In this document: piece by piece, positions 1 to 64,000 of the stretch
How positions within the stretch are numbered: the stretch's first letter is position 1
Layout of the letters: the number at the start of each line of letters is the position of its first letter
DNA from: Thermoanaerobaculia bacterium
GTDB lineage: Bacteria > Acidobacteriota > Thermoanaerobaculia > Multivoradales > JAIOJS01
NCBI GenBank assembly: GCA_030429235.1
Contig: JAUIDB010000010.1
Span: forward strand, 13,334-77,333
Reading direction: 5' to 3'
DNA: 64,000 nt
The notes under the pieces: generated by a model
The model's input: only the letters and a program-made list of their open reading frames with translations
Told to the model about the DNA's origin: nothing
Database searches by the model: none
Program-made: the position numbers and the translations under genes

Positions 1-920
1 GCTACTTGGGCCATCTGCTGGTAGGAGGGTCGGTCCGCGACGTCGAACTAGCCAATGGCCACGCCTACCTGGCAGGCAGCGGAGGCTTTACGGTATTGGA
101 TACTTCGTCACCGTGGATGCCAACTGTGTCTGCGAGGTTTGAAACCCAGGGCCGAGCCCTTGATGTCTCGTTGGATTCTGGATTGGCCTATGTTTCCGTC
201 GATGGTCCCGAGGGCCTGTTGATTTATGACTTGGGAGACCCAGGAGTCCCGGTGCTGCTCGGTTCACTTGCGTCGGCATCCGCAGCCGAAGAGGTTTCCG
301 TTAGGGGCGGCTATGCGTTCTTGGCATCACCCTTTCTTGATCTGAAGATCGTTGATATCAGCGTTCCGTCAGCGCCAATCGAAGTTGCTTCGGTAGTAGC
401 CGGGGCCTCCCAGACGACCGCCCTCAATGGCGACTACGCCTATAGCGCCGGTTCTCAACTGGCGGTCATCGATGTCTCCGTTCCGTCCAACCCGGTGGTT
501 CTGGCCTCTCAGGGGTTGCCCTTCTCAATAAGCGACTCTGCAGTTCGCAATGGGGTGCTCTACTTCTCCTCTTCCGGCCTGCGCGTTTTTGACACTGTCG
601 ATCCTCTTTCTCCGAACCAAATCGGATTGCTGTCTCTGGCGGGAGGTTCTTCCCACGATTTGGTCCTCGAGGCCGACCTCGTCTACCTGGCTGCCGGCCT
701 AGGTGGTGTTCGGGTAGTAGATGTTTCTGCGCCCACGGCACCTCGGCAAGTAGCGTATCGCGGTACCTCGTACGCTCGTGGAATTGCGGTTGGTGGTGAT
801 CGGGTTGCTGTAGCCAAGGACGGGCAAGGTCTGTCGATTCTGCAAGGCTGCGCAGGGCTGCTTTTTGCCGATGGTTTTGAGTCCGGGGATACCGTGGCCT
901 GGCCCCAGAGTAGTCCGTAG
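1..920 (+). CDS. Secreted LVIVD-repeat beta-propeller-like protein, 5'-truncated by the window edge, with a C-terminal FADGFESGDTVAW tail
   Basis: ORF 6..920 stays open to the window start. It contains repeated ~45-aa units resembling LVIVD repeats ('LAVIDVSVPSNPV', 'LKIVDISVPSAPI', 'VRVVDVSAPTAP'). It ends with ...LLFADGFESGDTVAWPQSSP. Confidence 0.6.
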   Translation, partial: YLGHLLVGGSVRDVELANGHAYLAGSGGFTVLDTSSPWMPTVSARFETQGRALDVSLDSGLAYVSVDGPEGLLIYDLGDPGVPVLLGSLASASAAEEVSVRGGYAFLASPFLDLKIVDISVPSAPIEVASVVAGASQTTALNGDYAYSAGSQLAVIDVSVPSNPVVLASQGLPFSISDSAVRNGVLYFSSSGLRVFDTVDPLSPNQIGLLSLAGGSSHDLVLEADLVYLAAGLGGVRVVDVSAPTAPRQVAYRGTSYARGIAVGGDRVAVAKDGQGLSILQGCAGLLFADGFESGDTVAWPQSSP

Positions 921-1197
921 CTCTTGCTCTTCAGTGGCGGCTGAACTTCGTGCCAGATGGGAGTGCGTCAAGGTGGGGTTCACCCCTTATACCGTCGTTT
1001 GTTTGGGGACTTCGCCTACGAGCCAACCGCCGAAGATCTGAGGTTTTGGAACGAGTGGGCCGAGGAAGGCAGGAGAGTACTGGGTGCGGGCCGGGTCGGA
1101 TTGCGGGAGTTGGTCGAACCGAACGGTTGGTTCCTCGAACCCTCGCTAGTTCGCGCTAGGATCGCCCCTCGAATCCAGCCACACGAGGAACGTCTCC

Positions 1198-2661
1198 ATG
1201 ATCCGACTGAACCAGCTCCGCTTGCTGACCCTCTTGGTCACGATCGCCGCCGCCCTGCTGCTTGCGAGTCCCTCCGCCTCGACGGAGGCGGGGGAGACCT
1301 CCGATCTGCTGCTGATTCTCGACGCCTCGGGGTCGATGTGGGGGCAGATCGACGGCGAGAACAAGATCGTCATCGCTCGTCGCGTCATGGCGGGCCTGAT
1401 CGAGGGGCTTCCGGACGAGAGCGAGGTGGGGCTGGTGGCCTACGGGCATCGCCGTGAGGGCGACTGCGAGGACATCGAGACCGTAGTGCCGATCGGGCCG
1501 CTCGACCGCGGTGCCCTCACCGGGCGGATCGGGGAGCTCAACCCCAAGGGCAAGACGCCGATCACGCGTTCGGTCGAGGAGGCGTTCGCCTCGGTTCGGG
1601 GGCGGGAGGAGCCGACCACGATCGTGCTGGTCAGTGATGGACTGGAGACCTGTGGGGGCGACCCCTGTGCCACCGTGCGCGCGGCGGCGGAGGAGGGGAT
1701 CGACTTCGTGCTCCACGTGGTGGGTTTCGACGTCGCCAAGGAGGACGTCTCGTCGCTCGAGTGTGCGGCCCAGGCGGGGAACGGGCTCTACCTGACGGCG
1801 GAGACCGCAGGGGAGCTGGGAGCGGCGCTGGATCGGGCGGTGGCGATGCCGGCCGAGGTGCCGGGGGGGCGGCTGTCGGTCAAGGTGATCGCCGATGGCG
1901 AACTGGCCGACGCCGCGGTCCACGTCACGCGGTCCGCCGACGGTGAAGAAGCTGGTGGCGGACGCACGTACACCAGTCCCGAGACGAATCCGCGCATCAT
2001 TCCGCTGGCCGATGGTACCTACGACGTCGAAGTGACCGCGGTCGGCCTGCGCGGCGACAACCAGCGAACCTTCGCCGAGGTGGTCATCGCCGAGGACGGC
2101 GAGATGGTGGAGAAGGTAGTCGACTTCACCGCCGGCGAGGTCACGATCGAGGTCACCCGCAACGGCGAGCTCTCGGACGCCACCGTCCGCGCCTACCGCA
2201 GCGGCACCACCGAGCAGGTCGATGCCAGCCGGAGCTACGCCGCTTCCTCCTCGAACCCGGTACGGTTTCGCCTCACCGCCGGCACCTACGACGTAGAGAT
2301 CGGCTCGGTCGAGATGAGCGACAAACCCGAGCACCGCTGGGAAGGCGTGGTCATCGAACCGGGCGGACTCGCCGAACTCTCGCACGACTTCACCAGCGGC
2401 ACCTTGAAGGTCGGCGCCACCCTGGCCGGCGAACTGGTCGACGCCACCACCTCGGTCCGCCGGGTCTCCGACGGCAAGGCAGTGGCCCAGGGCCGAACCT
2501 ACACGAGCCCCAAGTCGAATCCCAAGACCTGGGATCTCGCTCCTGGCCGCTACCGAGTTACGGTCAAGGGGGTACGGCTCGAGGGGGATCCCCGCCGGGA
2601 GGTCGAGTTGGAGGTCCGGGCAGGTGAGATCACCGAGACGATGGTTGAGTTCGACGGGTGA
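1198..2661 (+). CDS. Secreted von Willebrand factor A (VWA) domain protein with repeated C-terminal beta-sandwich-like modules
   Basis: ATG at 1198 with a GAGGA RBS 8 nt upstream. It has an N-terminal signal peptide and a VWA MIDAS motif 'ILDASGSM'...'LVSDGLETCGG', followed by repeated 'RTYTSP(E/K)(T/S)NP' modules. Confidence 0.8.
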   Translation: MIRLNQLRLLTLLVTIAAALLLASPSASTEAGETSDLLLILDASGSMWGQIDGENKIVIARRVMAGLIEGLPDESEVGLVAYGHRREGDCEDIETVVPIGPLDRGALTGRIGELNPKGKTPITRSVEEAFASVRGREEPTTIVLVSDGLETCGGDPCATVRAAAEEGIDFVLHVVGFDVAKEDVSSLECAAQAGNGLYLTAETAGELGAALDRAVAMPAEVPGGRLSVKVIADGELADAAVHVTRSADGEEAGGGRTYTSPETNPRIIPLADGTYDVEVTAVGLRGDNQRTFAEVVIAEDGEMVEKVVDFTAGEVTIEVTRNGELSDATVRAYRSGTTEQVDASRSYAASSSNPVRFRLTAGTYDVEIGSVEMSDKPEHRWEGVVIEPGGLAELSHDFTSGTLKVGATLAGELVDATTSVRRVSDGKAVAQGRTYTSPKSNPKTWDLAPGRYRVTVKGVRLEGDPRREVELEVRAGEITETMVEFDG

Positions 2662-2688
2662 AAGCTAGGCCGTTCCTTGAAGGGATGG

Positions 2689-3672
2689 CTACTTGCGAGG
2701 GGAGGCCTGCAGAACCGTGTTCAGTACCCCGTCGACGACGGTAGCCATCCGTTCATAGTCCAGCGTGTCGGCAGTGTCCGAGGACGTGTGGTAGTTGGGA
2801 TTCCTCATGAAGGCGGTGTCCGTCACCATCACAGCGTCGTATCCGTTGCGCCAGTAGTTGCGGTGGTCGGAAGCATCGATCCCCATTACCACGGGTCCGT
2901 TGAAGCTGAAGACTGGGATGGTGGAAGCGCCTCTGAACGACTTCTTGGCGTGGGCGGTGAGCCAGGCGTCTTCTGAGCGACCCACCACGGCGATGAAGTT
3001 CCCGTGGTCCGGGTAGAAGAGATCCAGGATCCAGCTGGGCCATGGCTGCTCGTCGACGAAGTAGCCGATCATCTCCAGGTTGATCATCCCCCAGATCTCC
3101 TGCTCCTCGGCGCCCAATAGGTCCGCGTGCACTCGGCTCCCCATGAGTGGGGAAGCGTAGAAGGGCGGCTCTTCCAGGGTGAAAGCGACCAGGGTTACCG
3201 GGAGCTTCGGCTGGGTGGCGCCGAGCAGCCGTGCTAGCTCCAGAAGGCCGGCCGTGCCGCTCGCATTGTCGTCAGCCCCTGGGAACTCGCCAAACAGAGT
3301 GAAGGCATCGTAGTGGGCTCCCACCACGACTCTGGGTCCCTCGTGCGGTCCAAACTCGGCGATCACGTTGTGGTAGTCGGATCCGTTCGCCGGGAAGGTC
3401 TGAAGGCGTACTCGGTCCGAGTACTGCTCGAACAGATCGGCGATGTAGTTGGCGGCTCGGGCGAGATTCTCCGGGTTGTCGCTCCCTCTCGGTACGACCT
3501 TCGTGGTCAGGAAGCGAGTGTGGGCCTCTAGAAGGTCAGCCCGCGCCCGATCGTGGGTCAGATCCTCGAAGTGGCCGAGGGAAGGCCGGCGGAGCACGAA
3601 GCAGGCGGTCGCGAGGAGTGTGAGCGCCAGGATTCCGGCAATCGTGAGGATTCGTAGTAGGCGGCGGAGCAC
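2689..3672 (-). CDS. M28-family Zn aminopeptidase, membrane-anchored or secreted
   Basis: GTG start with a signal-anchor, 'VVVGAHYDAF', and 'GADDNASGTAGLLELARLL' metal-binding motifs typical of peptidase M28. Confidence 0.8.
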   Translation of the reverse strand: MLRRLLRILTIAGILALTLLATACFVLRRPSLGHFEDLTHDRARADLLEAHTRFLTTKVVPRGSDNPENLARAANYIADLFEQYSDRVRLQTFPANGSDYHNVIAEFGPHEGPRVVVGAHYDAFTLFGEFPGADDNASGTAGLLELARLLGATQPKLPVTLVAFTLEEPPFYASPLMGSRVHADLLGAEEQEIWGMINLEMIGYFVDEQPWPSWILDLFYPDHGNFIAVVGRSEDAWLTAHAKKSFRGASTIPVFSFNGPVVMGIDASDHRNYWRNGYDAVMVTDTAFMRNPNYHTSSDTADTLDYERMATVVDGVLNTVLQASPRK

Positions 3673-3934
3673 ACTGGTTCTACGCTGTGGCCGAGAGAAC
3701 CGTCCAACGTGTGAGTTTCTGGCCGGACCGCGGCGACCGCGGGAGTTCCTGTCTCACCAGACGGACCATTGTGCGGTTTGCGAGCCGGCTCGATAGCAAC
3801 TGATGAAGCTCCCCACTGACTGAGGGCAGTTCCTGCTCGTGCTTCAACTGCTTCTTTGGGTTCGAGGCGAGTGGAGTAGGCGGAAGTGCAGCCGGTGCTT
3901 GCTCTGCATTCGTCGAGACACTCGATGGTCCACG

Positions 3935-3950
3935 TGGCACGTCAGTTGCT
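3935..3950 (+). promoter_or_regulatory. Sigma-54 (RpoN) -24/-12 promoter candidate upstream of the Kelch-like gene
   Basis: TGGCACG-tcag-TTGCT matches the TGGCACG-N4-TTGC(A/T) consensus with correct GG-to-GC spacing. It sits ~123 nt upstream of the ATG at 4073 on the same strand. Confidence 0.55.
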
Positions 3951-4072
3951 CCTAGGACGATCGAAGCGCGCTGATCAGAAGGATGGTCCTCCACCGCGCG
4001 GACGCATCGATCCGATGCTCACACCAAGTTGTGCGGTGACCAAGAACGAATTGCTAACGAAGGGGAACAAAT

Positions 4073-5392
4073 ATGTTCAATCTCAAGAATCTAGTCATCG
4101 CGACGATTTGCCTTCTGGCGATCCCGGCTGTGCTGCCGGCGCAGTGGGTAATCAACGGTTGGATGCCGGCGGGCACGGTACCGATCGACTACCCGCCCAG
4201 TCCGTTCTTTGCTGCAAGCTACCAGGGACACCTGTTCGTAATGGATGGAGTGACCGCTTGGGTTGGAGAGGTAGACCCCTCGACCGGCAACATCCTGAGC
4301 TGGGAGGAAACCACGGCACCCGATCGGACCCAGTACCGAGCAGCTTTGGTGCCCACGAGTGCGGCCGTCGTGGGTGACTACATCGTGATACCCCATGAAC
4401 CCGAGTCGCTGGTCGCTCGGTTCAACAGCGACGGATCGATCGACGGGGACTGGCTTCCAGCCCCCGGACTCGTCAATGCAAGAGCCACGACCGGTGTTGG
4501 AGCGACCGCCGTGTCAGGCTCCTTCCTCTACGTCGTGGGGGGACATGGGCCCGGCTCGGCCCTGGGACGTGTAGAGGGAACTCTCGTCAACCAGGACGGC
4601 ACCCTGGCTCCCTGGCAAGACCTTGGATCCCTACCGGCCCCCGTGATCCTCCACGACCCAAGGGCTGATGTGATCGATGGCTTCCTCTACGTGTTCGGAG
4701 GAGAAGGAACGTCGCCTTCGGGCTCCTTGACCCACTCTCGGAACGTTCACCGGGCCCAGATTCAGCCAGACGGTACGCTTGGATCCTGGGTCAAGGTCGG
4801 TGACATGCTGCAGGCTCGCCCGCATGCCGGCCACCTGCTTGCAAACGGATCCGTCCATGTGGTTGCCGGCGGTGTTCACTCCTACATGACAAGTTCGGTG
4901 GAGTCAGCGACTCTTGCCGAGTTTGGGGAGACCGGGAGTCATATCCAGAACGCTCCCTTGCCCTACTCTCCGGGCCTCAACGAACTGGCTACGGCCGTAG
5001 TGGGGTCTTGGGGTTACGTCGTTGGTGGGAACACCCGACCGTTCGGTGGTGGTTTGGTTGCGGATGTTCTCGTCGCTCAGCTCGCACCCCTTTGCTCGGC
5101 CGATGGCGGCCCGTTTCATTTCGTTCGTCGACGTGGGAAGCCCAGGACAGAGTCTGCATCCTGGGTCGGATGCGGGGGCTCAGGGACGCTGCGGATCCTC
5201 AACAGCGGCACTTCTTCCGCGGTTGTTGTGCTCAACGGGGGCGAAGTAGCAGGGCCACAAGACTTCAACCCCAACGTGCAGGTCCTCGAGATTCCGATTC
5301 TGGACCTACCGACCGAGAACACCTTGGAGGTGACCATGAGGGGAGCTCCGGGTTCGAGTCTGCAGATCTCGTTCATAGCAGCAGGCTCTTGA
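4073..5392 (+). CDS. Secreted Kelch/galactose-oxidase-like beta-propeller protein (hypothetical)
   Basis: ATG with an AAGGGG RBS, a signal peptide (MFNLKNLVIATICLLAIPAVLPAQ), and repeated 'LYVVGG'/'LYVFGGEG'/'YVVGGN' Kelch-like motifs. The 5' end has locally lower GC. Confidence 0.6.
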   Translation: MFNLKNLVIATICLLAIPAVLPAQWVINGWMPAGTVPIDYPPSPFFAASYQGHLFVMDGVTAWVGEVDPSTGNILSWEETTAPDRTQYRAALVPTSAAVVGDYIVIPHEPESLVARFNSDGSIDGDWLPAPGLVNARATTGVGATAVSGSFLYVVGGHGPGSALGRVEGTLVNQDGTLAPWQDLGSLPAPVILHDPRADVIDGFLYVFGGEGTSPSGSLTHSRNVHRAQIQPDGTLGSWVKVGDMLQARPHAGHLLANGSVHVVAGGVHSYMTSSVESATLAEFGETGSHIQNAPLPYSPGLNELATAVVGSWGYVVGGNTRPFGGGLVADVLVAQLAPLCSADGGPFHFVRRRGKPRTESASWVGCGGSGTLRILNSGTSSAVVVLNGGEVAGPQDFNPNVQVLEIPILDLPTENTLEVTMRGAPGSSLQISFIAAGS

Positions 5393-5685
5393 TTCCGGCC
5401 CCTTCGCTTCAGTTGGCGAGCAAGACCACAGTAGGCCAGGGCGTCCTACTGTGGTCTTGGGCCTGATGATCGAGACTCTCTATCCAGGACCAGAGCTCCT
5501 TGGCTCGCCCGAAGTCGTACTGGGGCACCGGCGTCGGAGCCGGGCGCGTTCTTTGGGCGACGTTTCGGTCGCGATGAGCTTCGGTTTTGGGAGTAAGAAC
5601 AGGCGACGATCGTGTCACCGGAAGTGGCTGCAGGTCATAGCATGGCCAAACTAGGACCGAGCTGGATCATCACTCCTTGGGTTCG

Positions 5686-6804
5686 CTAGCCCGTCCTTGG
5701 CGACCTACGCGATGGTGAGATCGCGGCTGAGCTTGCCCGGAAGAAGATCAACGCCGAGAGTAGCGGGCCACCGAGTATGAGCATGAATCCAGAGAACGCC
5801 CTCACAGCCACGTTCTGAATACTGAGGTAGTAGTCCACGAGATGACTCGAGTATTGCCAGGCGTATTGGACCGTGGCGATCGCGATGAGGGCTGAGATAG
5901 CCGGTGCGGCATACCGACGGAGCCACTCTTGGCGTTTGAAGAATGCCGAGATGGGAGCCACTAGAACGGAAAACACCACCAGCATTACGGTCAAGGCCAC
6001 AGAAGCCCGAATCCAGAGGTTCATAACGCCCTTCTGGGTCAACAGGTCTCTCATTCGCTGGCTTTTGGCATGGTCTCGTGCTAGCTTGCCATCCAGGTCT
6101 CGAATGTTGACGTCAGCTCCCATGGCGATTAGTACTTCCGCTACCTGTGTGTAGTCCTCTCTGACCGCGGCCATCAACGGTGTAGTGCCGTCCTGTGCAG
6201 TCGCATCGACTTCGAGGTGTCTTCCGCTGTCTCCGATCTCGGTGAGGATTTCATGGTGACCCCGGGCCGCTACAAACCACAGTGGCGCCGCACCTTCAGG
6301 CCCACCTTTCAGGTTCAGGTTCGCACCGCCGCTGACGAGTTCCCGGAAGACCTCCAGTCGGCCCCGTTTGGCAGCAATGACGAGGGGTGTCTCTCCAAGG
6401 CTGTTTCTCGTGTCGATGTCTGGCATCCTGTCTTGAGCTAGGAGGAGCCTCAGGGTCTGCGTATCTGCGTTTCTTGCGGCTACGTGTAGGACAGTGTCTC
6501 CTGGGGCCATTTCCACAGAGTCGCCTGCTCCCTCAGGGACACGAAGAAAGGCGTCGGCTCCGTTGGCAAGAAGAAGTCGTGCTAATCCGGTACGGCTTCG
6601 GGAGATCGCCCAGAGCAGGGCTGAGATGCCCTCTCCATCCAGTTGGTTCGCATCGCCGGTGTTGGCCAGAGCCGAGAAGAGTTCCTTGACGTTCCCGGAC
6701 TTGGCTGCGGAGACCAGTTTCCCCTCGTTCGCCGCCGCTTGGCTGCTTGCCACGGTAGTCGCAGCCAGCACAAGAGCCACTTTTCCAGCTATACCGAGAT
6801 TCAC
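5686..6804 (-). CDS. Ankyrin-repeat protein with a C-terminal multi-pass membrane domain
   Basis: Signal peptide, then at least five ANK repeats ('GISALLWAISRSRTGLARLLLANGADA', 'GDTVLHVAARNADTQTLRLLLAQ', 'GETPLVIAAKRGRLEVFRELVSGGANLNL', 'GTTPLMAAVREDYTQVAEVLIAMGADVNIRD') and about three C-terminal TM helices. GC is lower than in the flanks. Confidence 0.8.
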   Translation of the reverse strand: MNLGIAGKVALVLAATTVASSQAAANEGKLVSAAKSGNVKELFSALANTGDANQLDGEGISALLWAISRSRTGLARLLLANGADAFLRVPEGAGDSVEMAPGDTVLHVAARNADTQTLRLLLAQDRMPDIDTRNSLGETPLVIAAKRGRLEVFRELVSGGANLNLKGGPEGAAPLWFVAARGHHEILTEIGDSGRHLEVDATAQDGTTPLMAAVREDYTQVAEVLIAMGADVNIRDLDGKLARDHAKSQRMRDLLTQKGVMNLWIRASVALTVMLVVFSVLVAPISAFFKRQEWLRRYAAPAISALIAIATVQYAWQYSSHLVDYYLSIQNVAVRAFSGFMLILGGPLLSALIFFRASSAAISPSRRSPRTG

Positions 6805-7619
6805 CGAGACTCACCCTTCCGAGACAGTTCGAGTTGAATTGATTGGAGTGACTCCCCAGTTCCTGCTAGGAAGCGAGATACCGCCTGCTTTTTTTCTGGC
6901 CGGAGATCTAGGGTTGCCGGACAGAGCCTCTTCTTCGTACAGCTGATACGGGATCGTTCCCACTCGTCTATGGATTGCGCCAACTCGAGCAGTCGAAGCG
7001 CTACGGTTTCTCGCTGTCGTTCGTAGCTATCGATTCTGTGAGACAGGGTGTTCTCGGTCCGTTCGGTTGTCTCCCGGACCGCAGTGAGTTCCTTTTTCGT
7101 CTCATAGAGCTGTTCGAGTGTTTCGTTGGCTTTGGCTTGCAGGTCCACAAGTTCGTCCTCGACGGTTTGTATGTGCGCCCCGACCCCAGCGAGTAGAAGC
7201 TCGAAACTCGTACGGATTTCCGAGCGCACTTCGTCGTCGTAGTTCTGAAGCTGCCCCTCCACTTGACGAAAGACCTTCTCTCGATGATCGTTAAAGGCGC
7301 TGGGAATTTGGTCTACGTACTGCATCACCTGCTCGTTGAGTTCGAGGTGTCTACGCACCAGATCGTCGTGTTCACTCCGAAGTACTGATAGCTCGACTTC
7401 GTGAATCCGGAGTTCCTTCCGGAGGTCGGCCGTCAACTCGTTCGCTCGCTGAAGCTGATCTGAACAGCCCTGGCCTTCGGACCTGCATCTCTTGAGATCC
7501 CTTTCGCAGCAGGCTGCGGTGCCACTGATAAGAAAGACGAGCAGTAGCCGAGTCGGCAACGAGCGGCTCCGGCGGTGGAGGCTCCTTTCAGATCGAACCA
7601 TCATGGATTCTTTGTCCAT
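6801..7619 (-). CDS. Coiled-coil lipoprotein (hypothetical), probably co-transcribed with the ankyrin gene
   Basis: ATG at 7619 with an AAGGAG RBS and a signal plus lipobox-like 'LISGTAAC'. A long heptad-rich coiled-coil region follows. There is a 4-nt overlap with the downstream ankyrin gene. Confidence 0.6.
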   Translation of the reverse strand: MDKESMMVRSERSLHRRSRSLPTRLLLVFLISGTAACCERDLKRCRSEGQGCSDQLQRANELTADLRKELRIHEVELSVLRSEHDDLVRRHLELNEQVMQYVDQIPSAFNDHREKVFRQVEGQLQNYDDEVRSEIRTSFELLLAGVGAHIQTVEDELVDLQAKANETLEQLYETKKELTAVRETTERTENTLSHRIDSYERQRETVALRLLELAQSIDEWERSRISCTKKRLCPATLDLRPEKKQAVSRFLAGTGESLQSIQLELSRKGESR

Positions 7620-7684
7620 CCGATCTCCTTCTTCCGAGGCCTTCTCGGGCGGCCTTCACAAAACAACTCGTGGGGCCATGGATC

Positions 7685-7700
7685 TGCAAGGCCCGGGCCA
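7685..7700 (-). promoter_or_regulatory. Sigma-54 -24/-12 promoter candidate for the coiled-coil/ankyrin operon
   Basis: The minus strand reads TGGCCC-gggcc-TTGCA, ~65 nt upstream of the ATG at 7619. GG and GC spacing is correct, but the match sits in a GC-palindromic context and could be chance. Confidence 0.35.
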
Positions 7701-7820
7701 AGCCCTCCCGGAGGCCTGGGTATGTCTGGACGCGATTTCCGGCGCGACCCCGAGTGCAAGCAGGTGAAGAGACTGGCTGTGGACGTTGCTAAGCTAGTGT
7801 CTACCCGTGTCTCTCGGAAG

Positions 7821-10577
7821 ATGCGCGCTCCTGACACAATAGGGCCAGCAATGAACAGAGACGGGGATCAGGGTGTCCCATCGGTTCCGAGCCCGGCCCT
7901 AGCAGCCGGAGCCACCTTCCGCTCCCGCTACGAGATCGTCGAACGGCTCGGTCAGGGCGGCTACGCCGAGGTGTACCGGGCTCAGGATCTAGAGATCGAT
8001 CGCGAGGTCGCCTTGAAGATCCTGCGGCCGGATCGGACGAGTGACGCTTCGGTACGCCGGCTGAAGCGGGAGGCGGCGGTGGCCCGGGATGTGGAGAGTC
8101 CTCATCTGGTTCGGGTCTTCGAGGTGGATACGTCGACTCTGCCGGCGTTTCTCACCATGGAGGTGGTGGAGGGGGGCAGCCTGCTGGAGGAGATCGCGGC
8201 GGGCCCGGTGCCGATCGAGCGGGTGCTGGAGGTGGCGCGGCAGGTACTCCTCGGGTTGGAAGCGCTGCACGGAATGGGGATCCTGCACCGGGACATCAAG
8301 CCCAGCAACGTGATGATCACGTCGGACGGCCAGGTGAAGCTGGCCGACTTTGGGATGGTCCACCAACTCTCGCGAGAGTCGACGCGGCTGACCGAGTCTT
8401 CGGCCATCGTGGGGACGATCGACTACGTGGCTCCGGAGACGGTTCTCGGCGATCCGCCCGACGGTCGAGCCGATCTCTACGGGCTCGGGTTGTTGCTGTT
8501 CGAGATGCTCACGGGGAGCCTGCCCTTCGGTGACTCCCCTTCGGCTCTCGGCGCTGCGTTGGAGCGCCTGCACCGATCACCGCCTCGGGTGGTACCGCTC
8601 CGACCAGAGACCCCCCGTTGGCTAGAGAAGGTCGTCCTGAGGCTCCTCGAACGACGTCCGGAAGACCGTTTCGCGAGTGCCGAGGCCGTGCGCCGCGCCT
8701 TGCGCGAGCATCGTGTGCCGCGATCTCGTCGGGTGTGGCGACGGAACGCCTGGCTGGCGGCGGGGATCGTGCTGGCCAGTGTCGCGAGCGCCTGGGTGCT
8801 GGCGAGGATAGGGGGATCGATCCCGGTCCTCTCGCACATCACGGCGCAGGAACCGGAGCCGGGCCTCTTCGGGCTCTCGGCTGACGGTGAGGTGCTGTGG
8901 CATCGGCCCGACCTGAGGTCCGGTTGGTGGGTCACTGCCCAGTCGAGTTCGGGGGGCGGACCGATTCCCCTCGGGTTGCGGGCCGGGGCCGGGCCACAGG
9001 ATCTGGAGGTGCTGCACCAGTTGCTGGTTCTCGATCCCACCAGCGGGGAGACGGTGGACCGAGTGACGCTGCCTTCGGCGGGAGATGAGTTTCCCGGTTT
9101 TGCACCGCGGTTCCAGCCGGAACTCCACGCGGTCGACATCGATGGAGATGGCGGCGAGGAGGTGGTGGTCACCTACTTTCACACCTACTGGCCCTCGTAC
9201 ACCGTGGTCTATGAACCCAGATGGCGCCGGGCGCGGGTGGCGCTGTTGGCGGCGGGGCACCACCGCCCGGTCGGCGTGGCCGACGTGGATTCTGACGGCA
9301 ACAACGAACTGATCTTCCTGGGAGTTTCGAACCGCATGGGTTGGTACGCTGGGCTGGCCGCAGTTTCGATGGTGCCTCCGATCAACCGGCCGGGAGAGGC
9401 GACGCTGAGTACGGCGGCGGCCACGACGCCGGACGGCTACTTCCTCAGGCGATGGCGGGGCATGGTTTGGTACGCGCTCGCTCCGCCCGGGATCTGGTGC
9501 TCCGGGATCGGCACCTGTACCGAAGTGGACCCCGATGCTCGTGAGATTCGCCTGGAACCCCCCGGCGGCTCGCAAGTGCGCTACTCGTTCGACGGGTACC
9601 TAGTGGAAGACCGGGTCTCCGGCCTCGATTCGGCGGAGCGGAACCGCCGCCGGGGTCGCGCCTACAAGCACCTGGAGGAAGCGGGGCGGCTGCTCGATTC
9701 GCGGCTCGAAGATTGGGGCGAGGAGGAGGCCGAGCGAGCGGTGGAGTTGGCTCGTACGGTCCGCGACCGCTTCCTTACCGACTGGGCCCTGCGCACGCTG
9801 GGGAGGATCGTGATCGAGCGCGGACGAATCGAGGAAGGAGAGCAGATCTTCGAACAACTCTCGGTCGACTCTCCAGCTGCTACCAGCGCCGCCTTCGAGG
9901 CCGCCCACGCGCTGCAATTGGCTGGCCGCCCGGATCGCTCTCTCGATTGGTACCCGCGGGCCTTCGGCGCCGCTGGGGACTGGGGACCGGGCCGCAGTCG
10001 CGACCGGCTGGTTCGGGGGTTGTTGTTGGCCTACAGCGAGATCGGTGACTACGAAGGAGCACAGAAGGCCCTCGACCGGTTCAGCAATCCCGGGCAGATC
10101 ACGTCGCGAATCGACACGTATCTGAGGCCCTACGTCGCCTGGCGGATGGAGGATCGATCCGTAGCCCCCATGCCCTACCGCGCGGGGAACCCCGATCTGG
10201 AGGTCTATTGGAGCCTCGAGCAGGCGCTGGCTCACGGTACCGAACTCGAAGTCCTTTGGGAACGGGTGCAACTCGCCATGGACCAGAGTTCGGAGGAATT
10301 GCCTTTGCTGCAGAATCTGGCCGGTGAGATCCAATGGAAGATGGGTCGCCGTGCGGAGGCTTTGGTCTGGTTCGAGAGGGCTTTCGCGGGAGGTGAAGCG
10401 GAGCTCGAGCGGAGTATCTCGGTCCGTGCCCACTTCGATCTGATCGTCAGCCGACTGCTGCGGGGAGTCCGCGACGCAGGCCTCGAGACCAGAAGCAGAG
10501 AGATCGCGAGCGTGGCGGAAGCCTGGGATTCTCATCAGCGGCAGCTGCGTCATCTCATGTCTGTCAGAGGGCAGTAA
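7821..10577 (+). CDS. Hanks-type Ser/Thr protein kinase with a TM segment, FG-GAP/VCBS-like repeats and C-terminal TPR-like region
   Basis: Kinase subdomains 'LGQGGYAEVYRA', 'VALKIL', 'HRDIKPSNVM', 'DFGM' and 'APE' are present. There is a TM segment after the kinase, 'DIDGDGGEEVVV'/'DVDSDGNNELIFLG' repeats, and a TPR-like C-terminus. The ORF opens at 7575 but overlaps the convergent gene. Start chosen at the ATG at 7821 (7851 is also possible). Confidence 0.8.
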   Translation: MRAPDTIGPAMNRDGDQGVPSVPSPALAAGATFRSRYEIVERLGQGGYAEVYRAQDLEIDREVALKILRPDRTSDASVRRLKREAAVARDVESPHLVRVFEVDTSTLPAFLTMEVVEGGSLLEEIAAGPVPIERVLEVARQVLLGLEALHGMGILHRDIKPSNVMITSDGQVKLADFGMVHQLSRESTRLTESSAIVGTIDYVAPETVLGDPPDGRADLYGLGLLLFEMLTGSLPFGDSPSALGAALERLHRSPPRVVPLRPETPRWLEKVVLRLLERRPEDRFASAEAVRRALREHRVPRSRRVWRRNAWLAAGIVLASVASAWVLARIGGSIPVLSHITAQEPEPGLFGLSADGEVLWHRPDLRSGWWVTAQSSSGGGPIPLGLRAGAGPQDLEVLHQLLVLDPTSGETVDRVTLPSAGDEFPGFAPRFQPELHAVDIDGDGGEEVVVTYFHTYWPSYTVVYEPRWRRARVALLAAGHHRPVGVADVDSDGNNELIFLGVSNRMGWYAGLAAVSMVPPINRPGEATLSTAAATTPDGYFLRRWRGMVWYALAPPGIWCSGIGTCTEVDPDAREIRLEPPGGSQVRYSFDGYLVEDRVSGLDSAERNRRRGRAYKHLEEAGRLLDSRLEDWGEEEAERAVELARTVRDRFLTDWALRTLGRIVIERGRIEEGEQIFEQLSVDSPAATSAAFEAAHALQLAGRPDRSLDWYPRAFGAAGDWGPGRSRDRLVRGLLLAYSEIGDYEGAQKALDRFSNPGQITSRIDTYLRPYVAWRMEDRSVAPMPYRAGNPDLEVYWSLEQALAHGTELEVLWERVQLAMDQSSEELPLLQNLAGEIQWKMGRRAEALVWFERAFAGGEAELERSISVRAHFDLIVSRLLRGVRDAGLETRSREIASVAEAWDSHQRQLRHLMSVRGQ

Positions 10578-10638
10578 GTAGCGACTGTGCTATTCTGAGC
10601 GCACTTTCCGATCCGAGAAGAAGGGGGAGGCCTCACGC

Positions 10639-12414
10639 ATGCTGCGTTTTGTCGCCCGGAACGAGGGCCAGGAGCGTCGATTTCCGATCGCGGCCGATGG
10701 CGTGTGGACCGTAGGCTCGGCGATCGAGTGCGAACTCTCTGTCCCCTTCGACGGGGTCTCGCGGCGGCATGCCAGCCTCGAGCGCCGGGGAAGCCGAGTC
10801 TGGCTCACGGATTGTGGTTCCAAGAACGGCCTCAGGGTGGAGGGGCGGGTCGAGGCGCAGATCGAACTGCTGCCAGGGATTCGGGTAGACCTCGGTGGCA
10901 CGGTGGTCGAGATCGAAGAGGCAGCGTCGTCGGATACACGATTCGCGGTCGAGCTGCGGCGTTCGTCGAGCGTGGCTTCTCGACTGCGCACCAGTACGGC
11001 GGGAGCGATGGCCGGCGACGGACGTTCTTCACCCGCTGCCGCGCTCGCCTTCGTTCGGCGGTTCGAGCGAGCGTCGCTCCAACCGGGCTCGGAACTCTGG
11101 TCGCGACTCGTCGCCGAGACTCTGGAGATCCTCGAGGCCGAAACCGTGGCGGTGCTGCAGCGGGTTCCCGGGGAGCCTCGCGAGGTGTTGGAACAGTGCT
11201 GGGGCAGGCACCGGGTGCCAGGAGCCGAGGTAGAGGATCCGTGGAGCGCGGCCCAGCTCTCGGCCGAACTGGAAGGGGAATCGGCCAGAATCGTGGCCAT
11301 CCTGGGCCAGGGGGCCAAGGTCGATCGCTGGAAGGAGGACTTCTTCTCCTACCTGGCGACCCGCTGGCAGGAGCAGCGTCACGACCCTCCCGCTCCTCGC
11401 GCCCAGCCGGCCCAGGTCGAGCCGGAACGAGGCCCCGTGGTTCTCGGGCGCTCCGCCGCCATGGTAGAGGTCGAAACGCTGGCTCGGGCCGCGGCCGAGA
11501 GTGGTCTCAACGTCGTGCTCCTCGGCGAGACGGGGACCGGCAAGGAGGTTCTCTCACGCTTCATCCATCGTCTGCGTGCCACCGGGAAGGGTGAGCTGGT
11601 AGCGATCAACTGCGCTGCGATTCCCTCCGAACTCCTCGAAGCCGAACTCTTTGGCGTTGCCAGCCGAGTGGCGACCGGCGTAGATCCCCGCGAGGGGCTC
11701 TTCGTGCGCGCCCACGGGGGAACCCTTCTCCTGGACGAGATTGGCGAGATGCCCTACACGCTGCAGGCGAAACTGCTGCGAGCGCTCCAGGAGCGGGAGG
11801 TCATGCCGGTGGGAGGGCGACGGCCGATGCCGGTCGATCTTCGAGTCATCTCGACGACGCACCGTCCCCTGGCTCGGCTCGTGGCCGAGAAGAAGTTTCG
11901 CGCTGATCTCTACTACCGACTCCGCGGACTCGAGATCTGGCTTCCACCCCTCCGAGAGCGACTCGAAGACATTCCGGAGTTCGCCACTCTCTTTGCCCAG
12001 AGAGCAGCCCGTGCTTCGGGAAAGCGGGTCCGCGGGATCACCGAGCGTGCGCTGCGGCTTCTTACCTGCCACCGCTGGCCCGGCAACGTGCGGGAACTCG
12101 AGACCGACATGGAACGCGCTGTGGCGTTGTGTGCCGACGGAGGCAGCATCGACTCGCGGCTCTTCTCCCACCTGGATCCAGTCGCGGGACGACCTAGTTC
12201 CGTCTCGGTGCTCGAAGCCCCGACCTCGAGGGCCGTGGCGCCCAAGGCTGGCCACTCTACGGTCACACTGCGGGAGGAACTCGACGCTACCGAGCGCGAG
12301 CGAATCCGACGAGAGCTGGCGCTTTCGGGCGGCAACAAGTCGGAGGCCGCTCGAAGGCTCGGGGTGACCTGGAATGGGCTGGTGATGAAGATGAAGCGAT
12401 TGGGGTTACGGTAG
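10639..12414 (+). CDS. Sigma-54-dependent transcriptional activator (bEBP) with an N-terminal FHA domain and C-terminal Fis-type HTH
   Basis: ATG with a GGGGGAGG RBS. The FHA core is 'VGSAIECELSVPFDGVSRRHASLERRGSRVWLTDCGSKNGLRVEG'. The AAA+ sigma-54 interaction domain has a 'LLGETGTGKE' Walker A, 'GGTLLLDEIGEM', and 'FRADLYYRL'. The HTH is 'GNKSEAARRLGVTWNGLVMKMKRLG'. Confidence 0.85.
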   Translation: MLRFVARNEGQERRFPIAADGVWTVGSAIECELSVPFDGVSRRHASLERRGSRVWLTDCGSKNGLRVEGRVEAQIELLPGIRVDLGGTVVEIEEAASSDTRFAVELRRSSSVASRLRTSTAGAMAGDGRSSPAAALAFVRRFERASLQPGSELWSRLVAETLEILEAETVAVLQRVPGEPREVLEQCWGRHRVPGAEVEDPWSAAQLSAELEGESARIVAILGQGAKVDRWKEDFFSYLATRWQEQRHDPPAPRAQPAQVEPERGPVVLGRSAAMVEVETLARAAAESGLNVVLLGETGTGKEVLSRFIHRLRATGKGELVAINCAAIPSELLEAELFGVASRVATGVDPREGLFVRAHGGTLLLDEIGEMPYTLQAKLLRALQEREVMPVGGRRPMPVDLRVISTTHRPLARLVAEKKFRADLYYRLRGLEIWLPPLRERLEDIPEFATLFAQRAARASGKRVRGITERALRLLTCHRWPGNVRELETDMERAVALCADGGSIDSRLFSHLDPVAGRPSSVSVLEAPTSRAVAPKAGHSTVTLREELDATERERIRRELALSGGNKSEAARRLGVTWNGLVMKMKRLGLR

Positions 12415-12466
12415 TTTAGAGAGCAGGGCCCCTGATTGCGGACGGGTGGTCGATGAGCCCGGCTCC

Positions 12467-13345
12467 TTATGCCACCAGCAAAGCCTTGGCCAGCGCCGCT
12501 CGCAGCTTTCCGAACACCACGGCGAGGTACATCAGGAGGAGCCCGATCGCCACCGTGGTTAGCCAGAGGCCGGGGAAGATCCACCAGGGCACGAACCACT
12601 CGAGCGAACCGAGGACCACGAGAGGGCGGTCGAAGATCAGCTGGGCGAAGGGACCGATGAAGCAGGAGAGGGCCAGACTGAGCAGGGTGACCGAGACGAC
12701 GAAGGTGAGAATGCCGAGTGGCAGGGAGAGCAGGCAGTAGAGCAGGGTCTTCCAGGTGAGGGAGTCGGTGAGCCAGTACCTGGCCTTGGGGAGCCAGCCC
12801 GTTTCGGTGGGCAGCGAGACCGGCCGTCGTGGCATGCGCACGCCGATCAACGCCTCGAGCAGACGCCCCTCTACCAATCCCAGCATGCGCAGGGACATGG
12901 CGAACCCGATGAAGAACGGCACGCCGAAGATGAGGATGCCGAACCCCAGGGACATCGACAGGCCGACCACCGCCCAGGTGAAGTAGAAGAGCCCGGTCAG
13001 GAGACCGAATAGCATGAGGAAGAGGGCCCCGTAGGCTTTGGGATCGATCAGCATGCCGAGGGTTCCGCTGAGGAAACTGACCACCGGCGCCGGGGTTTCG
13101 AGGGCCTTGGAGACCGTGATCTCGGTGGCCCGGTAGGAGGCGGCGACCTCCTGGGGCGACCCAAAACCGGCGATCGCACGGTCGACCAGCTCCTGCTCGG
13201 TGAGGTCACTCGCGGAAGAAGAACGCTCACTGCGCAGGAACTCGTCGACGTCGTAGAGAGCGTCCTGAACCATCGCAGGGTCGCTGGCGGTGAGTGCGAG
13301 GCGAATGGCATTGCGGTACTGTTCGGTGGTCTTGATACGAGTCAT
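12467..13345 (-). CDS. PadR-associated membrane sensor protein (N-terminal HAAS/DUF1700-like domain, C-terminal multi-TM LiaF-like region)
   Basis: The N-terminal cytoplasmic domain follows the DUF1700 pattern ('EQYRNAIRLAL...VDEFLRSE...GFGSPQEVAASY'), followed by 4-6 TM helices. There is a 4-nt overlap with the upstream padR. Confidence 0.65.
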   Translation of the reverse strand: MTRIKTTEQYRNAIRLALTASDPAMVQDALYDVDEFLRSERSSSASDLTEQELVDRAIAGFGSPQEVAASYRATEITVSKALETPAPVVSFLSGTLGMLIDPKAYGALFLMLFGLLTGLFYFTWAVVGLSMSLGFGILIFGVPFFIGFAMSLRMLGLVEGRLLEALIGVRMPRRPVSLPTETGWLPKARYWLTDSLTWKTLLYCLLSLPLGILTFVVSVTLLSLALSCFIGPFAQLIFDRPLVVLGSLEWFVPWWIFPGLWLTTVAIGLLLMYLAVVFGKLRAALAKALLVA

Positions 13346-13830
13346 GAGTCGGTCTCCTGAGTGGTGTCGTGCTGGGAGGCTTCGACCGCCCGACGGATCT
13401 GGTCACCGCCGTCGAGGACCCGGTCGACGAAGTTTCTGGTATCGGTCCAGGCCGCTTCGATCAGCTCGAGGGCCTCGTGGCCGAGCGGGGTTACCTGGTA
13501 GTAGCGCCTAGGGGGGCCCGAATCGGAGGGCTCGAGGGAGCTGCTCAACAGCCCCTCGCGTTCGAGCGATCGCAGCACCGGGTAGAGCGTCCCCTGCTTC
13601 ATCGGCAGGGGAGCGCGGGTAACCTGCTCTAGGATCTTGGACAGCTGGTAGCCGTACATCGGCTGCTCGGCCCGGGCCAGCAGGGCGAGCAGGGTCACAC
13701 TGACCGAACCGGCATTGAGCTGACGTTGGATCTTGGCCACGGCGGGCGGGTAGTCGGTTTCGTGCATAGAGGGTTCCCCGTGGGTCGGAGTGGCGGCACC
13801 TGGCTGTGCCTCGGTCTCTAGTACGATCAT
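13342..13830 (-). CDS. PadR-family transcriptional regulator
   Basis: The winged-HTH signature 'YGYQLSKILEQVTRAPLPMKQGTLYPVLRSLEREGLLSS...RRYYQVTPLG' is present, with an ATG at 13830. Confidence 0.85.
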   Translation of the reverse strand: MIVLETEAQPGAATPTHGEPSMHETDYPPAVAKIQRQLNAGSVSVTLLALLARAEQPMYGYQLSKILEQVTRAPLPMKQGTLYPVLRSLEREGLLSSSLEPSDSGPPRRYYQVTPLGHEALELIEAAWTDTRNFVDRVLDGGDQIRRAVEASQHDTTQETDS

Positions 13831-13857
13831 ACTAGTAGAAGGTTTCTAATAGCTAGT
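13831..13857. promoter_or_regulatory. AT-rich nested palindrome (candidate PadR operator/promoter) abutting the padR start codon
   Basis: ACTAGTAGAAGGTTTCTAATAGCTAGT contains TAGAA-N3-TTCTA inside ACTAG...CTAGT. It is the only AT-rich stretch in the 200-bp divergent intergenic region. Confidence 0.35.
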
Positions 13858-14029
13858 CGGCAATAGGGTGGACCAGGGTTGCCGCCTACGGGCTGATCCC
13901 GTCCGCGCGGGTTCTGAGAGTCCCAGAGCAGCGTCGCCCCTGTCTGCCAACTCGGCGAGAGGACGGGCGACAGTAGGCAGTTCGACTCTGGTAGAGTGTC
14001 GATGAGGCGACAGTAGTGAGGATTCACAT

Positions 14030-16819
14030 ATGAGGAACAACGGCAGGGTGCAATCTCGACGCCGGTTCCTTCACAGATTGGGGATTGCGTGGGCGCTGGC
14101 TGGACTGCTCGCCAGTGCGACCGGACTCAGGGCGGGTGAGTCGGCGCCTGCGGCGATGGCGGCTGATCTCGGCGAGATTCCAGGGTGGACGTTTCTCGAT
14201 GCGGCGCCCGGGGGCTTTCAGGAACTCGACGGGATCGTCTACTTCTTTGCGCATGACGGTGTTCACGGGCAGGAACTCTGGCGAACCGATCTGACGGAGG
14301 CCGGTACCTGGATGGTCGAGGACATCTGTCCTGGCTTCTGTCACGGCATGACCAATGGCCCGCCGATGGTTCAGAGCGGTGGGGCGCTGTATTTCTTCGC
14401 CGACGACGGGGGGTCCGGGGGGGAGCTGTGGACTTCGCGAGGTACGGCCGAGACAACTCGGATCGTTCGGGACTTGCAGGCCGGCCCGGCCTCCTCCGCT
14501 TGTGGTCAGTTGATCGAGTTCGGAGGCCAGGTCGTGTTCGGTGCTGACGACGGCATCCATGGCTGCGAACTCTGGGTCAAACCCTCTTCGTGGGCGGGAG
14601 TCCAGCTGCTGGTCGATGCAGTTCCCGGCGCCGACTCCGGGTTCTCGTCCGGTTATCGCCGTCTCTTTCCGCTCGACGATCAGCTTCTCTTCTGGTCGCA
14701 GGACTCTCTCTGGACGACGGACGGTACTCCGGCTGGAACCGAGAAGGTCACCGAGGTCGTGGCGAACCTCGACGTGCCTTGGTTTCACGACAACGGCCCA
14801 CGGGCCTTCGACGGCAGGTTGTTTTTTCAAGGCTGGGACGCAGTACATGGCTGGGAACTGTGGGCCACCGACGGAACCGCAGCGGGTACGGGTCTGGTTG
14901 CGGACCTGGTCGCCGGTAGCGGCAGCAGTTCTCCGGACGACTTCGTGGTGCACGCCAGCCAACTCTGGTTCGCAGCCCGGGGCGAGGACCAGGACGGGGA
15001 ACTGTGGCGGAGCGATGGGACCTCGACGGGTACTGCGTTTGTCGCCGATGCGGACTGGGGTCCCCTGGGGAGTACCCCCGCTGGCGTCCTCTACGTGGTG
15101 CACAACGGAGTCCAGAGCGAGCTAAGGATCGCCGACGGGAGTCAGGTGAACACACTGGTCAGCGTAGAGGATGTTTACTTCTACTTCCTCTATCCTCGTC
15201 GACAGCTCGATGGTGGGGTCTTCCTGGCGCTGAACGCGGGGCAAACCGGTCCGGAGCCCTGGATCTCCGAAGGCACTCCCGAGACCACGCGGCTTCTCGC
15301 CGACATCTACCAGGGCGAGGAGGGTTCCATGTTCCTTCCTCTGGACACCGCAATCCAGCTCTCGACGGGAGAGATCCTGTTCAAGGCCTATTCCCCCGAG
15401 ATCGACTACTCGCCCTGGGTCAGCGATCAGACGACGGCTGGCACCCGCCGAATCAAGCGGATCGACGATCAAGTTTCGGCCGGGTATCCGGGACGACGAC
15501 TCCTCTATTCCAGCTTGGCCCCGATCGGACCACGATGCCTGACGAGTCGATACTCTCTGGAGTACAACCGCGAGGAGGCGTGGTCCTCGGCCGGAGACCC
15601 AGCGACGGTGGCTAGGATTCCCGTCCACCAGGGGCCTGGCGCCACGGTGCTTCAGGCAGATCCCGGACCTACTCCTGCCACTCGTTCCCGCGCCATTTTG
15701 AGAGTCCACGGGGAAGAGGGACCCAGCCTGTGGGGCACGGACGGTACGGTTCAGGGAACCGAGGAGATCACCGCGGCTTTCGGTGCGACGAGTCTGGGGC
15801 TCGAACGTTTCGTGGCGACTCCAGATCGCGTCTGGATCCAGAACCACGATCGGGTCTGGAGTACCGATGGAACCCTGGCCGGAACGGTGTGGGTTCCCTC
15901 CTGGAACCAGGTCAGAGACGCTGCCGTCGTCTCTGGCCGCACCTACCTGGCGCTCGGCAACAGCGGGACCGGAGTAGAACTCTGGCTTCAGCACCAAGGG
16001 GCAGCCCCGGTTCCGGTTCGCGACATCGAGCCAGGACCCGATAGTTCCACGCCATCGTGGCTGACGACCGGTTCCGAACCGAACCTCGGGGTCTTCTTCT
16101 TTGCCAGTACTACAGAGACTGGTCGCGAGCCCTGGTTCTCGGATGGAACTGCGGAGGGAACCTACCCGCTCGGGGACATCTTTCCTGGCGAGGAAGACTC
16201 TCGCGAGTTGACTGAGGAGCCCAATTCCGGCGGGGCCGTGGGGGCCTTCCTGGGGTCGACGCTCGTGTTCGCGGCCGATGACGGAGTCCACGGCAACGAA
16301 CTGTGGGCTTCGGATGGGAGTCCCGAGAGTGCGACTCTGCTTCTCGACCTCGTGCCGGGCAACGTGGGAAGCGAACCCGCTTGGTTTACCACCTTCGAGG
16401 ATCGGGTCTACTTCGTGGCCTCCACTCTGGAGCACGGACGAGAGCTCTGGCGGACCGACGGCACTCCGGAAGGCACCGAGATCGTGTTGGATCTGTTCCC
16501 GGGACGGCGTTCCGCTCTGCCCCACGATCTCTTGGTACGTGGTGACACTCTCTTCCTGGTCGCCGCCGACCCCGCCCACGGTTCCGAATTGTGGAGGCTC
16601 GACTCCGAGGGCCTCGAACTGCACCAGGACATCAATCCAGGGCCCGACTCGTCGTCACCGAGCTGGCTGGCGCTCGGTCAAGATCGACTCTGGTTCATGG
16701 CGACGGACGGTGTTCACGGGTTTGAACTCTGGAGCCTTCCGTTTGGGCTACTCTTTGCAGACGGCTTCGAATCTGGGGACGTCACCGCCTGGGGAGAAGC
16801 CGGGTCGGTCGTTCGCTAG
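14030..16819 (+). CDS. Tat-exported ELWxxDG-repeat beta-propeller protein with a C-terminal FADGFESGDVTAW tail
   Basis: The twin-arginine signal is 'SRRRFLHRLGIAWALAGLLASATGLRA'. About 15 tandem ~55-aa repeats each carry '(E/P)LW(R/T/A/S)(T/S)DGT'. It ends with ...LLFADGFESGDVTAWGEAGSVVR. Confidence 0.8.
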   Translation: MRNNGRVQSRRRFLHRLGIAWALAGLLASATGLRAGESAPAAMAADLGEIPGWTFLDAAPGGFQELDGIVYFFAHDGVHGQELWRTDLTEAGTWMVEDICPGFCHGMTNGPPMVQSGGALYFFADDGGSGGELWTSRGTAETTRIVRDLQAGPASSACGQLIEFGGQVVFGADDGIHGCELWVKPSSWAGVQLLVDAVPGADSGFSSGYRRLFPLDDQLLFWSQDSLWTTDGTPAGTEKVTEVVANLDVPWFHDNGPRAFDGRLFFQGWDAVHGWELWATDGTAAGTGLVADLVAGSGSSSPDDFVVHASQLWFAARGEDQDGELWRSDGTSTGTAFVADADWGPLGSTPAGVLYVVHNGVQSELRIADGSQVNTLVSVEDVYFYFLYPRRQLDGGVFLALNAGQTGPEPWISEGTPETTRLLADIYQGEEGSMFLPLDTAIQLSTGEILFKAYSPEIDYSPWVSDQTTAGTRRIKRIDDQVSAGYPGRRLLYSSLAPIGPRCLTSRYSLEYNREEAWSSAGDPATVARIPVHQGPGATVLQADPGPTPATRSRAILRVHGEEGPSLWGTDGTVQGTEEITAAFGATSLGLERFVATPDRVWIQNHDRVWSTDGTLAGTVWVPSWNQVRDAAVVSGRTYLALGNSGTGVELWLQHQGAAPVPVRDIEPGPDSSTPSWLTTGSEPNLGVFFFASTTETGREPWFSDGTAEGTYPLGDIFPGEEDSRELTEEPNSGGAVGAFLGSTLVFAADDGVHGNELWASDGSPESATLLLDLVPGNVGSEPAWFTTFEDRVYFVASTLEHGRELWRTDGTPEGTEIVLDLFPGRRSALPHDLLVRGDTLFLVAADPAHGSELWRLDSEGLELHQDINPGPDSSSPSWLALGQDRLWFMATDGVHGFELWSLPFGLLFADGFESGDVTAWGEAGSVVR

Positions 16820-16832
16820 GTCTCTCAGCTAC

Positions 16833-17822
16833 CTAGCGTTCGCCTCGGGACTCGGGCTCCGGGCTCTGCTCTGATTCCAGGCAAAGACTCTCGTCCGGCG
16901 GCGACCACGATCCGTCTCGACAGTAGAGCCAGAGCAGACCAAGGCGGTAGCTGGTGCCGCTGTAGGCGGAGTGGGTGCCGCCGGGAATGGTCAGGACCTC
17001 ATGAGCCCACGGCGCGGTGTCGGCATCCTGCCAGGCGGCGCTCCAGGCCAGGGCGGCCTCTCGGAGCGGTGGGTAGTCCTCGGATCCGCTGGTGACGACC
17101 AGACCCAGATCCTTCCGCTCGGCTGGGGCCGGAGTCGAGAAGTAGAGCTCGCGCCCGGGGTCGAAAGCCGGGTTGTTGGCGATTCGGCCCCAGAAGAGAT
17201 CCGGGTGCCGGAAGGCGGAGTAGAGCACCATCGAGCCCCCGCGGCTCTGTCCGAACAGGATGCGTCGTTCGGGGTCGACTCGGTAGTCCTTCTCGATCCG
17301 TGGGAGGAGTTCGCTGGACAGAAAGCGGTGGAAGTTCTCGGCCCCGCCCCGGGCTGGGTCGCCGTCCGGGGTGGGGGCCGAAAAGTCGAAGCCCCGGCGG
17401 TTGGTGTCGGGGGCGAAGGAGCCGTACGAGATGCCGACCACCACCGCCTCGGGCAATCCGAGGTCGTAGGTCAGGAAGAGATGACTGGCGGCCAGGATCG
17501 GGAAGAGCGAATCGCCATCCAGCACGTAGACCGTGGGGTAGCGGCGATCTGAGTCCGTCTCGTACCCGTCCGGCAGGCGAACGTAGATATGGAACGGCCG
17601 GCCGACCGCGCGCGAGTCGATCCGGAAGTAGCCCCCGGCCAGCGCGGGAAGGTGGTCCAGGGGAGTGGCGGCTTTGGCGACCGCTGGGTTCGGAGTCTGG
17701 TCGCCCGATGCGGGGGCGAGGTTGTCGACGGGGTGGCCCCAACCAGGGGCGCCCAACAGTTCCAAGATCAGCAGGGAACTCGCCAGGACGACGAGGAGGA
17801 TGGCTCTCACCCTGCGGACCAT
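16833..17822 (-). CDS. Esterase-family alpha/beta hydrolase (enterochelin/siderophore-esterase-like), secreted
   Basis: Shows 'PTVYVLDGDSLF' and 'FGQSRGGSMVLYSAFRHPDLF' (nucleophile elbow GxSxGG). The ORF opens at 18293, but the signal peptide and a plausible ATG are at 17822. Confidence 0.65.
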   Translation of the reverse strand: MVRRVRAILLVVLASSLLILELLGAPGWGHPVDNLAPASGDQTPNPAVAKAATPLDHLPALAGGYFRIDSRAVGRPFHIYVRLPDGYETDSDRRYPTVYVLDGDSLFPILAASHLFLTYDLGLPEAVVVGISYGSFAPDTNRRGFDFSAPTPDGDPARGGAENFHRFLSSELLPRIEKDYRVDPERRILFGQSRGGSMVLYSAFRHPDLFWGRIANNPAFDPGRELYFSTPAPAERKDLGLVVTSGSEDYPPLREAALAWSAAWQDADTAPWAHEVLTIPGGTHSAYSGTSYRLGLLWLYCRDGSWSPPDESLCLESEQSPEPESRGER

Positions 17823-17866
17823 CCGCCGGCGGGCGGGAGTTCGATGGGTTGGGACTTCACCGGATG

Positions 17867-18415
17867 CTATTCGAACTCGAGATCCCGTCCCGGGAGGGGG
17901 GGCGGCGTCTCGTCCACTCGTTCGAGATCCTGGAACTCGGGGCTGGTGACGATGGTCTCCAGGTGTTCGACGAGCTGGTGGAGTCGTTCCTTCCGCAAGG
18001 CACGACCGCTCGCTGAGTCCGAGGGGTTGGGGGCCGCGGCTCGGAGTCCTTCCTCGGCTTGCTGCACCACCGAGGACCCTTCGGGCCAGCGACGGCTGGT
18101 CACCAACACGGAGAGGTCCTCGATGCGACGCGACAGCCGTTCGAGTTCGTCCTGAGTGGCGGACTGGCCCATGAGTTCCTGCAGTTTCTGCTCCTCCCAC
18201 TCGCGGCCACCGATACCGAAGATGCCAAAGACCTGGACGGTGTGGCTCAAAAACCCGATGCCCCAGCCCAGGAGCGGGAAGATGAACCACCACTCGCCGG
18301 GGGAGACGAGAAGATTCATAGTGAACAGCGCGGCGTTGACCCCCACGTAGGAGGTCAGGTGGCCGTAGTAGTCCCGCAGCTCTTTGACCCGCTTGCGGGC
18401 CTGGGCTTCGTTCAT
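17867..18415 (-). CDS. 2TM-domain membrane protein (PF13239-like)
   Basis: The N-terminus 'KRVKELRDYYGHLTSYVGVNAALFTMNLLVSPGEWWFIFPLLGWGIGFLSHTVQVFG' matches the 2TM-domain consensus. An acidic C-terminal tail follows. Confidence 0.6.
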   Translation of the reverse strand: MNEAQARKRVKELRDYYGHLTSYVGVNAALFTMNLLVSPGEWWFIFPLLGWGIGFLSHTVQVFGIFGIGGREWEEQKLQELMGQSATQDELERLSRRIEDLSVLVTSRRWPEGSSVVQQAEEGLRAAAPNPSDSASGRALRKERLHQLVEHLETIVTSPEFQDLERVDETPPPLPGRDLEFE

Positions 18416-18578
18416 GGGGTAAGCCTACTACGTTCGCTCCGGGGCGTGGGGCTTCGTAACCGACCCTCGACTCGTACGTCCAAGGATCTGCGGTGCCGGC
18501 TTGCGAAGTCGTTCAGCCCAGTGTGGGTAGGAGCATCGCTCCCGAAGCGCTCACCTCGAGAGTTGGAGAATCAGCGTC

Positions 18579-19793
18579 ATGAACCGAAACCGAGTCCTTC
18601 GGCGATCCCTTGGCGTCAGCCTTGCCTGGTGCATCGCGGCGCTGTCGGTGGCGGCTGGCTCGAGCACAGCTCCCGACCCGCCGATCGCCCTGGGGGTCGA
18701 GAAGACGCTCGACTCCGACCGGCTGGGACACGTTCGTCGGGTCTTCGTCTCCCTACCGTCCGACTATGCCAAGGGGGAGGAGCGGTATCCGGTGCTCTAT
18801 CTGTTGGACGGCGACCGACTCTTCGAGTCGACGGCGGCGGCCGCTCGGTTCCTGGCTTCGGCCGGCGCGATCCCTCCCCTCATCGTGGTCGGAGTGGCCA
18901 ACGATGTCGACCGCGGCTACTACCTCACTCCGCCCTTCGATCGTTGGCTTTCCCGCAGTGGGGGCGCCGACGAGTTTCTGGGGTTTCTCGAGACCGAGCT
19001 GATCCCCTGGGTCGACTCCGAGTATCGGACGGCGCCGCATCGCACCCTCGCCGGTTCGTCGTTCGGCGGCATCTTCGTGCTGCATGCGCTGTACTCGAAG
19101 CCGGACCTCTTCCACGCCTACCTCGCCGCCAGTCCGAGCCTGCACATGGGGGAGGGATCGCTGGTCGACGCGGCGGCGTCGAGACTCGATCGCGGGCTGC
19201 CGACTTCGCGCTTTCTGTTTCTGAGCCTGGCCGACGAACGCAACGAACTGGTTTGGGGCCAGGAGATGCGGACCCACTTCGACCGGTTGGTCGAGCTACT
19301 GAACTATCGCCACCGATCCGCGGGGCTGCGGTTCGAGGCGCGGCAGTATCCCGACGAGACCCACTCCACGGTGAAACTGCGCGCCTTCTCGGACGGGCTG
19401 CGCAGCCTCTTCTGGCAGTGGCCCATCCCCGAGTTTCGCTCCCGCCGTGGCTTGTCCGGTCTCGAGGAACACTTTCGTGAACTGTCGAAGGAACTGGGGT
19501 TCGAGTTGGGGATTCCGGTGGTGGCCTTCGTCGACCTCGGGTCTCGGGCCCTCGATCGCGACGAGGCCGACCAGGCGGTCGAGTTGTTCCGCCTGGCTAC
19601 CGAGCGGTTCGCGGAGTCACCGATCCTCTGGCACGGCCTGGCGGAGTCGCTGGAGAAGGTCGGTGAGGGTGACTCGGCGCTCGAAGCCATGGCCCGAGCC
19701 GTGGACACGGCGCAGAGATCGGACGATCCCGACCTGGAGCGGTACCGCCGCCGCCTTCAGGCGATGGAGCAGCGACTGGGCGTCGAGCCCTGA
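18579..19793 (+). CDS. Secreted esterase-family alpha/beta hydrolase with a C-terminal TPR-like helical domain
   Basis: Signal peptide, then 'YPVLYLLDGDRLF' and 'LAGSSFGGIFVLHALYSKPDLF'. It is a paralogue of the gene at 16833..17822. The C-terminal ~120 aa is helical and TPR-like. Confidence 0.7.
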   Translation: MNRNRVLRRSLGVSLAWCIAALSVAAGSSTAPDPPIALGVEKTLDSDRLGHVRRVFVSLPSDYAKGEERYPVLYLLDGDRLFESTAAAARFLASAGAIPPLIVVGVANDVDRGYYLTPPFDRWLSRSGGADEFLGFLETELIPWVDSEYRTAPHRTLAGSSFGGIFVLHALYSKPDLFHAYLAASPSLHMGEGSLVDAAASRLDRGLPTSRFLFLSLADERNELVWGQEMRTHFDRLVELLNYRHRSAGLRFEARQYPDETHSTVKLRAFSDGLRSLFWQWPIPEFRSRRGLSGLEEHFRELSKELGFELGIPVVAFVDLGSRALDRDEADQAVELFRLATERFAESPILWHGLAESLEKVGEGDSALEAMARAVDTAQRSDDPDLERYRRRLQAMEQRLGVEP

Positions 19794-19914
19794 TTCCTCG
19801 ACCGATCGGCCCCACCGACCGGGATCCTCACCGCCGCTAGGGATTCAGGAACGACGCCGAGCCGAGCGCCCGCGGAGGGATCTCGACGAGCTGCCAGCCC
19901 GCTCGGCGACGACC

Positions 19915-20646
19915 TCAGCCGGCCGGCTCGGGCAGCGTCAGCACAGGCGCGCCCGCGGCGTCGAGGAACTCGAGGCGGGGTCCGGCTTCGTCGACTAGAA
20001 GCCGCAGTCGCGGTTGTCCTGCTTCGTCTCGCATCTCGACCTGGGCCACCTGGTCGCGGCTGCCGACGAACAGTCGCTCGACTCCGATCTTCTCTCGCAT
20101 CGTCGCCATCTCGGCCCGCAGCCGTTCCCGCTCCGCTTCGTCCTCGCTCTCCATCCGCCGTAGGCCGAGGTCGAGGAAGTCGCCGAAGAAGAGGTCGCTG
20201 GGACGGTCCCAGACTCTGAGGCCCGCGCGGCGGGTCTGGCCGTTGTCGAGGTACTGGATTGCCACCACCTGGTTCTGGCGCCACTGATCGAAGGAGAGAT
20301 GGCCTCCCGCCCAGTATCCGTCCTCTTTGGGGATGCCATTGAAGACGAGGCCTCCCACCTCGTCGCCCTCTTCGTTGAAGAAGATCATGCCCGACAGCAG
20401 ATTGCGGCCGTCGCCGAAGGCCGCCGGATACTCCTTGCCCCCGAAGGTCGGGCCCGGGATATGCCGCTGGTTGGCCAGGGCGAGGACCGGTGCCCCGTTG
20501 ACCCCGACGATGTCGATGCGCTCGGCGCTGATGCGCGTGGTGTCGAGGTGGTCACGGGCCGCCGCCCGATCGAGGAGCAGGTAGCCGAGGGCGATCCAGG
20601 TCACCAACTGGCTCGTGACGAGGGCGAAGAGAACAGTGCGCTGCAT
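19915..20646 (-). CDS. Hypothetical signal-anchored or secreted protein
   Basis: The ORF opens at 20883 but a hydrophobic N-terminus begins at the ATG at 20646 (MQRTVLFALVTSQLVTWIALGYLLL). No recognisable domain. Confidence 0.45.
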   Translation of the reverse strand: MQRTVLFALVTSQLVTWIALGYLLLDRAAARDHLDTTRISAERIDIVGVNGAPVLALANQRHIPGPTFGGKEYPAAFGDGRNLLSGMIFFNEEGDEVGGLVFNGIPKEDGYWAGGHLSFDQWRQNQVVAIQYLDNGQTRRAGLRVWDRPSDLFFGDFLDLGLRRMESEDEAERERLRAEMATMREKIGVERLFVGSRDQVAQVEMRDEAGQPRLRLLVDEAGPRLEFLDAAGAPVLTLPEPAG

Positions 20647-21447
20647 GCGAATCTCCAAGGGAATGGGGCGGAGGTAGAAACAGGGACTGGGAGGCGCTCC
20701 TGACGTCGCGAGGCAGCCTTCGACTCGGCCAAGGGTCCGGGGCGAACCTGTCGAGGTGCGGAGCGGAGACCCACGATCGTCGGGACGAGGCGCGAGGTTA
20801 CCTGATGTGAGGGCACTCTCGAGGCACCTGGCGCGAGTGGTTGGGGTCGACCGGTTTCCTGCTCCCGTTCTCGGGTGAGGCAAGGGTTCTCGACGGCCTC
20901 GTGTGAATCCAGGGAGGCCACACAGTCTGTGTCGAGCCCTGGGTCAAGTGGCTCTCGATTGAGTCTTGATCCTCACCCTACGTCAGGGACTACCGTCGGA
21001 TCTCCATCGATGTTCTGCAAAGGAAGGGACTTCCAATGAGTGAGAATGGCAAACCCCGAATCGACTCCGTTGAGGCAACGTTTCCTCTCTCTGTTCGAGG
21101 CTTTCGCTTGGACTCTGACCCTGGTGGTCCTGCTCCAGTTCATGGCCTGGCATCAGTCCGCGTTGGAACACACCATCTCGCAGCGCGCGATGGCCCTCCT
21201 CAAGATTGGCGGAGCCGACACCGTCGAGTTCGGCCTTGATTGTCTTCCTGGTCCTGCGGTTTCGCAGGAGGGGTATTCCCCGGAGCAACGAGTCGAGACG
21301 AGTGCAGAGTGCGACCCTCGACATCGGTCCGTCCGACTAGACTACGAGGCCATGGGCAGAGAGAGCCGAGGTCTCCAGCGGAGGTCCGAACCCACCAAGG
21401 ATCTGAAGCAGGTTCCAAGCTGGTCATGACGATCTTTCCGGCATCGG

Positions 21448-23745
21448 TTGTCCGTGCTTTCTTGCGTTCCGAAGACTGGTTTCGAAGCAGCAGCGAGTGG
21501 ATCGACCGGCCATGAGTTCAGCGCTAGTTCACTTCGGCCGTCGACCGACCCGGTACGGATTCTCGGTTTGACGCTCGGAAACAAGGGGGCCGACTGGCTG
21601 CGCCATGGGGTGGTCTTGTGGCTCGTGTCGTTGGCACTAGGCTGCAGCTCCGAGGCACCCTGGAACGTCTTGCTGGTGACTCTCGACACCACCAGGGCGG
21701 ACTTCCTCGGCTGCTACGGCAAGACCTCCGCGCAGACTCCCGTTCTCGACCAACTGGCCGAAAGGGGGACTCTCTTCGAGAGCGCCTATACCTCGAATCC
21801 GGTAACCCAAGCCGCGCACTCGACCATTCTCACCGGGGTCTACCCCATGGTTCACGGAGTGCGAGACAACATTCTCTTTCGCCTTCCCGAGGAGATGACG
21901 ACCCTCGCTGAGCATCTTCGGGTCGCTGGCTACGCGACCGGTGCCGCGGTCGGTGGCTTTCCCTTGACGCGGGAGTTCGGGACCGCACAGGGTTTCGACT
22001 TCTATGACGACGACTTGACCCATGGCCGCACAGATTTCCGGGGCCGGCCGATTCCGGATCGGCTCGCTACTTGGTACGACGAGCGTCCCGCGCCGCAGGT
22101 CAACGATGCGATTCTCAGCTGGCTCCGCGAAGATCGGTCGGTTCCATTCTTCGCCTGGGTGCACTATTGGGATCCGCACGAACCCCACATCGCTCCGTCG
22201 CCCTTCAGAGAACTGTTCATCGACGATCCCTACCAGGCCGAAATCGCCTACGCCGATCAAAGCCTGGGTGCACTACTCGACGCTCTGGAGCGTGCTGGCG
22301 AACGGCACCGCACTCTCGTCGTGGTGACCGCAGACCACGGCGAGGGACGGGGCGAACACCGCGAGAGCACACACGCGTTTCTTGCGTACGATGCCACGCT
22401 CCGCGTGCCGTTGATTGTCAGCGCGCCCGATCAAGCGCAGAACCGGAGGATTGCGGAACGCGTCGGCACGGTCGACATCGTGCCGACCATCCTGGATCTT
22501 CTCGATCTACCGTCCAGTGACCAGCTTCAGGGACGATCTCTGGCGCCGCTGATGCGCCAGCCTGCTGCCTCCGACAGTGTGGCGACCCCGCGCCATCGCA
22601 CTCCCTACTACAGTGAGAGTCTGTCGCCCCGGCTCTCTCATGGACTCGGAGAGCTTCGAGCCCTGTTCCTAGGTCCTTGGAAGTACGTCCACGGGCCTCG
22701 ACCGGAGCTGTTTCATCTGGGTCGCGACCCCGGCGAGCTTCGTGACCTCATCACGGTCGAGACAGCCCAAGCCGAATCGATGAGATCCCAGTTGCAGGAG
22801 TTCCTGCACGCAAGGAAGAGCAAAGAGGTGACGAAGGCCTTGCATGACATCGATGAAGAAACGCGGCAGAGATTGGCAGCCCTGGGCTACCTCGCCTCCA
22901 TGCCGGGTACCGGCGAGCAGGTCGACGAGATCCTGCGCTCTGATGGCGAAGCTCCCCAGGACCGTGTGGGCGACATCAACCTCCAGAGCCGTTTGAGAAG
23001 ACAGCTCGGAGTGCGACACTTCGCTGCCGCGGAGCGCACGGCTCGATCGCTGTTGATGGCCGCGCCCGAGAACACCTTCTACCTGAAGTCCCTCGTGGCG
23101 GCGCAACTCGGGCTCGACAAACCTGAGGAGGCGGCCCGCGAGCTGCTCGCCGTGACGCCGTCGGCTGCGCTTGGCCCTCAGTTCCTAGCAGTTGGCCAAG
23201 CTCTCTTCGACTCTGGCGCGGAGGTTCGAGGCCTCGAGCTGATTCGGCGAGGCATCGAAGCTGGAGACGTGGCCAACGGCGAAGCGCAGCTGGCCAGGCT
23301 GCTGCTTGCGTCCGACGACATCGAGGGATTCCAGCAAGCCACGAAGCGGGCTCTCGAGGCCGATCCGGAGCATCGAGGATCCCGTCTGGAACGGGCTCGC
23401 TACTACCTGGCGACCGACCGACTGCGTGAAGCAGAAAGCGATCTGCTGCGGCTCTTGCGCGCGAACCCTATCGACCCCGAAGTGCATCTGGAGTACGCGG
23501 GTCTGCTCCGTAGGGAAGGGCAGTCCGAGGCAGCGGAAAGGCGCTTGCTGCGCGTCCTGCGACTCGCACCGCACTGGTGTGACCCCTACCTGGAGCTGAT
23601 CCGGTTGCATCGAGAAGCCCTCCGGCCAGCGGAGGCTTCCGAGGTCTTGGGACGGATGCGCACACACTGCACCGACGCAAGCCAACTTTCCCATGCCGCC
23701 ACTCTTGCCGTGGCGATGGACACAGCTGGAGGATACCGCCCGTGA
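21448..23745 (+). CDS. Sulfatase-like (alkaline-phosphatase superfamily) lipoprotein with Thr at the nucleophile position and a C-terminal TPR domain
   Basis: The lipobox is 'LVSLALGCSS'. 'LLVTLDTTRADFLGCYG' carries the metal-binding Asp. 'NPVTQAAHSTILTG' aligns to the sulfatase 'CSPSRAALLTG' with C to T and R to H. 'VVVTADHGEG' is present, and TPR repeats fill the last ~300 aa. The true start may be a GTG nearer the lipobox. Confidence 0.75.
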   Translation: MSVLSCVPKTGFEAAASGSTGHEFSASSLRPSTDPVRILGLTLGNKGADWLRHGVVLWLVSLALGCSSEAPWNVLLVTLDTTRADFLGCYGKTSAQTPVLDQLAERGTLFESAYTSNPVTQAAHSTILTGVYPMVHGVRDNILFRLPEEMTTLAEHLRVAGYATGAAVGGFPLTREFGTAQGFDFYDDDLTHGRTDFRGRPIPDRLATWYDERPAPQVNDAILSWLREDRSVPFFAWVHYWDPHEPHIAPSPFRELFIDDPYQAEIAYADQSLGALLDALERAGERHRTLVVVTADHGEGRGEHRESTHAFLAYDATLRVPLIVSAPDQAQNRRIAERVGTVDIVPTILDLLDLPSSDQLQGRSLAPLMRQPAASDSVATPRHRTPYYSESLSPRLSHGLGELRALFLGPWKYVHGPRPELFHLGRDPGELRDLITVETAQAESMRSQLQEFLHARKSKEVTKALHDIDEETRQRLAALGYLASMPGTGEQVDEILRSDGEAPQDRVGDINLQSRLRRQLGVRHFAAAERTARSLLMAAPENTFYLKSLVAAQLGLDKPEEAARELLAVTPSAALGPQFLAVGQALFDSGAEVRGLELIRRGIEAGDVANGEAQLARLLLASDDIEGFQQATKRALEADPEHRGSRLERARYYLATDRLREAESDLLRLLRANPIDPEVHLEYAGLLRREGQSEAAERRLLRVLRLAPHWCDPYLELIRLHREALRPAEASEVLGRMRTHCTDASQLSHAATLAVAMDTAGGYRP

Positions 23746-25496
23746 TGATACTGCTCAGCCGTCGACTGAGGGCTGTCCCTTCCATCCTCTTCCTACTCGC
23801 TGTCGTGTCGCTCGCCTGCGCCAGCAACGACTCGTCCTCGCCGATCGACCCGGCCCGAGCTGGTGTCGTGGCTTCCTGGGACAGCGGGAGCCTTGGGCTC
23901 GAGGAGATCGAACAGGCACTCTCGACTTCGGTCCTCGAAACCTGCCGCAAGGCTCGCCGCCAGGGCGGACTGGAGAACCTGATTCCCTGCTATCGAGAGT
24001 TGTCCGAGGCTCTGGTGCTGGAACGTCTGGTGCTGGCCGATGTCGCCGACCTCGCGGAGGCAACGCGGAGGGTAGAGGGTTTTGGGCAGTTGGAACGGGA
24101 AGCTCTTCTAGGGTTGTTCCTGAGCCAGGTGCGAACTGAGATCTCGATCGAACCCGCTGAGATCGAGCGCCACTTCGAGGCCGACCCGGAACGGTTCCGC
24201 CAGCCTAGAGCTGTCGAGTTGTCGACGCTCTTTCGTCGCCACGAGAATCCGAGTCAGCCCGAGGCGACTCTCGCCTATCTCGAGGATCTCAAGCGGCGCT
24301 TCGAGGCAGGCGCTTCCTTTTCGGCACTCTCTCGGTCGCATTCGCATTCCGAGACCCGCTCTCGCGGCGGCGAGGTCGGTAGCGTTTCCGAGTTCGACCT
24401 ACCACCCCGGCTCGCTCAGGTCGCCTTCTCACTGGAGGTTGGCGAAGTCAGCGACCCAGTTCTGGTGAGAAACGGTGCGATTCTCTTGCACGTTCGCGGG
24501 GCGCGGGCAGCGGTCGAGCCCAGTCTGTCCAGTGCCGAGCTAGAGATCCGCCGCGAACTCCTACGCGAGCGGATCCGGTCGATCGTGTCAGAGCACACAA
24601 AGGACCTGACGCCGCCCGCTGGCTCGACCGTCCTCACCTCAGGGGAGCTCTCGACCGCGGTCGAGGCGGGCGTTCCAGATCGGATGGTTCTCGAGGTCGA
24701 AGGGGATTCCCTCGATCTCGCGGCGTTGCATCGACTGGCTGGGATCGGCAATCCCGGTCGGGCGCTGACCGAGGCCCAGTTCGGTCAACTCGAAGCTGAG
24801 TACCGGCACCAGATCGAGCGCCGACTCCTCGGTCTGGAACTCGTTCGGTCCCCGCCACCCGATCTCTCGGAAGCGGCTTTCGAGCGGGTACGGCGGAACG
24901 CGATTGATCGGCTCGTCGATGATCGAGTGCAAGAGGCCCTCGACCTTCGGCTCGACGAGACCGTCCTCCAGGAGTACTACGCGGACAATCGTCTGCACTA
25001 TCAGAGCCCGCTGCGGCTCGAGTTGCGGCTGTGGAGCCTGCCTTTCGGCGACGATCCACCCGCACAGCTTCGTCAGATGGAGCAGTTCCGAGCCGACCTG
25101 ATCGGTCACCGGAGGACGCTCGACGAAGCGGTCCAACGACTGGGAGGGGTCGTTCGAGAACTAGGCTGGAGGACCATCCAGGAACTACCGAGCGACATAC
25201 CGCCCAAAGCCCGAACCTATCTGGCCGAGGCTGCCTCCACGGGGTACTCCGTTCCCTACCAACAGGCCGAGGAACTCCACCTGTTCGTCATCGATGCGCG
25301 GCAGGATCCCCTGCCGCTTCCCTACGGGGAGGTCAAGGAAGAGGTGCGGTCGGACTATCTGAGGCGATTCCACCATCAGCTCTATCGAGAGATGCTGGAC
25401 GAGCGCCTGGCGGCCAGATCCTTCCAGTTCCACGAAACAGCCCTCCATGACCTACTGATTCCGAGCGGCGACCGCGATCCAACTGCGGTGCGGTAG
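23742..25496 (+). CDS. SurA/PpiD-like periplasmic chaperone with a parvulin-type PPIase domain (lipoprotein)
   Basis: Its start overlaps the upstream stop (GTG 23742 or ATG 23745). The lipobox is 'VVSLACAS'. The parvulin-like core is 'GEVGSVSEFDLPPRLAQVAFSLEVGEVSDPVLVRNGAILLHVRG', flanked by SurA-N-like helical regions. Confidence 0.7.
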   Translation: MMILLSRRLRAVPSILFLLAVVSLACASNDSSSPIDPARAGVVASWDSGSLGLEEIEQALSTSVLETCRKARRQGGLENLIPCYRELSEALVLERLVLADVADLAEATRRVEGFGQLEREALLGLFLSQVRTEISIEPAEIERHFEADPERFRQPRAVELSTLFRRHENPSQPEATLAYLEDLKRRFEAGASFSALSRSHSHSETRSRGGEVGSVSEFDLPPRLAQVAFSLEVGEVSDPVLVRNGAILLHVRGARAAVEPSLSSAELEIRRELLRERIRSIVSEHTKDLTPPAGSTVLTSGELSTAVEAGVPDRMVLEVEGDSLDLAALHRLAGIGNPGRALTEAQFGQLEAEYRHQIERRLLGLELVRSPPPDLSEAAFERVRRNAIDRLVDDRVQEALDLRLDETVLQEYYADNRLHYQSPLRLELRLWSLPFGDDPPAQLRQMEQFRADLIGHRRTLDEAVQRLGGVVRELGWRTIQELPSDIPPKARTYLAEAASTGYSVPYQQAEELHLFVIDARQDPLPLPYGEVKEEVRSDYLRRFHHQLYREMLDERLAARSFQFHETALHDLLIPSGDRDPTAVR

Positions 25497-25766
25497 GAGC
25501 GTGGGTCCCGCGGCACTGGCACGAAAGCCTGCGAGCTCTCGATCGAAGGGTTTGGACGAGGGGTCGTGTCTCGAGAGTGACTCTCGCCGGAGGTCGGAGT
25601 CCACCCCACAACCGGAAGGCGCGAAGGAAGCAGTCGCCATCCGAGGCGGCGGCATGCGACATGCTAGACTGCAGAAGCGTCCTACACAGGCAAGAGCGTC
25701 CGAGTTCAATGGCCATGGTCTACAAAAACGAGCCTTCTTGCTCGGCACACACGAGGTGACGAAACA

Positions 25767-26267
25767 ATGGTGACTTCCCGAGCGAGGCTGCTGGCCTGCA
25801 TCGCCGGCGGCATTCTGATCTTGATGGCTGGTGTCGACCCCGCCCGGGCACAATGCAATACCACCGGGAATCCGAACATGACCACGTTCCCGACCGGCCC
25901 CACCATCGTGATCACCAAGTACCTAACGGCGGCCACGACCTGTACGGGGACCGTGAGCACTGCCCTCGCCTGCTACCCATCGAATGGAGAGGTGGTCACC
26001 GGGTTGACGTTTCTGGTTGCGAGTGCGCTGACGGCAACAGTCAACCCTGTTTGTCAGTGGAACTGTGGCTGTGGCACCGTCACCACGGACACGGGAGACG
26101 GTCTGCCGGTGGAACTGATGGACTTCGAGATCGAAGCTTCGTCCCAAGCGGCTGGCATGCCAGTCGAGGAGACTCCGGCCAGAGCGGCTCCACTCGCTTC
26201 GAGTACCAGAGCCTCGAGCGCCGACTCCAACGCGCCGGTGTATCGACCAGAACCTCAGCCACTCTGA
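25767..26267 (+). CDS. Small secreted Cys/Thr-rich protein (hypothetical) carrying a 'LPVELMDFEIE' motif
   Basis: Has a signal peptide and seven Cys in the mature part. Lies in a lower-GC patch. Confidence 0.45.
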   Translation: MVTSRARLLACIAGGILILMAGVDPARAQCNTTGNPNMTTFPTGPTIVITKYLTAATTCTGTVSTALACYPSNGEVVTGLTFLVASALTATVNPVCQWNCGCGTVTTDTGDGLPVELMDFEIEASSQAAGMPVEETPARAAPLASSTRASSADSNAPVYRPEPQPL

Positions 26268-27060
26268 GAGAAGGACACTCGATCTCGAGAAGGCTTTGGG
26301 AACCGAGGTGTCGAGGTATCGGGGCTGCCTAGACTAGTGTTCTAGGGGATTCCGGAATGCCGATGTTGATGGTTGTGGTTCTGAATGAAGATCCGTGCCC
26401 ACTGGTGTCGATGGTCGAGATCACGGAGCCTACCGAGCACGCCACGGTGGAGTAATCTGGCTTCTTTGAAGTGACTCTCGGAGAAGGGGTTGCCGTCCGA
26501 GGGGTGTGGACTCGATGTTCGCTCACTGAGCAGGTGCGTGCGTTGTCGGGTCCGCTGGCGTTTCTAGGGTCATGGGACAGCCATTGCAGTTGCTTGAACA
26601 CGCAATCGTTGAGCTGCGTCTCGTCGTGGTCTGGAGGCGGATTCCCTGGGCCTCTTGGGCCTTGACTCTGGCGACCCTTTTCGCGCTCTGGCCCCTCGTG
26701 GCGGCTCACAGCTCGAATCTCGGCGCCCCACCTAGCGATCGGGTTCGTCAGCTCCCAGACTCCACCATGGAAGCCGCGATCCAGGCCGGTTGTGGCTCGG
26801 CGGCCCCGTTGGAGTTCCGTCAGTCCCCGGGGTCGAAACCCGAGGTCACAGGGCCGCTCCTGCTCGCTGAGGGCCCCGAGCCGGTGCCCCGAGGCGTCAT
26901 CCTACTTCCTTGTCGGCGGGTTCCCCTTGACGGCCGCGGTCGGGGCTTCCATCGAGCCCATGGTGGAGGAGGCTCGTACCTGACCGACTCAGAGGTCTTC
27001 TCGTTGACGATGGTTCTTGAGGAACCGTGGTCGATTACTCAGGGCCAGGAGTCAGAGTAG

Positions 27061-27792
27061 GTGCCGAGCGGTTTGCAGCCTCGGAGAGAGGAAGCGCCCG
27101 CCGCAGTTCCCGGAAGAGTCTGGGCTTTGCTCAGTGTCGTCTTGCTGCTCGATGGCTTCCTGGCAGTTCCGATGCTCGAGCAGTGGCGAGCGGGAAGCCT
27201 CCATCACGGGCTGCTTCTCTTTCTCCTGCCGTTTCATCTCTTCGCTCTGGGCTGGGTTCTCGAGCTTGTCTCGCGTTGCACTCTCGGGCGGTCACTCGAG
27301 CCGGAGGGCCTTTCGTTTGGTCGTGACGAGGCCATCGAGTGGGCGGAGTTCCATCGACTCGGTCCGATCAAGTTCGCACTGGGACTGCTGTTCGCGCTCG
27401 CCTTCGTACTGATGTTCTTTGCCTTCAGGGTGTCCAACGAGTCACTCGCGAGAGTCTGGCCGGTCCTTCTGTCTCTAGCCGTTGGGTTGTGGCTGGGGAA
27501 GGCTGTGTTCAACCGGCGCCGTTCCCGCCGGTATCTCTACTCCGCCGTGAAAGACTTGTTGACGCTTCCTGGAGGCGAGCAACTCGTGGCGTCGACTCTG
27601 AACCTACGGATCGAGGAGATCCAGTCTCCTCGCGGTGACAGAGTTCGCTGTCGCCCCGTACTCCTCGTCTGCGAAGATGGCCGCACGCGGCACATCCACC
27701 TTCCGTGGTCCTTTGGGCGGGAGACGAGCGAGCAGTTTGCCGACTGGTGGACCAGTCGCTGTGGTCAAGCGGCTGAGAGAGCTCTGCTCTGA
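27061..27792 (+). CDS. Hypothetical membrane protein
   Basis: GTG start with 3-4 predicted TM helices. The ORF 26572..27060 abuts it upstream. No domain recognised. Confidence 0.35.
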   Translation: MPSGLQPRREEAPAAVPGRVWALLSVVLLLDGFLAVPMLEQWRAGSLHHGLLLFLLPFHLFALGWVLELVSRCTLGRSLEPEGLSFGRDEAIEWAEFHRLGPIKFALGLLFALAFVLMFFAFRVSNESLARVWPVLLSLAVGLWLGKAVFNRRRSRRYLYSAVKDLLTLPGGEQLVASTLNLRIEEIQSPRGDRVRCRPVLLVCEDGRTRHIHLPWSFGRETSEQFADWWTSRCGQAAERALL

Positions 27793-27884
27793 TCCTGCTG
27801 GTTGCTAACGGAACGGAGTGTAGTCAGCGAGATCAGGCAACCTAGTCCACGATACCCGAGCCAACCGCGAACAAACGAGGAAGC

Positions 27885-28256
27885 ATGCGACCGAAGACCT
27901 TGATACTCGCCGCTCTAATGGTGATCGATGTCGGGGTCTTGCCGGTCACGGCTCAGGTCTTCGATCTCGTCATCACCAAGGGTCGAGTCTTGGATCCAGA
28001 GTCCGGGCTCGACGCGATGCGCAACGTGGCCCGCGCTCGATCCCGATTTCTCGGGGTGCGACCCCCCATGCCGGCTTCTAGGTCGATGATCGAGACGCCG
28101 CGAGTCAGCGGATCCTGCTCTTCGGGTCGAGCGGTTGGTCCCCGGTCCGAGACCGGAGATCCAAGACACCGCAACCAGTATCAGCAGGCTCGCCCGCAAT
28201 CCACCTTCCGGTCGATGCGCTACAGAACCTCCTTGAAGCTGCCATCGCCGCCGTAG
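27885..28256 (+). pseudogene. Amidohydrolase gene remnant: only the N-terminal ~47 codons retain similarity
   Basis: Signal peptide plus 'VFDLVITKGRVLDPESGLDAMRNVA' is a typical amidohydrolase N-terminus (compare the C-terminal domain of the 51424 gene). After that the frame yields unrelated Arg/Ser-rich sequence and runs into the convergent gene at 28220. Confidence 0.35.
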
Positions 28257-29596
28257 CGAAGCTGCTTTCCGCTGTCGAACGTAACGACAGTGTAGGCGGT
28301 GCCGCAGGGGGTTTGCCCAACGGTAATCTGGAGGAGGCTGCTTCTGGATCCAACCCTTCCTTGGGCGTCATCCAACAAGAGAGGCAGGGCTTCCAGTTTG
28401 AACGCCCCGGGGGTCATGCCCTGCTTGCAACTCAGCCACTGGGTATCCACGGCGGTGGGACCTGAGATCTCACCCGCCCTCCAACTCCACTGCTCGACCC
28501 CACCTTCGGCCTCAACCGAGAGGCTTAGGAAAGACGGTGGCATGGCTAGAGCACTTACTATCTCGGGTCCCGGGCCGACCCTCTCGAGCAGGGCGGTCGC
28601 CGCGTCTAGTAGGTCTCTAGCGACCGGAGAGAAGCCCTCGACGGAGTGGGTACCCGAGTGTTGGCTTCTGCTGGCGGATCCCACCACGACCTCGATCAGG
28701 CTCGTCGGGGCTTGCGCGACCACCCTGGGATCTTCGATCATTTTCCCCAACATCGCTTTCGGTAGAGGTTCCGCGATCGGCACATCGTAGTGGATCGTCA
28801 GCTCCGCGAATCGTGGCACGACATCGACTTCGCCCCGGGCCACGACGCCGTAGAAACCGACGCGCTTGAACGACTTGCCCTTCCGCTCGATGTAGGTGGT
28901 CACCGTCGGATCGCGAGCGAGCTGACGCCCCTGAGCATCAAACGCCCGGATGGGACCCATCTCTGAGAAGGGCGCGGCCTCCGGCAAGATCGCGGTCTCC
29001 ACCTCGAGGAAGGCCCCATCGACACGAGCCACTGATTCCTCATCTCCCCGGGTGGATCGAGTCTCCACTACGACTGGGTAGCGAACAGAGATCGTCCCGA
29101 CCACCCTCGCAAACTCGGCCGGCCCCTCGCCCGCCTCATCGAGAAAACGGATCTCGGCGATCTGCGACTCGGAGTCGTGCAGACCTCGCTCCAACTCAAA
29201 GGCGACCTCGTTCTCCGCAGCGTCGAGCAGGCGAGGTTCGAGCATCTCGATCTCTGCGTAGGTGCTGTTGGCTACCGCCGGTAGATGCAGTTGTAGTTCC
29301 GGCGTGTTGAACCCAAGAACGGCGTTGTTGCGGGTCGAAACGACGAGGAACGCTGATCGTAGATCCTCGTCGGTCCACTCGACAAAGCCGGGCTCGACAG
29401 GTGGATCGACAAACTGTGGGTTGTTGTCTTGTAGCGAGTCAAGCGCTCGTCCGGAGCTCACAACCAGGAAGAACAGAGTGAGAACTACCGCTACGTGGCC
29501 TAGGGGGTTGCTCTCGACAAGTTTCCGACGGAGGCTCCGGGGCCTCTGGTCTAGAGTCGTCGGTCCGTCTTCCGCGGGACAAGTTGAGGCGTTCAT
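28220..29596 (-). CDS. Hypothetical signal-anchored or secreted protein (458 aa)
   Basis: ATG at 29596 with a TM/signal segment 'VAVVLTLFFLVVSSGRA'. No recognisable domain. Lies in the lower-GC region. Confidence 0.5.
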   Translation of the reverse strand: MNASTCPAEDGPTTLDQRPRSLRRKLVESNPLGHVAVVLTLFFLVVSSGRALDSLQDNNPQFVDPPVEPGFVEWTDEDLRSAFLVVSTRNNAVLGFNTPELQLHLPAVANSTYAEIEMLEPRLLDAAENEVAFELERGLHDSESQIAEIRFLDEAGEGPAEFARVVGTISVRYPVVVETRSTRGDEESVARVDGAFLEVETAILPEAAPFSEMGPIRAFDAQGRQLARDPTVTTYIERKGKSFKRVGFYGVVARGEVDVVPRFAELTIHYDVPIAEPLPKAMLGKMIEDPRVVAQAPTSLIEVVVGSASRSQHSGTHSVEGFSPVARDLLDAATALLERVGPGPEIVSALAMPPSFLSLSVEAEGGVEQWSWRAGEISGPTAVDTQWLSCKQGMTPGAFKLEALPLLLDDAQGRVGSRSSLLQITVGQTPCGTAYTVVTFDSGKQLRYGGDGSFKEVL

Positions 29597-30064
29597 GACT
29601 CTAGAAACGCCGCGGTAGCTTGAAACGCACAGTTGCCTCGACTTCTCGAGCGACCGCCTGAACCGTCGGGTTCCAAGAGTCGTACCCGACGGCAGTGGTT
29701 GAAGTTCCAGGTCAGATGTGACCCGTGTGGGCAGGTCTGTGTCCTGGCGTCGCGGAGGTTGGAGCGTTGAGGTTCGCTGGCGGGTCTTCGGGCACTCGTC
29801 AGCTCAGTTCGTCAGCTCAACCGAGTCCGCGGAGCGCTCGATCGCCGACGAACGTCGTGACGCTGGGTCGCTGAGTTGCGGCCGAGGTGGCAGGGCTCGC
29901 GAAACAGTCGTTTGGCCGTGAGGTGTGCGGTTTCAACCGGATCGTCGTTTCGATGGGTGTACGCGGTCAGATCGACGGTTGGCTGGCGGAGCTCACAGCG
30001 CCGCTCGGTACCCAGATCGGACCTCTCGGAATCGTCGATCTGGTTATTCCTCTAGGAGTTCACA

Positions 30065-32230
30065 GTGAGTACACCACGCCTCGTCTTGCTCGGCAGCCTT
30101 GCCGTCCTCCTCCTCACCACTCCGGCGCTGATGGCTGGGGTCATCACCGTCGACACCGCCCTCGGCACGCGAGTGGACGACATGGGCGATGGCCCCTGCT
30201 CCTTCAAGGAGGCCCTGGCGAATGCCTTCGGGTCGATGCAGCAGTTCGACGATTGCGAGGACCCCGGGATGGCGCCCCACACCATCGTGTTCACGGGGGC
30301 CTTCGTGATCAATATGGACGATACCGGCTCGATCGCGAACGTGGTGAACGAACTGACCATTCAGGGGCCGGTGGTTTTGGACGGAAACAATCAGATGCAC
30401 GGGGGATTCCTCCTCGATGCGGCCAGTTCGGCCATCCTCACCGTCAACCAGGTGACGTTTCAGGACAACGGCGCGAGCGCGATCAACGTGCGGGACAGCG
30501 CCACGCTGACGGTGAACGCGAGCGTCTTCGACAACAACCAGGCCAACAACGGAGGCGCGATCCAGGCCGGAGGTAGCGGTTCGGTGACGGTCAATCTGTC
30601 GAACTTCACCCGCAACGATGCCACCTTCTTCGGCGGGGCGATCTTCAAGGGCAATGGGTGCGAACTGTTCGTCAGCGGCTCCAACTTCGGCGGACCGATG
30701 CTCGGTAACGAGGCCGACCAGGGGGGAGCGATCTACATCGCGGGCGCGGCCACCGGCGAAGGGGTGGTGATCACGGGATCGACGTTCCTCGGGAACTCCT
30801 CCGACGGCACCGATACCAACGACGGGGGTGGGGCGATCTACATCCAGGGCGCGGGGAACGGCTCCTACATCTCGATCTTCGGCGGTGCTTTCGGCTCCTC
30901 GGTGCCGCTGACCGGTAACAGTGCGATGAGCCGCGGTGGAGCGATCTACAACAACGCCACCTCGGGGCTGGTGAACAGCGACCCCACCGACATTCTCGAC
31001 GCGGGGATCATCGGCGTGGAGTTCGTGGGCAACAGCGCCGGTGATCGGGGCGGAGCGATCTACAACCGCGGGTCGATGAATGTCTTCCACGCTACCTTCG
31101 ATGGCAACAGTGCCGTCGGCGGGGGAGCGGTGGCCGACGACCAGCAGATTTCGGGCCGGGAGTTGACGATCTCGAACTCGACCTTCAATGGCAACAGCGC
31201 TTCGGGTGACGGGGGAGGACTCGGCAGCTTCGACTCCGACTCCAACGTGATCCTGCGGAATGTCACCCTCGCTGGGAACAGCGCTTCGACGAGTGGCCGC
31301 GAACTCTTCGCGACCGGCGACATCGACCTTGGCAACGTGCTGATCGCCAACGGGTCGGCCGGCGCCAACTGCGCCGGGGGCGGGACCTTCGTCGACTCGA
31401 TGGGCAACTTGCAGTGGGATCCGACCATGGACACCGGCTGTGGAGCGGCGATCCCCGTGGCTGATCCTCTGCTCGCGGCGCTGACCTTGAATCCGGGGCC
31501 GATCCCGGTCCGCACCATGGCCCTCGGAGCGGGGAGTCCGGCGCTGGGAGCCGGTGTACCGGCGATCTGTTCGGCCCTGCCGGTCTTCATGCTCGACGCT
31601 CGCGGGGTGCCGCGCCCTACCGCCTGTGATAGCGGAGCCTTCGAAGGTGGCGATGCGGCCCGGCTGGTCATCAACGAGATCGACTACGACCAGGGAGGGA
31701 CCGACGATCACGAGTTCATCGAGATCTACAACGGCGGTGCGGCCTCGATCAACCTCGACAACGTCAGTCTGGAGTTGGTGGACGGCAACATGGGGACGGC
31801 GAGTCTGTACGCGCCGTCGCCGATCGACCTGCCCAACGCCGACCTTGGTCCGGGCGAGTACTACGTCGTGTGTGGTCAGACCGGTCTCGGGATTCCGCTG
31901 ATCAACTGCGACCTCGACCTCGCGACCGACGATTTCCTGCAGGACGGCGATCCGGATGCAATCGGACTGCGGCTTTCGGGGCTTCTGATCGACGCCGTGA
32001 GCTACGGTGGCGCCGATACCGGGGCGCCCTACACCGAGACCGCGGGTGCCGGCGACGACCCCGGTGGTACTCCGTTCCTCGGCCTCTCGCGGTTGCCCGA
32101 TGGCGCCGACAGCGATGACAACTCGGCCGACTTTTCGAGCCGTTGTGCCACGCCGAAGGAGGCCAACGTGCCGGACGCGACGTCCTGTTCGATGGTCCCC
32201 GTGGAACTGCTCGGTTTCTCGGTCGAGTAG
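30065..32230 (+). CDS. Secreted right-handed beta-helix (Pmp/'GGAIY' repeat) protein with a C-terminal lamin-tail domain (LTD)
   Basis: GTG start with an AGGAG RBS and a signal peptide. Multiple 'GGAIY(I/N)..' polymorphic-membrane-protein-like repeats are present. The LTD signature is 'VINEIDYDQGGTDDHEFIEIYNGGAASINLDNVSLELVDGNMG...GPGEYYVV'. It ends ...CSMVPVELLGFSVE. Confidence 0.75.
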   Translation: MSTPRLVLLGSLAVLLLTTPALMAGVITVDTALGTRVDDMGDGPCSFKEALANAFGSMQQFDDCEDPGMAPHTIVFTGAFVINMDDTGSIANVVNELTIQGPVVLDGNNQMHGGFLLDAASSAILTVNQVTFQDNGASAINVRDSATLTVNASVFDNNQANNGGAIQAGGSGSVTVNLSNFTRNDATFFGGAIFKGNGCELFVSGSNFGGPMLGNEADQGGAIYIAGAATGEGVVITGSTFLGNSSDGTDTNDGGGAIYIQGAGNGSYISIFGGAFGSSVPLTGNSAMSRGGAIYNNATSGLVNSDPTDILDAGIIGVEFVGNSAGDRGGAIYNRGSMNVFHATFDGNSAVGGGAVADDQQISGRELTISNSTFNGNSASGDGGGLGSFDSDSNVILRNVTLAGNSASTSGRELFATGDIDLGNVLIANGSAGANCAGGGTFVDSMGNLQWDPTMDTGCGAAIPVADPLLAALTLNPGPIPVRTMALGAGSPALGAGVPAICSALPVFMLDARGVPRPTACDSGAFEGGDAARLVINEIDYDQGGTDDHEFIEIYNGGAASINLDNVSLELVDGNMGTASLYAPSPIDLPNADLGPGEYYVVCGQTGLGIPLINCDLDLATDDFLQDGDPDAIGLRLSGLLIDAVSYGGADTGAPYTETAGAGDDPGGTPFLGLSRLPDGADSDDNSADFSSRCATPKEANVPDATSCSMVPVELLGFSVE

Positions 32231-32322
32231 TCGCAAGATCCTCCGCGCCCGGCACGGAACGCAACCCGCCGTTGTCCGTAGGGTATTCTGAGGGAAACGA
32301 GCCACCCGGTCTCGGAGGATCC

Positions 32323-32829
32323 ATGGGCAATCACCAGCGCAGTCTCTTCGTCGTCCCCTTCCTCGCCTTCGTCCTGCTCCAAGGGCAGAGTCAGGCGGGG
32401 GAGCGCGTGGAGACCTTGCAGGATCTGAAACCGAAACTGGAGGCCCTACTCGAGGGGATCGAGGGCACTTCGGTGTCGCTCCATCCCTGGGGTCTAGCAG
32501 CGGAGTACCGCGTGCAGGAGTTCCAGGTGCACGGCGTCTCGCGAGACGGGGTGGTGGCCGAAGCTCCGCACACGGTGCGAGGACCCAACCAGGGAGGGTT
32601 CCTCCTGCGCGTCCGGGTGCAAGACGGGCCGCGCTACCAGGGTCCCATCGCGCTCTCGAGCGAAGGGTTCGGGGCGCTGCGAGAGCCCTACTGGATGACC
32701 CAGGTGCGGGAGATCCCGCTCCCGGGAGGACAGCACCACGCGTGGGTGGCCCTGGCGCAGGGCGCCAAGGTGGACCAGGAGCTGATGGCCAGGATCCACG
32801 CAGTGGTGCACCGACACCTGACCGAGTAG
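32323..32829 (+). CDS. Small secreted hypothetical protein
   Basis: ATG at 32323 with a GGAGGA RBS and a signal peptide 'LFVVPFLAFVLLQGQSQA'. No domain recognised. Confidence 0.55.
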   Translation: MGNHQRSLFVVPFLAFVLLQGQSQAGERVETLQDLKPKLEALLEGIEGTSVSLHPWGLAAEYRVQEFQVHGVSRDGVVAEAPHTVRGPNQGGFLLRVRVQDGPRYQGPIALSSEGFGALREPYWMTQVREIPLPGGQHHAWVALAQGAKVDQELMARIHAVVHRHLTE

Positions 32830-32896
32830 CGATCGCGGCAACGAATCAGCGTGGGGATTCCGAATCGAAGCCTCGCGGTCGACTCGGCCCCAGGCT

Positions 32897-33334
32897 CTAC
32901 TGCTCGACCTGGATCGACTTCAAGAAGGCCACCAGATCGTCGATCTTGGCCGAGATCTCTTCGTCGTCGGCCTCCTCGAAGGCGACCTTGAAGGCGTTGC
33001 CCCAGACCGGCATGTCCGGGCTACCGTGCGCCGGGCGGCGCTCGCGGCCGTCGATGATCTCGTGGATCGTCTGGGTGGGAAACTCGCCGTCGTAGCGAGT
33101 GACGATCCCGGTCAGGTCGGCCGGTTTGGGCTCGAGATACTCGGCCACCGGACCGTCTCCTTCACCCTGCTTCCCGTGGCAACTACCGCAGTAGTTCACG
33201 TAGGTGGCGTGTCCACGGACGGCCGAAGCGGACTCCATCTCGTCGGCGCCGACCGGGCCGCTGGCGACCCAGCTCCCGATCCCTACCACCACGGCCACGA
33301 TCATCAGGATCCAACGCGTCGTGCGAGCTCCCAT
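32897..33334 (-). CDS. Mono-haem c-type cytochrome, periplasmic
   Basis: A 'CGSCHG' CxxCH haem-binding motif sits after a signal peptide. The ATG at 33334 has a GGAGA RBS. The ORF could instead start at the GTG at 33403. Confidence 0.75.
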   Translation of the reverse strand: MGARTTRWILMIVAVVVGIGSWVASGPVGADEMESASAVRGHATYVNYCGSCHGKQGEGDGPVAEYLEPKPADLTGIVTRYDGEFPTQTIHEIIDGRERRPAHGSPDMPVWGNAFKVAFEEADDEEISAKIDDLVAFLKSIQVEQ

Positions 33335-33482
33335 CTCTGATCTCCTCTGGGTTGATTGTGGTGGATCTAGGATACACCCCTCCTGCCTCCCGTGGGATTG
33401 CACGGGCGAGGGTGGAGCTGACTTGGCAGGGTCGCCGTCGCGTTGCTATCGTCGCGGTACACAACCGAGGAGCCGAGAGTGG

Positions 33483-33719
33483 ATGCATAGCAGCCGATTG
33501 GAGTTCTGGGAGCGCTTGACACGCTGCTTCGAGGAGGACGAACTGCAGATCCTCGTGACTGGCACGACCAGCCCGGCGGTCAAGGTCGTCCACCGTCCCA
33601 CGGGGATCGAGACCACCTGCGACCAGCACAACTCGCAGATTTTCAATCGGTCGCAGGCGGCTCTCGACCTCCTGCAGCGGCTCTTCCGGGAGTCGGTGGC
33701 CGAGGACCCGGTCGCGTGA
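33483..33719 (+). CDS. Small hypothetical protein (78 aa)
   Basis: ATG with a GAGGAG RBS ~10 nt upstream. Divergent from the cytochrome c gene. No known domain. Confidence 0.3.
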   Translation: MHSSRLEFWERLTRCFEEDELQILVTGTTSPAVKVVHRPTGIETTCDQHNSQIFNRSQAALDLLQRLFRESVAEDPVA

Positions 33720-33801
33720 ACCCCCGGCTCGAGGTTCACCAACCCAGCCAACAGAAGACCACCTTGGTGCCGGCGAGCATCACTTCCGAGAGGACCTACC
33801 C

Positions 33802-34590
33802 ATGACGGACCCCTTCATCCCCCGCGTCGGCGGCGTGCTGAGCGCCGACATCGCCGTTCCCGACCACGAGCGAGAGGTGCGCTTCTACTCTCGGGTCCTC
33901 ACCACCGGCGAGAACCCGTTGTGGCGCGACGACCTGATGAACAACCGGGGTATGCCAGTCATCGGTCTCGGCGCGTACAGCGAAGAGTACGGTGATCTCC
34001 CCTTGCAGTGGATGCCCCACATCCAGGTCGAGGACGTTGCCGCCTGCGTGGCGCGGGTTCTCGAACGGGGTGGAAGTGAAGTGATGCATGCCAAGGACGA
34101 CGACGGGGCCAGCCAGTGGGCGGTGCTCCTGGACCCGAACGGCGCGGCGTTTGGGGTCATGCCAGTGGTATCGGTCGACGCGATGCCGCCGACAGACCCC
34201 TCCGCCAGTTCCGGTCCCGTGGGGTGTATCTCGTGGCTCGATCTGACGGTTGCCGATGCCTCGACCACGCGGGACTTCTATCAGCACGTCGTGGGTTGGG
34301 AAGTGCAGGACGTGGCGATGCGCGACGGCGAGGAGTCCTATGCCGACTACAACATGCTGGGGGGCGATGGATCCCCGGCCGCGGGGGTCTGCCACGCTCG
34401 GGGTGGCAATCTCGGCCTGCCGTCGGTGTGGTTGCTCTACCTGCCGGTAGGGGATCTCGCCGAGAGTCTACGCCGGGTGGAAGAGGAAGGGGGGAGCGTG
34501 GTCAAGGCGTCTCGAGGCAAGGACGGGGAGTACTCCTGGGCGGTCATCGAGGACCCGGTGGGAGTGCACCTGGCGCTGATGGCGGGATAG
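33802..34590 (+). CDS. VOC-family (glyoxalase/bleomycin-resistance/dioxygenase fold) two-domain protein
   Basis: Two tandem glyoxalase-like modules ('VGGVLSADIAVPDHEREVRFYSRVL', 'ISWLDLTVADASTTRDFYQHVVGWEV'). ATG with a GAGAGGA RBS. Confidence 0.7.
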   Translation: MTDPFIPRVGGVLSADIAVPDHEREVRFYSRVLTTGENPLWRDDLMNNRGMPVIGLGAYSEEYGDLPLQWMPHIQVEDVAACVARVLERGGSEVMHAKDDDGASQWAVLLDPNGAAFGVMPVVSVDAMPPTDPSASSGPVGCISWLDLTVADASTTRDFYQHVVGWEVQDVAMRDGEESYADYNMLGGDGSPAAGVCHARGGNLGLPSVWLLYLPVGDLAESLRRVEEEGGSVVKASRGKDGEYSWAVIEDPVGVHLALMAG

Positions 34591-34625
34591 GCCACCGTCC
34601 GGGTGGCGGTGGGATCGAAGCTGGT

Positions 34626-35303
34626 TCAGCTCGGGGTCGGCGCGGAAGCCGGGGGCCACAGGTTGCGTCCCAGCTTGGTCGACAGCCACTCCAGGCCGCC
34701 GCGCCAGCCCGTGAAGCGAATCCCGGTCTCGACGCGGGCGAGCAGTACGCAGCCTTCGTCGGCTTCGGTGGCGGGTCGGTGGCTCGAACCCGCCTCGTAC
34801 CGCACGAAGTCGCCCGCCTCGACCAGGAGCTGGTCGTCGCGATAGCCGCCGGTGAGGACCAGGGTCTCCTCGGAGCCGAGGTGCTGGTGGGTCGGGAAAC
34901 GCCGGTCGGCACCGGCTCGAGCCGCCACCAGGAAGTACTCGTCCTCGCGGGCCAGAATCGCTACCTCCACCCCCCGAGTCAAAGGCGATCGCCAGCGCGG
35001 CGAACCCTGCCAGGGGAGGCTACCCGTCCGCCACTCGCGAGGTAGAGGCAGCCCGCCATCGGTGGTGCCCGGCGAGTCGTCGAGGCTCCTTGCCAGGCGC
35101 TCCCAGATCGTCGGTGGCGGCGCGGCTTCCCGAACTCCTTCGAGCCAATGCTGTCCGGGGGCTTGCAGCGCGTCCAGTTCCGAGCGGCAGGCGGCGCAGA
35201 GATCGAGATGGCAGTCGATCAGAAAGCGGCGCGGCAGGTCGACCTGGCCGGCGGAGTAGTCGATCAGTAGATCCGCAGAGGGGTGGTGGCGGGGGATCCT
35301 CAT
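34626..35303 (-). CDS. chrR: ChrR-type anti-sigma factor (N-terminal zinc-binding ASD plus C-terminal cupin)
   Basis: The anti-sigma domain 'HHPSADLLIDYSAGQ...CHLDLCAACR' carries the HxxxCxxC motif. A cupin-like C-terminal domain follows. It is immediately downstream of an ECF sigma with a 1-nt gap. Confidence 0.75.
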   Translation of the reverse strand: MRIPRHHPSADLLIDYSAGQVDLPRRFLIDCHLDLCAACRSELDALQAPGQHWLEGVREAAPPPTIWERLARSLDDSPGTTDGGLPLPREWRTGSLPWQGSPRWRSPLTRGVEVAILAREDEYFLVAARAGADRRFPTHQHLGSEETLVLTGGYRDDQLLVEAGDFVRYEAGSSHRPATEADEGCVLLARVETGIRFTGWRGGLEWLSTKLGRNLWPPASAPTPS

Positions 35304-35304
35304 C

Positions 35305-35844
35305 CTATCGATTCTCCAGGTGTTGTCTCAGTCGGTTCAGGCCGCTCCGAACCCTCGACTTGAGGGTGCCGAGAGGGAGCTCGAGACGGCGCGCCGTCTC
35401 CTCGTAGGTCAGCCCGCCGAAGTAGGCGAGCTCGAGGGCGCTGCGCTGCCCGTCGTCCAGCTGACCGAGAGCCTGTACCACAGCGAGACGGGTCTCGAGA
35501 GAGAGCCGCAAGGGTGGTTGGATCGGCTCCGATTCCAAGGCGCTGGTGGGACGACGTCCCTGGTAGCGCAGGCGATCGAACCACTTGTTGCGGGCGATGG
35601 TGAAGAGCCAGCCGGCGGCGACTCCGCGCCGGGCATCGAAGGTCGTGGCTCGGTCCCAGACGGCGAGAAAGACGTCCTGGAGCAGGTCGTCGACGTCAGT
35701 CTTCGCTGCACCGAGGCTGCTCAGGTAGGCGGCGATGCGACCGCCGTACCGCTCGTAGAAGGTCGCAAAGGCGTGGCGGTCGCCGCTGGCGACGCGTCGC
35801 AGCAGCTCCTGGTCATCGATCGTCGGTGTGGGCAAGGGAATCAC
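35305..35844 (-). CDS. ECF (sigma-70 family, group IV) RNA polymerase sigma factor
   Basis: Region 2 is 'DDLLQDVFLAVWDRATTFDARRGVAAGWLFTIARNKWFDRLR'. Region 4 is 'ELAYFGGLTYEETARRLELPLGTLKSRVRSGLNRLR'. GTG start. Confidence 0.85.
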   Translation of the reverse strand: MIPLPTPTIDDQELLRRVASGDRHAFATFYERYGGRIAAYLSSLGAAKTDVDDLLQDVFLAVWDRATTFDARRGVAAGWLFTIARNKWFDRLRYQGRRPTSALESEPIQPPLRLSLETRLAVVQALGQLDDGQRSALELAYFGGLTYEETARRLELPLGTLKSRVRSGLNRLRQHLENR

Positions 35845-36020
35845 AGTATGGCATCTCCGAGGGCCACAAAGTCGCTGCTTTCGGCAGGCTTGTCGATCCG
35901 TCCTACGTCGGCGGGGTGGATTTGGATGAAGTCATCTATCGCGGGCATCGTGGCGTAGACCTCCATGAAGCCACCGATCCACCGCGTGCGCCGCGCACCA
36001 TCTTCAAGGAGTTCCTGCCG

Positions 36021-37448
36021 ATGCTCTATCGTTTGTTTCGTAGAATGTTTCTCGCTCTGGTCTCGATCTCGCTCCTCGCTGCCGGCGCGTCGGCGAGCAC
36101 CCATCGAGGCCCGACCGTCGTCCCGACCGCGGAGGGTCAGATCGGGGAGACACCCGGGGTGGACGACCGGATCCTGGGGCCCCGCTTCGAGTCGATCCGA
36201 GGCCAGGCCGGCGAGGTCCTGTTGGGGAGCAGCGTGCTCTTCGGAGGGGTGATGCCGCCGCCGCCGGCCTTCGACTTCCTGACGGATCGGCTGCACGGCG
36301 CCAGCAATCCGGTACCGATCACCAGTGCCACGAGCTCCTTCCTGACGGTGCCGATGCAGTCTCCGGCCTCGGATCGGCGGCGCGCGGCCAGTGGGCTCGG
36401 TGACTTCGTGGCCTTCAGTTTCGCCGTCGACGGCTCATTGCCCCAGACGATGACGGTTCGGATCGCCACCTTCGACGAAGACGGGACGACGCTGGCCTCG
36501 GTGCCGGTGGCGGTCGATGTCCCGACGTTCAGCGTTCCGGACCCCTTGTTCACCAAGACCGGCGTAGCGGTCGACGACCAGGGTCGGGCTACCGTCGTCT
36601 TCACCCAATTCGACTCCGGGATTCCTACGGTGCGCGGTCAGCGGGTGAGTGTAGTGACGGGAGCCCCGATCGGTGGGTCGTTCCCGATCGGACCCGCGGC
36701 TCAGGCGAACCCTGACGTCGCTCTGCTCGATCCGGCGGGCGATCGACTGATCGTGGCCTCCAACCGCTTCACCAATCCCCCGGTGCTGGTCGGCAATATC
36801 GTCGACTTCTCCTCGGGCAGCCCCGTGGTCTTGCCGGAGTTCACGATCCCCAATACCCCGGCCAGTTTCGGCAACTTACTCACCGATGTTGCCGCAGACC
36901 CGGCCACCGGTACCTCCACCGTGGTCTGGGATCAGTTGACCGGCGTGCTCGGCAACCCGGCCGACGTGCGCGCCCGGCGCTTCGACGCCATGGGCAACCC
37001 CATCGGTGGCGACTTCCAGGTCAACACGCTCGATGCCAACGCGCAGGGCCAGGCGGCGGTGGCCTACGGACCGAACGGCAACTCGGCCATCATCTGGGCG
37101 GGAGATCCCGCCGCACCGCAGGGTCCCGAGGATCTCGACGTGTTCGGCCAGGCCTACGACGCCGACGGCAATCCGATCGGCGGCGAGGTGCCGGTGAACA
37201 CGTTCACGACCAACACCCAGGACCGGCCGACGGTTCGGTTTCTACCAGAGCCGGACGCGCAGGGTCGGTCCCAGTTCGCCGTCGCCTGGCGCGACACCGG
37301 GGACTCCACGGGGGCAACTCCGCGCGGCACCGGTCAGAGCTACCGCTGCTTCTCGATCGAAGGTCTGGAGGATCCTACGGAGATCTTCGCCGACGGCTTC
37401 GAGTCCGGGGACACGACATCATGGTCCGAGACGCAGCCCGGGTCATAG
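36021..37448 (+). CDS. Secreted hypothetical protein with a C-terminal FADGFESGDTTSW tail
   Basis: ATG at 36021 with an AAGGAG RBS and a Sec signal 'MLYRLFRRMFLALVSISLLAAGASAS'. No recognisable domain. It ends ...IFADGFESGDTTSWSETQPGS. Confidence 0.65.
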   Translation: MLYRLFRRMFLALVSISLLAAGASASTHRGPTVVPTAEGQIGETPGVDDRILGPRFESIRGQAGEVLLGSSVLFGGVMPPPPAFDFLTDRLHGASNPVPITSATSSFLTVPMQSPASDRRRAASGLGDFVAFSFAVDGSLPQTMTVRIATFDEDGTTLASVPVAVDVPTFSVPDPLFTKTGVAVDDQGRATVVFTQFDSGIPTVRGQRVSVVTGAPIGGSFPIGPAAQANPDVALLDPAGDRLIVASNRFTNPPVLVGNIVDFSSGSPVVLPEFTIPNTPASFGNLLTDVAADPATGTSTVVWDQLTGVLGNPADVRARRFDAMGNPIGGDFQVNTLDANAQGQAAVAYGPNGNSAIIWAGDPAAPQGPEDLDVFGQAYDADGNPIGGEVPVNTFTTNTQDRPTVRFLPEPDAQGRSQFAVAWRDTGDSTGATPRGTGQSYRCFSIEGLEDPTEIFADGFESGDTTSWSETQPGS

Positions 37449-37493
37449 CTTCGGAAACCAGAGTCTTACCCGAGAGCAACGGCGATGACCGGT

Positions 37494-38888
37494 CTAGGTC
37501 TGGTCGTCCTGCTCCGGTCGGGCAATGCCGAGACTGTTCATCTTCTGATGGAGATGGGTCCTCTGCAGTTCGAGCAGGCGGGCGGCAGCGGCCACGTTCC
37601 AGCCCGTGCTGGCGAGGGCGCGTCGGATGTGGCGGGCCTCGGCGATCTCCTTGAACCGGCGAAAGGGGAGTACGGGGCCGTCGAAGGGGTCGTCGCCATC
37701 GGCTCCGCTCTCAGAGGTCCGGGGATCGAGCATCTCGACCGGTAGCTGCTCGGGAGTGACGGGGTCGGTGCCAAAGACGACGAGCCGCTCGGTCAGGTTT
37801 TCGAGTTCGCGAACGTTGCCGGGCCACGGGTACTGTTCGAGGATCGGATAGACGGCCTCGGTGGCGGCGAGTTGGCGCACGCGGTGGCGAGTCCAGGCCC
37901 GACGGAGAAAGTGGTCGAAGAGGAGCCGGATGTCTCCGGAGCGCTGGCGCAGCGGAGGGACTTCGATCGGCAGGTGGGCGAGGCGGAAGTACAGGTCCTG
38001 TCGGAAGGACTGGTTCCGGATGCCCTCCTCCAGTTGGGCGTGGGTGGCGGCGAGGACCCGCACGTCGACCTCTCGGTCGCGGGTCTCGCCGATGCGGCGG
38101 ACGCGGCCGTCCTCGAGAACCCTGAGGAGGCGGGACTGTAACCGGTAGTCCATGTCGCCGATCTCGTCGAGGAAGAGGGTCCCGCCGTGAGCCTCTTCGA
38201 AAAGGCCCCGTTTGTCGCTGGCGGCGCCGGTGAACGCTCCCTTGACGTGGCCGAAGAGCTCGTCCTCGACCAGATCCTGCGGGATCGCGGCGCAGTTGAG
38301 TTTGATGAAGGGTTGGCGCGCCCGTGGGCTGCCGCGATGGATGGCGTCGGCCACGAGCTCCTTGCCGGTACCACTCTCGCCGAGGATGAGGACCCGACCC
38401 TCGGTCGGGGCCGCTTTGGCGATCGCCTCGCGGAGGGCCAGCATGGCCGGCGACTCGCCGATCAGTTCCGACTGGCCGCGCAGCTCGGACTCGAGGTCCT
38501 GGACCCGCGTTCTCAGGCTGGAGTGTTCGAGGGTGTTCTCGATCGATCGGCGGAGGCGCTCGGTACTGAACGGCTTCTCGATGAAGTCGTGGACGCCGAG
38601 CTTGAGGGCCTCGACCGTCTCGGCGATCGAGGCCTCCCCGGAAACGATGATCGTCGGCGGGAGACGATCCGACTCGGCCAGGCGTCGGATCAACTCGACG
38701 CCGCTCAGGCCGGGCAAACGCACGTCGACCAGCATCAGGCCCGGAGGGTTGTCGGGTCGGGAGTCGAGCCATTCCAGGGCCGCCTCGGCGGTGTCGGTGG
38801 CCGCGGCCCGGTGTCCCGCCTCTTTGAGCTGGAAGAGCAGGTTGGCGCGAATCCTCGGATCGTCCTCGACGACGAGAACCTCGATCAT
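37494..38888 (-). CDS. NtrC-family sigma-54-dependent response regulator (REC plus AAA+ plus Fis HTH)
   Basis: The REC domain has the phospho-acceptor in 'LMLVDVRLPGLSG'. 'ILGESGTGKE' and 'GAFTGA'/'ELFGH' are present. The HTH is 'GWNVAAAARLLELQRTHLHQKMNSLGI'. A 4-nt overlap with the upstream kinase. Confidence 0.85.
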   Translation of the reverse strand: MIEVLVVEDDPRIRANLLFQLKEAGHRAAATDTAEAALEWLDSRPDNPPGLMLVDVRLPGLSGVELIRRLAESDRLPPTIIVSGEASIAETVEALKLGVHDFIEKPFSTERLRRSIENTLEHSSLRTRVQDLESELRGQSELIGESPAMLALREAIAKAAPTEGRVLILGESGTGKELVADAIHRGSPRARQPFIKLNCAAIPQDLVEDELFGHVKGAFTGAASDKRGLFEEAHGGTLFLDEIGDMDYRLQSRLLRVLEDGRVRRIGETRDREVDVRVLAATHAQLEEGIRNQSFRQDLYFRLAHLPIEVPPLRQRSGDIRLLFDHFLRRAWTRHRVRQLAATEAVYPILEQYPWPGNVRELENLTERLVVFGTDPVTPEQLPVEMLDPRTSESGADGDDPFDGPVLPFRRFKEIAEARHIRRALASTGWNVAAAARLLELQRTHLHQKMNSLGIARPEQDDQT

Positions 38889-40114
38889 TCGGTACTCCGT
38901 GCGGACGGCGCCTCGGGTTCGGGCGGCGGCAGGGTGAGCTGGAAGGTGGCGCCGCCGGTCGAGCTCGAAACCAGTCGAAGGTCGCCACCGTGGTCGAGGA
39001 GGATCTTCTTGGAGATCGCCAGACCGAGTCCCATCCCCTCGCCGACGTTCCGGGTCGTCGTGTAGGGCTGGAAGAGGCTGTCACTCACCTGGGCGGCGAT
39101 GCCGGGGCCGTCATCGGCCACGTCGACCTGCACCTCGTGGTCGAGGCAGCGAACCTCCAGGGTCACCGACACCGAGCCCGGGGCCGCGGCGGCGGAACTG
39201 TTATCCCAGAGGTTCACCAGCACTTGACGCATCATGTCGCGGTCGATGTTGACGAAAGCGGGTCCGCTGGTGACGCACTGGAGGGAGAGGTTGTCCCAGG
39301 CATCCTGGTAGATCTCGGCGAGTTCGGCCAGGAGACTCGACAGGTCGACGCGCTGTAGCTTCGGCCGCGGCAGCCGGGCGAAGGAGCTGAAGCGGTGGGT
39401 GAACTCGGTGAGTCGATCCAGTTCCTGCCGGGCCCCGTCGAGGAACTCGTCGATCTCGGCGGCAGTGGCGCGAGGGTTCTTCTGCAGTGTGTTGCCCAGG
39501 CGAGCCAATTCGAGGCGCAAACCGGTGATGGGAGAGCGCATCTCGTGGGCGTGGCGTCGCGCTGCTTCCTGCCAGGCGGACAGGTTTTCGAGCATGGCCA
39601 GTCGTTGGCGGTCACCGGCCATGCGGCGCGAGGTCTCCTCGATCATGGCTGCGATCCTACCGAGGACGCCCCGCCCGCTCTCGCCCGTGTCGAGGACCGG
39701 TCGGCCTTCGGCGAGCCGACCGAGCGACTCTCGGAGCCGCTCGAGGCGGCGCTCGCGGTTCGTCTGGCGCCAAACCAGGCCGCCGGCTACCACCAGGAGG
39801 CAGAGGGCGAAGAGGGTGAGCCCGAGTGCCTCGGATCGCGCCACCAGGTCGGCTCGACTGCGCTCCAAGACCTGGAGTCGGTGCAGCGTCGATTCGATCC
39901 GATCGAATCGTTCGCGGTACTCGGCCGCTCGCTCCGGATCCAGCTCCGCCAGCCGCTTCTGGTCGTCGAGCGAGCCGGACAGTCGATCGAGTACCTCGGG
40001 GTGGGCGCCGAAGGCGAAGGAAGCCTGCGAGAGCTGTCGCTGTAGGACCTGAAAGAGGAGGGCCGCGAGCAGGATGGCTCCGAGCGTGGCGACGATCGGG
40101 GTGCGAAGCTTCAT
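38885..40114 (-). CDS. Sensor histidine kinase (HisKA plus HATPase_c), NtrY-like
   Basis: The H-box is 'HEMRSPITGLRLELARL'. G-boxes are 'DDGPGI' and 'GMGLGLAISKKILLDHGGDL'. An N-terminal TM helix is present. Start chosen at the ATG at 40114 just before the TM (40147 is also possible). Confidence 0.8.
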   Translation of the reverse strand: MKLRTPIVATLGAILLAALLFQVLQRQLSQASFAFGAHPEVLDRLSGSLDDQKRLAELDPERAAEYRERFDRIESTLHRLQVLERSRADLVARSEALGLTLFALCLLVVAGGLVWRQTNRERRLERLRESLGRLAEGRPVLDTGESGRGVLGRIAAMIEETSRRMAGDRQRLAMLENLSAWQEAARRHAHEMRSPITGLRLELARLGNTLQKNPRATAAEIDEFLDGARQELDRLTEFTHRFSSFARLPRPKLQRVDLSSLLAELAEIYQDAWDNLSLQCVTSGPAFVNIDRDMMRQVLVNLWDNSSAAAAPGSVSVTLEVRCLDHEVQVDVADDGPGIAAQVSDSLFQPYTTTRNVGEGMGLGLAISKKILLDHGGDLRLVSSSTGGATFQLTLPPPEPEAPSARSTE

Positions 40115-40800
40115 GGGCGCGGTGCCTTTTCGAGGCGCAGTGTCCATTCCAGATGCACCATGGGTCGACGGCGGATCGAGGTGCTGAGGAGTCCGTCGAA
40201 GACGCGGTCGAGAGAGCTCTCGCTGCGCTCGAGACGATCCTTGGACTCCGATTCGGCCGTACGACTGGAACGTACCGACTCGGCAAACCAACGCTGGGTC
40301 TCGCGCTGTTCGGCCGCCGAGAAGGGAACCACCTGGAGGCGCACCCGGAGGGCGGGAGGCGGGTCGTGGGCAAGAGCAGCCGCGCACAGTGGGACCTCGA
40401 GGTCGGACCACCAGCCCCGGAGGTCGGCGGGGTCGGCCAGGGTTCGGCGGGTGGTGCTGTCCGGAGTTCGGAAGGTGGTGACCTGAAACTGCTCCTCCCA
40501 GAGCTCGTACCGAATCTGGATCGTGGTCCGGGCCAGGGAGGCCTTGCGGTTCAGGGCCAACTCGAACCTGAAGTGCGTGGTCAGACCGGTCTGGAGGTGT
40601 CGCTCGATCTCGGGGTCATCCAGGATTTCGGGCAGCTGCGAGAGGAGCACACACTCCTCATTGGACCGAGAGAGCCGCGGCGGGTCGGCGGCCAAGGAGG
40701 AGCCCAAACAGAGGATCAAGCAGAGACCCCAGAATCCCCGAGTCGCGGGGCGACGAGGCAGGACCGACGACGGGGGCACCCGGTAGAGCAAAGGTCGCAC
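40111..40800 (-). CDS. Periplasmic DUF4390-like protein (the type commonly encoded just upstream of NtrY-like kinases)
   Basis: GTG start with a signal peptide. Its size (~230 aa) and position (overlapping the kinase start by 4 nt) fit DUF4390. The family assignment is from context and general features only. Confidence 0.45.
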   Translation of the reverse strand: MRPLLYRVPPSSVLPRRPATRGFWGLCLILCLGSSLAADPPRLSRSNEECVLLSQLPEILDDPEIERHLQTGLTTHFRFELALNRKASLARTTIQIRYELWEEQFQVTTFRTPDSTTRRTLADPADLRGWWSDLEVPLCAAALAHDPPPALRVRLQVVPFSAAEQRETQRWFAESVRSSRTAESESKDRLERSESSLDRVFDGLLSTSIRRRPMVHLEWTLRLEKAPRP

Positions 40801-40803
40801 CGG

Positions 40804-42336
40804 CTACTGCTTCCCTCGATCCAGGTAGGCCAACCGCAAGGAGACCACGCCCCATGGGCTGCGGAACGACAGACCGCTGCTGACCTCGAACCCCCGTTCG
40901 AAGTCGGGCGCAGCGGGAGAACCGGCGAACGAACTGCCGTCGAACAGGGTCAGGGCCTGGGTCCAACGCAGTTCCCGGCTCCCGTGCCGACGGCTGGAGT
41001 GTAGGAGTAGGCTGTGTTGGAGCGAAGCCTGCAGTCGCCACACCGTCGAACGACTCGATCCGAGGCCCAGTCCCGAAGGCGCGACGTCGTCCACCTTGCG
41101 TTCTCCGGCCAGGATCCGACCGGAGACACCCAGCGACTGCCGGGCACCGAACGAGCGGTGGAGTTCCCCTCCCAGTGAGAGGCCGAGCAGGGACGAGTCC
41201 ATCTCCGCCAGCGGGGTCGTGGAGTCGAGGAAGGAGCGAATCGGGCCGAGCCGCGCGGTCAGGTGCTGCCACTCGATTCCCGCCTGCAAGCGGGCCCCGT
41301 CGGTGGGGAAGAGGGGGTCGTCGACCGAGTCGAATCGCCACGCCAACTCCAGCCGCTGGTCCTCACGGTCCTCGAAGCCCAGGGTGCTCTCGACCACCGG
41401 AGCGACGGCGGACCGACGGATCCCGGAATCGCTCCGCCGCGCTTCACCGCGGAGGAGCAGGGAGTGGTTGCGCCGCAGGGGGACTCCAAGGTCGAGCCGG
41501 AACCGGGTCGTGCGTTCGCCGGCGCTCCAGGTCGAGGCCGTCGGGTCGAGGACGTCGTGGAGCTGAGTACGGCACTCACTGCCGGCCGCCGGGACCGCGT
41601 CGTGGCCGATGGCCGACTCGAGAGAATCCACGATCTGCTGCCGCACGTCCTCGCAGTGCACGGTCGAGACGCTGAGGGTGGCCAGGCCCCCGCGGCCGAA
41701 AGGGTCGTAGCGGCTGACCCCCGCGGTGAGTTCGCCATCCCCACTGACGACGCCGAACGCGACGAGGCTCGGGCCGAGAGCGAAACGCCGACCGGCGAAC
41801 AGGGTCGTTCCGTCGACCCGATCGGTGGTGGCCAGCCCGTCGACCGAGACGTCGTGGGCCCACCAGGTGGCCTCGGAATACAGGCCGAAGACCCACCTTC
41901 GGACCTCTTCGACCCGAATCTGCAGGTGGTACAGACCGCGGGAGGAACCCTTCTCGAGCGAGAACTCGGCGTCCAGGACCAGGGGGAGCCGGACGATGCG
42001 GGCCATGGCCTGGCCGAGCTGCGACTCGCTGTAGGCGTGGCCCTCCTCCAACTGTGCCGTGTTGAGGAGGCTGGTCGTCGACAGCAGGGAGATGCCGTCG
42101 ACGGCGATCGTCTCGATCGCGAACCGAGGGCCCTCCGGGGGCGGCGGGGGCGAGGCGGCGTGCGTGGCCGGCGGGGGAGGCTGGGCGCGTCCCGTGGAGG
42201 GGCCCACCGCGGATCCCAGGAGGAGAGCGAGGCCGATCAGGACGACCGGCCGCCTCCAGCTTCCGCGGAGCCGGTTGCGGTGTGGCGGAGCGGGCCGCGG
42301 GATTCCCTGCACAAGGCCTGGTCGTCGGGTTCTCAT
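40804..42336 (-). CDS. POTRA-domain outer-membrane beta-barrel protein (ShlB/FhaC/HecB TpsB-like or Omp85-family)
   Basis: Signal peptide, then a POTRA-like segment 'FAIETIAVDGISLL...LEEGHAYSESQLGQAMARIVRLPLVLDAEFSLEKGSSRGLYHLQIRVEEV'. The remainder is rich in predicted beta-strands. It lies 3 nt from the downstream DUF4390 gene. Confidence 0.5.
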   Translation of the reverse strand: MRTRRPGLVQGIPRPAPPHRNRLRGSWRRPVVLIGLALLLGSAVGPSTGRAQPPPPATHAASPPPPPEGPRFAIETIAVDGISLLSTTSLLNTAQLEEGHAYSESQLGQAMARIVRLPLVLDAEFSLEKGSSRGLYHLQIRVEEVRRWVFGLYSEATWWAHDVSVDGLATTDRVDGTTLFAGRRFALGPSLVAFGVVSGDGELTAGVSRYDPFGRGGLATLSVSTVHCEDVRQQIVDSLESAIGHDAVPAAGSECRTQLHDVLDPTASTWSAGERTTRFRLDLGVPLRRNHSLLLRGEARRSDSGIRRSAVAPVVESTLGFEDREDQRLELAWRFDSVDDPLFPTDGARLQAGIEWQHLTARLGPIRSFLDSTTPLAEMDSSLLGLSLGGELHRSFGARQSLGVSGRILAGERKVDDVAPSGLGLGSSRSTVWRLQASLQHSLLLHSSRRHGSRELRWTQALTLFDGSSFAGSPAAPDFERGFEVSSGLSFRSPWGVVSLRLAYLDRGKQ

Positions 42337-42412
42337 GGAGTCCGGACAGAGCCTCTCACAGGTTGCGCGGTGGCGCCAGGACGGCCCGCTCTCGCCACAG
42401 GGTCCATCCCGC

Positions 42413-43060
42413 CTAGAAGCGGTACCCGAGTCCGAGACTCAGGGAGTCGAAGTCGATGTCGACGGTTCCGTAGTCGACCAGCAGGTCGAGGCGGGGCGTC
42501 AGGTCGACGCGAGCGCCGGCACCGAGGAGTAGCTCGCTTCCAGTCAGCCGACCGAGGTACCCGAAGGTCGGTTGCACCGCCGAGATACGCTCTTCGTAAT
42601 AGCCCAGACCAACCCGTCCGAAGAGCGTAGTGCGGCCGAAATGGGTCTGCGGCACGAAGGCAAAGGTGAACAGTTCGAGGTCGGCCTCGACTTTGGCCAG
42701 CAGTTCGATGCAGAGAACCAGGGGGCCGGGAAAGCAGGCGGAACCCCAGCCCTCGAGATCATCGGCCCTTTGGTAGCCAACCTCGATGGCGAGGTTGCGG
42801 TGCAGTTCGAACCCGAAGACGACGGCTGGGGAGACCGCCTCGTTGTCGAAGTCCCAAGCGTGTAGGCCTTCGTAGGTGCGGTCGAAGGCCGCCAGTCCGC
42901 CCTTGAAGTCGACGTAGAAACGTTCCTCGGCCGCGCTTGGCGCCGCCAGGGCGAAGAGCACGCAGAGCCAGGCGAGGCCGGGAAGGAGCCTTCGAGACGT
43001 CGCAGGGGACCGGCGGGTCGTGGGGGCTGGGAGGTGGTTGCGGAGGAGGGAATGGTGCAT
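42413..43060 (-). CDS. Small outer-membrane beta-barrel protein (OmpA-N/OmpW-like)
   Basis: ATG at 43060, signal peptide, alternating amphipathic strands, and a C-terminal 'GLGYRF' OMP signature ending in Phe. Confidence 0.6.
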   Translation of the reverse strand: MHHSLLRNHLPAPTTRRSPATSRRLLPGLAWLCVLFALAAPSAAEERFYVDFKGGLAAFDRTYEGLHAWDFDNEAVSPAVVFGFELHRNLAIEVGYQRADDLEGWGSACFPGPLVLCIELLAKVEADLELFTFAFVPQTHFGRTTLFGRVGLGYYEERISAVQPTFGYLGRLTGSELLLGAGARVDLTPRLDLLVDYGTVDIDFDSLSLGLGYRF

Positions 43061-43309
43061 GGTGTCTCCTGGTCGGTGGAAAGGGTTCGATGCCTCTGAC
43101 GACAGCAATGACCTTGCCAACCTCGGGGGCGGAGGGCTCGGGTGGAGCGATCCTGGCCGATCCGAAGGTTGAGAAGAATCGGGGCCGGTCGGCGCCTCGT
43201 GTCCGAGAGGGGCGAGTCGTTCGTAGCCACCGACGGTGGTGTCTGGGAAACCAGACGGTTCCGCACCATGGAGCCCCGGTCACTGCCCGTTGGAAACGGA
43301 GGAATCGTC

Positions 43310-43325
43310 TGGCCTCGGGATTGCA
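43310..43325 (+). promoter_or_regulatory. Sigma-54 -24/-12 promoter candidate upstream of the OMP gene at 43353
   Basis: TGGCCT-cggga-TTGCA has correct GG and GC spacing and ends ~28 nt before the ATG. Confidence 0.35.
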
Positions 43326-43352
43326 CCGGCTTCCGAACCAGGAGGATCTCTG

Positions 43353-43904
43353 ATGACCAAACTTCTCTGTTCGACCCTTCTCCTACTCGTCGCTGGACCG
43401 TTGGCGGCTCTGCCGGATCTCTGGATCGGAGCTGGGGTGGGTAGTTCTCCCACGGCCGGTACCCAGGGCGCCAGCTTCCCCTCGGTCACCGAGACCGACG
43501 GGCCGAGCTGGCGGCTGAGCGCCGGCGCCGAACTGGGACGTTTTTTCGGTCTGGAACTTGCCTACCGGGACTTGGCGCGCCAGCTCTGTTGCGAGGGGTT
43601 CGCGGACCTCGGGTTCGATCTCTCGGTTCGAGGGCTCTCGGCGGCGCTCTCGAGTCGACTCCCCCTGAACCGCTTCTCGCTCTTCGCCAAGATCGGTGTC
43701 TTCACCTGGGAGGAGGAGGGCAACTTGCTGACGATCGCCGGGCCCCGCGACTTCGCCGCCGACGGCACCGACCTGTTGATCGGCGCGGGGATCGACTACG
43801 AACTCTGGCGCGACCTTGGAGTCCGAGCGGATTGGGAACGTCTCGAGTTCAACGATCTTTCGAGCGACCTCTTCTGGATCTCGGTGCAGTGGCGCTTCGA
43901 GTGA
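43353..43904 (+). CDS. Small outer-membrane beta-barrel protein
   Basis: ATG with a GGAGGA RBS and a signal peptide. The C-terminal 'ISVQWRFE' has an aromatic residue near the terminus, and the pattern is amphipathic beta-strands. Confidence 0.6.
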   Translation: MTKLLCSTLLLLVAGPLAALPDLWIGAGVGSSPTAGTQGASFPSVTETDGPSWRLSAGAELGRFFGLELAYRDLARQLCCEGFADLGFDLSVRGLSAALSSRLPLNRFSLFAKIGVFTWEEEGNLLTIAGPRDFAADGTDLLIGAGIDYELWRDLGVRADWERLEFNDLSSDLFWISVQWRFE

Positions 43905-43999
43905 GATGCACCGGGGCCTGCCATCCGACGGGCTCCTGAGTCTCGGGGACCGGCGAAGCGGGTCGTCAGGCAGCGCAGGCGTCGGTGCGACCACTCGAC

Positions 44000-45385
44000 T
44001 CAGCCGAGGAGGCCGTCCGGATTCCAGGTGCGGCGCACCCGGTGGAGTCGCTCGAGGTCGACTCCTCCGCTGGCGCCGCGCCGCTCGCTTTCGTCTGAGT
44101 CCTCGGTCAGAAAGTTGACGTAGCCACCACGCTGCGATCGGGCGTGGACCTGGGTCCAGAAGTCCCGAACCCAACGGAGGTTGGCCTCGTCTTCCGACGG
44201 GTCGGTCCAGGCGGTGGCGATCACGACGATGTACCGAGCATCGCGGTGTCCGGCGGCCGAGTGCTGGGCCGAAACCCGGGCGACCGCGCCCCCCAGCTCG
44301 AAGACCTTGATGTTGGCGGCGGGGGAGGGCAGCTGCTGGAGCGCGCGGAGCAGAATCGCCTGCAGCTCGTCATCGAGTTCGCCGATGTACTCGGACTTCC
44401 AGTAGTTGCGCCGCCCGTCGGGCTCGCCGGCGTCGAACATCGCCTGGAACTGTCCGAACCGGCGGGGTTCGAAGAGGTCGGCGGCCAGGCCGGGCCCGAT
44501 GCGGAGCGGCGCGAGGTCGGTGGCAGCCTGCTCGAGATCGTCGCCACTATGGCAGCCGATGGTGGCAGCGCAGGGCTGGCCGTGGAGGTCGGCTTCCAGG
44601 AACGGGGCGGCCGGAGCCGCGCCGAGCTTCAATAGGCAGGTCAGTTCCTCGGGCCGGTTGCGCTCCCGCGAGCGGAACCGTCGAAATGCCGCTTCCGCGT
44701 CGCGGTGGAAGACCACTCCGGCCAGCACCTCGTGGTCGAGGCGGTGCGACCGGAAGTGGAAGGTGGTGACGACGCCTAGACCGCCGCCGCCGCCCCGGAG
44801 CGCCCAGAGGAGCTCGGGGTGGCTGTCGGCGTCGACGCGCACGGCTTCACCGGTGGCGGTGACCAGGTCGACCGCCTCGAGGTGGTCGCAGGTCAAGCCC
44901 CAGCGGCGGGAGAGCCAGCCGAAACCACCCCCGAGGGTGAGGCCGGCGATCCCGGTGGCCGAGACGATGCCGCTGGGGACGACGCGGCCGTGCGGCAGCG
45001 TGCCGGCGTCGAGGTCTCCCAAGGTGGCCCCCGGTTCCACGACGACGCGCTCACCTTCGATCCGCACCCCGCGGCGGTGGCCCTGGTAGACCACCACTCC
45101 TCCGTCAGCGAGGGCCCGTCCACCGATATTGTGTCCGCCACCCCGGACGCTGAGCGGCAAAGCATGGGTCCGGGCGAAGCGAACACACTCCTGCACGTCG
45201 GAGACGTCGTCGCAGCGCACGATGAGTTGCGGCTGACGCTCGATCATGGCGTTCCAGAGGGTGCATGCCGTGGGGTAGCCCGGATCCTCTGGGGTCAGGG
45301 CCTCGCCGCCCAGACGCGAACGCAGGGCCTCCAGGCCCTCCAGGGGGTGTGACGTCAAGGGGCTCGTAGGGGGTGTTTCGCGCAT
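44000..45385 (-). CDS. FAD-linked oxidase (PCMH-type FAD-binding plus BBE-like C-terminal domain)
   Basis: 'RVRGGGHNIGGRAL' is the FAD-binding signature. ATG at 45385 with a GAGGAG RBS. The ORF opens further upstream. Confidence 0.75.
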   Translation of the reverse strand: MRETPPTSPLTSHPLEGLEALRSRLGGEALTPEDPGYPTACTLWNAMIERQPQLIVRCDDVSDVQECVRFARTHALPLSVRGGGHNIGGRALADGGVVVYQGHRRGVRIEGERVVVEPGATLGDLDAGTLPHGRVVPSGIVSATGIAGLTLGGGFGWLSRRWGLTCDHLEAVDLVTATGEAVRVDADSHPELLWALRGGGGGLGVVTTFHFRSHRLDHEVLAGVVFHRDAEAAFRRFRSRERNRPEELTCLLKLGAAPAAPFLEADLHGQPCAATIGCHSGDDLEQAATDLAPLRIGPGLAADLFEPRRFGQFQAMFDAGEPDGRRNYWKSEYIGELDDELQAILLRALQQLPSPAANIKVFELGGAVARVSAQHSAAGHRDARYIVVIATAWTDPSEDEANLRWVRDFWTQVHARSQRGGYVNFLTEDSDESERRGASGGVDLERLHRVRRTWNPDGLLG

Positions 45386-45590
45386 GGTCGGTACTCCTCG
45401 GTTCTGCGGTGGCAAGGTGACGAGAGGAAGGGTAGAGGACTGCTCGCGGCGGGGCCAGTACGGTTTCTGTACCTCACCGGTAGCGTTTCTGTACCGCGAC
45501 TTCGCCCCGCAGGCGGCACAAAGCGCCATCGCGAGGCAGGGATGGGTGGGTTCGGGTGCATTTTGGCGAGGATCGGTCTACGATCGGTGC

Positions 45591-46274
45591 ATGCCCGGAT
45601 ATGGCCAGTTCTGTCCAGTGGCGAAGGCGTCGGAGGTCCTCGCCGAGCGTTGGACTCCGCTCGTCGTCCGCGAACTGCTGTCGGGGAGCCACCGCTTCAA
45701 CGAACTGCAGCGAGGCGTCCCGCTGATGTCGCGTTCCTTGCTCTCCAAGCGCTTGAAGGAACTCGAACGGGCGGGAGTGGTCGAGCGCCGGAAGCTGGCC
45801 GGTCAGGGCACCCACGAGTACTACCTCACACCGGCGGGAGAGGAACTCCGCCCGATCATCGAGGGCCTGGGAGTGTGGGGCCAGCGTTGGGTACGCCAGG
45901 CGGTCGAACCGGAGGATCTCGATCCCGCGCTCCTGATGTGGGACATTCGGCGCCGAGTGCTCTGTGACGAGATCGAGGGCCGTCGCGTCGTCACCCGGTT
46001 CGACTTCCTCGGCGTACCGGCCGCGAAACGGCGTTGGTGGCTGGTCGTCAGTGGCGACGGCTGCGATCTCTGTCTCACGGATCCCGGATTCGAAGTGCAG
46101 CTCTTCCTCGAGGTCGGGATTCAGCCGCTGACCCACTACTGGCTGGGTCGGATCGAGTGGCGCCAACTGGTGGCGACCGACGGTTTTGCCCTCGAGGGGC
46201 CGACCTGGGCGCGACGTTCGTTGCCAAAGTGGTTGGGCCGCAGCAGCACCGCCCCCTACGCTCGTCACGACTAA
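45591..46274 (+). CDS. HxlR-family transcriptional regulator with a C-terminal extension
   Basis: The wHTH is 'QFCPVAKASEVLAERWTPLVVRELLSGSHRFNELQRGVPLMSRSLLSKRLKELERAGVVERR'. It is divergent from the FAD-linked oxidase. Confidence 0.75.
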   Translation: MPGYGQFCPVAKASEVLAERWTPLVVRELLSGSHRFNELQRGVPLMSRSLLSKRLKELERAGVVERRKLAGQGTHEYYLTPAGEELRPIIEGLGVWGQRWVRQAVEPEDLDPALLMWDIRRRVLCDEIEGRRVVTRFDFLGVPAAKRRWWLVVSGDGCDLCLTDPGFEVQLFLEVGIQPLTHYWLGRIEWRQLVATDGFALEGPTWARRSLPKWLGRSSTAPYARHD

Positions 46275-46385
46275 ACCTGGGCGATCCCCATAGAGTGGCC
46301 CCGGGAATGGTGGGTTGCGGGGAGCATGTTCATGCGCTTTCGTTGCCTGGGAGCGAGCGGCCATCATGGGGCGAGAGGAGGTCCC

Positions 46386-47627
46386 ATGCACCGAGCACTT
46401 GTTCTCTCCGGAGCGTTCCTGGTTTCGTCGTTCCAGCCCATCTGCGCCGACAGCTACGTCGTCGATACCGAGGCCGACGTCATGGCGACCGGCTGCTCGG
46501 ACATCGTGGTAGGCGACTGTAGCCTGCGCGGTGCGATCCAAAGGGCGAACCAGAATCCCGGGCTCGACGTGATCACCTTCGGCTTCGGGGTGGCCGACGT
46601 TGCGCTGGGAATCGTCGGTTCCTACGAGGATGACAATCAGCAGGGCGATCTGGACATCCTGGAGGAGGTAGTGATCAACGGCGGCGACGTGGTGACGATC
46701 GACGGCAGTCTGATCGGTGATCGAGTGTTCGACGTGATGACCAGCACGACCGTCGAACCGACGATCCTTCAGGGGCTCACAGTGACGGGCGGAGCGGCGC
46801 CGTCGGGAGACTCTCTCTTCGACGGTGGCGGCGTCCGCTGTGACTCTTCTCGGCTCCACCTCGAAGCCGTGGTGCTCGCCGGCAACGGTCCGGTCCGCAA
46901 TGGGGGAGGAGTGTTTGCCCTGTCGTGCGACCTCTCGGTCGTCACTTCCACCCTCGACCACAACACGGCGACCGGTCTGGGAGGTGGACTGCACTTCGAG
47001 TCCGGATCGGATCTTTCGATAGCCCACGTCGCCTTCGTGGCCAACGTCGCCAGCTCGGGGGGTGGGTTGCAAGTGCACTCGGCGAGCGCCACCGTCGAGA
47101 ACACGACCTTCAGCGGCAACGACGCCGACAACGATGGGAGTGCGTTGCAAGTTGCGTTCGGCGAGTTGGAACTGGGCTTCGTGACCGTGGTCGGAGGGAC
47201 CGGCAACAACACTCTGTCCAACGCCGCGTCGGTGGTTTCGACCGTGGCCAACTCGGTGATCGTCGGTACCTGTCAGGGGACCTTCACGACCGAGGGTGGC
47301 AATCTCGAAGCGCCCGGCGACACCTGCGGACTCGACCCTCTCGTCGACCAGTTCTCCGTCGCCGATGCCCTCCTGCAGCCGCTGGGCTTCTACGGGGGGC
47401 GGACGCCCTCCCATGCTCCGCGCTGGGACAGTCCCGCGGTTGACGATCCTCTCGGCGTCATCGCCGACTGTCCCACGGTCGATCAGCGCCTCCAGCCTCG
47501 ACCCGTCGATGGCAACGGGGATAGCATCGTCGGGTGTGATGCCGGCGCCGTCGAAGCGGACGAACTGATCTTCGCCGACGGATTCGAGTCGGGCGACACC
47601 CTCGCCTGGGGGGTTGCCAGCCAGTAG
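46386..47627 (+). CDS. Secreted right-handed beta-helix (Pmp-like repeat) protein with a C-terminal FADGFESGDTLAW tail
   Basis: ATG with a GAGGAGG RBS and a signal peptide. Repeats of the form 'GGGV(R/F)..', 'GGGLHFESGS' and 'GGGLQVHSAS' are typical of parallel beta-helices. It ends ...LIFADGFESGDTLAWGVASQ. Confidence 0.7.
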   Translation: MHRALVLSGAFLVSSFQPICADSYVVDTEADVMATGCSDIVVGDCSLRGAIQRANQNPGLDVITFGFGVADVALGIVGSYEDDNQQGDLDILEEVVINGGDVVTIDGSLIGDRVFDVMTSTTVEPTILQGLTVTGGAAPSGDSLFDGGGVRCDSSRLHLEAVVLAGNGPVRNGGGVFALSCDLSVVTSTLDHNTATGLGGGLHFESGSDLSIAHVAFVANVASSGGGLQVHSASATVENTTFSGNDADNDGSALQVAFGELELGFVTVVGGTGNNTLSNAASVVSTVANSVIVGTCQGTFTTEGGNLEAPGDTCGLDPLVDQFSVADALLQPLGFYGGRTPSHAPRWDSPAVDDPLGVIADCPTVDQRLQPRPVDGNGDSIVGCDAGAVEADELIFADGFESGDTLAWGVASQ

Positions 47628-47853
47628 GAACGTGATGAAGAAGCGAAGGCCCCACGCCCGCGAGCTCCACCGCCGCCGCTACCAGCCTCAGACGGTACCG
47701 GACCGCCGGTCGGAGCATCTGGAAGAGGCGGCCCGCGACGAGATCGAGGAGGCCCTCGAAGAGGTCGCCAAAGATCGTCCGTCCGAGCCGTCGAACCCGA
47801 CGGTCGAAGACGATCAGCCGGGTTGATGCCGGAGGCCCGGCCCCTCTCCTAGG

Positions 47854-47882
47854 TCACGAAAACGCCAGCGGTTCGCTACAAT
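47854..47882 (+). promoter_or_regulatory. Sigma-70-like promoter candidate (TCACGA-N17-TACAAT) giving a near-leaderless transcript for the HEAT-repeat gene
   Basis: The -10 hexamer TACAAT ends 9 nt before the ATG at 47892. There is no SD sequence. Confidence 0.3.
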
Positions 47883-47891
47883 CGGCACACC

Positions 47892-50132
47892 ATGACCAGC
47901 GGACCAGTCACGGTGGAGACGTTCATCCATATGATGAGCCTCGCCTGGAAGCAGCTCTGGGTCTACCCCGAGGGGCATCCGGCACGGGCGGGAGCGGTGG
48001 GGCGTGCCTTCGCGCAGCTTCGTCTGCTCGTCGCGCCGACGGGGGAACTCGCTCTCGGCATCGATCGCGATGCCCTGGTCTGCGGCGGGGACCGGTTGAC
48101 CGACACCAACGCGCAGCAGGTGGCGGGACAGCTCTTTCGACGCAATGTCGCGGTGGTTCGGTTCCTCGAAGGGGTGGCTCCCGAGGACCTCGAGACCTGG
48201 CTGGCGCTGCTGCACCCGGATCCGTTGAAGAAGCACACCCAGAGGCTCTGGGACGAGGCGGCTCAGGCCGGAGTACAGCAGATCGAGATGGAGCCGGTCG
48301 ACTTTTCCGGCGTGGAAGCGACCGAGGACCTCGAGGCCGAGGTGGAGGAGGGCGAGTCGCCGGTCCAGGGCAACCTGTGGAACCGAATCCTCGCACGGTT
48401 GCTCGAGTCTGGCGCCAAGGGGGGTCCGAGGAAGGCGCGCAGCGGCGGTGGCGGCGGACTGTCCGAGGTCGTGCAGCTGTTGAAGGACTTGATCACGGAG
48501 GGAGAGGGGGAGGCGTCCGAGGGCGACCTGATCGGGGCTCCGGGAGCCTCCGATGGGGAGACGGTCGCCAAGCAGCGCAAGCGTCGAATGCACCATCTGG
48601 CCGAGCACCTCGCTTCGGCTGTGACCGGTCATCTCACCGAAGCGGGTACCGGCGAGCGTCCGGCCGAGGCGGACCTGCGGCAGGTGGCGGAACTGGTCAA
48701 GGCACTGCCCGCGGCGATGCGGCCCCAAGTCCTCGACGCGGCGGTGCGGCGGGTGGCGGGAGCCGAGGACGCCCGGGGTCTGGAACTGATGGCAGCCTCC
48801 AGTTCGGCGGCGGCCGTCGTCGGTTCGTTGCGCCGGTTGCGGGGAGAGGACTTCAGCTTCTCGGAACACGCGCTGTCGATCGTCGATGCCCTGGCCTGGA
48901 AGGAGGCGGGTGGTCTCGAACGCGAACAAGAGCTCTCCGAGGCCCAGCTGCAACATCGAGCCCACGATCTGAAGCGTTTCTTCGCGGCCGAGGACATCGA
49001 CTCCGTGGCCGGGGGAGGAGGGACCAACTCGCTGCTGTTGGAGCTACCGCCCGAGGTCGAGCCGCTGTCCGAGCTACCCCTCGAGATCGAGAACGATCTC
49101 CGCTCGTTGTCGGATCAGCACCAGTCTCGAGCCCTCTCGATGACGCTGCTCGAGTTGATCGCGCGCGCCCGGGAGCCGGAGGCGGCGGACCCCATGATCG
49201 AGCGGTTGGAGACGGTCTTCGCGACCCTCGTCACGGAAGGGCAGCTGACTTCGGCGACCCGAATCGTCGAGGTGCTGCGCGAGATCTCGACCCGTCAGGA
49301 AGAGACCGAGGCGGCGCGCGGGGCCGCCGTTCGTGGGCTGCGGCGCCTGTCGGGGCCGGCGGGGACCACGGCCATGGTGGACTACGTGGCGCGCGTTACC
49401 CACGAGGGATACGAGCGTCCCCAGAAACTGGTCGATGCCTTCGACGGCGCAATGCTCAAGTCGTTGCTGCAAGCGCTGTCGGAGGAGGAGGACATGACGC
49501 GGCGCAAGCGGCTGCTCGGCTTCCTGACCGCTCTGGGAAGCGAGGTAGCAGGCCTGGCTACCACCGCCCTGCAGGACTCGCGCTGGTTCGTGGTGCGCAA
49601 CATGCTGGGTCTACTCCGCGACGTCGGAGGGCCCGAAGCGGTGCCGGCGGTCCGCAAGGCAGCAGGGCACGAAAACCCGAAGGTGCGGCTCGAAGCGATC
49701 AAGACCCTCGCCCAGTTGGACGACGAGCCGCCACGAGACCTGATCGAGCAGCTCCTGGCGGACTCCGATGCCCAGGTGGCGGAACTGGCCACCACGACCC
49801 TGGCGGGCCGGGCCGGAGCCGGGGTCGACAGCCTGGTGGCTCTCCTGCAGAAGAAGGACCCTCTCGGGCGCGGCCGGGCTCAGCGGCTCAAGGCGTTCCG
49901 GACCCTCGGCACGGTGGGCGACCCACGCGCCCTCAAGCCCCTCAAGCGCTACTTCAACCAGTTCTTCGTCTTCGACCACATCAGCGAACGGAGGGCGGCG
50001 TTCGCTTCGCTGGCGGGGTACGAAGCGGAGGCGAGGAAACCCTGGCTCAAGAAGGGACGCAAGTCCAAGGACCCCGAGATCCAAGCGGTCTGTAGCCGCC
50101 TGTGGTCTGAAGATCAGGCGGGAGCGAACTGA
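47892..50132 (+). CDS. Large hypothetical cytoplasmic protein with C-terminal HEAT/PBS-lyase-like repeats
   Basis: 746 aa with no signal peptide. The C-terminal third contains repeated 'VR..A...LG.....A...L..LL.D....VR..A' HEAT-like units. The stop overlaps the start of the HD-GYP gene. Confidence 0.65.
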   Translation: MTSGPVTVETFIHMMSLAWKQLWVYPEGHPARAGAVGRAFAQLRLLVAPTGELALGIDRDALVCGGDRLTDTNAQQVAGQLFRRNVAVVRFLEGVAPEDLETWLALLHPDPLKKHTQRLWDEAAQAGVQQIEMEPVDFSGVEATEDLEAEVEEGESPVQGNLWNRILARLLESGAKGGPRKARSGGGGGLSEVVQLLKDLITEGEGEASEGDLIGAPGASDGETVAKQRKRRMHHLAEHLASAVTGHLTEAGTGERPAEADLRQVAELVKALPAAMRPQVLDAAVRRVAGAEDARGLELMAASSSAAAVVGSLRRLRGEDFSFSEHALSIVDALAWKEAGGLEREQELSEAQLQHRAHDLKRFFAAEDIDSVAGGGGTNSLLLELPPEVEPLSELPLEIENDLRSLSDQHQSRALSMTLLELIARAREPEAADPMIERLETVFATLVTEGQLTSATRIVEVLREISTRQEETEAARGAAVRGLRRLSGPAGTTAMVDYVARVTHEGYERPQKLVDAFDGAMLKSLLQALSEEEDMTRRKRLLGFLTALGSEVAGLATTALQDSRWFVVRNMLGLLRDVGGPEAVPAVRKAAGHENPKVRLEAIKTLAQLDDEPPRDLIEQLLADSDAQVAELATTTLAGRAGAGVDSLVALLQKKDPLGRGRAQRLKAFRTLGTVGDPRALKPLKRYFNQFFVFDHISERRAAFASLAGYEAEARKPWLKKGRKSKDPEIQAVCSRLWSEDQAGAN

Positions 50133-51277
50133 TGTCGCGAGGTCTCAACGAGGTGATCTTCTCGGCCACTACCGCGATCAGCGCGCGCTCGATGTACCCG
50201 GTGACCCATCCCAAGTTCGAGGAGGCTCGGGATCGTCTGCTGGGAGCGCTCGAACACGCGATGAAGGAGCGCAAGGCCGACGAGATGACCTTCCTGGTGG
50301 TCGGCGAGGACCTGGTCGAGGGCGACCGGCCGATTCGGCAATCGACCCTCTACATCGAGAGTTTTCTGCGCGCTCTGAAGCGTCACGGAGTCGAGCGGGT
50401 CACCTTTGCGCGCGGGATCACGGTCGAAGAGCTGGCGGGGTTTCTCGCCGGGATGAGTGGTGCCGGCGATCTGCAGACCACGACCCACCTGGTACTCGGT
50501 AAAGTTCGTCTCGAACTCGACTCGGTGGGTGAGGGAGGCGACGGCGAAGGCGAAGGGGAGGAGGGCGATGCCGGGGACCGGGGGCCGGGTCAGGTTCGCG
50601 GATTCTCGGAGCGAGATCTCGACGTGGCCCGAGGGAGTTTCGTGGGGTTCCGGACCGACCGTCAGGGCAGCATCAGGGCGCTGGATTCCGTGATGTGGCA
50701 TCTGATGGAGGGGATGGGCCGAGCGAGTCGCAACCTGCTGCTGTTGGCGCCGCTGAAGGGTGTGGACGACCGGGCCTTCGTGCACGCCATCAACGTCTCC
50801 CTTCTGGTGCTGATGCAGGGCCGATCGTTGGGAATCGGTGGCCAGCCGCTGCATGATCTGGGGATGGCGGCGTTGCTGCACGACATCGGCAAGCTCAGCT
50901 TGCCGCCGGCGATCGTGCAGAAGAAGGAGCCGCTGGACGAGAAGGAGGCAGCGATGCTCCGCCAGCATCCGGAACTGGGAGCGGTGCATCTGAGCGGGGT
51001 TCCGGGTACCTCGACCCTCGCCGTCTTGGTGGCCTACGAACACCATCTTCGTTGGGACGGCAAACCGAGCTATCCGGTCCTGCGGACGCCGCGGCGGCCC
51101 GGCCTCGCTTCGCAGCTGACGGCGGTGGCTGACACCTACGACCTGGCGCACAGCCGCTACGGCAACCCGCGAGGAGCCGCCCGAGCCCGGGCGCTGCAAG
51201 CGGTTGCAGCGCGGTCTGGAACCTTCTTGAATCCCGCTTTGGTACAGAACTTCAGCCGCCTGCTGGCAGCCGACTGA
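50132..51277 (+). CDS. HD-GYP-type HD-domain protein (GYP motif degenerate as 'SYP')
   Basis: 'LLHDIGK' gives the HD motif. 'EHHLRWDGKPSYPVL' corresponds to HHExxDGxGYP with G replaced by S. An N-terminal ~150-aa domain is unknown. Confidence 0.7.
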   Translation: MSRGLNEVIFSATTAISARSMYPVTHPKFEEARDRLLGALEHAMKERKADEMTFLVVGEDLVEGDRPIRQSTLYIESFLRALKRHGVERVTFARGITVEELAGFLAGMSGAGDLQTTTHLVLGKVRLELDSVGEGGDGEGEGEEGDAGDRGPGQVRGFSERDLDVARGSFVGFRTDRQGSIRALDSVMWHLMEGMGRASRNLLLLAPLKGVDDRAFVHAINVSLLVLMQGRSLGIGGQPLHDLGMAALLHDIGKLSLPPAIVQKKEPLDEKEAAMLRQHPELGAVHLSGVPGTSTLAVLVAYEHHLRWDGKPSYPVLRTPRRPGLASQLTAVADTYDLAHSRYGNPRGAARARALQAVAARSGTFLNPALVQNFSRLLAAD

Positions 51278-51423
51278 CCGCCGGTCCGCCGTCTCCACGG
51301 CGCGAGCGGGAACCGTGGGCGGGATTGGTATAGTCAGCGCTCATTACGACCCCGTGCTCATGGCGGTCGCCCGGATCTGGCGGTGGCCTCGGTGAGTGAC
51401 GATCTCGCTGGAAAGGGAACTCC

Positions 51424-54400
51424 ATGCCGCCACGTTTCTCCACCCTCCATCGGTCCGTCGCCGTTCCCGGTGCGGTCGCCTTGCTCGTTACCTGGCTCAT
51501 CCTCCTACTCGCGGCCCAGGCCGCGCTCGCCACAACCGCTCGCAAGGGGAAGAAGGCGAAAGCCGAAGCCGAAGCGGAGGAGGAAGAGTGGTCGGTCGAC
51601 GCCCCGCCGTACCCGACCTTCGAGGTGGCCATCGACGTCGAGGAGGGTACCTGGATGTCGCTCGATGTCAGTCCCGAAGGCGACGAGATCGTGTTCGATC
51701 TGCTCGGCGATCTCTACACGCTGCCCATCACCGGCGGGGAGGCCACCCGTATCAGTCAAGGGATCTCCTGGGACATGCATCCGACCTACAGCCCCGATGG
51801 CCAGCGCATCGCGTTCACCAGCGATCGGGCGGGGGGAGACAACATCTGGGTGATCGACCGCGACGGGAGCGATCCAGTGCAGGTGTCCGACGAGAGCTTC
51901 CGACTGCTGAACAGCCCGGCCTGGAGCCCCGACGGCGAGTACATCGCGGCTCACAAGCACTTCACGTCGCAGCGGTCGCTCGGAGCCGGTGAGATCTGGC
52001 TCTACCATCGGAGCGGATCCGGCGGGTTGCAGATGACCGAGCGACGGAACGACCAGAAGGACCTCGGCGAACCCGCCTTCTCGCCCGATGGGCGGTATCT
52101 CTACTACTCCCACGACGCCACGCCGGGCGACACCTTCGAGTACAGCAAGGACTCGAACGGTCAGATCTACGCAATCTACCGCATGGACCGCGAGACGGGG
52201 CGCGTCGAGTCCCTGGTTTCCGGGGCGGGCGGAGCGGTACGACCGACCCCCTCGCCGGACGGCAGGCTGCTGGCGTTCGTGCGCCGGGTCGACTTCGTGA
52301 GCACCCTCTTTCTCAAGGACCTCGAGTCGGGTCAGGAGTGGCCGCTCTATTCACCCCTCGAACGAGACATGCAGGAGACCTGGGCCATCCACGGGGTGTA
52401 TCCCTCGATGGCTTGGACCCCGGACAGCCAGGAGATCGTGTTCTGGGCCAAGGGCAAGATCCATCGGCTGGACGTCGAGACCCAGGAGTACCACGAGATC
52501 CCCTTCCACGTGGCGGACTCGAGGCAGGTGGCGCAGGCACGACGGCGGCCCATCGAGGTCCACCCCGAGGCCACCGACGTGAGGATGTTGCGGTGGCTGA
52601 CCGCCTCACCGACCGGCGACCGCGTCGTCTACCAGGCCCTGGGATACCTCTGGGTCCAGGAACTTCCGAACGGCGAGCCTCAACGGCTTACGGCCCAGGA
52701 AGCGCACTGGGAGTACTACCCGGCCTTCTCGCGCGATGGGAAGTGGATCGCCTACACCACCTGGTCGGACGACGAACTGGGGACGGTGCGGATTGTCGCC
52801 GCCAGCGGCGGGGAAAGCCAGGTGGTCAGCGACCGCCCGGGACACTACGTCGAACCCGAGTTCTCGCCCAGCGGGGAAGCGCTGATCTTTCGCCGAACCA
52901 GCGGCGGCTACCTGCGAACTCCGACCTGGTCGCAAGACGAGGGGATCTACCGGATCGAGTTGGGGATGTTCGGAGAGTCGGGACCGGCGGAGTTGGTAAC
53001 TCGCGACGGTTGGCAGGCGCACTTCGGCGCCGAGGAGGACCGGATTTACCTGCTGCGCGCCTCCGGAGCCGACAGCCGAGACCTGGTCTCGGTCGATCTG
53101 TCGGGCGAAGACGAACGGACCCACGCTAGCGGCGGGTTCGTGAGCGAGTACCGGGTGTCTCCCGACAGCCTTTGGGTGGCGTGGCGAGAGCACTATCAGG
53201 CCTACCTGGCCGCCATGCCCCGGATCGGACGATCGATCAGCGTCGCCCCTGGGGCCAAGGCGATGCCCACGGCTTCACTGAGCAAGAACGCGGGGGAGCA
53301 CCTCCACTGGTCGGCTGACGGGGAGACCGTCTACTGGTCCCTGGGATCGCAGCTCTTCGATCGCTCGCGGTCGGAGCTCTTCGCCTTTGCTCCCGGTGCC
53401 CCGGACGAGTTGCCAGAACCCCCCGAGACGGGGCGGGACTTCGGGTTCGAGGTGCCGAGCGACGTGCCCACGGGGACCGTAGCCTTCATCGGCGGCAAGG
53501 TCATCACCATGCGGGGAGACGAGATCCTGGACCCCGGAACCGTGGTCGTGGAGGGCAACCGGATCCTGGCCGTCGGTCCGAGCGACGAGGTCGAGGTGCC
53601 GGCTGACGCCCACGAGGTCGATGCCACGGGGAAGGTCCTGATGCCGGGGCTGGTCGACGTGCACTGGCATGGTGCCTTCGCCAGCGAAGAGATCGTGCCC
53701 CAGCAGAACTGGGCGACGTATGCCAGCCTGGCGTTCGGAGTCACCACGGTCCATGACCCGTCGAACGACACCTCCGAGGTGTTCGCCGCCGCCGAGCTCC
53801 AGCGCAGCGGAGCGATCACCGCCCCCCGGATCTTCTCGACCGGGGTGATCATCTACGGGGCGAAGGCGTCGGTTCATGCTCCGATCGATAGCCTGGACGA
53901 CGCCCGTCGCCACCTGAAGCGACTGGCGGCCGCCGGTGCGTTCAGTGTCAAGAGCTACAACCAACCGCGGCGGGATCAGCGGCAGCAGGTGATCGAAGCG
54001 TCGCGGGAACTCGGCATGCTGGTGGTGCCCGAGGGCGGTTCGACCTTCATGCACAACCTCACGATGATCATCGACGGTCATACCGGCATCGAGCACTCCG
54101 TACCGGTCGCGGCAATCTACGACGACGTCGCGCAGCTATGGAGTGCTACCGAGACCGGCTACACCCCAACTCTCGGGGTCGGATACGGCGGGATCTGGGG
54201 CGAACGCTACTGGTACCAGCACACCGAGGTGTGGAAGAACGAGCGGCTGCTGAACTTCGTACCCCGGCGCCTGATCGATCCCGTGGCGCGGCGACGGATG
54301 ATGGCGCCCGAGAAGGAGTACAACCACTTCAACAACGCGCGGGTGGCAGCCCAGCTCCAGGATCTCGGAGTTCCGGTGGCGGTGGGAGCCCACGGTCAGC

Positions 54401-54774
54401 GGGAAGGGCTGGCGGCGCATTGGGAGATCTGGATGTTCGAACAGGGAGGAATGACGCCCCACGAAGCCCTGCGCGCAGGGACTCTCGACGGCGCCCGCTA
54501 CCTGGGGATGGACCACGAGATCGGCTCGCTGGAGGCGGGAAAACTCGCCGATCTGCTGGTGCTCGCCGCCGACCCGCTCGCCGACCTCCGCAACAGCGAG
54601 TCGGTCGAGTCGGTGATGGTCAACGGCCGGCTCTACGATGCCATGACCATGGAGCAGATCGGCAACCACCCGAGTCCGGCCCCGAGCTTCTTCTTCTCCT
54701 CCGAACCCGCGTCGGGGATGCACTGCGCGGGAGCGGCCTGCGCGGGGCCGAGTCACGCTCGCTGCGAACACTGA
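51424..54774 (+). CDS. Secreted TolB-like PD40 beta-propeller(s) fused to a C-terminal amidohydrolase domain
   Basis: Signal peptide, then PD40 repeats ('YSPDGQRIAFTSDR', 'WSPDGEYIAAHK', 'FSPDGRYLYYSHD', 'PSPDGRLLAFVRR'). The C-terminal 'LMPGLVDVHWHG' is a metal-binding amidohydrolase signature. Confidence 0.8.
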   Translation: MPPRFSTLHRSVAVPGAVALLVTWLILLLAAQAALATTARKGKKAKAEAEAEEEEWSVDAPPYPTFEVAIDVEEGTWMSLDVSPEGDEIVFDLLGDLYTLPITGGEATRISQGISWDMHPTYSPDGQRIAFTSDRAGGDNIWVIDRDGSDPVQVSDESFRLLNSPAWSPDGEYIAAHKHFTSQRSLGAGEIWLYHRSGSGGLQMTERRNDQKDLGEPAFSPDGRYLYYSHDATPGDTFEYSKDSNGQIYAIYRMDRETGRVESLVSGAGGAVRPTPSPDGRLLAFVRRVDFVSTLFLKDLESGQEWPLYSPLERDMQETWAIHGVYPSMAWTPDSQEIVFWAKGKIHRLDVETQEYHEIPFHVADSRQVAQARRRPIEVHPEATDVRMLRWLTASPTGDRVVYQALGYLWVQELPNGEPQRLTAQEAHWEYYPAFSRDGKWIAYTTWSDDELGTVRIVAASGGESQVVSDRPGHYVEPEFSPSGEALIFRRTSGGYLRTPTWSQDEGIYRIELGMFGESGPAELVTRDGWQAHFGAEEDRIYLLRASGADSRDLVSVDLSGEDERTHASGGFVSEYRVSPDSLWVAWREHYQAYLAAMPRIGRSISVAPGAKAMPTASLSKNAGEHLHWSADGETVYWSLGSQLFDRSRSELFAFAPGAPDELPEPPETGRDFGFEVPSDVPTGTVAFIGGKVITMRGDEILDPGTVVVEGNRILAVGPSDEVEVPADAHEVDATGKVLMPGLVDVHWHGAFASEEIVPQQNWATYASLAFGVTTVHDPSNDTSEVFAAAELQRSGAITAPRIFSTGVIIYGAKASVHAPIDSLDDARRHLKRLAAAGAFSVKSYNQPRRDQRQQVIEASRELGMLVVPEGGSTFMHNLTMIIDGHTGIEHSVPVAAIYDDVAQLWSATETGYTPTLGVGYGGIWGERYWYQHTEVWKNERLLNFVPRRLIDPVARRRMMAPEKEYNHFNNARVAAQLQDLGVPVAVGAHGQREGLAAHWEIWMFEQGGMTPHEALRAGTLDGARYLGMDHEIGSLEAGKLADLLVLAADPLADLRNSESVESVMVNGRLYDAMTMEQIGNHPSPAPSFFFSSEPASGMHCAGAACAGPSHARCEH

Positions 54775-54782
54775 AACTCGAG

Positions 54783-54808
54783 GGAACCTCGGCCCGCGGG
54801 TCTGCGTT
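54783..54808 (+). promoter_or_regulatory. ECF-type promoter candidate (GGAAC-N17-CGTT) upstream of the ECF sigma gene, likely autoregulatory
   Basis: A GGAAC -35-like element and a CGTT -10-like element at ECF-typical spacing, ~55 nt upstream of the sigma gene start. Confidence 0.3.
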
Positions 54809-54861
54809 CTTTGAGATAGGGCCACTTCGGAGGCCGCCGATCGACAAGGACACGACACGCT

Positions 54862-55449
54862 TTGGATGACCTGACACTCGTAGAACGTTGCCGACTCGGC
54901 GACGACATCGCCTGGGAGGCACTCGTGCGGCGCTATCAGCACCGGGTGTTCGGGGTCGCCTTGCACTATCTACGGAATCGAGAGGATGCCCAGGACGCAG
55001 CCCAGGAGATCTTCGTCAAGGTCTACCGCGGGCTGGGGAAACTGGAGCCGGGGCGCGCCTTTCTGCCCTGGTTGCTGCGCGTCGCCCGCAACGGTTGCAT
55101 CGACCGCATTCGACGGCGCAAGGTCCGAACCCCCGAGATCGAAGTGCCAGTCGAAGATTGCTACGACCTGTCGGCCGACGATCCCACTCCCGAGGACCGT
55201 TCACTACTCAGCGGGCGGCAGGCTCTGCTGTACCAGGCGTTGGGCCAGATCAGCGACAACCATCGAGAGCTGATCCTGCTCAAGGAGATCCAGGAGATGG
55301 AGATTCGTGAGATCGCGGATCTGCTCGACCTGCCGCTGGGAACGGTCAAGTCCCGTTCCAACCGCGCCCGGCTGGAACTCGCACGGGCGGTGCGCTCGCT
55401 CGAAACGGGCCAGGCACGCAACCCGGCGGTACAGGAGGTGGCACCATGA
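54862..55449 (+). CDS. ECF RNA polymerase sigma factor
   Basis: Region 2 is 'DAQDAAQEIFVKVYRGLGKLEPGRAFLPWLLRVARNGCIDRIRRR'. Region 4 is 'ILLKEIQEMEIREIADLLDLPLGTVKSRSNRARLEL'. It uses a non-ATG start as given by the ORF track. Confidence 0.85.
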   Translation: MDDLTLVERCRLGDDIAWEALVRRYQHRVFGVALHYLRNREDAQDAAQEIFVKVYRGLGKLEPGRAFLPWLLRVARNGCIDRIRRRKVRTPEIEVPVEDCYDLSADDPTPEDRSLLSGRQALLYQALGQISDNHRELILLKEIQEMEIREIADLLDLPLGTVKSRSNRARLELARAVRSLETGQARNPAVQEVAP

Positions 55450-56246
55450 TCTGCTCGGATTTCGAGGGGCGTCTGGAGGCACTCGCAGAGGGCCGCCTCG
55501 GCGACCGTGCCGCGCAGGACTGCCGAGAGCACGCGGCCCGTTGCTCGGCTTGTTCCGAGTTGCTCTTCCTAGCGGGTCTCGGGCCCACCGAGGGGTCCGT
55601 GGTGGATCTCACGCCGGCGGTACTGGCGGCCACCAGTGGTTCCCTCTGCGAAGCGGTCCAGGGGCAACTGGCGGACGTCGAGTCTGGGGTCGGAGTTGCC
55701 GGAGCGGCCACCTACGACGAGGCGTTGGCGTCGCACCTGGACCACTGCCCGGAGTGCGAGGCGATCGCCGGTGTGCTCCACGGGTTGCCGCGGGAACTCC
55801 CCGCGCTGGCCGAGGTCCGGGCGCCGTACGGTTTCGTCGCCGCCGTACTCCGGCGCACCCTGCCGCCGACGACTCGCTGGCGACGGCGTTGCGCCACCGC
55901 GTGGCAGGATTGGGTCCGGCGGCCACGCTTCGCTACCGAACTGGCCTACGCGCTCACCGTCGCGCTATTGATCCTGGTCGGCAATCCGGCCACCCCCCTG
56001 TCGGCGATGTCGGATACGGCGCGTCGGGCGCTGCCGCGCGGCGAAGACCTGGCCCAACGAGTCGCTCCCCTGGAGAGCAAGCTCGAGCAGTATGGGGAGT
56101 CGATCGGCCACTCGCCGGCGGTGCGGGTGTTCGTGGCGGGGGCGGAGTGGAGTCAGGACCGGGTGGACGATCTGTGGCAGAGCACGTCGAGGGCCCTGTC
56201 CGACCTCGAGGCCGGCCTGACCGAGCTGTTCGGTCCCGGCCGCTAA
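55446..56246 (+). CDS. Anti-sigma factor with an N-terminal zf-HC2 zinc finger
   Basis: 'CSDFEGRLEALAEGRL...CREHAARCSAC' follows the zf-HC2 pattern. The ATGA overlaps the sigma gene. It has a TM segment and a periplasmic C-terminal part. Confidence 0.7.
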   Translation: MICSDFEGRLEALAEGRLGDRAAQDCREHAARCSACSELLFLAGLGPTEGSVVDLTPAVLAATSGSLCEAVQGQLADVESGVGVAGAATYDEALASHLDHCPECEAIAGVLHGLPRELPALAEVRAPYGFVAAVLRRTLPPTTRWRRRCATAWQDWVRRPRFATELAYALTVALLILVGNPATPLSAMSDTARRALPRGEDLAQRVAPLESKLEQYGESIGHSPAVRVFVAGAEWSQDRVDDLWQSTSRALSDLEAGLTELFGPGR

Positions 56247-56389
56247 CCGTCCGCAGTCCTCCGGACGCGTCCCTGTCGTCGACGACCTCGGGATCCGCGC
56301 GAACTCTTCGCGGTCGCTGACGTATGATTTCCTGAGTCTAGGAAATCAGCGACCACCGTGGCGTCGGCTCACGGTACGGAGGAGGCCGA

Positions 56390-58906
56390 ATGCGTAGAGG
56401 ATCGACCAGGGCGGCGACAGGTTCCACTCTTCTGGCCTTGGCCGCGGCGCTGGGTGGCTTGGCATGGCTGGCCTGCACTCCCGACGCTCCTGAGCCGGCC
56501 CCGGTCCCCCCTCTCCGCTTCCACTTGGCGAGCCAACTGAACACCGCGACGGTCGTGGCGCCGACGGCTCCCGACAGCACACCCTTGGACTGGCAGGGCC
56601 GCGATCTCGAGACGACGTGGACGCTGCTGGGCAGCGAATCGGTGCCTCACTTTGCGACCCTGGCTCCGACCTTCACCGACGAGGGAGTCGATCTCGACTT
56701 CGGGGTGCCGGCACAGCCGCGGGGACCGCTGCGGGTGGGTGGACTGCGCATCGACCTCGAAGCGAGCGACTTCGGTCGCTGGGATACCGTGCTGGTCGAG
56801 GCCCGTTCGAGTGATCGTTTTGCGGGAGTCACGGTGGCGGTCAACGTCGACGACGACGAGGCGCTGCCGGGTTTCATGCGGTTCTTCGCGTCGACTGGAA
56901 ACTGTCCCCCGATCTTCAACGATGGTTCGATCCAGACCTACGCGATTCCGATCAGCCTGGCTGAGAAGCAGACCCGCCCCGACCAACTGAAAAGCCTCGC
57001 GGTGCTCTTCGCGGCGCCCGGCGAGGCTACGATCCAGGTCCGGTCGGTCCGTTTGGTACCGCACGGCGCCTCGTACCCGGAAGAAGCCGGCGTCCTGCGC
57101 ACCGAGCGCGGGGGCACCACCCGCGAGGCGCTCTATCTACGGACACCAGGCGAGATCTCCCTCGAGGTGCCAGCCATGGGGGAGAGCCGGCTCGATTTCG
57201 GCCTCACCGCCGAGGTCGACCGCCCCGTCACGTATCGTTTGTTGCGAAGGTTCGGAGATTCCGAGGAGGTGCTGTTCGAGCGCACCGTCGAGGCGGCAGA
57301 GAGCTGGGAACAGTTCAGCCAACCGCTGAACCTGAACGAACCGACGCAGCTCGTCCTGGCGGCCGAGGCCGCGGAGCCCGGGACGGTCGCGCTGTGGGGT
57401 TCTCCGGTGGTGAGTTCCACTCCGCCGCCCGGCGGGCCACCCAACGTCATCTTCTACGTCATCGATGGCGGCGACGCCAACCTGATGAGCCTCTACGAGT
57501 ACGGCCGACCGACCACTCCCTACCTCGAGAGTCTGGCCAACGAGGGGGTTCTGTTTGGGCGGGCGTACTCCAATGCAACTTGGACCCAACCGTCGACGGT
57601 CTCGTTCCTCACCTCGCTGCAGCACAGTGTGCTGGGTGGCTTGCGTCGCGGCATCCACTCGACCCCGGTGCCGACGGCGGCGGTGACCATGGCCGAGCAC
57701 TTCCGTCAGGGCGGTTACACCACGGCTTCCTTTACCGCCAACCCCAACGCCGGTCGGATGGTCGGTACCGATCGGGGGGTCGACTGGATGCGGGATGCGG
57801 CGACCGAGAACCACTCGACTTCGTCCCTGACCCTGCACGAGGAGTTCTGGAAGTACCGCGATGCCTACCCGCAGGGGCCGTTCTTCGTCCACTTCCAGAC
57901 CACTGACGTCCACGAACCGAACCACCCCGAGGAGCCCTTTGCCGGCACCTTCGTCGGCGCGGAGCAGTTGGCCGAGTTCGAGGAGTGGGACAATCGGCTC
58001 TGGGGCGCCGTCTTCCCCTGGTTCGGACGCACCTCGGTGGTCGACCTCTACGACCGGGGTATCGAGGCCAGCGGAGTGGATCGCTACGCCTACTTCGCGG
58101 TCCGTAATGGGCTCTACGACGAGACCATGCTCCACCAGGACCACGCCCTCGAGCAGTTCGTGCAGGAACTCCGGGACCGGGGTGAGTGGGAGAACACGAT
58201 CCTGGTGATCGGCGCTGACCACGGACATCCGGCGGGGACCTTCGCCCGCTTCGGTCGTGGACTCCTCGATCCCCAGCCCGAACCCTGGCAGGGCGCCTTG
58301 GCAGATGCCTACGCCACTCGCGTACCCTTCCTCGTGGTGTGGCCGGGTCAGTTGGAGGGTGGTCGGCGGATCGACCGCCCCGTGTCGATGCTCGACGTGT
58401 TGCCCACGGTGCTGGAACTCGCCGGCCTGCCGGAGCCGGAAGTCTTACAGGGGCAGTCGCTGGCGCCGCTGCTGCGTGGGGGGGAGATCGAGGCTCGTCC
58501 GGTGATCCTGGACGAGTTCCGCGTCGACGAAACCAGCGGCGAGCTGATCGGAAATCTCGAGATCATCGACGGCCGCTGGGCCGCTTCGCTCGAGATCGGC
58601 CCCACTCCGGAGGAGACGGCGCCAGGGTTCGGTCGCTACCAGGTGCCGGCTGGAGGCCGTTGGGGGGCCGTTCATCCCTTCTTCCCCGACGTTCCGAGGC
58701 TGTTGCTCTACGACCTCGAGGAAGATCCCTTCACGACCCGGGCCGTCAACGAAGAGCATCCGGACCTGGTGCGCAAATACACGCGGTTGCTGCAGGAACA
58801 CTGGCAGGCGCACCAGGCTCTCGCCACCCGATTCAGCGAGGCGGGTGAGGTCACCCTGGATCCGGAACAGCTCGAGCAGCTCAAGGCACTGGGCTACATC
58901 CAATAG
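56390..58906 (+). CDS. Sulfatase-like (alkaline-phosphatase superfamily) lipoprotein with Thr at the nucleophile position and a ~340-aa N-terminal domain of unknown function
   Basis: ATG with a GGAGGAGG RBS and lipobox 'LAWLACT'. 'PNVIFYVIDGGDANLMS' carries the metal-binding Asp. 'ATWTQPSTVSFLTS' aligns to the sulfatase CSPSRAALLTG with C to T and R to T. 'LVIGADHGHP' is present. Confidence 0.75.
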   Translation: MRRGSTRAATGSTLLALAAALGGLAWLACTPDAPEPAPVPPLRFHLASQLNTATVVAPTAPDSTPLDWQGRDLETTWTLLGSESVPHFATLAPTFTDEGVDLDFGVPAQPRGPLRVGGLRIDLEASDFGRWDTVLVEARSSDRFAGVTVAVNVDDDEALPGFMRFFASTGNCPPIFNDGSIQTYAIPISLAEKQTRPDQLKSLAVLFAAPGEATIQVRSVRLVPHGASYPEEAGVLRTERGGTTREALYLRTPGEISLEVPAMGESRLDFGLTAEVDRPVTYRLLRRFGDSEEVLFERTVEAAESWEQFSQPLNLNEPTQLVLAAEAAEPGTVALWGSPVVSSTPPPGGPPNVIFYVIDGGDANLMSLYEYGRPTTPYLESLANEGVLFGRAYSNATWTQPSTVSFLTSLQHSVLGGLRRGIHSTPVPTAAVTMAEHFRQGGYTTASFTANPNAGRMVGTDRGVDWMRDAATENHSTSSLTLHEEFWKYRDAYPQGPFFVHFQTTDVHEPNHPEEPFAGTFVGAEQLAEFEEWDNRLWGAVFPWFGRTSVVDLYDRGIEASGVDRYAYFAVRNGLYDETMLHQDHALEQFVQELRDRGEWENTILVIGADHGHPAGTFARFGRGLLDPQPEPWQGALADAYATRVPFLVVWPGQLEGGRRIDRPVSMLDVLPTVLELAGLPEPEVLQGQSLAPLLRGGEIEARPVILDEFRVDETSGELIGNLEIIDGRWAASLEIGPTPEETAPGFGRYQVPAGGRWGAVHPFFPDVPRLLLYDLEEDPFTTRAVNEEHPDLVRKYTRLLQEHWQAHQALATRFSEAGEVTLDPEQLEQLKALGYIQ

Positions 58907-59024
58907 CGGGGATCATCTCCGTGGCGAGACTTCCGGCCGAGGAGTGGACGGAACCTCGGCGGGGTCAGCTGCGTCTTCTCTGTGAACCGGCACTCAGGTG
59001 CCCAACCCCATGAGGAGAGACGAG

Positions 59025-59675
59025 ATGTCCGAAACACCGATTTCCGATCAGGTCCCATCAGAGGAGGCGCCAGAGAGTGCAGCGCAGAGTCAAGCCCCGC
59101 CGGCCGCCGCGGCCGCGCCGAGGTCTGCTTCCTATCGAACCACCCCGACGTACTCCACCGTGGTCGCCGATGACCCGCGCCGCAAGTCCCCGCTGCTGGC
59201 TTCCTTTCTGTCGGCGATGCCGGGCCTGGGTCAGGTCTACGTGGGCTACTACCAACGGGGCTTCGCCCACCTGCTGACGGTGGCTGGCACGATCGCCGTT
59301 CTCAACACGCGTTCGCTGCACAACAACGAGGCCCTGGTCCCGGCGGTGGCCTTCTTCCTGGTCTTCTTCTGGCTCTACAACATCATCGATGCCGGCCGGC
59401 GGGCGTCCTTCTACAACTACGCCCTGGCCGGAGGAACCGACATCAACCTGCCTCAGGATCTCGGGGCACCGATGAGTGGTTCGATCGCCGGTGGCGTGGT
59501 GGCCATCGCGGTGGGTGCCCTCCTCCTGAGCCACACCCTGCTCGACTTCTCGATGGACTGGCTCGAGGAGTGGTGGCCGATGGCGATCATCGGGTTCGGC
59601 GTGTTCCTGGTCTACCGGGCGCGACAGGACCAGGCGAAGAACTCGACCGCAGCCCACGATCTCGAAGGCTACTGA
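59025..59675 (+). CDS. Hypothetical integral membrane protein (4 TM)
   Basis: The ATG at 59025 has a GAGGAG RBS. The N-terminus is acidic and Pro/Ala-rich, followed by four hydrophobic helices. Confidence 0.55.
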   Translation: MSETPISDQVPSEEAPESAAQSQAPPAAAAAPRSASYRTTPTYSTVVADDPRRKSPLLASFLSAMPGLGQVYVGYYQRGFAHLLTVAGTIAVLNTRSLHNNEALVPAVAFFLVFFWLYNIIDAGRRASFYNYALAGGTDINLPQDLGAPMSGSIAGGVVAIAVGALLLSHTLLDFSMDWLEEWWPMAIIGFGVFLVYRARQDQAKNSTAAHDLEGY

Positions 59676-59766
59676 GCCCGGGAGCGTCTGACCTCGGCTG
59701 CGAGGCACCGGGTCCCGAAGGGCTCGGTGCCTCGTGCTTGGTGCGGGGACGAGGTTGGGCGCCGGC

Positions 59767-61104
59767 TCAGAAGAAGCGGAGCCAGACGTAGAGGTGGGCG
59801 ATGGCCAGAGTCATCAGCAGGACCGGCATGCCCCAGGCCATGAAGCGCGTGAAGGAGATCTTGTGGCCGGCGCGTTCGGCGATACCGAGCACCGCCACGT
59901 TGGCGGAGGCTCCGATCGGGGTCCCGTTGCCTCCCAGGCAGGAACCCAGGGCCAGCGACCACCAGACCGGCAGGATCGAGGGGTGTTGGAGGGTCTGGAC
60001 GCCGCTCGGGGCCGCGCTGCCGACTACGGTCTCCGACATCTCGGCGACCAACGGTGCCATGGTGGCGACGTACGGGATGTTGTCGACGAAGGCCGAGAGG
60101 ATGCCGGAGAACCAGAGCATCACGTAGCTGGTGGTGGCGGTCGAGGCCAGGCTGGGGCTCGTCTCGGCGATCACCACCGCCGAGAGCTGCTCGACGAATC
60201 CCACCTTCACGATTCCGCCGATCACGATGTAGAGCCCGACGAAGAAGAAGATCGTAGGCCACTCGACCGCGGCGAACACCTCGTGCGGATCTTCCTTCGA
60301 AATCAGCAAGAGGAGGGCGGCTCCGGCGAGGGCGACGGCCGCGGGTTCGATGTGGGTCACGCTGTGGAACATGAACCCAGCGGTGACCAGGAGCAGCACC
60401 AGAATCGACTTCTTGACCAACGAGGGATCGCGGATCAGCTTCCCTTCGTTCATCCCGAGGATGTGTTGACGTTTGTCCTCGTCGACCCTCATGCGTCCGA
60501 AGAAGGCCCAGAGCACGACGAGCAGGGCTCCCATCATGACGATGACGACGGGACCGAGGTTGACGACGAAGTCGAGGAACCCCAGTTTCGAGCGCGATGC
60601 GATCATCAGGTTCGGGGGGTCACCGATCAGCGTGGCGGTACCCCCGATGTTGGAGGCGAGAGCTTCGGCGATCAAGAAGGGCACCGGGTCGAGTTCCAGC
60701 TCGTCGGCAATCAGCAGTGTCACCGGGGCGAAGAGTAGGACAGTCGTTACGTTGTCGAGCAGGGCCGAGAAGAAGGCGGTGGCGATCACGAAGAGCACCA
60801 TGATCGGAAACGGCCGACCTCCGACGAGTTTGGCCATGCGCACCGCGCACCACTCGAAGGCGCCGCTCTTGCCCAGGATGTCGACGATCACCATCATGCC
60901 GATCAGGAGGAAGATCACGCCGTGATCGATCCCGAGTTCGGCGGAGTGGAAGGCCTCCTCCTGGGTCAAGAGGCCGAGTCCCAGCACCACGCCGGCGCCG
61001 AGGAGGGCGGCTTTGGTCTTGTGGACCTTTTCACTGACGATCAGGCCCAGCGTGGCGACAAAGGTCGCGCACGCCGTCCAGTAGGCCAAGCTTCCAGAGA
61101 GCAT
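59767..61104 (-). CDS. ArsB/NhaD-superfamily (CitMHS-like) anion/cation permease
   Basis: Polytopic membrane protein. 'LLDNVTTVLLFAPVTLLIA' and 'GGTATLIGDPPNLMIA' are motifs typical of the ArsB/NhaD permease fold. Confidence 0.7.
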   Translation of the reverse strand: MLSGSLAYWTACATFVATLGLIVSEKVHKTKAALLGAGVVLGLGLLTQEEAFHSAELGIDHGVIFLLIGMMVIVDILGKSGAFEWCAVRMAKLVGGRPFPIMVLFVIATAFFSALLDNVTTVLLFAPVTLLIADELELDPVPFLIAEALASNIGGTATLIGDPPNLMIASRSKLGFLDFVVNLGPVVIVMMGALLVVLWAFFGRMRVDEDKRQHILGMNEGKLIRDPSLVKKSILVLLLVTAGFMFHSVTHIEPAAVALAGAALLLLISKEDPHEVFAAVEWPTIFFFVGLYIVIGGIVKVGFVEQLSAVVIAETSPSLASTATTSYVMLWFSGILSAFVDNIPYVATMAPLVAEMSETVVGSAAPSGVQTLQHPSILPVWWSLALGSCLGGNGTPIGASANVAVLGIAERAGHKISFTRFMAWGMPVLLMTLAIAHLYVWLRFF

Positions 61105-61133
61105 GGTCGAATCTCCGTAGAGGGTCGGGGGCG

Positions 61134-61598
61134 CTATCCTGCGGGGGTGTCTTCTTCGAGGAGCAGGGGAGCGAGATGGTTGAGAACGGTGCGGCGGGTG
61201 ATCATGCCCACGAAACGGCCCTCCTCGAGAACCGGGAGGGTCTTTCGGCGATGCTCGACGATCAAACCCACGACCTTGATCAGACTGTCGTCCGGTGCCA
61301 CCGCGTCGATCTTGGTCGACATCAGGTCGCGCACCAGTACCTTACGGATCCGTGGCGCTCGCTCCTCGAGGTAGTCGGCGTGGACTACGTCGGCGAGCTT
61401 CAGATCGAGATCGAGGTAGAGCGGCACGAACTTCTTGAGCAGGTCGTGGACTCCGACCAGACCGAGGAGTTCTCGTTCTGGACCGAGTACCGCGGCCGTG
61501 GCCTGCCGACTGGCCAGGACCCTCGGCAAGAGGGTACCCAAGGCCTCGTCTGGGTAGGTCGTCAGCGGATCGTCGAGGAGGGCGTCACGTACGAGCAT
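61134..61598 (-). CDS. CBS-domain pair protein, probably co-transcribed with the transporter
   Basis: Two CBS motifs ('VRDALLDDPLTTYPDEALGTLLPRVLASRQATAAVLGPERELLGLVGVHDLLK', 'VRDLMSTKIDAVAPDDSLIKVVGLIVEHRRKTLPVLEEGRFVGMITRRTVL'). The ORF opens further upstream (Arg-rich, unlikely). ATG at 61598. Confidence 0.6.
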   Translation of the reverse strand: MLVRDALLDDPLTTYPDEALGTLLPRVLASRQATAAVLGPERELLGLVGVHDLLKKFVPLYLDLDLKLADVVHADYLEERAPRIRKVLVRDLMSTKIDAVAPDDSLIKVVGLIVEHRRKTLPVLEEGRFVGMITRRTVLNHLAPLLLEEDTPAG

Positions 61599-61759
61599 GG
61601 TGGGCTTCGCGAGGGGGCGGGAACGCAGTCGAATCGACTGCGCCCCGGACCCTACACCAGGACGCCGAGGATTTCGAGGGTCTCGGCCAGGGAGTACCGG
61701 CGGCGCAGCGTCCAGTGCCATGGCCTCATCCCGACGAGGCCGTGGCGGTCGGAACGAGA

Positions 61760-62464
61760 CTAGAACGGATTCGTGGCGAAGACGGCGAGTTCGGGGATGA
61801 ACCCGCGGTCGTTCATCTCGAGACCGTTGACGATCGCGGCGGCAATGTCTTCGGGACGGAGCTTCTTCGCATCGCCGGGATCCTGGGCCAGACCGGCTCG
61901 AGGGTAGAAGTCGGTGACCACCTCCGAGGGGTTGATCAAGAGTACGCGGACGTCGTGGCGTCGCAGTTCGTCGCGCCAGCAGTCGTTCATCCCGCGCAGG
62001 GCAAACTTGGACGAGGAATAGGCGGTGCCGCCGGCGAAACCCTTCAGGGCAGCGGTCGAGGCGACGTTGACGATCGCGCCCGAGCGCTGAGCCACCAGGT
62101 GGCGAGCGACCTCGCGCGCGACGAGAAACGCTCCGAAGACGTTGGTCTCGTAGACTCGTCGCAGGTCGCTGAGTTCGGTCTCGAGCAGAGGGGCGAAGGT
62201 ACCGAACCCGGCGTTGTTGACGACCGCGTCGATGCCCCCGAACTCCTCGACGAAACGCGCCACCATCGCGACGACCGTCGCCTCGTCGCTGACGTCCCCG
62301 GGCAGCGCCAGACATCCGAGTTCCGCCGCGGCCTCGGCCAGGCGCTCGGGGTTCCTTCCGTTGATGGCCACGCGAGCCCCACGGGCGACGAGGGCCGCGG
62401 CGGTGGAGCGACCGATGCCGCTCGATCCCCCGGTGACGAGGATTCGACTGTTCTTGAGTTCCAT
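61760..62464 (-). CDS. SDR-family short-chain dehydrogenase/reductase
   Basis: 'ILVTGGSSGIGRSTA' is the Rossmann motif, 'NNAG' is present, and 'YSSSKFALRGM' gives the catalytic Tyr/Lys. AAGGAG RBS. Confidence 0.85.
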   Translation of the reverse strand: MELKNSRILVTGGSSGIGRSTAAALVARGARVAINGRNPERLAEAAAELGCLALPGDVSDEATVVAMVARFVEEFGGIDAVVNNAGFGTFAPLLETELSDLRRVYETNVFGAFLVAREVARHLVAQRSGAIVNVASTAALKGFAGGTAYSSSKFALRGMNDCWRDELRRHDVRVLLINPSEVVTDFYPRAGLAQDPGDAKKLRPEDIAAAIVNGLEMNDRGFIPELAVFATNPF

Positions 62465-62475
62465 GGCAGGCTCCT

Positions 62476-64000
62476 TCAGGGGGTCTCGGTGGCGAGTTCG
62501 AGCAGGGCGGCGGTCATCATCTTCAAGTTGAGTTCGACCTGGTCTCGGGTGACGAACTCATGTTCGCTGTGGCCGGTGTACGGAGTGTTCGGCATCGACG
62601 GGCCGAAGTTGACGGCTCCCGGCAGCAGCTTGGCGTGGGTGGATCCCCCGATCGCCACCGGTTGGGCGTCTGCCTGACCGGTGTAGTGGCGGTAGACCGA
62701 GAGTAGGGTAGCGACGTGGGGAGCGTCGCGCTGGTCGATCGGGTCGCTGACGCTAACCTCGAGTTCGGCGAATCCGCGGCCTGGATCCTGTTCCCGTTGC
62801 CAGGCGGAGAGCGCATCCAGCGTCGCGGCCATGACGGCCTCTCGACTCCTTCCCGAGGGACGGCGGAAACTGATCCCGAGTTCGAGCTTCCAATCTTTGC
62901 TGCGCACTCTCGCCGCGGTCAGGGTCAGGCGTCCCATGAACTCGTCTTGGTAGGCGAGGTCTCCGAATCGGCCCGCGTAGTTCCCTCTCCCGACCAGGTC
63001 GTCGATCAGGCGTACGACCCCGGCGGCGGCGCTGGGGGGCCAGTCGACGGTGGCGAGGACGGTCGCCAATCGCGTCAGGGCGTTGTCACCCTCCTCCGGT
63101 ACGCTGGAGTGAGCCCCCGTACCGCTGGCCGAGATCTGCAGCTGGTCTCCGGTTCGCTGCAGGGTCACCAGACCGCCACCGTAGGCGGCGATGGCGGTGC
63201 CGAGTTCCTTCTCGATCGCCTCGGTGGCTCGATCGACGGTGGCTGAAGCGCGGCTCGGGACGATCGACAGGCCGGTTCCGGCCTCCAGGTGGGACAACCA
63301 GGGTTCTTCGAGGCCCAGGCCATCGCCCCAGAGCGGGAAGAAGACGTCGACGCCGCCCCAGGCCTTCTCGGCGACGGTGACCGGATAGCTCGAGTCGAAC
63401 ACGACGTTGAGGGGGGGAGGCGGGTGGTCGACGAGATAGTTGCGGAACGGATTCCAGTCGAGTTCCTCGCTGAGGGAGACGATCAGTTCGATGCGGCGCT
63501 GCATCGGGCGTCCGGAGTCGGCGACGGCCTTCATGGCGTAGAGGGCGACGGCGATGGCTCCTTTGTCGTCTTCGGTGCCCCGGCCGATGAGCCGGCCCGG
63601 CTCGGTCTCGGCGTCGAGCGTGAAGGGGTCCTTGGCCCACTGGCTGGCATCGACCGGTTGCACGTCGCCGTGGGTGACGAGTCCGAGGCGGTCCTTCGAA
63701 TCACCGAGACCGACGACCACCACGAGTCCGTGGTCCTCGACGTCGAAGCCGAGTTCGGCGGCGCGCTCGGCGAGGTAGCGTCGGATCTTTACGTACTCCT
63801 CGAGCTCCCCGTCGGCGGGTTGTTCGAGTTTGAAGGTACGGAAGGAGACGAGGTCGGCGAGGGTCTCGATCGTCGGCTCCAGATACCGGGCGGCCGCGGC
63901 CTCGCCCAGTTGGAGATTCTCCGTCGCCGGTTCGGGCAAGGACCAGGCAGGCGAGGCGATGGCCAGGAGGCAGACCACCAGCGGAGATCGGAGGAGAAGG
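62476..64000 (-). CDS. M20-family metallopeptidase (dipeptidase/Sapep-like), secreted. The 5' end probably lies beyond the window
   Basis: 'LGLVTHGDVQPV' and 'GRGTEDDKGAIAVALYAM' are M20 metal-binding motifs. In-frame hydrophobic sequence ('LLLRSPLVVCLLAIASPAWS') continues to the window edge. Confidence 0.7.
   Translation of the reverse strand, partial: LLLRSPLVVCLLAIASPAWSLPEPATENLQLGEAAAARYLEPTIETLADLVSFRTFKLEQPADGELEEYVKIRRYLAERAAELGFDVEDHGLVVVVGLGDSKDRLGLVTHGDVQPVDASQWAKDPFTLDAETEPGRLIGRGTEDDKGAIAVALYAMKAVADSGRPMQRRIELIVSLSEELDWNPFRNYLVDHPPPPLNVVFDSSYPVTVAEKAWGGVDVFFPLWGDGLGLEEPWLSHLEAGTGLSIVPSRASATVDRATEAIEKELGTAIAAYGGGLVTLQRTGDQLQISASGTGAHSSVPEEGDNALTRLATVLATVDWPPSAAAGVVRLIDDLVGRGNYAGRFGDLAYQDEFMGRLTLTAARVRSKDWKLELGISFRRPSGRSREAVMAATLDALSAWQREQDPGRGFAELEVSVSDPIDQRDAPHVATLLSVYRHYTGQADAQPVAIGGSTHAKLLPGAVNFGPSMPNTPYTGHSEHEFVTRDQVELNLKMMTAALLELATETP

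Follow-up and report, generated by a model that had tools for sequence, protein, structure and literature searches.

A conserved operon of an Omp85-family barrel, a DUF4390-like protein and a two-component system, with its own predicted sigma-54 promoter, points to a possible, so far undescribed signalling module across the envelope of Acidobacteriota

Why should the gene of an outer-membrane barrel be joined, in one transcription unit, to the genes of a two-component system? The known roles of Omp85 proteins are those of insertases and translocases, and they are not known to act as sensors. The 64-kb stretch of acidobacterial DNA analysed here (hereafter the window) contains such an arrangement, and the conserved operon, with its promoter and a palindrome, suggests an undescribed signalling module that spans the cell envelope. 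The features of the locus, with the evidence for each, are the following.

37494..38888, minus strand: response regulator, 464 aa, last gene of the operon (Pfam, ATGA overlap, ortholog census)
38885..40114, minus strand: histidine kinase, 409 aa (Pfam, hydropathy scan, 75-sequence alignment)
40111..40800, minus strand: DUF4390-like, predicted periplasmic protein, 229 aa (remote profile homology)
40804..42336, minus strand: Omp85-superfamily outer-membrane protein, 510 aa (Pfam, AF2 model)
42413..43060, minus strand: small outer-membrane beta-barrel protein of the OMP_b-brl / OmpA_membrane type, 215 aa, first gene of the operon here (Pfam)
43104..43119, minus strand: sigma-54 type -24/-12 element TGGCAAGGTCATTGCT, probable promoter of the five-gene operon
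43241..43256, no strand assigned: palindrome GTCTGGGAAACCAGAC, probable upstream activator site for the response regulator
43310..43325, plus strand: sigma-54 type -24/-12 element TGGCCTCGGGATTGCA
43353..43904, plus strand: second small outer-membrane beta-barrel protein, 183 aa, divergent (Pfam OMP_b-brl, 4.9e-13)

The compact layout described in the first-pass annotation is borne out by direct reading of the minus strand (junctions of -4, -4 and +3 nt). The regulator and kinase genes overlap by ATGA, the gene of the 229-aa protein overlaps the kinase start by another ATGA, and the TAG stop of the Omp85-like gene is followed by 3 nt and then by the GTG start of the 229-aa gene. Four genes had been counted, and their order stands; a second -24/-12 element had been overlooked, at 43104-43119 before the minus-strand small outer-membrane protein (OMP) gene. 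Because of this element, the transcription unit probably consists of five genes rather than four, namely those for the small OMP, the Omp85-like protein, the DUF4390-like protein, the kinase and the regulator. The 76-nt gap between the small OMP gene and the barrel gene was searched for an internal promoter, a terminator and an attenuator, and none was found; it showed no unusual structure (z = 0.3), and no sigma-70-like promoter or terminator motifs were found across 37300-44100.

Related loci were collected by an exhaustive profile search, which gave 434 representatives, while word-indexed searches with single proteins returned only 7 and 9 relatives. The census covers 80 species-level genomes, mostly Thermoanaerobaculia, and across them gene order, domain content and the promoter with its palindrome are conserved. 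The order Omp85-like, DUF4390-like, kinase, regulator is kept in 79/80, 72/74 and 61/67 loci: the first two genes are adjacent in 79 of 80 genomes, where the earlier claim that an Omp85-type gene is welded to the two-component system also holds, and a regulator ortholog adjoins the kinase in 61 of the 67 loci with enough DNA and is missing there in 6. The start/stop overlap [AGT]TGA recurs at the stop of the DUF4390-like gene in 72 of 80 loci and at that of the kinase gene in 66 of 71. Genes flanking the conserved cluster are unrelated between genomes. Two more distant relatives (L091 and L092) have the identical four-gene order, and a lineage whose DUF4390 proteins are Pfam-positive (L087 and L089) keeps the triad of Omp85, DUF4390 and kinase genes without the regulator. 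The Omp85-like and DUF4390-like genes are tandemly duplicated as a pair in one locus (L068), and the module is also found in Thermoanaerobaculum (L033), a genus with a cultured species.

Chance neighbours are contradicted by this synteny, since the adjacency persists in 79 of 80 genomes despite differing flanks, and it is the barrel gene that the promoter serves first. It is thus very improbable that the locus holds an ordinary NtrYX-like nitrogen or redox regulator with no functional link to the outer-membrane genes beside it, even though NtrX and NtrC models of NCBIfam are among the best matches of the regulator and DUF4390 genes accompany ntrYX in beta-proteobacteria (PMC13001219). The regulator matches Pfam Sigma54_activat (1e-68), Response_reg (1e-24) and HTH_8 (1.6e-8), and its GAFTGA motif, read in the sequence, is intact, which makes it an NtrC-family sigma-54 enhancer-binding response regulator. 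Its NCBIfam matches are generic for the NtrC family and all lie under their cut-offs; NtrX reaches 346.9 bits where its cut-off is 600, less than either NtrC or AtoC. Pfam matches of the kinase are confined to HisKA and HATPase_c, without HAMP or PAS, and a hydropathy scan of its 409 residues gives two transmembrane segments (about 6-24 and 96-115) and a 70-aa periplasmic stretch. NtrY has a multi-TM N-terminus with HAMP, PAS and HisKA, and the kinase is about half its size. The NtrY/NtrX identity first proposed for the pair was given up on these comparisons. Within the periplasmic stretch, the residues PE..LE.S..DQK.LA..DP..YR.RF are conserved in at least 90% of 75 aligned sequences.

What the regulator controls can be approached through the promoters. 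The -24/-12 element TGGCCTcgggaTTGCA, which the first-pass annotation had reported before the gene at 43353, is present at 43310..43325, 27 nt before the ATG and with an AGGAGG Shine-Dalgarno sequence between. Elements of the form TGGC-N8-TGCW occur 10 times in the window against 2.6 expected, and 1 of 100 shuffles reached 10. The palindrome GTCTG-N6-CAGAC lies between the two divergent sigma-54 promoters, is common to both, and is the sole match in the 64-kb window. The criterion used for a sigma-54 promoter was TGGCAC-N5-TTGCW with GG and GC ten bases apart, a dyad 80-150 nt upstream, and orthologous conservation; by it, the operon has a predicted sigma-54 promoter with an upstream activator site. 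The 43310 promoter matches the consensus and uses the same dyad, and no ortholog was found by which its conservation could be judged. That the regulator controls neighbouring OMP genes, as had been suggested, fits these cis elements, as both small OMP genes have a -24/-12 element and one palindrome serves the two.

Among 75 related loci, 59 have a sigma-54 promoter above the 99% control quantile and 16 fall below that threshold; at least 6 of the 16 (L001, L002, L003, L020, L021 and L030) carry extra genes before the Omp85-like gene, with the promoter further upstream, and an equivalent element precedes the first cluster gene in L001, L002 and L003. The motif GTATG-N6-CATAC is found in 37 of 66 upstream regions and in 0 controls, and the more general GTnnG-N6-CnnAC in 59 of 66 loci, where its median position relative to the -24 element is -119; of the control windows, 2.7% contain it. 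Its half-sites vary symmetrically between clades (GTATG/CATAC, GTCTG/CAGAC and GTTCG/CTGAC-type). The regulator has the recognition helix QRTYLHQ where the half-sites are A-type and QRTHLHQ in five loci of the window's subclade with a C-type half-site, a correlation that rests on one or two evolutionary events and has two exceptions, L034 and L017, with C-type sites yet the Y helix. On this sequence evidence, the palindrome at 43241-43256 is a probable upstream activator site for the regulator, and, the conserved promoter target being the operon itself, autoregulation is implied.

Two small OM beta-barrel genes had been noted upstream, and both match Pfam OMP_b-brl; the two proteins share 25% identity over 105 residues. 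The cluster begins with a small OMP_b-brl gene in the window and in L001, L002, L003, L020, L021 and L091; L003 has two, and L002 also has an M23 peptidase gene. This distribution would suit a specialised insertase, that is, a BamA paralogue that folds the co-transcribed small OMPs while the two-component system adjusts the supply. Most of the 80 loci, however, have no small OMP gene in the cluster and yet keep the other four genes, the universal DUF4390-like gene is left unexplained, and the barrel has one POTRA domain and no conserved RG(F/Y), so that we consider such an insertase a distinctly improbable solution. An iterated HMM search led to the rejection of the small OMP genes as a universal part of the module: of these loci, only those of the window's subclade were found to have them in the cluster, and they are, judged by these searches, a subclade-specific addition. 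No ortholog of the plus-strand gene (43353-43904) was seen in the equivalent position in other loci.

The 510-aa protein matches Pfam Omp85 (PF01103) at 25.8 bits against a cut-off of 24, while POTRA_1 reaches only E = 0.06. Its layout is a signal peptide, a Pro-rich linker, one POTRA domain (about 71-144) and a barrel of about 16 strands; in the AF2 model, which like all structure predictions here is of a single chain, the POTRA is a beta-alpha-alpha-beta-beta unit at 71-144 and the barrel has 15-16 strands. The NCBIfam BamA model aligns with residues 68-144 (E 2e-6), and the POTRA is the best-conserved part of the protein (0.69 vs about 0.5). Among its relatives, the L087 barrel matches Pfam Omp85 at 35.6 bits over profile positions 1-301 of 325 and is linked by hhalign (97.3%) to the A1 alignment, of which the window protein is a member, and a Pfam POTRA is above cut-off in L087 and L091. 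The likeness to BamA, TamA and 'BamA-like' proteins of the superfamily (Heinz and Lithgow 2014, PMC4104836) consists of a POTRA at the N-terminus, a barrel with about 16 strands after it, the Omp85 match and a DDPxFPxxG motif, and BamA proteins are the best structural matches of the barrel. A canonical BamA/TamA paralogue, which would have told against the earlier reading, was nevertheless rejected: the barrel has one POTRA instead of the five of BamA or the three of TamA, it scores 26.4 bits with TIGR03303 against a cut-off of 297, and its family differs in always being encoded with a kinase and a DUF4390-like protein. A further difference is a disulfide-type loop between strands 5 and 6 (residues 228-267) with two conserved cysteines. 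For the loop-6 motif (V/I)RG(F/Y), no RG[FYW] was found at a conserved position in 74 family members, nor any in the L087 protein. An RlFxG...DVP segment of the family is possibly equivalent to this motif.

The barrel had also been labelled TpsB/Omp85-like; the Omp85 half of the label stands and the TpsB half does not. TpsB proteins (FhaC, ShlB, CdiB) likewise belong to the Omp85 superfamily and are encoded beside the gene of a partner protein, but the window barrel has one POTRA instead of two and no Pfam match to ShlB or POTRA_2 at E up to 0.1. In agreement with the earlier observation, a Pfam scan of window ORFs brought up no TpsA-like or TPS-domain gene among those it covered.

The protein encoded beside the barrel had been called DUF4390-like, a label that holds as remote homology and fails at the Pfam threshold (PF14334, 13.4 bits vs a cut-off of 27, E = 0.054). 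Only 4 of 150 family members match PF14334, weakly (best E 0.0014). In a search of 5.8 billion sequences, the family profile finds P0195 (E 2.5e-4) and P0196 (E 2.8e-4), which pass PF14334 with 35.5 and 29.3 bits, and hhalign aligns the family with P0196 over 139 columns (96.2%, E 2.6e-9). The linking Pfam-positive DUF4390 protein is also encoded between an Omp85 gene and a kinase gene. By profile comparison, then, the 229-aa protein is a remote homologue of DUF4390. Its layout is an Ig-like beta-sandwich, two C-terminal helices and a final strand, after a putative signal peptide (hydrophobic helix 21-33, then SLAA).

The pairing of these two genes could be that of a dedicated export pair, in which the barrel, as a translocator or assembly factor in the two-partner style, takes the 229-aa protein to the surface or into the barrel lumen, and the two-component system only regulates the pair or receives reports from the surface protein, as with RcsF. 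The two genes are 3 nt apart, adjacent in 79 of 80 genomes and duplicated together in L068, the structures most similar to the barrel include FhaC and CdiB, and its superfamily is known for protein translocation and insertion. Against these points stand the single POTRA, the missing ShlB and POTRA_2 matches, the loop-6 result in the 74 family members and the 229-aa protein itself, in which Pfam found no TPS domain. Its gene moreover overlaps the kinase gene as tightly as plrP overlaps plrS, and the homologous PlrP acts on its kinase from the periplasm in organisms without an adjoining barrel (PMC13001219). An export pair is accordingly unlikely, though less so than an insertase.

The most likely reading, by analogy, is a self-activating trans-envelope sensor of the PlrP-PlrSR kind to which an outer-membrane component has been added. 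The one-POTRA barrel would sit in the outer membrane, the DUF4390-like beta-sandwich protein in the periplasm, the kinase with its small conserved periplasmic segment in the inner membrane, and the sigma-54 enhancer-binding regulator in the cytoplasm. In the following scheme, the contacts among the proteins and with DNA, the nature of the signal and the direction in which it travels are all inferred. The DUF4390-like protein would act on the periplasmic segment and so set the kinase/phosphatase balance, in the manner of PlrP and PlrS of Bordetella, and the POTRA would bind or release this protein depending on the condition of the outer membrane or of something outside it. The phosphorylated regulator would then bind GTCTG-N6-CAGAC and activate both flanking sigma-54 promoters. 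Expression of the module would rise as a whole, by positive feedback, and with it, in this organism, that of two small outer-membrane barrels.

This sensor reading is supported by the gene junctions and synteny, the four-gene order in L091 and L092, the triad of L087 and L089, the duplicated pair, the conserved promoter and palindrome with symmetric half-site changes, the recognition helix, GAFTGA and HTH_8 of the regulator, the conservation of the POTRA and of the kinase periplasmic segment, and the genetics of PlrP (PMC13001219). It is weakened by the sub-threshold Pfam score of the window protein, the absence from the kinase of the PDC domain of PlrS, the 16 of 75 loci under the promoter threshold, the 6 of 67 without a regulator beside the kinase, the few events and two exceptions behind the helix correlation, and the established roles of Omp85 proteins. 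We judge the chances to be about even that four proteins, plus a subclade-specific gene, form an envelope-spanning module that switches on its own operon. It is a more tentative proposal, rather less probable, that a two-component system has taken over an Omp85-family barrel as its sensor or anchor in the outer membrane, with the POTRA holding a DUF4390-type periplasmic adaptor that sets the activity of the inner-membrane kinase. If true, trans-envelope signalling would gain a new class, and DUF4390 a general role in coupling kinases to the outer membrane; to our knowledge, no other member of the Omp85 family has a role in signalling, as distinct from assembly or secretion. A full-text literature search found no description of such an Omp85/DUF4390/kinase/regulator cluster. 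The sigma-54 promoter, with a 16-bp dyad at a fixed distance, is defined well enough for direct experimental tests.

The closest known system is PlrP-PlrS-PlrR. The genetic link between DUF4390, in the form of Bordetella PlrP, and an NtrYX-family kinase dates only from 2026; the plrP gene overlaps plrS by 4 bp, PlrP controls the phosphatase activity of PlrS, as judged genetically and for Bordetella only, and PlrS senses it through a PDC domain (PMC13001219). Both systems have a secreted DUF4390-related protein of about 200 aa, whose gene lies directly 5' of that of the kinase and shares 4 bp with it, an NtrC-family regulator, and accessory and kinase genes that are almost always co-located (PMC13001219). 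The relationship of the window protein to DUF4390 is remote (13.4 bits vs 27), and Pfam-positive DUF4390 proteins stood in for PlrP in the comparison. Unlike PlrS, the window kinase has no PDC domain, its periplasmic stretch of 70 aa being helical; the upstream gene is that of an Omp85-type barrel and not rsmB, a sigma-54 promoter and a palindrome are conserved at the operon, and the host, judged by the taxonomy of the relatives, belongs to Acidobacteriota and not Proteobacteria. The locus thus extends the DUF4390-kinase partnership to Acidobacteriota, and in at least two lineages, one with Pfam-positive DUF4390, the gene on the other side is always that of a one-POTRA Omp85 barrel, a neighbourhood that yields the testable hypothesis that DUF4390 links a kinase to an outer-membrane protein. 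The same logic, an outer-membrane component, a periplasmic link and an inner-membrane transducer that controls envelope genes, is followed by RcsF-IgaA-RcsCDB, NlpE-CpxAR and FecA-FecR-FecI. These systems have no sequence relationship to the window module, and their outer-membrane part is a lipoprotein or a TonB-dependent transducer, whereas here it is an Omp85-family barrel and the output is a sigma-54 activator.

The regulator gene at 37494-38888 is the last of five consecutive genes on the minus strand, with a further small barrel gene diverging from them. Follow-up analysis confirmed the earlier observation and extended it, and bore out part of the interpretation given with it.

Genes of the locus (window coordinates)
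42413-43060, minus strand: small outer-membrane barrel gene (Pfam OMP_b-brl), first of the five
40804-42336, minus strand: Omp85-like gene, 510 aa, after a 76-nt gap
40111-40800, minus strand: gene for the 229-aa protein, 3 nt beyond the 510-aa gene
38885-40114, minus strand: kinase gene (HisKA and HATPase_c), ATGA overlap with the 229-aa gene
37494-38888, minus strand: response regulator gene (REC, sigma-54 interaction domain, HTH_8), ATGA overlap with the kinase gene
43353-43904, plus strand: second small barrel gene, divergent (Pfam OMP_b-brl)

The domains named in the first-pass annotation were backed by Pfam for the operon proteins and for both small barrels. The sigma-54 interaction domain of the regulator was matched at 1e-68 with its GAFTGA motif intact, and the 510-aa protein passed the Omp85 threshold barely (25.8 bits vs. 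a cut-off of 24). Public NCBI annotation has shorter versions of both genes within 40111-42336 (467 aa, P0008, vs. 510; 179 aa, P0001, vs. 229), whose starts lie beyond the predicted signal peptides; the N-termini of homologues agree with the longer forms, P0197 and P0198. A 540-aa ORF without a Pfam match (35826-37448) is convergent with the regulator gene; it has an internal hydrophobic stretch, a possible signal peptide if the start is a downstream Met, and its C-terminus, FADGFESGDTTSWSETQPGS, resembles a C-terminal sorting tag.

The sigma-54-type (-24/-12) element noticed earlier was located at 43310-43325 on the plus strand, with an ATG 27 nt downstream and an AGGAGG Shine-Dalgarno sequence between them. 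A second element that had been missed, TGGCAAGGTCATTGCT (43104-43119, minus strand), precedes the small barrel gene of that strand. The transcription unit, previously drawn with four genes, would most simply comprise five under this predicted promoter, because the small barrel gene has its own upstream element, sigma-70-like promoter and terminator motifs were not found in 37300-44100, and nothing unusual was seen in the folding of the 76-nt gap. A perfect dyad, GTCTGGGAAACCAGAC (43241-43256), the sole such site in the 64 kb, is located between both promoters. The earlier idea that the sigma-54 regulator may control neighboring outer-membrane protein genes fits this arrangement, in which divergent -24/-12 elements flank one dyad. 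Within 43301-43312, the -24 element of the plus-strand promoter is overlapped by a GTCTG half-site (in GGAATCGTCTGG); together with 43251-43262, which lies partly in the dyad and partly next to it, this stretch makes up an inverted repeat of 12 nt, perhaps by chance.

Other regulatory genes and elements were noted in the window. A Ser/Thr protein kinase ORF (7575-10577) is directly followed by a gene for an activator with FHA, sigma-54 AAA+ and HTH_8 domains (10582-12414), and the -24/-12 element TGGCCCGGGCCTTGCA (7685-7700, minus strand) lies in the opposite orientation 66 nt ahead of a coiled-coil gene (6801-7619); 6801-12414 may be a second sigma-54 circuit under kinase-FHA control. The near-consensus element TGGCACGTCAGTTGCT (3935-3950, plus strand) is 123 nt ahead of gene 4073-5392, which encodes a secreted-looking protein of 439 aa without a Pfam match, and is positioned just before a lower-GC stretch that includes this gene (GC 0.58-0.60 over 4001-8000). 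An ECF-type sigma factor gene (54820-55449; Sigma70_r2 and r4_2) overlaps the ORF that comes next (55311-56246).

Single-sequence searches gave the impression that these proteins are very rare, which was overturned by an exhaustive profile search with the 229-aa family that returned 434 representatives at 50% identity. With one genome scanned per species, the family was detected in 147 genomes, nearly all of Acidobacteriota and mostly labelled Thermoanaerobaculia, with a few labelled Holophagae, Holophagales, Candidatus Multivoradales or Deltaproteobacteria. Gene order was surveyed by HMM searches over every ORF of 80 loci. The 229-aa homologue is immediately preceded by the Omp85-like gene in 79 of the 80 and immediately followed by the kinase gene in 72 of the 74 with room for it, and the sigma-54 regulator gene comes next in 61/67. 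The start/stop overlaps are also conserved, since [AGT]TGA occurs at the stop of the 229-aa gene in 72/80 loci and at the kinase stop in 66/71, and the genes flanking the module vary between loci. The proposed welding of the barrel to a two-component unit is borne out by this conserved order. The alternative, an ordinary NtrYX system whose neighbors are there by chance, is contradicted by it and appears highly improbable; the NtrY/NtrX label originally applied was dropped.

Some clusters depart from this layout. L068 (1739-5788) has the barrel and adaptor (229-aa-type) genes tandemly duplicated as a pair ahead of a single kinase gene, and L038 (4144-6899) has two barrel genes ahead of one adaptor gene. 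The following sigma-54 regulator is missing from the clusters of L019, L029, L043, L050 and L078. An AAA_21 ATPase gene occupies its position in L019, and the kinase gene was likewise not detected in L078 and L050. L019 and L043 have no strong -24/-12 element, and L078 retains one. In L050 (2107-7236), the adaptor gene is immediately followed by some 4.6 kb, free of N runs, in which both strands are open, with ORFs of 1524 and 1659 codons.

The small barrel gene heads the cluster only in the subclade of the window (the window, L001, L002, L003, L020 and L021), where further envelope genes can be inserted: L003 has an additional small barrel gene, and L002 an M23 peptidase gene. It was considered that the Omp85-like protein is an insertase for the small barrels, but this fails on the restricted distribution of their genes and is quite improbable. 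The AlphaFold2 model of the 510-aa protein (pLDDT 75.7) starts with a signal peptide and a proline-rich linker, which lead into a single POTRA domain (71-144) and 15-16 strands, with strands 5 and 6 joined by a 40-residue loop carrying two conserved cysteines. BamA was ruled out (26 bits vs. a cut-off of 297). The TpsB affinity suggested at first was also rejected: there is a single POTRA, the HMM check for ShlB and POTRA_2 gave no match, and TpsA was absent among the window ORFs scanned. The RG(F/Y) loop-6 motif was not conserved among 74 barrel members. Mean top-residue frequency is highest in the POTRA (0.69, vs. about 0.5 in the barrel and 0.25 in the cysteine loop), which fits a putative conserved periplasmic partner.

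In the model of the 229-aa protein (pLDDT 77), a signal peptide precedes an Ig-like sandwich, followed by two helices and a final strand, and nothing specific was matched among solved structures. Pfam DUF4390 matches, even weak ones, were obtained for only 4 of 150 family members; the family is therefore unannotated. Though the window protein reaches DUF4390 at only E=0.054, the likeness first noted was supported, as a remote one, through two proteins that pass PF14334, P0195 and P0196 (35.5 and 29.3 bits). Both were retrieved by the family profile at E ~2.5e-4 in a 5.8-billion-sequence search, and hhalign aligned the family with P0196 over 139 columns (96.2% probability, E 2.6e-9). Their genes are flanked on one side by a one-POTRA Omp85 gene and on the other by a HAMP kinase gene, which overlaps them by 4 nt at its start; the barrel scores 35.6 bits for PF01103 and 24.2 bits for POTRA, and its POTRA matched an alignment including the window's barrel at 97.3%. 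The regulator gene is absent from these loci, and no sigma-54 promoter is found nearby. These loci thus keep the barrel, the DUF4390-type protein and the kinase without the regulator, and in the more distant relatives L091 and L092 all four genes are again together; the triad is therefore the invariant core.

The cis elements were examined with a position weight matrix trained on strict matches, with random windows of the same loci as controls. In 59/75 loci, the 400 nt upstream of the barrel gene contain a -24/-12 element that scores over the 99% quantile of the controls, typically (T/C/G)GGCA(C/T)-N5-TTGC(C/T); in the subclade with added genes, it precedes the first gene of the cluster, not the barrel gene. 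When dyads upstream of these promoters were counted without bias, one family only emerged. GTATG-N6-CATAC occurs in 37/66 loci and in 0 control regions, and the remaining clades carry GTCTG-N6-CAGAC or GT(T/A)CG-N6-CTGAC-type dyads, the half-sites changing jointly. The general form GTnnG-N6-CnnAC was found within -200 to -40 in 59/66 loci (2.7% of control windows), at a median of -119 relative to the -24 element. The predicted recognition helix of the regulator, QRTYLHQ, accompanies A-type half-sites; QRTHLHQ occurs in five loci of the window's subclade, each with at least one C-type half-site, and L002 of this subclade retains the Y helix and A-type half-sites. This apparent tracking of half-site type by the helix is suggestive only, with few independent events and the exceptions L034 and L017. 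The architecture of the module and its cis elements are direct observations.

We favor, at roughly even odds, the reading that these genes form a self-activating, envelope-spanning signaling module. In such a module, a cue at the outer membrane would be relayed to the kinase through the POTRA of the barrel and the adaptor, and the regulator would occupy the dyad and activate the sigma-54 promoter(s). The kinase has two transmembrane segments and, in the periplasm, a 70-residue stretch where many positions are at least 90% conserved across 75 sequences. The protein contacts and the signal are what we infer here. The main rival, a role for the barrel in exporting or anchoring the adaptor that would resemble two-partner secretion or RcsF, is rather unlikely.

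A full-text literature search for Omp85 with a sigma-54/kinase operon found no such cluster described, and functional work on DUF4390 was found in a single paper (PMC13001219). PlrP of Bordetella was reported to be a secreted DUF4390 protein, with a 4-bp overlap between its gene and plrS, and by genetics it acts as a third component restraining PlrS phosphatase activity via the PlrS PDC domain; the DUF4390 survey in that work covered Proteobacteria, where the upstream neighbor is rsmB (PMC13001219). Adaptor-kinase coupling is common to the Bordetella system and the signaling module proposed here, whereas the present module differs in its kinase type, its outer-membrane partner, its predicted sigma-54 autoregulatory promoter and its phylum.

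Follow-up and report, generated by a model that had tools for sequence, protein, structure and literature searches.

A pair of overlapping genes in a 64,000-nucleotide stretch of a Thermoanaerobaculia bacterium genome (hereafter the window) raises the question of whether a HEAT-repeat protein and an HD-GYP-like protein form a single unit, and whether the HD-GYP-like partner is an enzyme or a degenerate receptor. The upstream gene is referred to here as gene A and the downstream gene as gene B (Table 1). The last base of the gene A stop codon (TGA, 50130-50132) is the first base of the gene B start codon (ATG, 50132-50134), which yields the TGATG junction already recognized in a preliminary description of this DNA. 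The HEAT and HD genes were found to constitute a real two-gene unit that occurs in at least five bacterial phyla and is apparently undescribed.

Table 1 Coordinates of the gene pair and its features, numbered from the first base of the window.
Feature	Position	Strand	Details
Gene A	47892..50132	+	ORF, 746 aa; N-domain, acidic/Gly-rich linker, helical middle region, PBS-type HEAT repeats
Gene A N-domain	47892..48317	+	Residues 1-142; YPEGHP at residues 25-30
Gene A low-complexity Gly/Glu-rich linker	48312..48596	+	Approximately residues 141-235; from composition
Gene A PBS-lyase-type HEAT-like repeats	49473..50129	+	Residues 528-746; about 6-7 repeats of 31 residues; Pfam
SD-like GGGAG within the gene A 3' end	50120..50124	+	7 nt before the gene B ATG
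TGATG junction	50130..50134	+	Gene A stop / gene B start, 1-base overlap
Gene B	50132..51277	+	ORF, 381 aa; N-domain, acidic linker, HD-GYP-superfamily phosphohydrolase domain
Gene B N-domain	50132..50509	+	Residues 1-126; YPVTHP at residues 22-27
Gene B acidic Gly/Glu/Asp-rich disordered linker	50513..50602	+	Residues 128-157; pLDDT <50
Gene B HD-GYP-type domain	50729..51274	+	Approximately residues 200-381
HHLRWDGKPSYP	51041..51076	+	Gene B residues 304-315; family counterpart of HHExxDGxGYP
-10-like hexamer TACAAT	47877..47882	+	9 nt upstream of the gene A ATG, no SD after it

Neighborhoods of homologous genes support the unit. Of 20 genome loci that encode a full-length relative of the HD protein, 19 have a HEAT homolog as the immediate upstream neighbor in the same orientation; these represent Acidobacteriota, Desulfobacterota, Nitrospirota, Methylomirabilota, and Planctomycetota. 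Likewise, a gene of the N-domain/HD type (the N-domain is described below) comes directly next in all 73 metagenome loci that were found via the HEAT protein and carry at least 450 nt of sequence downstream of the HEAT gene. The conserved-neighborhood check proposed in the preliminary description thus finds the two genes side by side, while no third gene family around the pair was common to the loci compared. Stop and start codons overlap in 62 of 80 metagenome junctions (ATGA 32, GTGA 23, TTGA 2, TGATG 5, other 18) and in most of the genome-locus junctions, and in many other loci the junction follows a similar G-rich, SD-like stretch. With GGGAG positioned inside gene A and an overlap conserved among relatives, the locus has the sequence pattern of a coupled pair, and we predict that gene A and gene B are translationally coupled. 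Distance matrices of the two proteins are strongly correlated (Mantel r 0.93 over 52 complete pairs, with 0 of 999 permutations as high), a congruence that would be expected of any two persistently adjacent genes. The two-protein unit suggested in the preliminary description is therefore strongly supported by adjacency, overlap, and correlated divergence, together with a natural fusion considered below.

The start of gene A differs from that in public gene calls, which place it at GTG 47913 and yield a 739-aa product. We consider ATG 47892 the better start because it is the first start codon downstream of an in-frame TAG at 47850, because two close orthologs retain its initial nine residues (M-T/I-S/E-G-P-V-T-V-E) while differing by synonymous changes at third codon positions, and because similarity to both orthologs ends just 5' of this ATG. 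The TACAAT box reported earlier is present ahead of it, and the reported lack of an SD holds: the 25 nt before the ATG contain no SD-like tetramer. TACAAT is the sole TANNNT within the 264-nt intergenic region before gene A, and TANNAT occurs at a frequency of 2.6e-4 per position in the window (65% G+C). The equivalent ATG is preceded by TAAGAT at 7 nt in one ortholog (L083) and by TAGAAT at 9 nt in the other (L084), so that a -10-like hexamer stands 7-9 nt before the ATG in all three. A consensus scan detected no -35/-10 pair upstream of gene A. A -10 element a few nucleotides before the AUG with no SD is the arrangement seen in leaderless mRNAs, and leaderless expression of the bicistronic message is plausible; in this lineage its 5' end probably lies at, or a few bases from, the gene A ATG. 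Both the pairing and the promoter features exceed chance, given that the pair, with its overlapping junction, turns up in about 90 independent loci and that the rare TANNAT hexamer sits 7-9 nt before the ATG in three orthologs.

The main point, which the preliminary description missed, is that the same novel domain opens both proteins. This domain of ~125 aa carries an invariant Y-P-x-x-H-P motif. Alignment of the gene A and gene B family profiles with hhalign gave a probability of 89% (E 2.3e-6, 128 columns), the gene A-family HMM matched the N-termini of HD proteins at E values of 1e-10 to 1e-3, and the Y, H, and P of the motif are invariant in the joint alignment. The predicted model of the domain (pLDDT 95) has, in gene B, the order alpha-alpha-beta-beta-alpha-beta-alpha-beta, with YPVTHP in the turn between helices 1 and 2. 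It has no Pfam model and no solved structural relative, and we regard it as previously undescribed.

A joint N-domain profile retrieved 6007 cluster representatives at E <= 1e-3. The best 150 of these comprise 54 proteins with N-domain and HD, 39 with N-domain and HEAT, 54 with the N-domain only (median 173 aa, mostly short fragments), one fusion, and two spurious entries. Two of the 39 HEAT entries are ~1,420-aa proteins in which an AGDEF-type GGDEF domain and an AAA_16/STAND domain are followed by a tandem pair of N-domains and then by HEAT repeats; the YPxxHP His is lost in this pair. Such proteins tie the HEAT module to cyclic dinucleotides and provide an example of adjacent N-domains. The fusion (P0255) joins a HEAT C-terminus, an N-domain, and an HD domain in one ORF, although this one metagenomic ORF is truncated at its N-terminus and might be an artefact of a frameshift. 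Together, these architectures are indications of a physical association between the gene A and gene B products.

It might instead be that the N-domains do not pair, each sensing the same ligand or protein so that A and B are parallel outputs whose co-translation ensures only co-expression. The motif Y and H are invariant in both families, as for a shared ligand site, and the N-terminal domains of HD-GYP proteins are usually sensors. We nonetheless think this arrangement unlikely, as adjacency, overlapping junctions, the fusion protein, and the tandem N-domains are a better fit to physical association. A sensor domain should also show more types of output than the HEAT, HD, HEAT-HD fusion, and GGDEF-STAND-(domain x2)-HEAT contexts that, short fragments aside, were found among the best 150 of the 6007 representatives.

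Beyond the N-domain, gene A agrees with its initial description as a 746-aa cytoplasmic protein with C-terminal HEAT/PBS-lyase-like repeats. Pfam matched HEAT_2 (E 1.1e-14, 54.9 bits against a cut-off of 27.7), HEAT_PBS (22.0 against 20.9 bits), and HEAT, which identifies tandem helical hairpin repeats of ~31 residues above the gathering score. A near-invariant DSRWFVVRN motif lies within this repeat region. Searching the PDB with the repeat profile (positions 533-721) recovered alphaRep proteins, a phycocyanobilin lyase subunit, and deoxyhypusine hydroxylase. The linker is rich in glycine and glutamate (16 and 15 per 100 residues) and is gapped and poorly conserved in the family alignment. 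Hydrophobic stretches in the gene A and gene B products are too short to form a membrane helix (Kyte-Doolittle 19-residue maxima of 1.35 and 1.40), and the gene A product fits a cytoplasmic location. Assignment as a phycobiliprotein lyase or NblB was rejected on score (NblB 30.4 bits against 300, CpcF 12.5 against 220, CpeY 11 against 600).

Gene B matched HD_5 and HD in Pfam, and its predicted structure shows the fold known from solved HD-GYPs, C-terminal helices included. Its assignment as a NosR-family/RpfG-type response regulator was rejected, with NF053512 scoring 62.6 bits against 400 over the HD part only and no REC domain in Pfam. Residue roles in the HD-GYP active site were taken from published work (bioRxiv 10.1101/2021.11.05.467447; 10.1101/600031). 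Alignment to PmGH, whose binuclear center is formed by H189, H221, D222, H250, H276, H277, and D305, predicts H218, H250, D251, H279, H304, H305, and D334 as the metal ligands of gene B. All seven are conserved in 202-203 of 203 relatives, the pattern that selection for catalysis would predict. The acidic residue four positions before the first His that accompanies a trinuclear center (E185 in PmGH) is R214 in gene B. Among the 203 relatives the seven commonest residues at this position are Y 134, R 39, L 10, K 5, H 5, Q 3, and A 3, and none has Glu or Asp; a binuclear class is therefore predicted for the family.

The signature motif departs from the canonical form in a similarly consistent manner. 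Relative to HHExxDGxGYP, HHLRWDGKPSYP keeps HH, D, G, Y, and P, but has Leu for the Glu, an extra Pro, and Ser for the Gly of GYP. The preliminary description was correct that GYP reads SYP, but this is no peculiarity of gene B: the position is N in 105, S in 67, and G in only 17 of 203 relatives, so that S/N-Y-P in place of G-Y-P is a signature of the family. The Tyr-Pro that follows is retained (Y 187, F 16; P 203/203), and 198 of the 203 have Leu or Met for the HHE Glu. The c-di-GMP contacts KPG and RxY[K/R] are missing from gene B, which has KKE and SRYGNP. K/R-P-G occurs in 121 of the 203 family sequences (~60%), and the fourth RxY[K/R] position is K or R in 26, Gln in 26, and mostly Ala. 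With neither Glu (third metal or HHE) nor the guanine-reading RxY[K/R] retained, the substrate of gene B may not be c-di-GMP. An early hint in this direction is compatible with the loss of RxY[K/R] and, in this clade, of KPG. Loss of these motifs does not exclude c-di-GMP, since HdgA reportedly hydrolyzes it despite having Ser in place of the Lys (bioRxiv 10.1101/2021.11.05.467447). From these residues, gene B is probably an active, non-canonical HD-GYP-type phosphodiesterase.

Such an enzyme could also act on something other than a cyclic dinucleotide, for example a linear dinucleotide, a (p)ppGpp-like alarmone, a cyclic oligonucleotide, or a non-nucleotide phosphoester, and the module would then fall outside c-di-GMP/cGAMP signaling. 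The best sequence and structure matches of the HD domain are, however, all HD-GYP cyclic-dinucleotide enzymes. The family keeps Tyr-Pro, HH..DG, and the Lys of HDIGK, with KPG in the share noted above, and relatives fuse the HEAT module to a GGDEF domain. On this evidence we judge a different substrate class improbable, to about the same degree as unpaired N-domains.

Less probable again is the reading, following from the preliminary description, that the HD-GYP domain is a degenerate, non-catalytic receptor, which would bind a cyclic dinucleotide and relay the signal to the HEAT protein. Against it, the seven binuclear ligands are retained across five phyla. Inactivated HD-GYPs have been described as lacking most metal-binding residues, and binuclear HD-GYPs without the Glu, such as PA4781, are active (bioRxiv 10.1101/2021.11.05.467447). 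With Tyr-Pro kept and S/N-Y-P as the family norm, a binder rather than a hydrolase is unsupported. Least credible of all is an anti-phage defense or toxin-antitoxin-like cassette, in which a HEAT sensor restrains a nucleotide-degrading HD effector: the two-gene layout with predicted translational coupling, the variable neighbors, and the HD and HEAT/STAND parts found in conflict systems speak for it, but neither protein has a PADLOC match at E <= 0.01, divergence looks vertical and is congruent across phyla, no mobile-element genes were seen among the called genes at close relatives' loci, and the HD domain is of the HD-GYP signaling rather than nuclease type.

Comparison with characterized systems underlines how the unit differs from them. 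PmGH of Persephonella marina (GAF-HD-GYP; PDB 4MCW/4MDZ) is a c-di-GMP phosphodiesterase with a trinuclear iron center and no obligate partner gene. Relative to PmGH, gene B has Arg for E185, Leu for the HHE Glu, a one-residue insertion, Ser for the GYP Gly, no equivalents of the KPG and R314/K317 guanine contacts, and a different N-terminal domain. Structure comparison ranks Bd1817 of Bdellovibrio (DUF3391-HDG"Y"P; PDB 3TM8) first, a protein whose own activity is unassigned and for which no HEAT partner is described. Membership in the Bd1817 family was rejected, as gene B has no PF11871 (DUF3391) match at E <= 1 in Pfam and the order of elements is opposite, with four strands then two helices in DUF3391 and two helices then beta-beta-alpha-beta-alpha-beta in the gene B N-domain. 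PA4781 of Pseudomonas aeruginosa (REC-HD-GYP, binuclear; PDB 4R8Z) differs in its same-chain receiver, canonical GYP, and single-gene system. In the cGAMP-selective PmxA, Bd2325, and Gmet_3476 (RxxQ/RxxN) and in the V-cGAPs, of which V-cGAP3 is a sequence match of gene B, specificity runs through the fourth RxY[K/R] position, where RxxQ/RxxN variation alters HD-GYP specificity (10.1101/600031; 10.1101/2021.11.05.467447). This position likewise varies in the gene B family, although gene B itself lacks any RxY, has a different N-terminal domain, and, unlike those enzymes, is paired with a HEAT protein. RpfG-type HD-GYPs act in a protein complex via protein-protein contacts, as is proposed here for gene B, but they have a REC domain and their partners are not encoded as obligate domain-sharing neighbors. 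CpcE/F, NblB, deoxyhypusine hydroxylase, and artificial alphaRep proteins share the 31-residue repeat type of the C-terminal ~220 residues of gene A, which differs from PBS-lyase-type proteins in its 530 preceding residues without a Pfam or PDB relative and in a host that is not a cyanobacterium.

We hypothesize, with slightly better than even confidence, that the pair is an obligate two-protein nucleotide-signaling module in which gene B is a competent phosphodiesterase and gene A a non-enzymatic scaffold or regulator. Gene B would be an HD-GYP-superfamily phosphodiesterase with a binuclear metal center and non-canonical base-recognition residues. The N-domains of A and B would pair, giving a heterodimer that has a single catalytic domain and a single HEAT arm, and the HEAT repeats could either anchor the enzyme at a client protein or site or control its activity. 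The substrate would be a cyclic dinucleotide or a close relative, and need not be c-di-GMP because the guanine-reading residues are replaced. A more specific form of this module is tentative, and we consider it possible rather than probable: the N-domain would be a new heterodimerization or ligand-gated pairing domain through which a HEAT adaptor tethers a binuclear HD-GYP-type enzyme to its client, and the enzyme would degrade a nucleotide messenger other than c-di-GMP, perhaps 3'3'-cGAMP or one not yet assigned. The GGDEF-STAND proteins would then be a sister architecture that fuses the same adaptor to a GGDEF-type cyclase and a STAND ATPase, and the whole would represent a widespread and undescribed class of two-protein second-messenger modules.

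HD-GYPs have been studied less than the other class of c-di-GMP phosphodiesterase, and most of their N-terminal regions are unassigned. The clade considered here is large, with >900 close gene B relatives at 90% clustering and ~6,000 cluster representatives carrying the N-domain, and it combines three features not described for characterized HD-GYPs: a new N-domain, an obligate, domain-sharing HEAT partner, and replaced guanine readers. The locus thus supplies a new domain family awaiting definition, along with a candidate new substrate specificity. The module is present in groups with few studied signaling systems (Thermoanaerobaculia, Methylomirabilota, and Nitrospirota) and also in tractable relatives such as Geobacter and Desulfuromonas. 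If A and B form a complex, it would provide a ready-made case of 'local' nucleotide signaling with a dedicated adaptor.

The HEAT-repeat partner protein (A) and the HD-GYP-type protein (B) very probably form a conserved two-protein unit containing an active HD-GYP-type enzyme. The features listed in the preliminary description (the two ORFs, the TGATG junction, the TACAAT box, the lack of a Shine-Dalgarno (SD) sequence before gene A, the HEAT and HD domains and the SYP motif) are all present in the window. A hydrophobicity scan found no membrane-type hydrophobic segment in either protein.

Features of the gene pair and its surroundings (window positions unless stated otherwise)
Feature	Position	Strand	Detail
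63-aa ORF	47635-47826	+	highly charged, Arg/Glu-rich
10-mer TCTCCTAGGT	47845-47854		holds palindrome CCTAGG
-10-like TACAAT	47877-47882	+	9 nt before gene A ATG
Gene A ORF	47892-50132	+	746 aa
HEAT_2 (E 1.1e-14), HEAT_PBS, HEAT	C-terminal part of A		Pfam
A stop and B start codons, TGATG	50130-50134	+	one base in common; sequence
SD-like GGGAG	7 nt 5' of gene B ATG	+	sequence
Gene B ORF	50132-51277	+	381 aa; same strand as A
HD_5 and HD	B residues 217-364		Pfam
HHLRWDGKPSYP	B residues 304-315		GYP-region motif of the family
TATAGT	51329-51334		in the 146-nt spacer (51278-51423) after B; ~90 nt before next ATG (51424)
Tricorn-N/PD40 propeller and amidohydrolase protein	51424-54774		1,116 aa; after the pair
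ECF sigma factor	54862-55449		followed by a probable anti-sigma gene (next ORF)

Public annotation starts A at GTG 47913 (739 aa) and, in the ortholog at locus L083, at an upstream codon (776 aa). ATG 47892 is preceded by an in-frame TAG, and the first nine codons from it are kept in two orthologs with synonymous changes, similarity stopping just 5' of this codon. Because conservation favours ATG 47892 in all three orthologs, the deposited N-termini of A are probably wrong. The 63-aa ORF, which lies between a secreted-looking 433-aa protein and gene A, is publicly annotated as a gene on the same contig (L001 7504-7695) and has no Pfam match on record.

More than 900 full-length relatives of B were found at 40–67% identity, with source names including Thermoanaerobaculia, Vicinamibacteria, Methylomirabilota/Rokubacteria, and others. 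When the B alignment was used to search one genome from each species, 20 loci proved to encode a full-length relative. An HMM of A detected a homolog of 700–780 aa ending at the B gene start in 18 of them. At a 19th (L018, Phycisphaerales), the B gene is preceded by a 707-aa ORF encoding a divergent relative of A (hhalign probability 97%, E 3.7e-11; HEAT_2). The sole exception, L021, is a 480-aa outlier with 25% identity. Taxa with the pair span Acidobacteriota, Desulfobacterota (Geobacter, Desulfuromonas, Syntrophaceae), Nitrospirota, Methylomirabilota, and Planctomycetota. When metagenomes were scanned with the A profile, 80 loci were recovered, and an N-terminal-domain/HD gene followed directly 3' of A in all 73 with at least 450 nt downstream, a result inspected by eye. 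The two-gene unit proposed in the preliminary description is thus borne out from either partner. Junctions at the 80 loci read ATGA (32), GTGA (23), TGATG (5), TTGA (2), or other (18). Across 52 complete pairs, A and B pairwise distances correlate closely (r 0.93; 0/999 permutations as high), with A evolving somewhat faster than B.

An all-against-all BLAST of ORFs from 19 loci returned only the A and B families plus shadow ORFs, and no third conserved gene. The downstream Tricorn-like/amidohydrolase and ECF-sigma genes are syntenic with the pair only within Thermoanaerobaculia; the propeller/amidohydrolase, sigma, and anti-sigma genes accompany it in L083, L084, and partly L004, and are not syntenic with it in other phyla. 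One Nitrospirae contig (L014) carries two divergently placed HEAT/HD pairs, at 102-878 and 882-3065 (-) and at 4797-6956 and 6965-8080 (+), and in L017 an additional HD-family ORF lies at 7237-8532.

An SD is present for B and absent for A, with no SD-like tetramer between TACAAT and the gene A ATG or just upstream. The 264-nt spacer 5' of gene A holds no TANNNT other than this box, and TANNAT occurs in the window at a frequency of 2.6e-4 per position. The equivalent ATG is preceded by TAAGAT in L083 (7 nt) and TAGAAT in L084 (9 nt), at which the upstream genes differ from those of the window and the upstream DNA has no obvious similarity. The arrangement is compatible with a bicistronic mRNA that is leaderless or nearly so. 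However, a consensus scan found no -35/-10 pair, which counts against the leaderless promoter that had been proposed. After B, no T-run terminator was found, a GC-rich hairpin directly following the stop codon has no stability advantage over shuffled sequence (z 0.13), and no terminator is evident; the TATAGT in the spacer may be the next gene's own promoter. The 10-mer TCTCCTAGGT recurs 5' of the HEAT gene in the ortholog L084 (~838-847), at a different distance from the -10-like box, and L083 retains only CTAGGT (~5686-5691); it could be an operator or a chance match. The window contains no Rfam riboswitch or other known RNA, and ten related loci yielded only a tRNA-Sec. In Desulfuromonas sp. 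CSMB_57 this gene (L011:2570-2663, +, 79 bits) precedes the pair by ~2 kb and is probably unrelated.

Both proteins begin with a ~125-aa domain (N-domain) bearing the motif Y-P-x-x-H-P. BLASTP gives no significant match between A and B, and their kinship is visible only with profiles: A residues 9-148 align with B 13-144 (probability 89%, E 2.3e-6), and the A HMM also matches B N-termini in nine loci (E 1e-10 to 1e-3). The motif's Tyr, His, and Pro are invariant in the joint alignment of both families, and Tyr and His are kept in all 203 B proteins compared. We considered whether the rest of A is a decayed HD domain, making A a pseudoenzyme paralog. Comparison of A residues 150-746 with the HD domain gave an hhalign probability of 0.2%, and A is not a decayed enzyme since its remainder is without similarity to that domain. 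A resembles bilin lyases and NblB in its PBS-type HEAT repeats, but is neither.

A second word-indexed search, run with a HEAT profile of 23 sequences, brought in few further members. An exhaustive profile search for the N-domain returned 6007 cluster representatives at E <= 1e-3, 1368 of them at E <= 1e-10. The best 150 of the 6007 comprise N-domain plus HD (54, median 379 aa), N-domain plus HEAT partner (39, median 736 aa), N-domain alone (54, median 173 aa, mostly short fragments), two spurious low-complexity matches, and one single ORF combining all three. The last, P0255 (584 aa, metagenomic, N-terminally truncated), runs from a HEAT C-terminus with the DSRWFVVRN signature (LKDSRWFVVRN) through an N-domain to an HD domain, and may be a genuine A-B fusion or else the product of a frameshift or misassembly. 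Two of the 39 HEAT-partner proteins are ~1,420 aa long and, like two similar ones from the word-indexed search (proteins of this type include P0132, P0133, P0258, and P0263), join an AGDEF-type GGDEF domain and an AAA_16/STAND ATPase to two tandem N-domains and C-terminal HEAT repeats. Their N-domains do not keep the His of YPxxHP. P0132 is encoded at L086:7748-12028 with no HD gene following it and a REC-PilZ gene ~3.6 kb downstream.

The side-by-side N-domains of these GGDEF-STAND proteins, together with the A-B fusion, point to association of A and B through their N-domains, and we regard such pairing as an evenly balanced proposition. Proteins with a common domain might instead sense in parallel without forming a complex, which we think unlikely given these architectures. 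Neither the N-domain nor the A/B pairing is described in the HD-GYP census paper, whose text lacks the word HEAT, or in the searchable literature (HD-GYP with HEAT repeat; HEAT repeat with c-di-GMP and GGDEF), the coverage of which is incomplete.

In Persephonella marina HD-GYP (PmGH) numbering, E185 sets a trinuclear versus binuclear metal centre, R314 and K317 read one guanine, with Gln or Asn there giving cGAMP preference, the second base is held by backbone atoms of KPG, and the Tyr of GYP binds to an oxygen of a phosphate (Galperin & Chou, bioRxiv 10.1101/2021.11.05.467447; Wright et al., bioRxiv 10.1101/600031). Across the 203 B-family proteins, an acidic residue never occupies the E185 position (Tyr 134, Arg 39, others), and in 198 Leu or Met takes the place of the HHE Glu. 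A Pro is inserted before GYP, whose Gly position is Asn in 105, Ser in 67, and Gly in only 17, while its Tyr (187, or Phe in 16) and Pro (203) are retained. The SYP motif had been taken as degenerate. Because the departures of the family from the canonical domain follow a fixed pattern, with Gly replaced by Asn or Ser and Tyr/Phe-Pro kept, SYP is a clade signature rather than decay. K/R-P-G is present in 121 (KKE in the window protein). Only 26 have Lys or Arg as the fourth residue of RxY[K/R], against Ala in 70 and Gln in 26; the motif is missing from 44, the window protein among them.

The fold and metal site place B in the HD-GYP superfamily, but it departs from canonical members in the GYP and HHE motifs and in the c-di-GMP contacts. 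Since the eponymous motif and these contacts differ, B appears to represent a non-canonical binuclear subfamily and not a standard c-di-GMP phosphodiesterase. The residues that read the bases point to specificity that is altered or relaxed. Nonetheless, a review (bioRxiv 10.1101/2021.11.05.467447) notes an enzyme that has Ser in place of the Lys and still cleaves c-di-GMP, so c-di-GMP stays a possible substrate. A cyclic dinucleotide of some kind has, in our estimate, an even chance of being what B cleaves; a substrate outside this class seems improbable. That B only binds its ligand as a receptor, as its altered GYP motif had suggested, is more doubtful still, as constraint on the metal site is what would be expected of an active enzyme. 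A defence cassette is scarcely credible, with no PADLOC matches for A or B.

For the pair, the data establish that the genes are obligately adjacent, that their junctions overlap and are accompanied by an internal SD, that they diverge congruently, that the proteins have a domain in common, and that the active site is conserved. We propose that the cell makes A and B jointly in a constant ratio and that the two associate via their N-domains. The resulting complex would bring together one phosphodiesterase domain and one HEAT arm, and would either dock on a client or have its enzyme gated by the HEAT arm. Taken as a whole, a unit with an active enzyme, paired N-domains, and a cyclic-dinucleotide substrate is a reading we lean slightly towards. 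Being fused to GGDEF in the ~1,420-aa proteins, the HEAT module would belong to cyclic-dinucleotide signalling.
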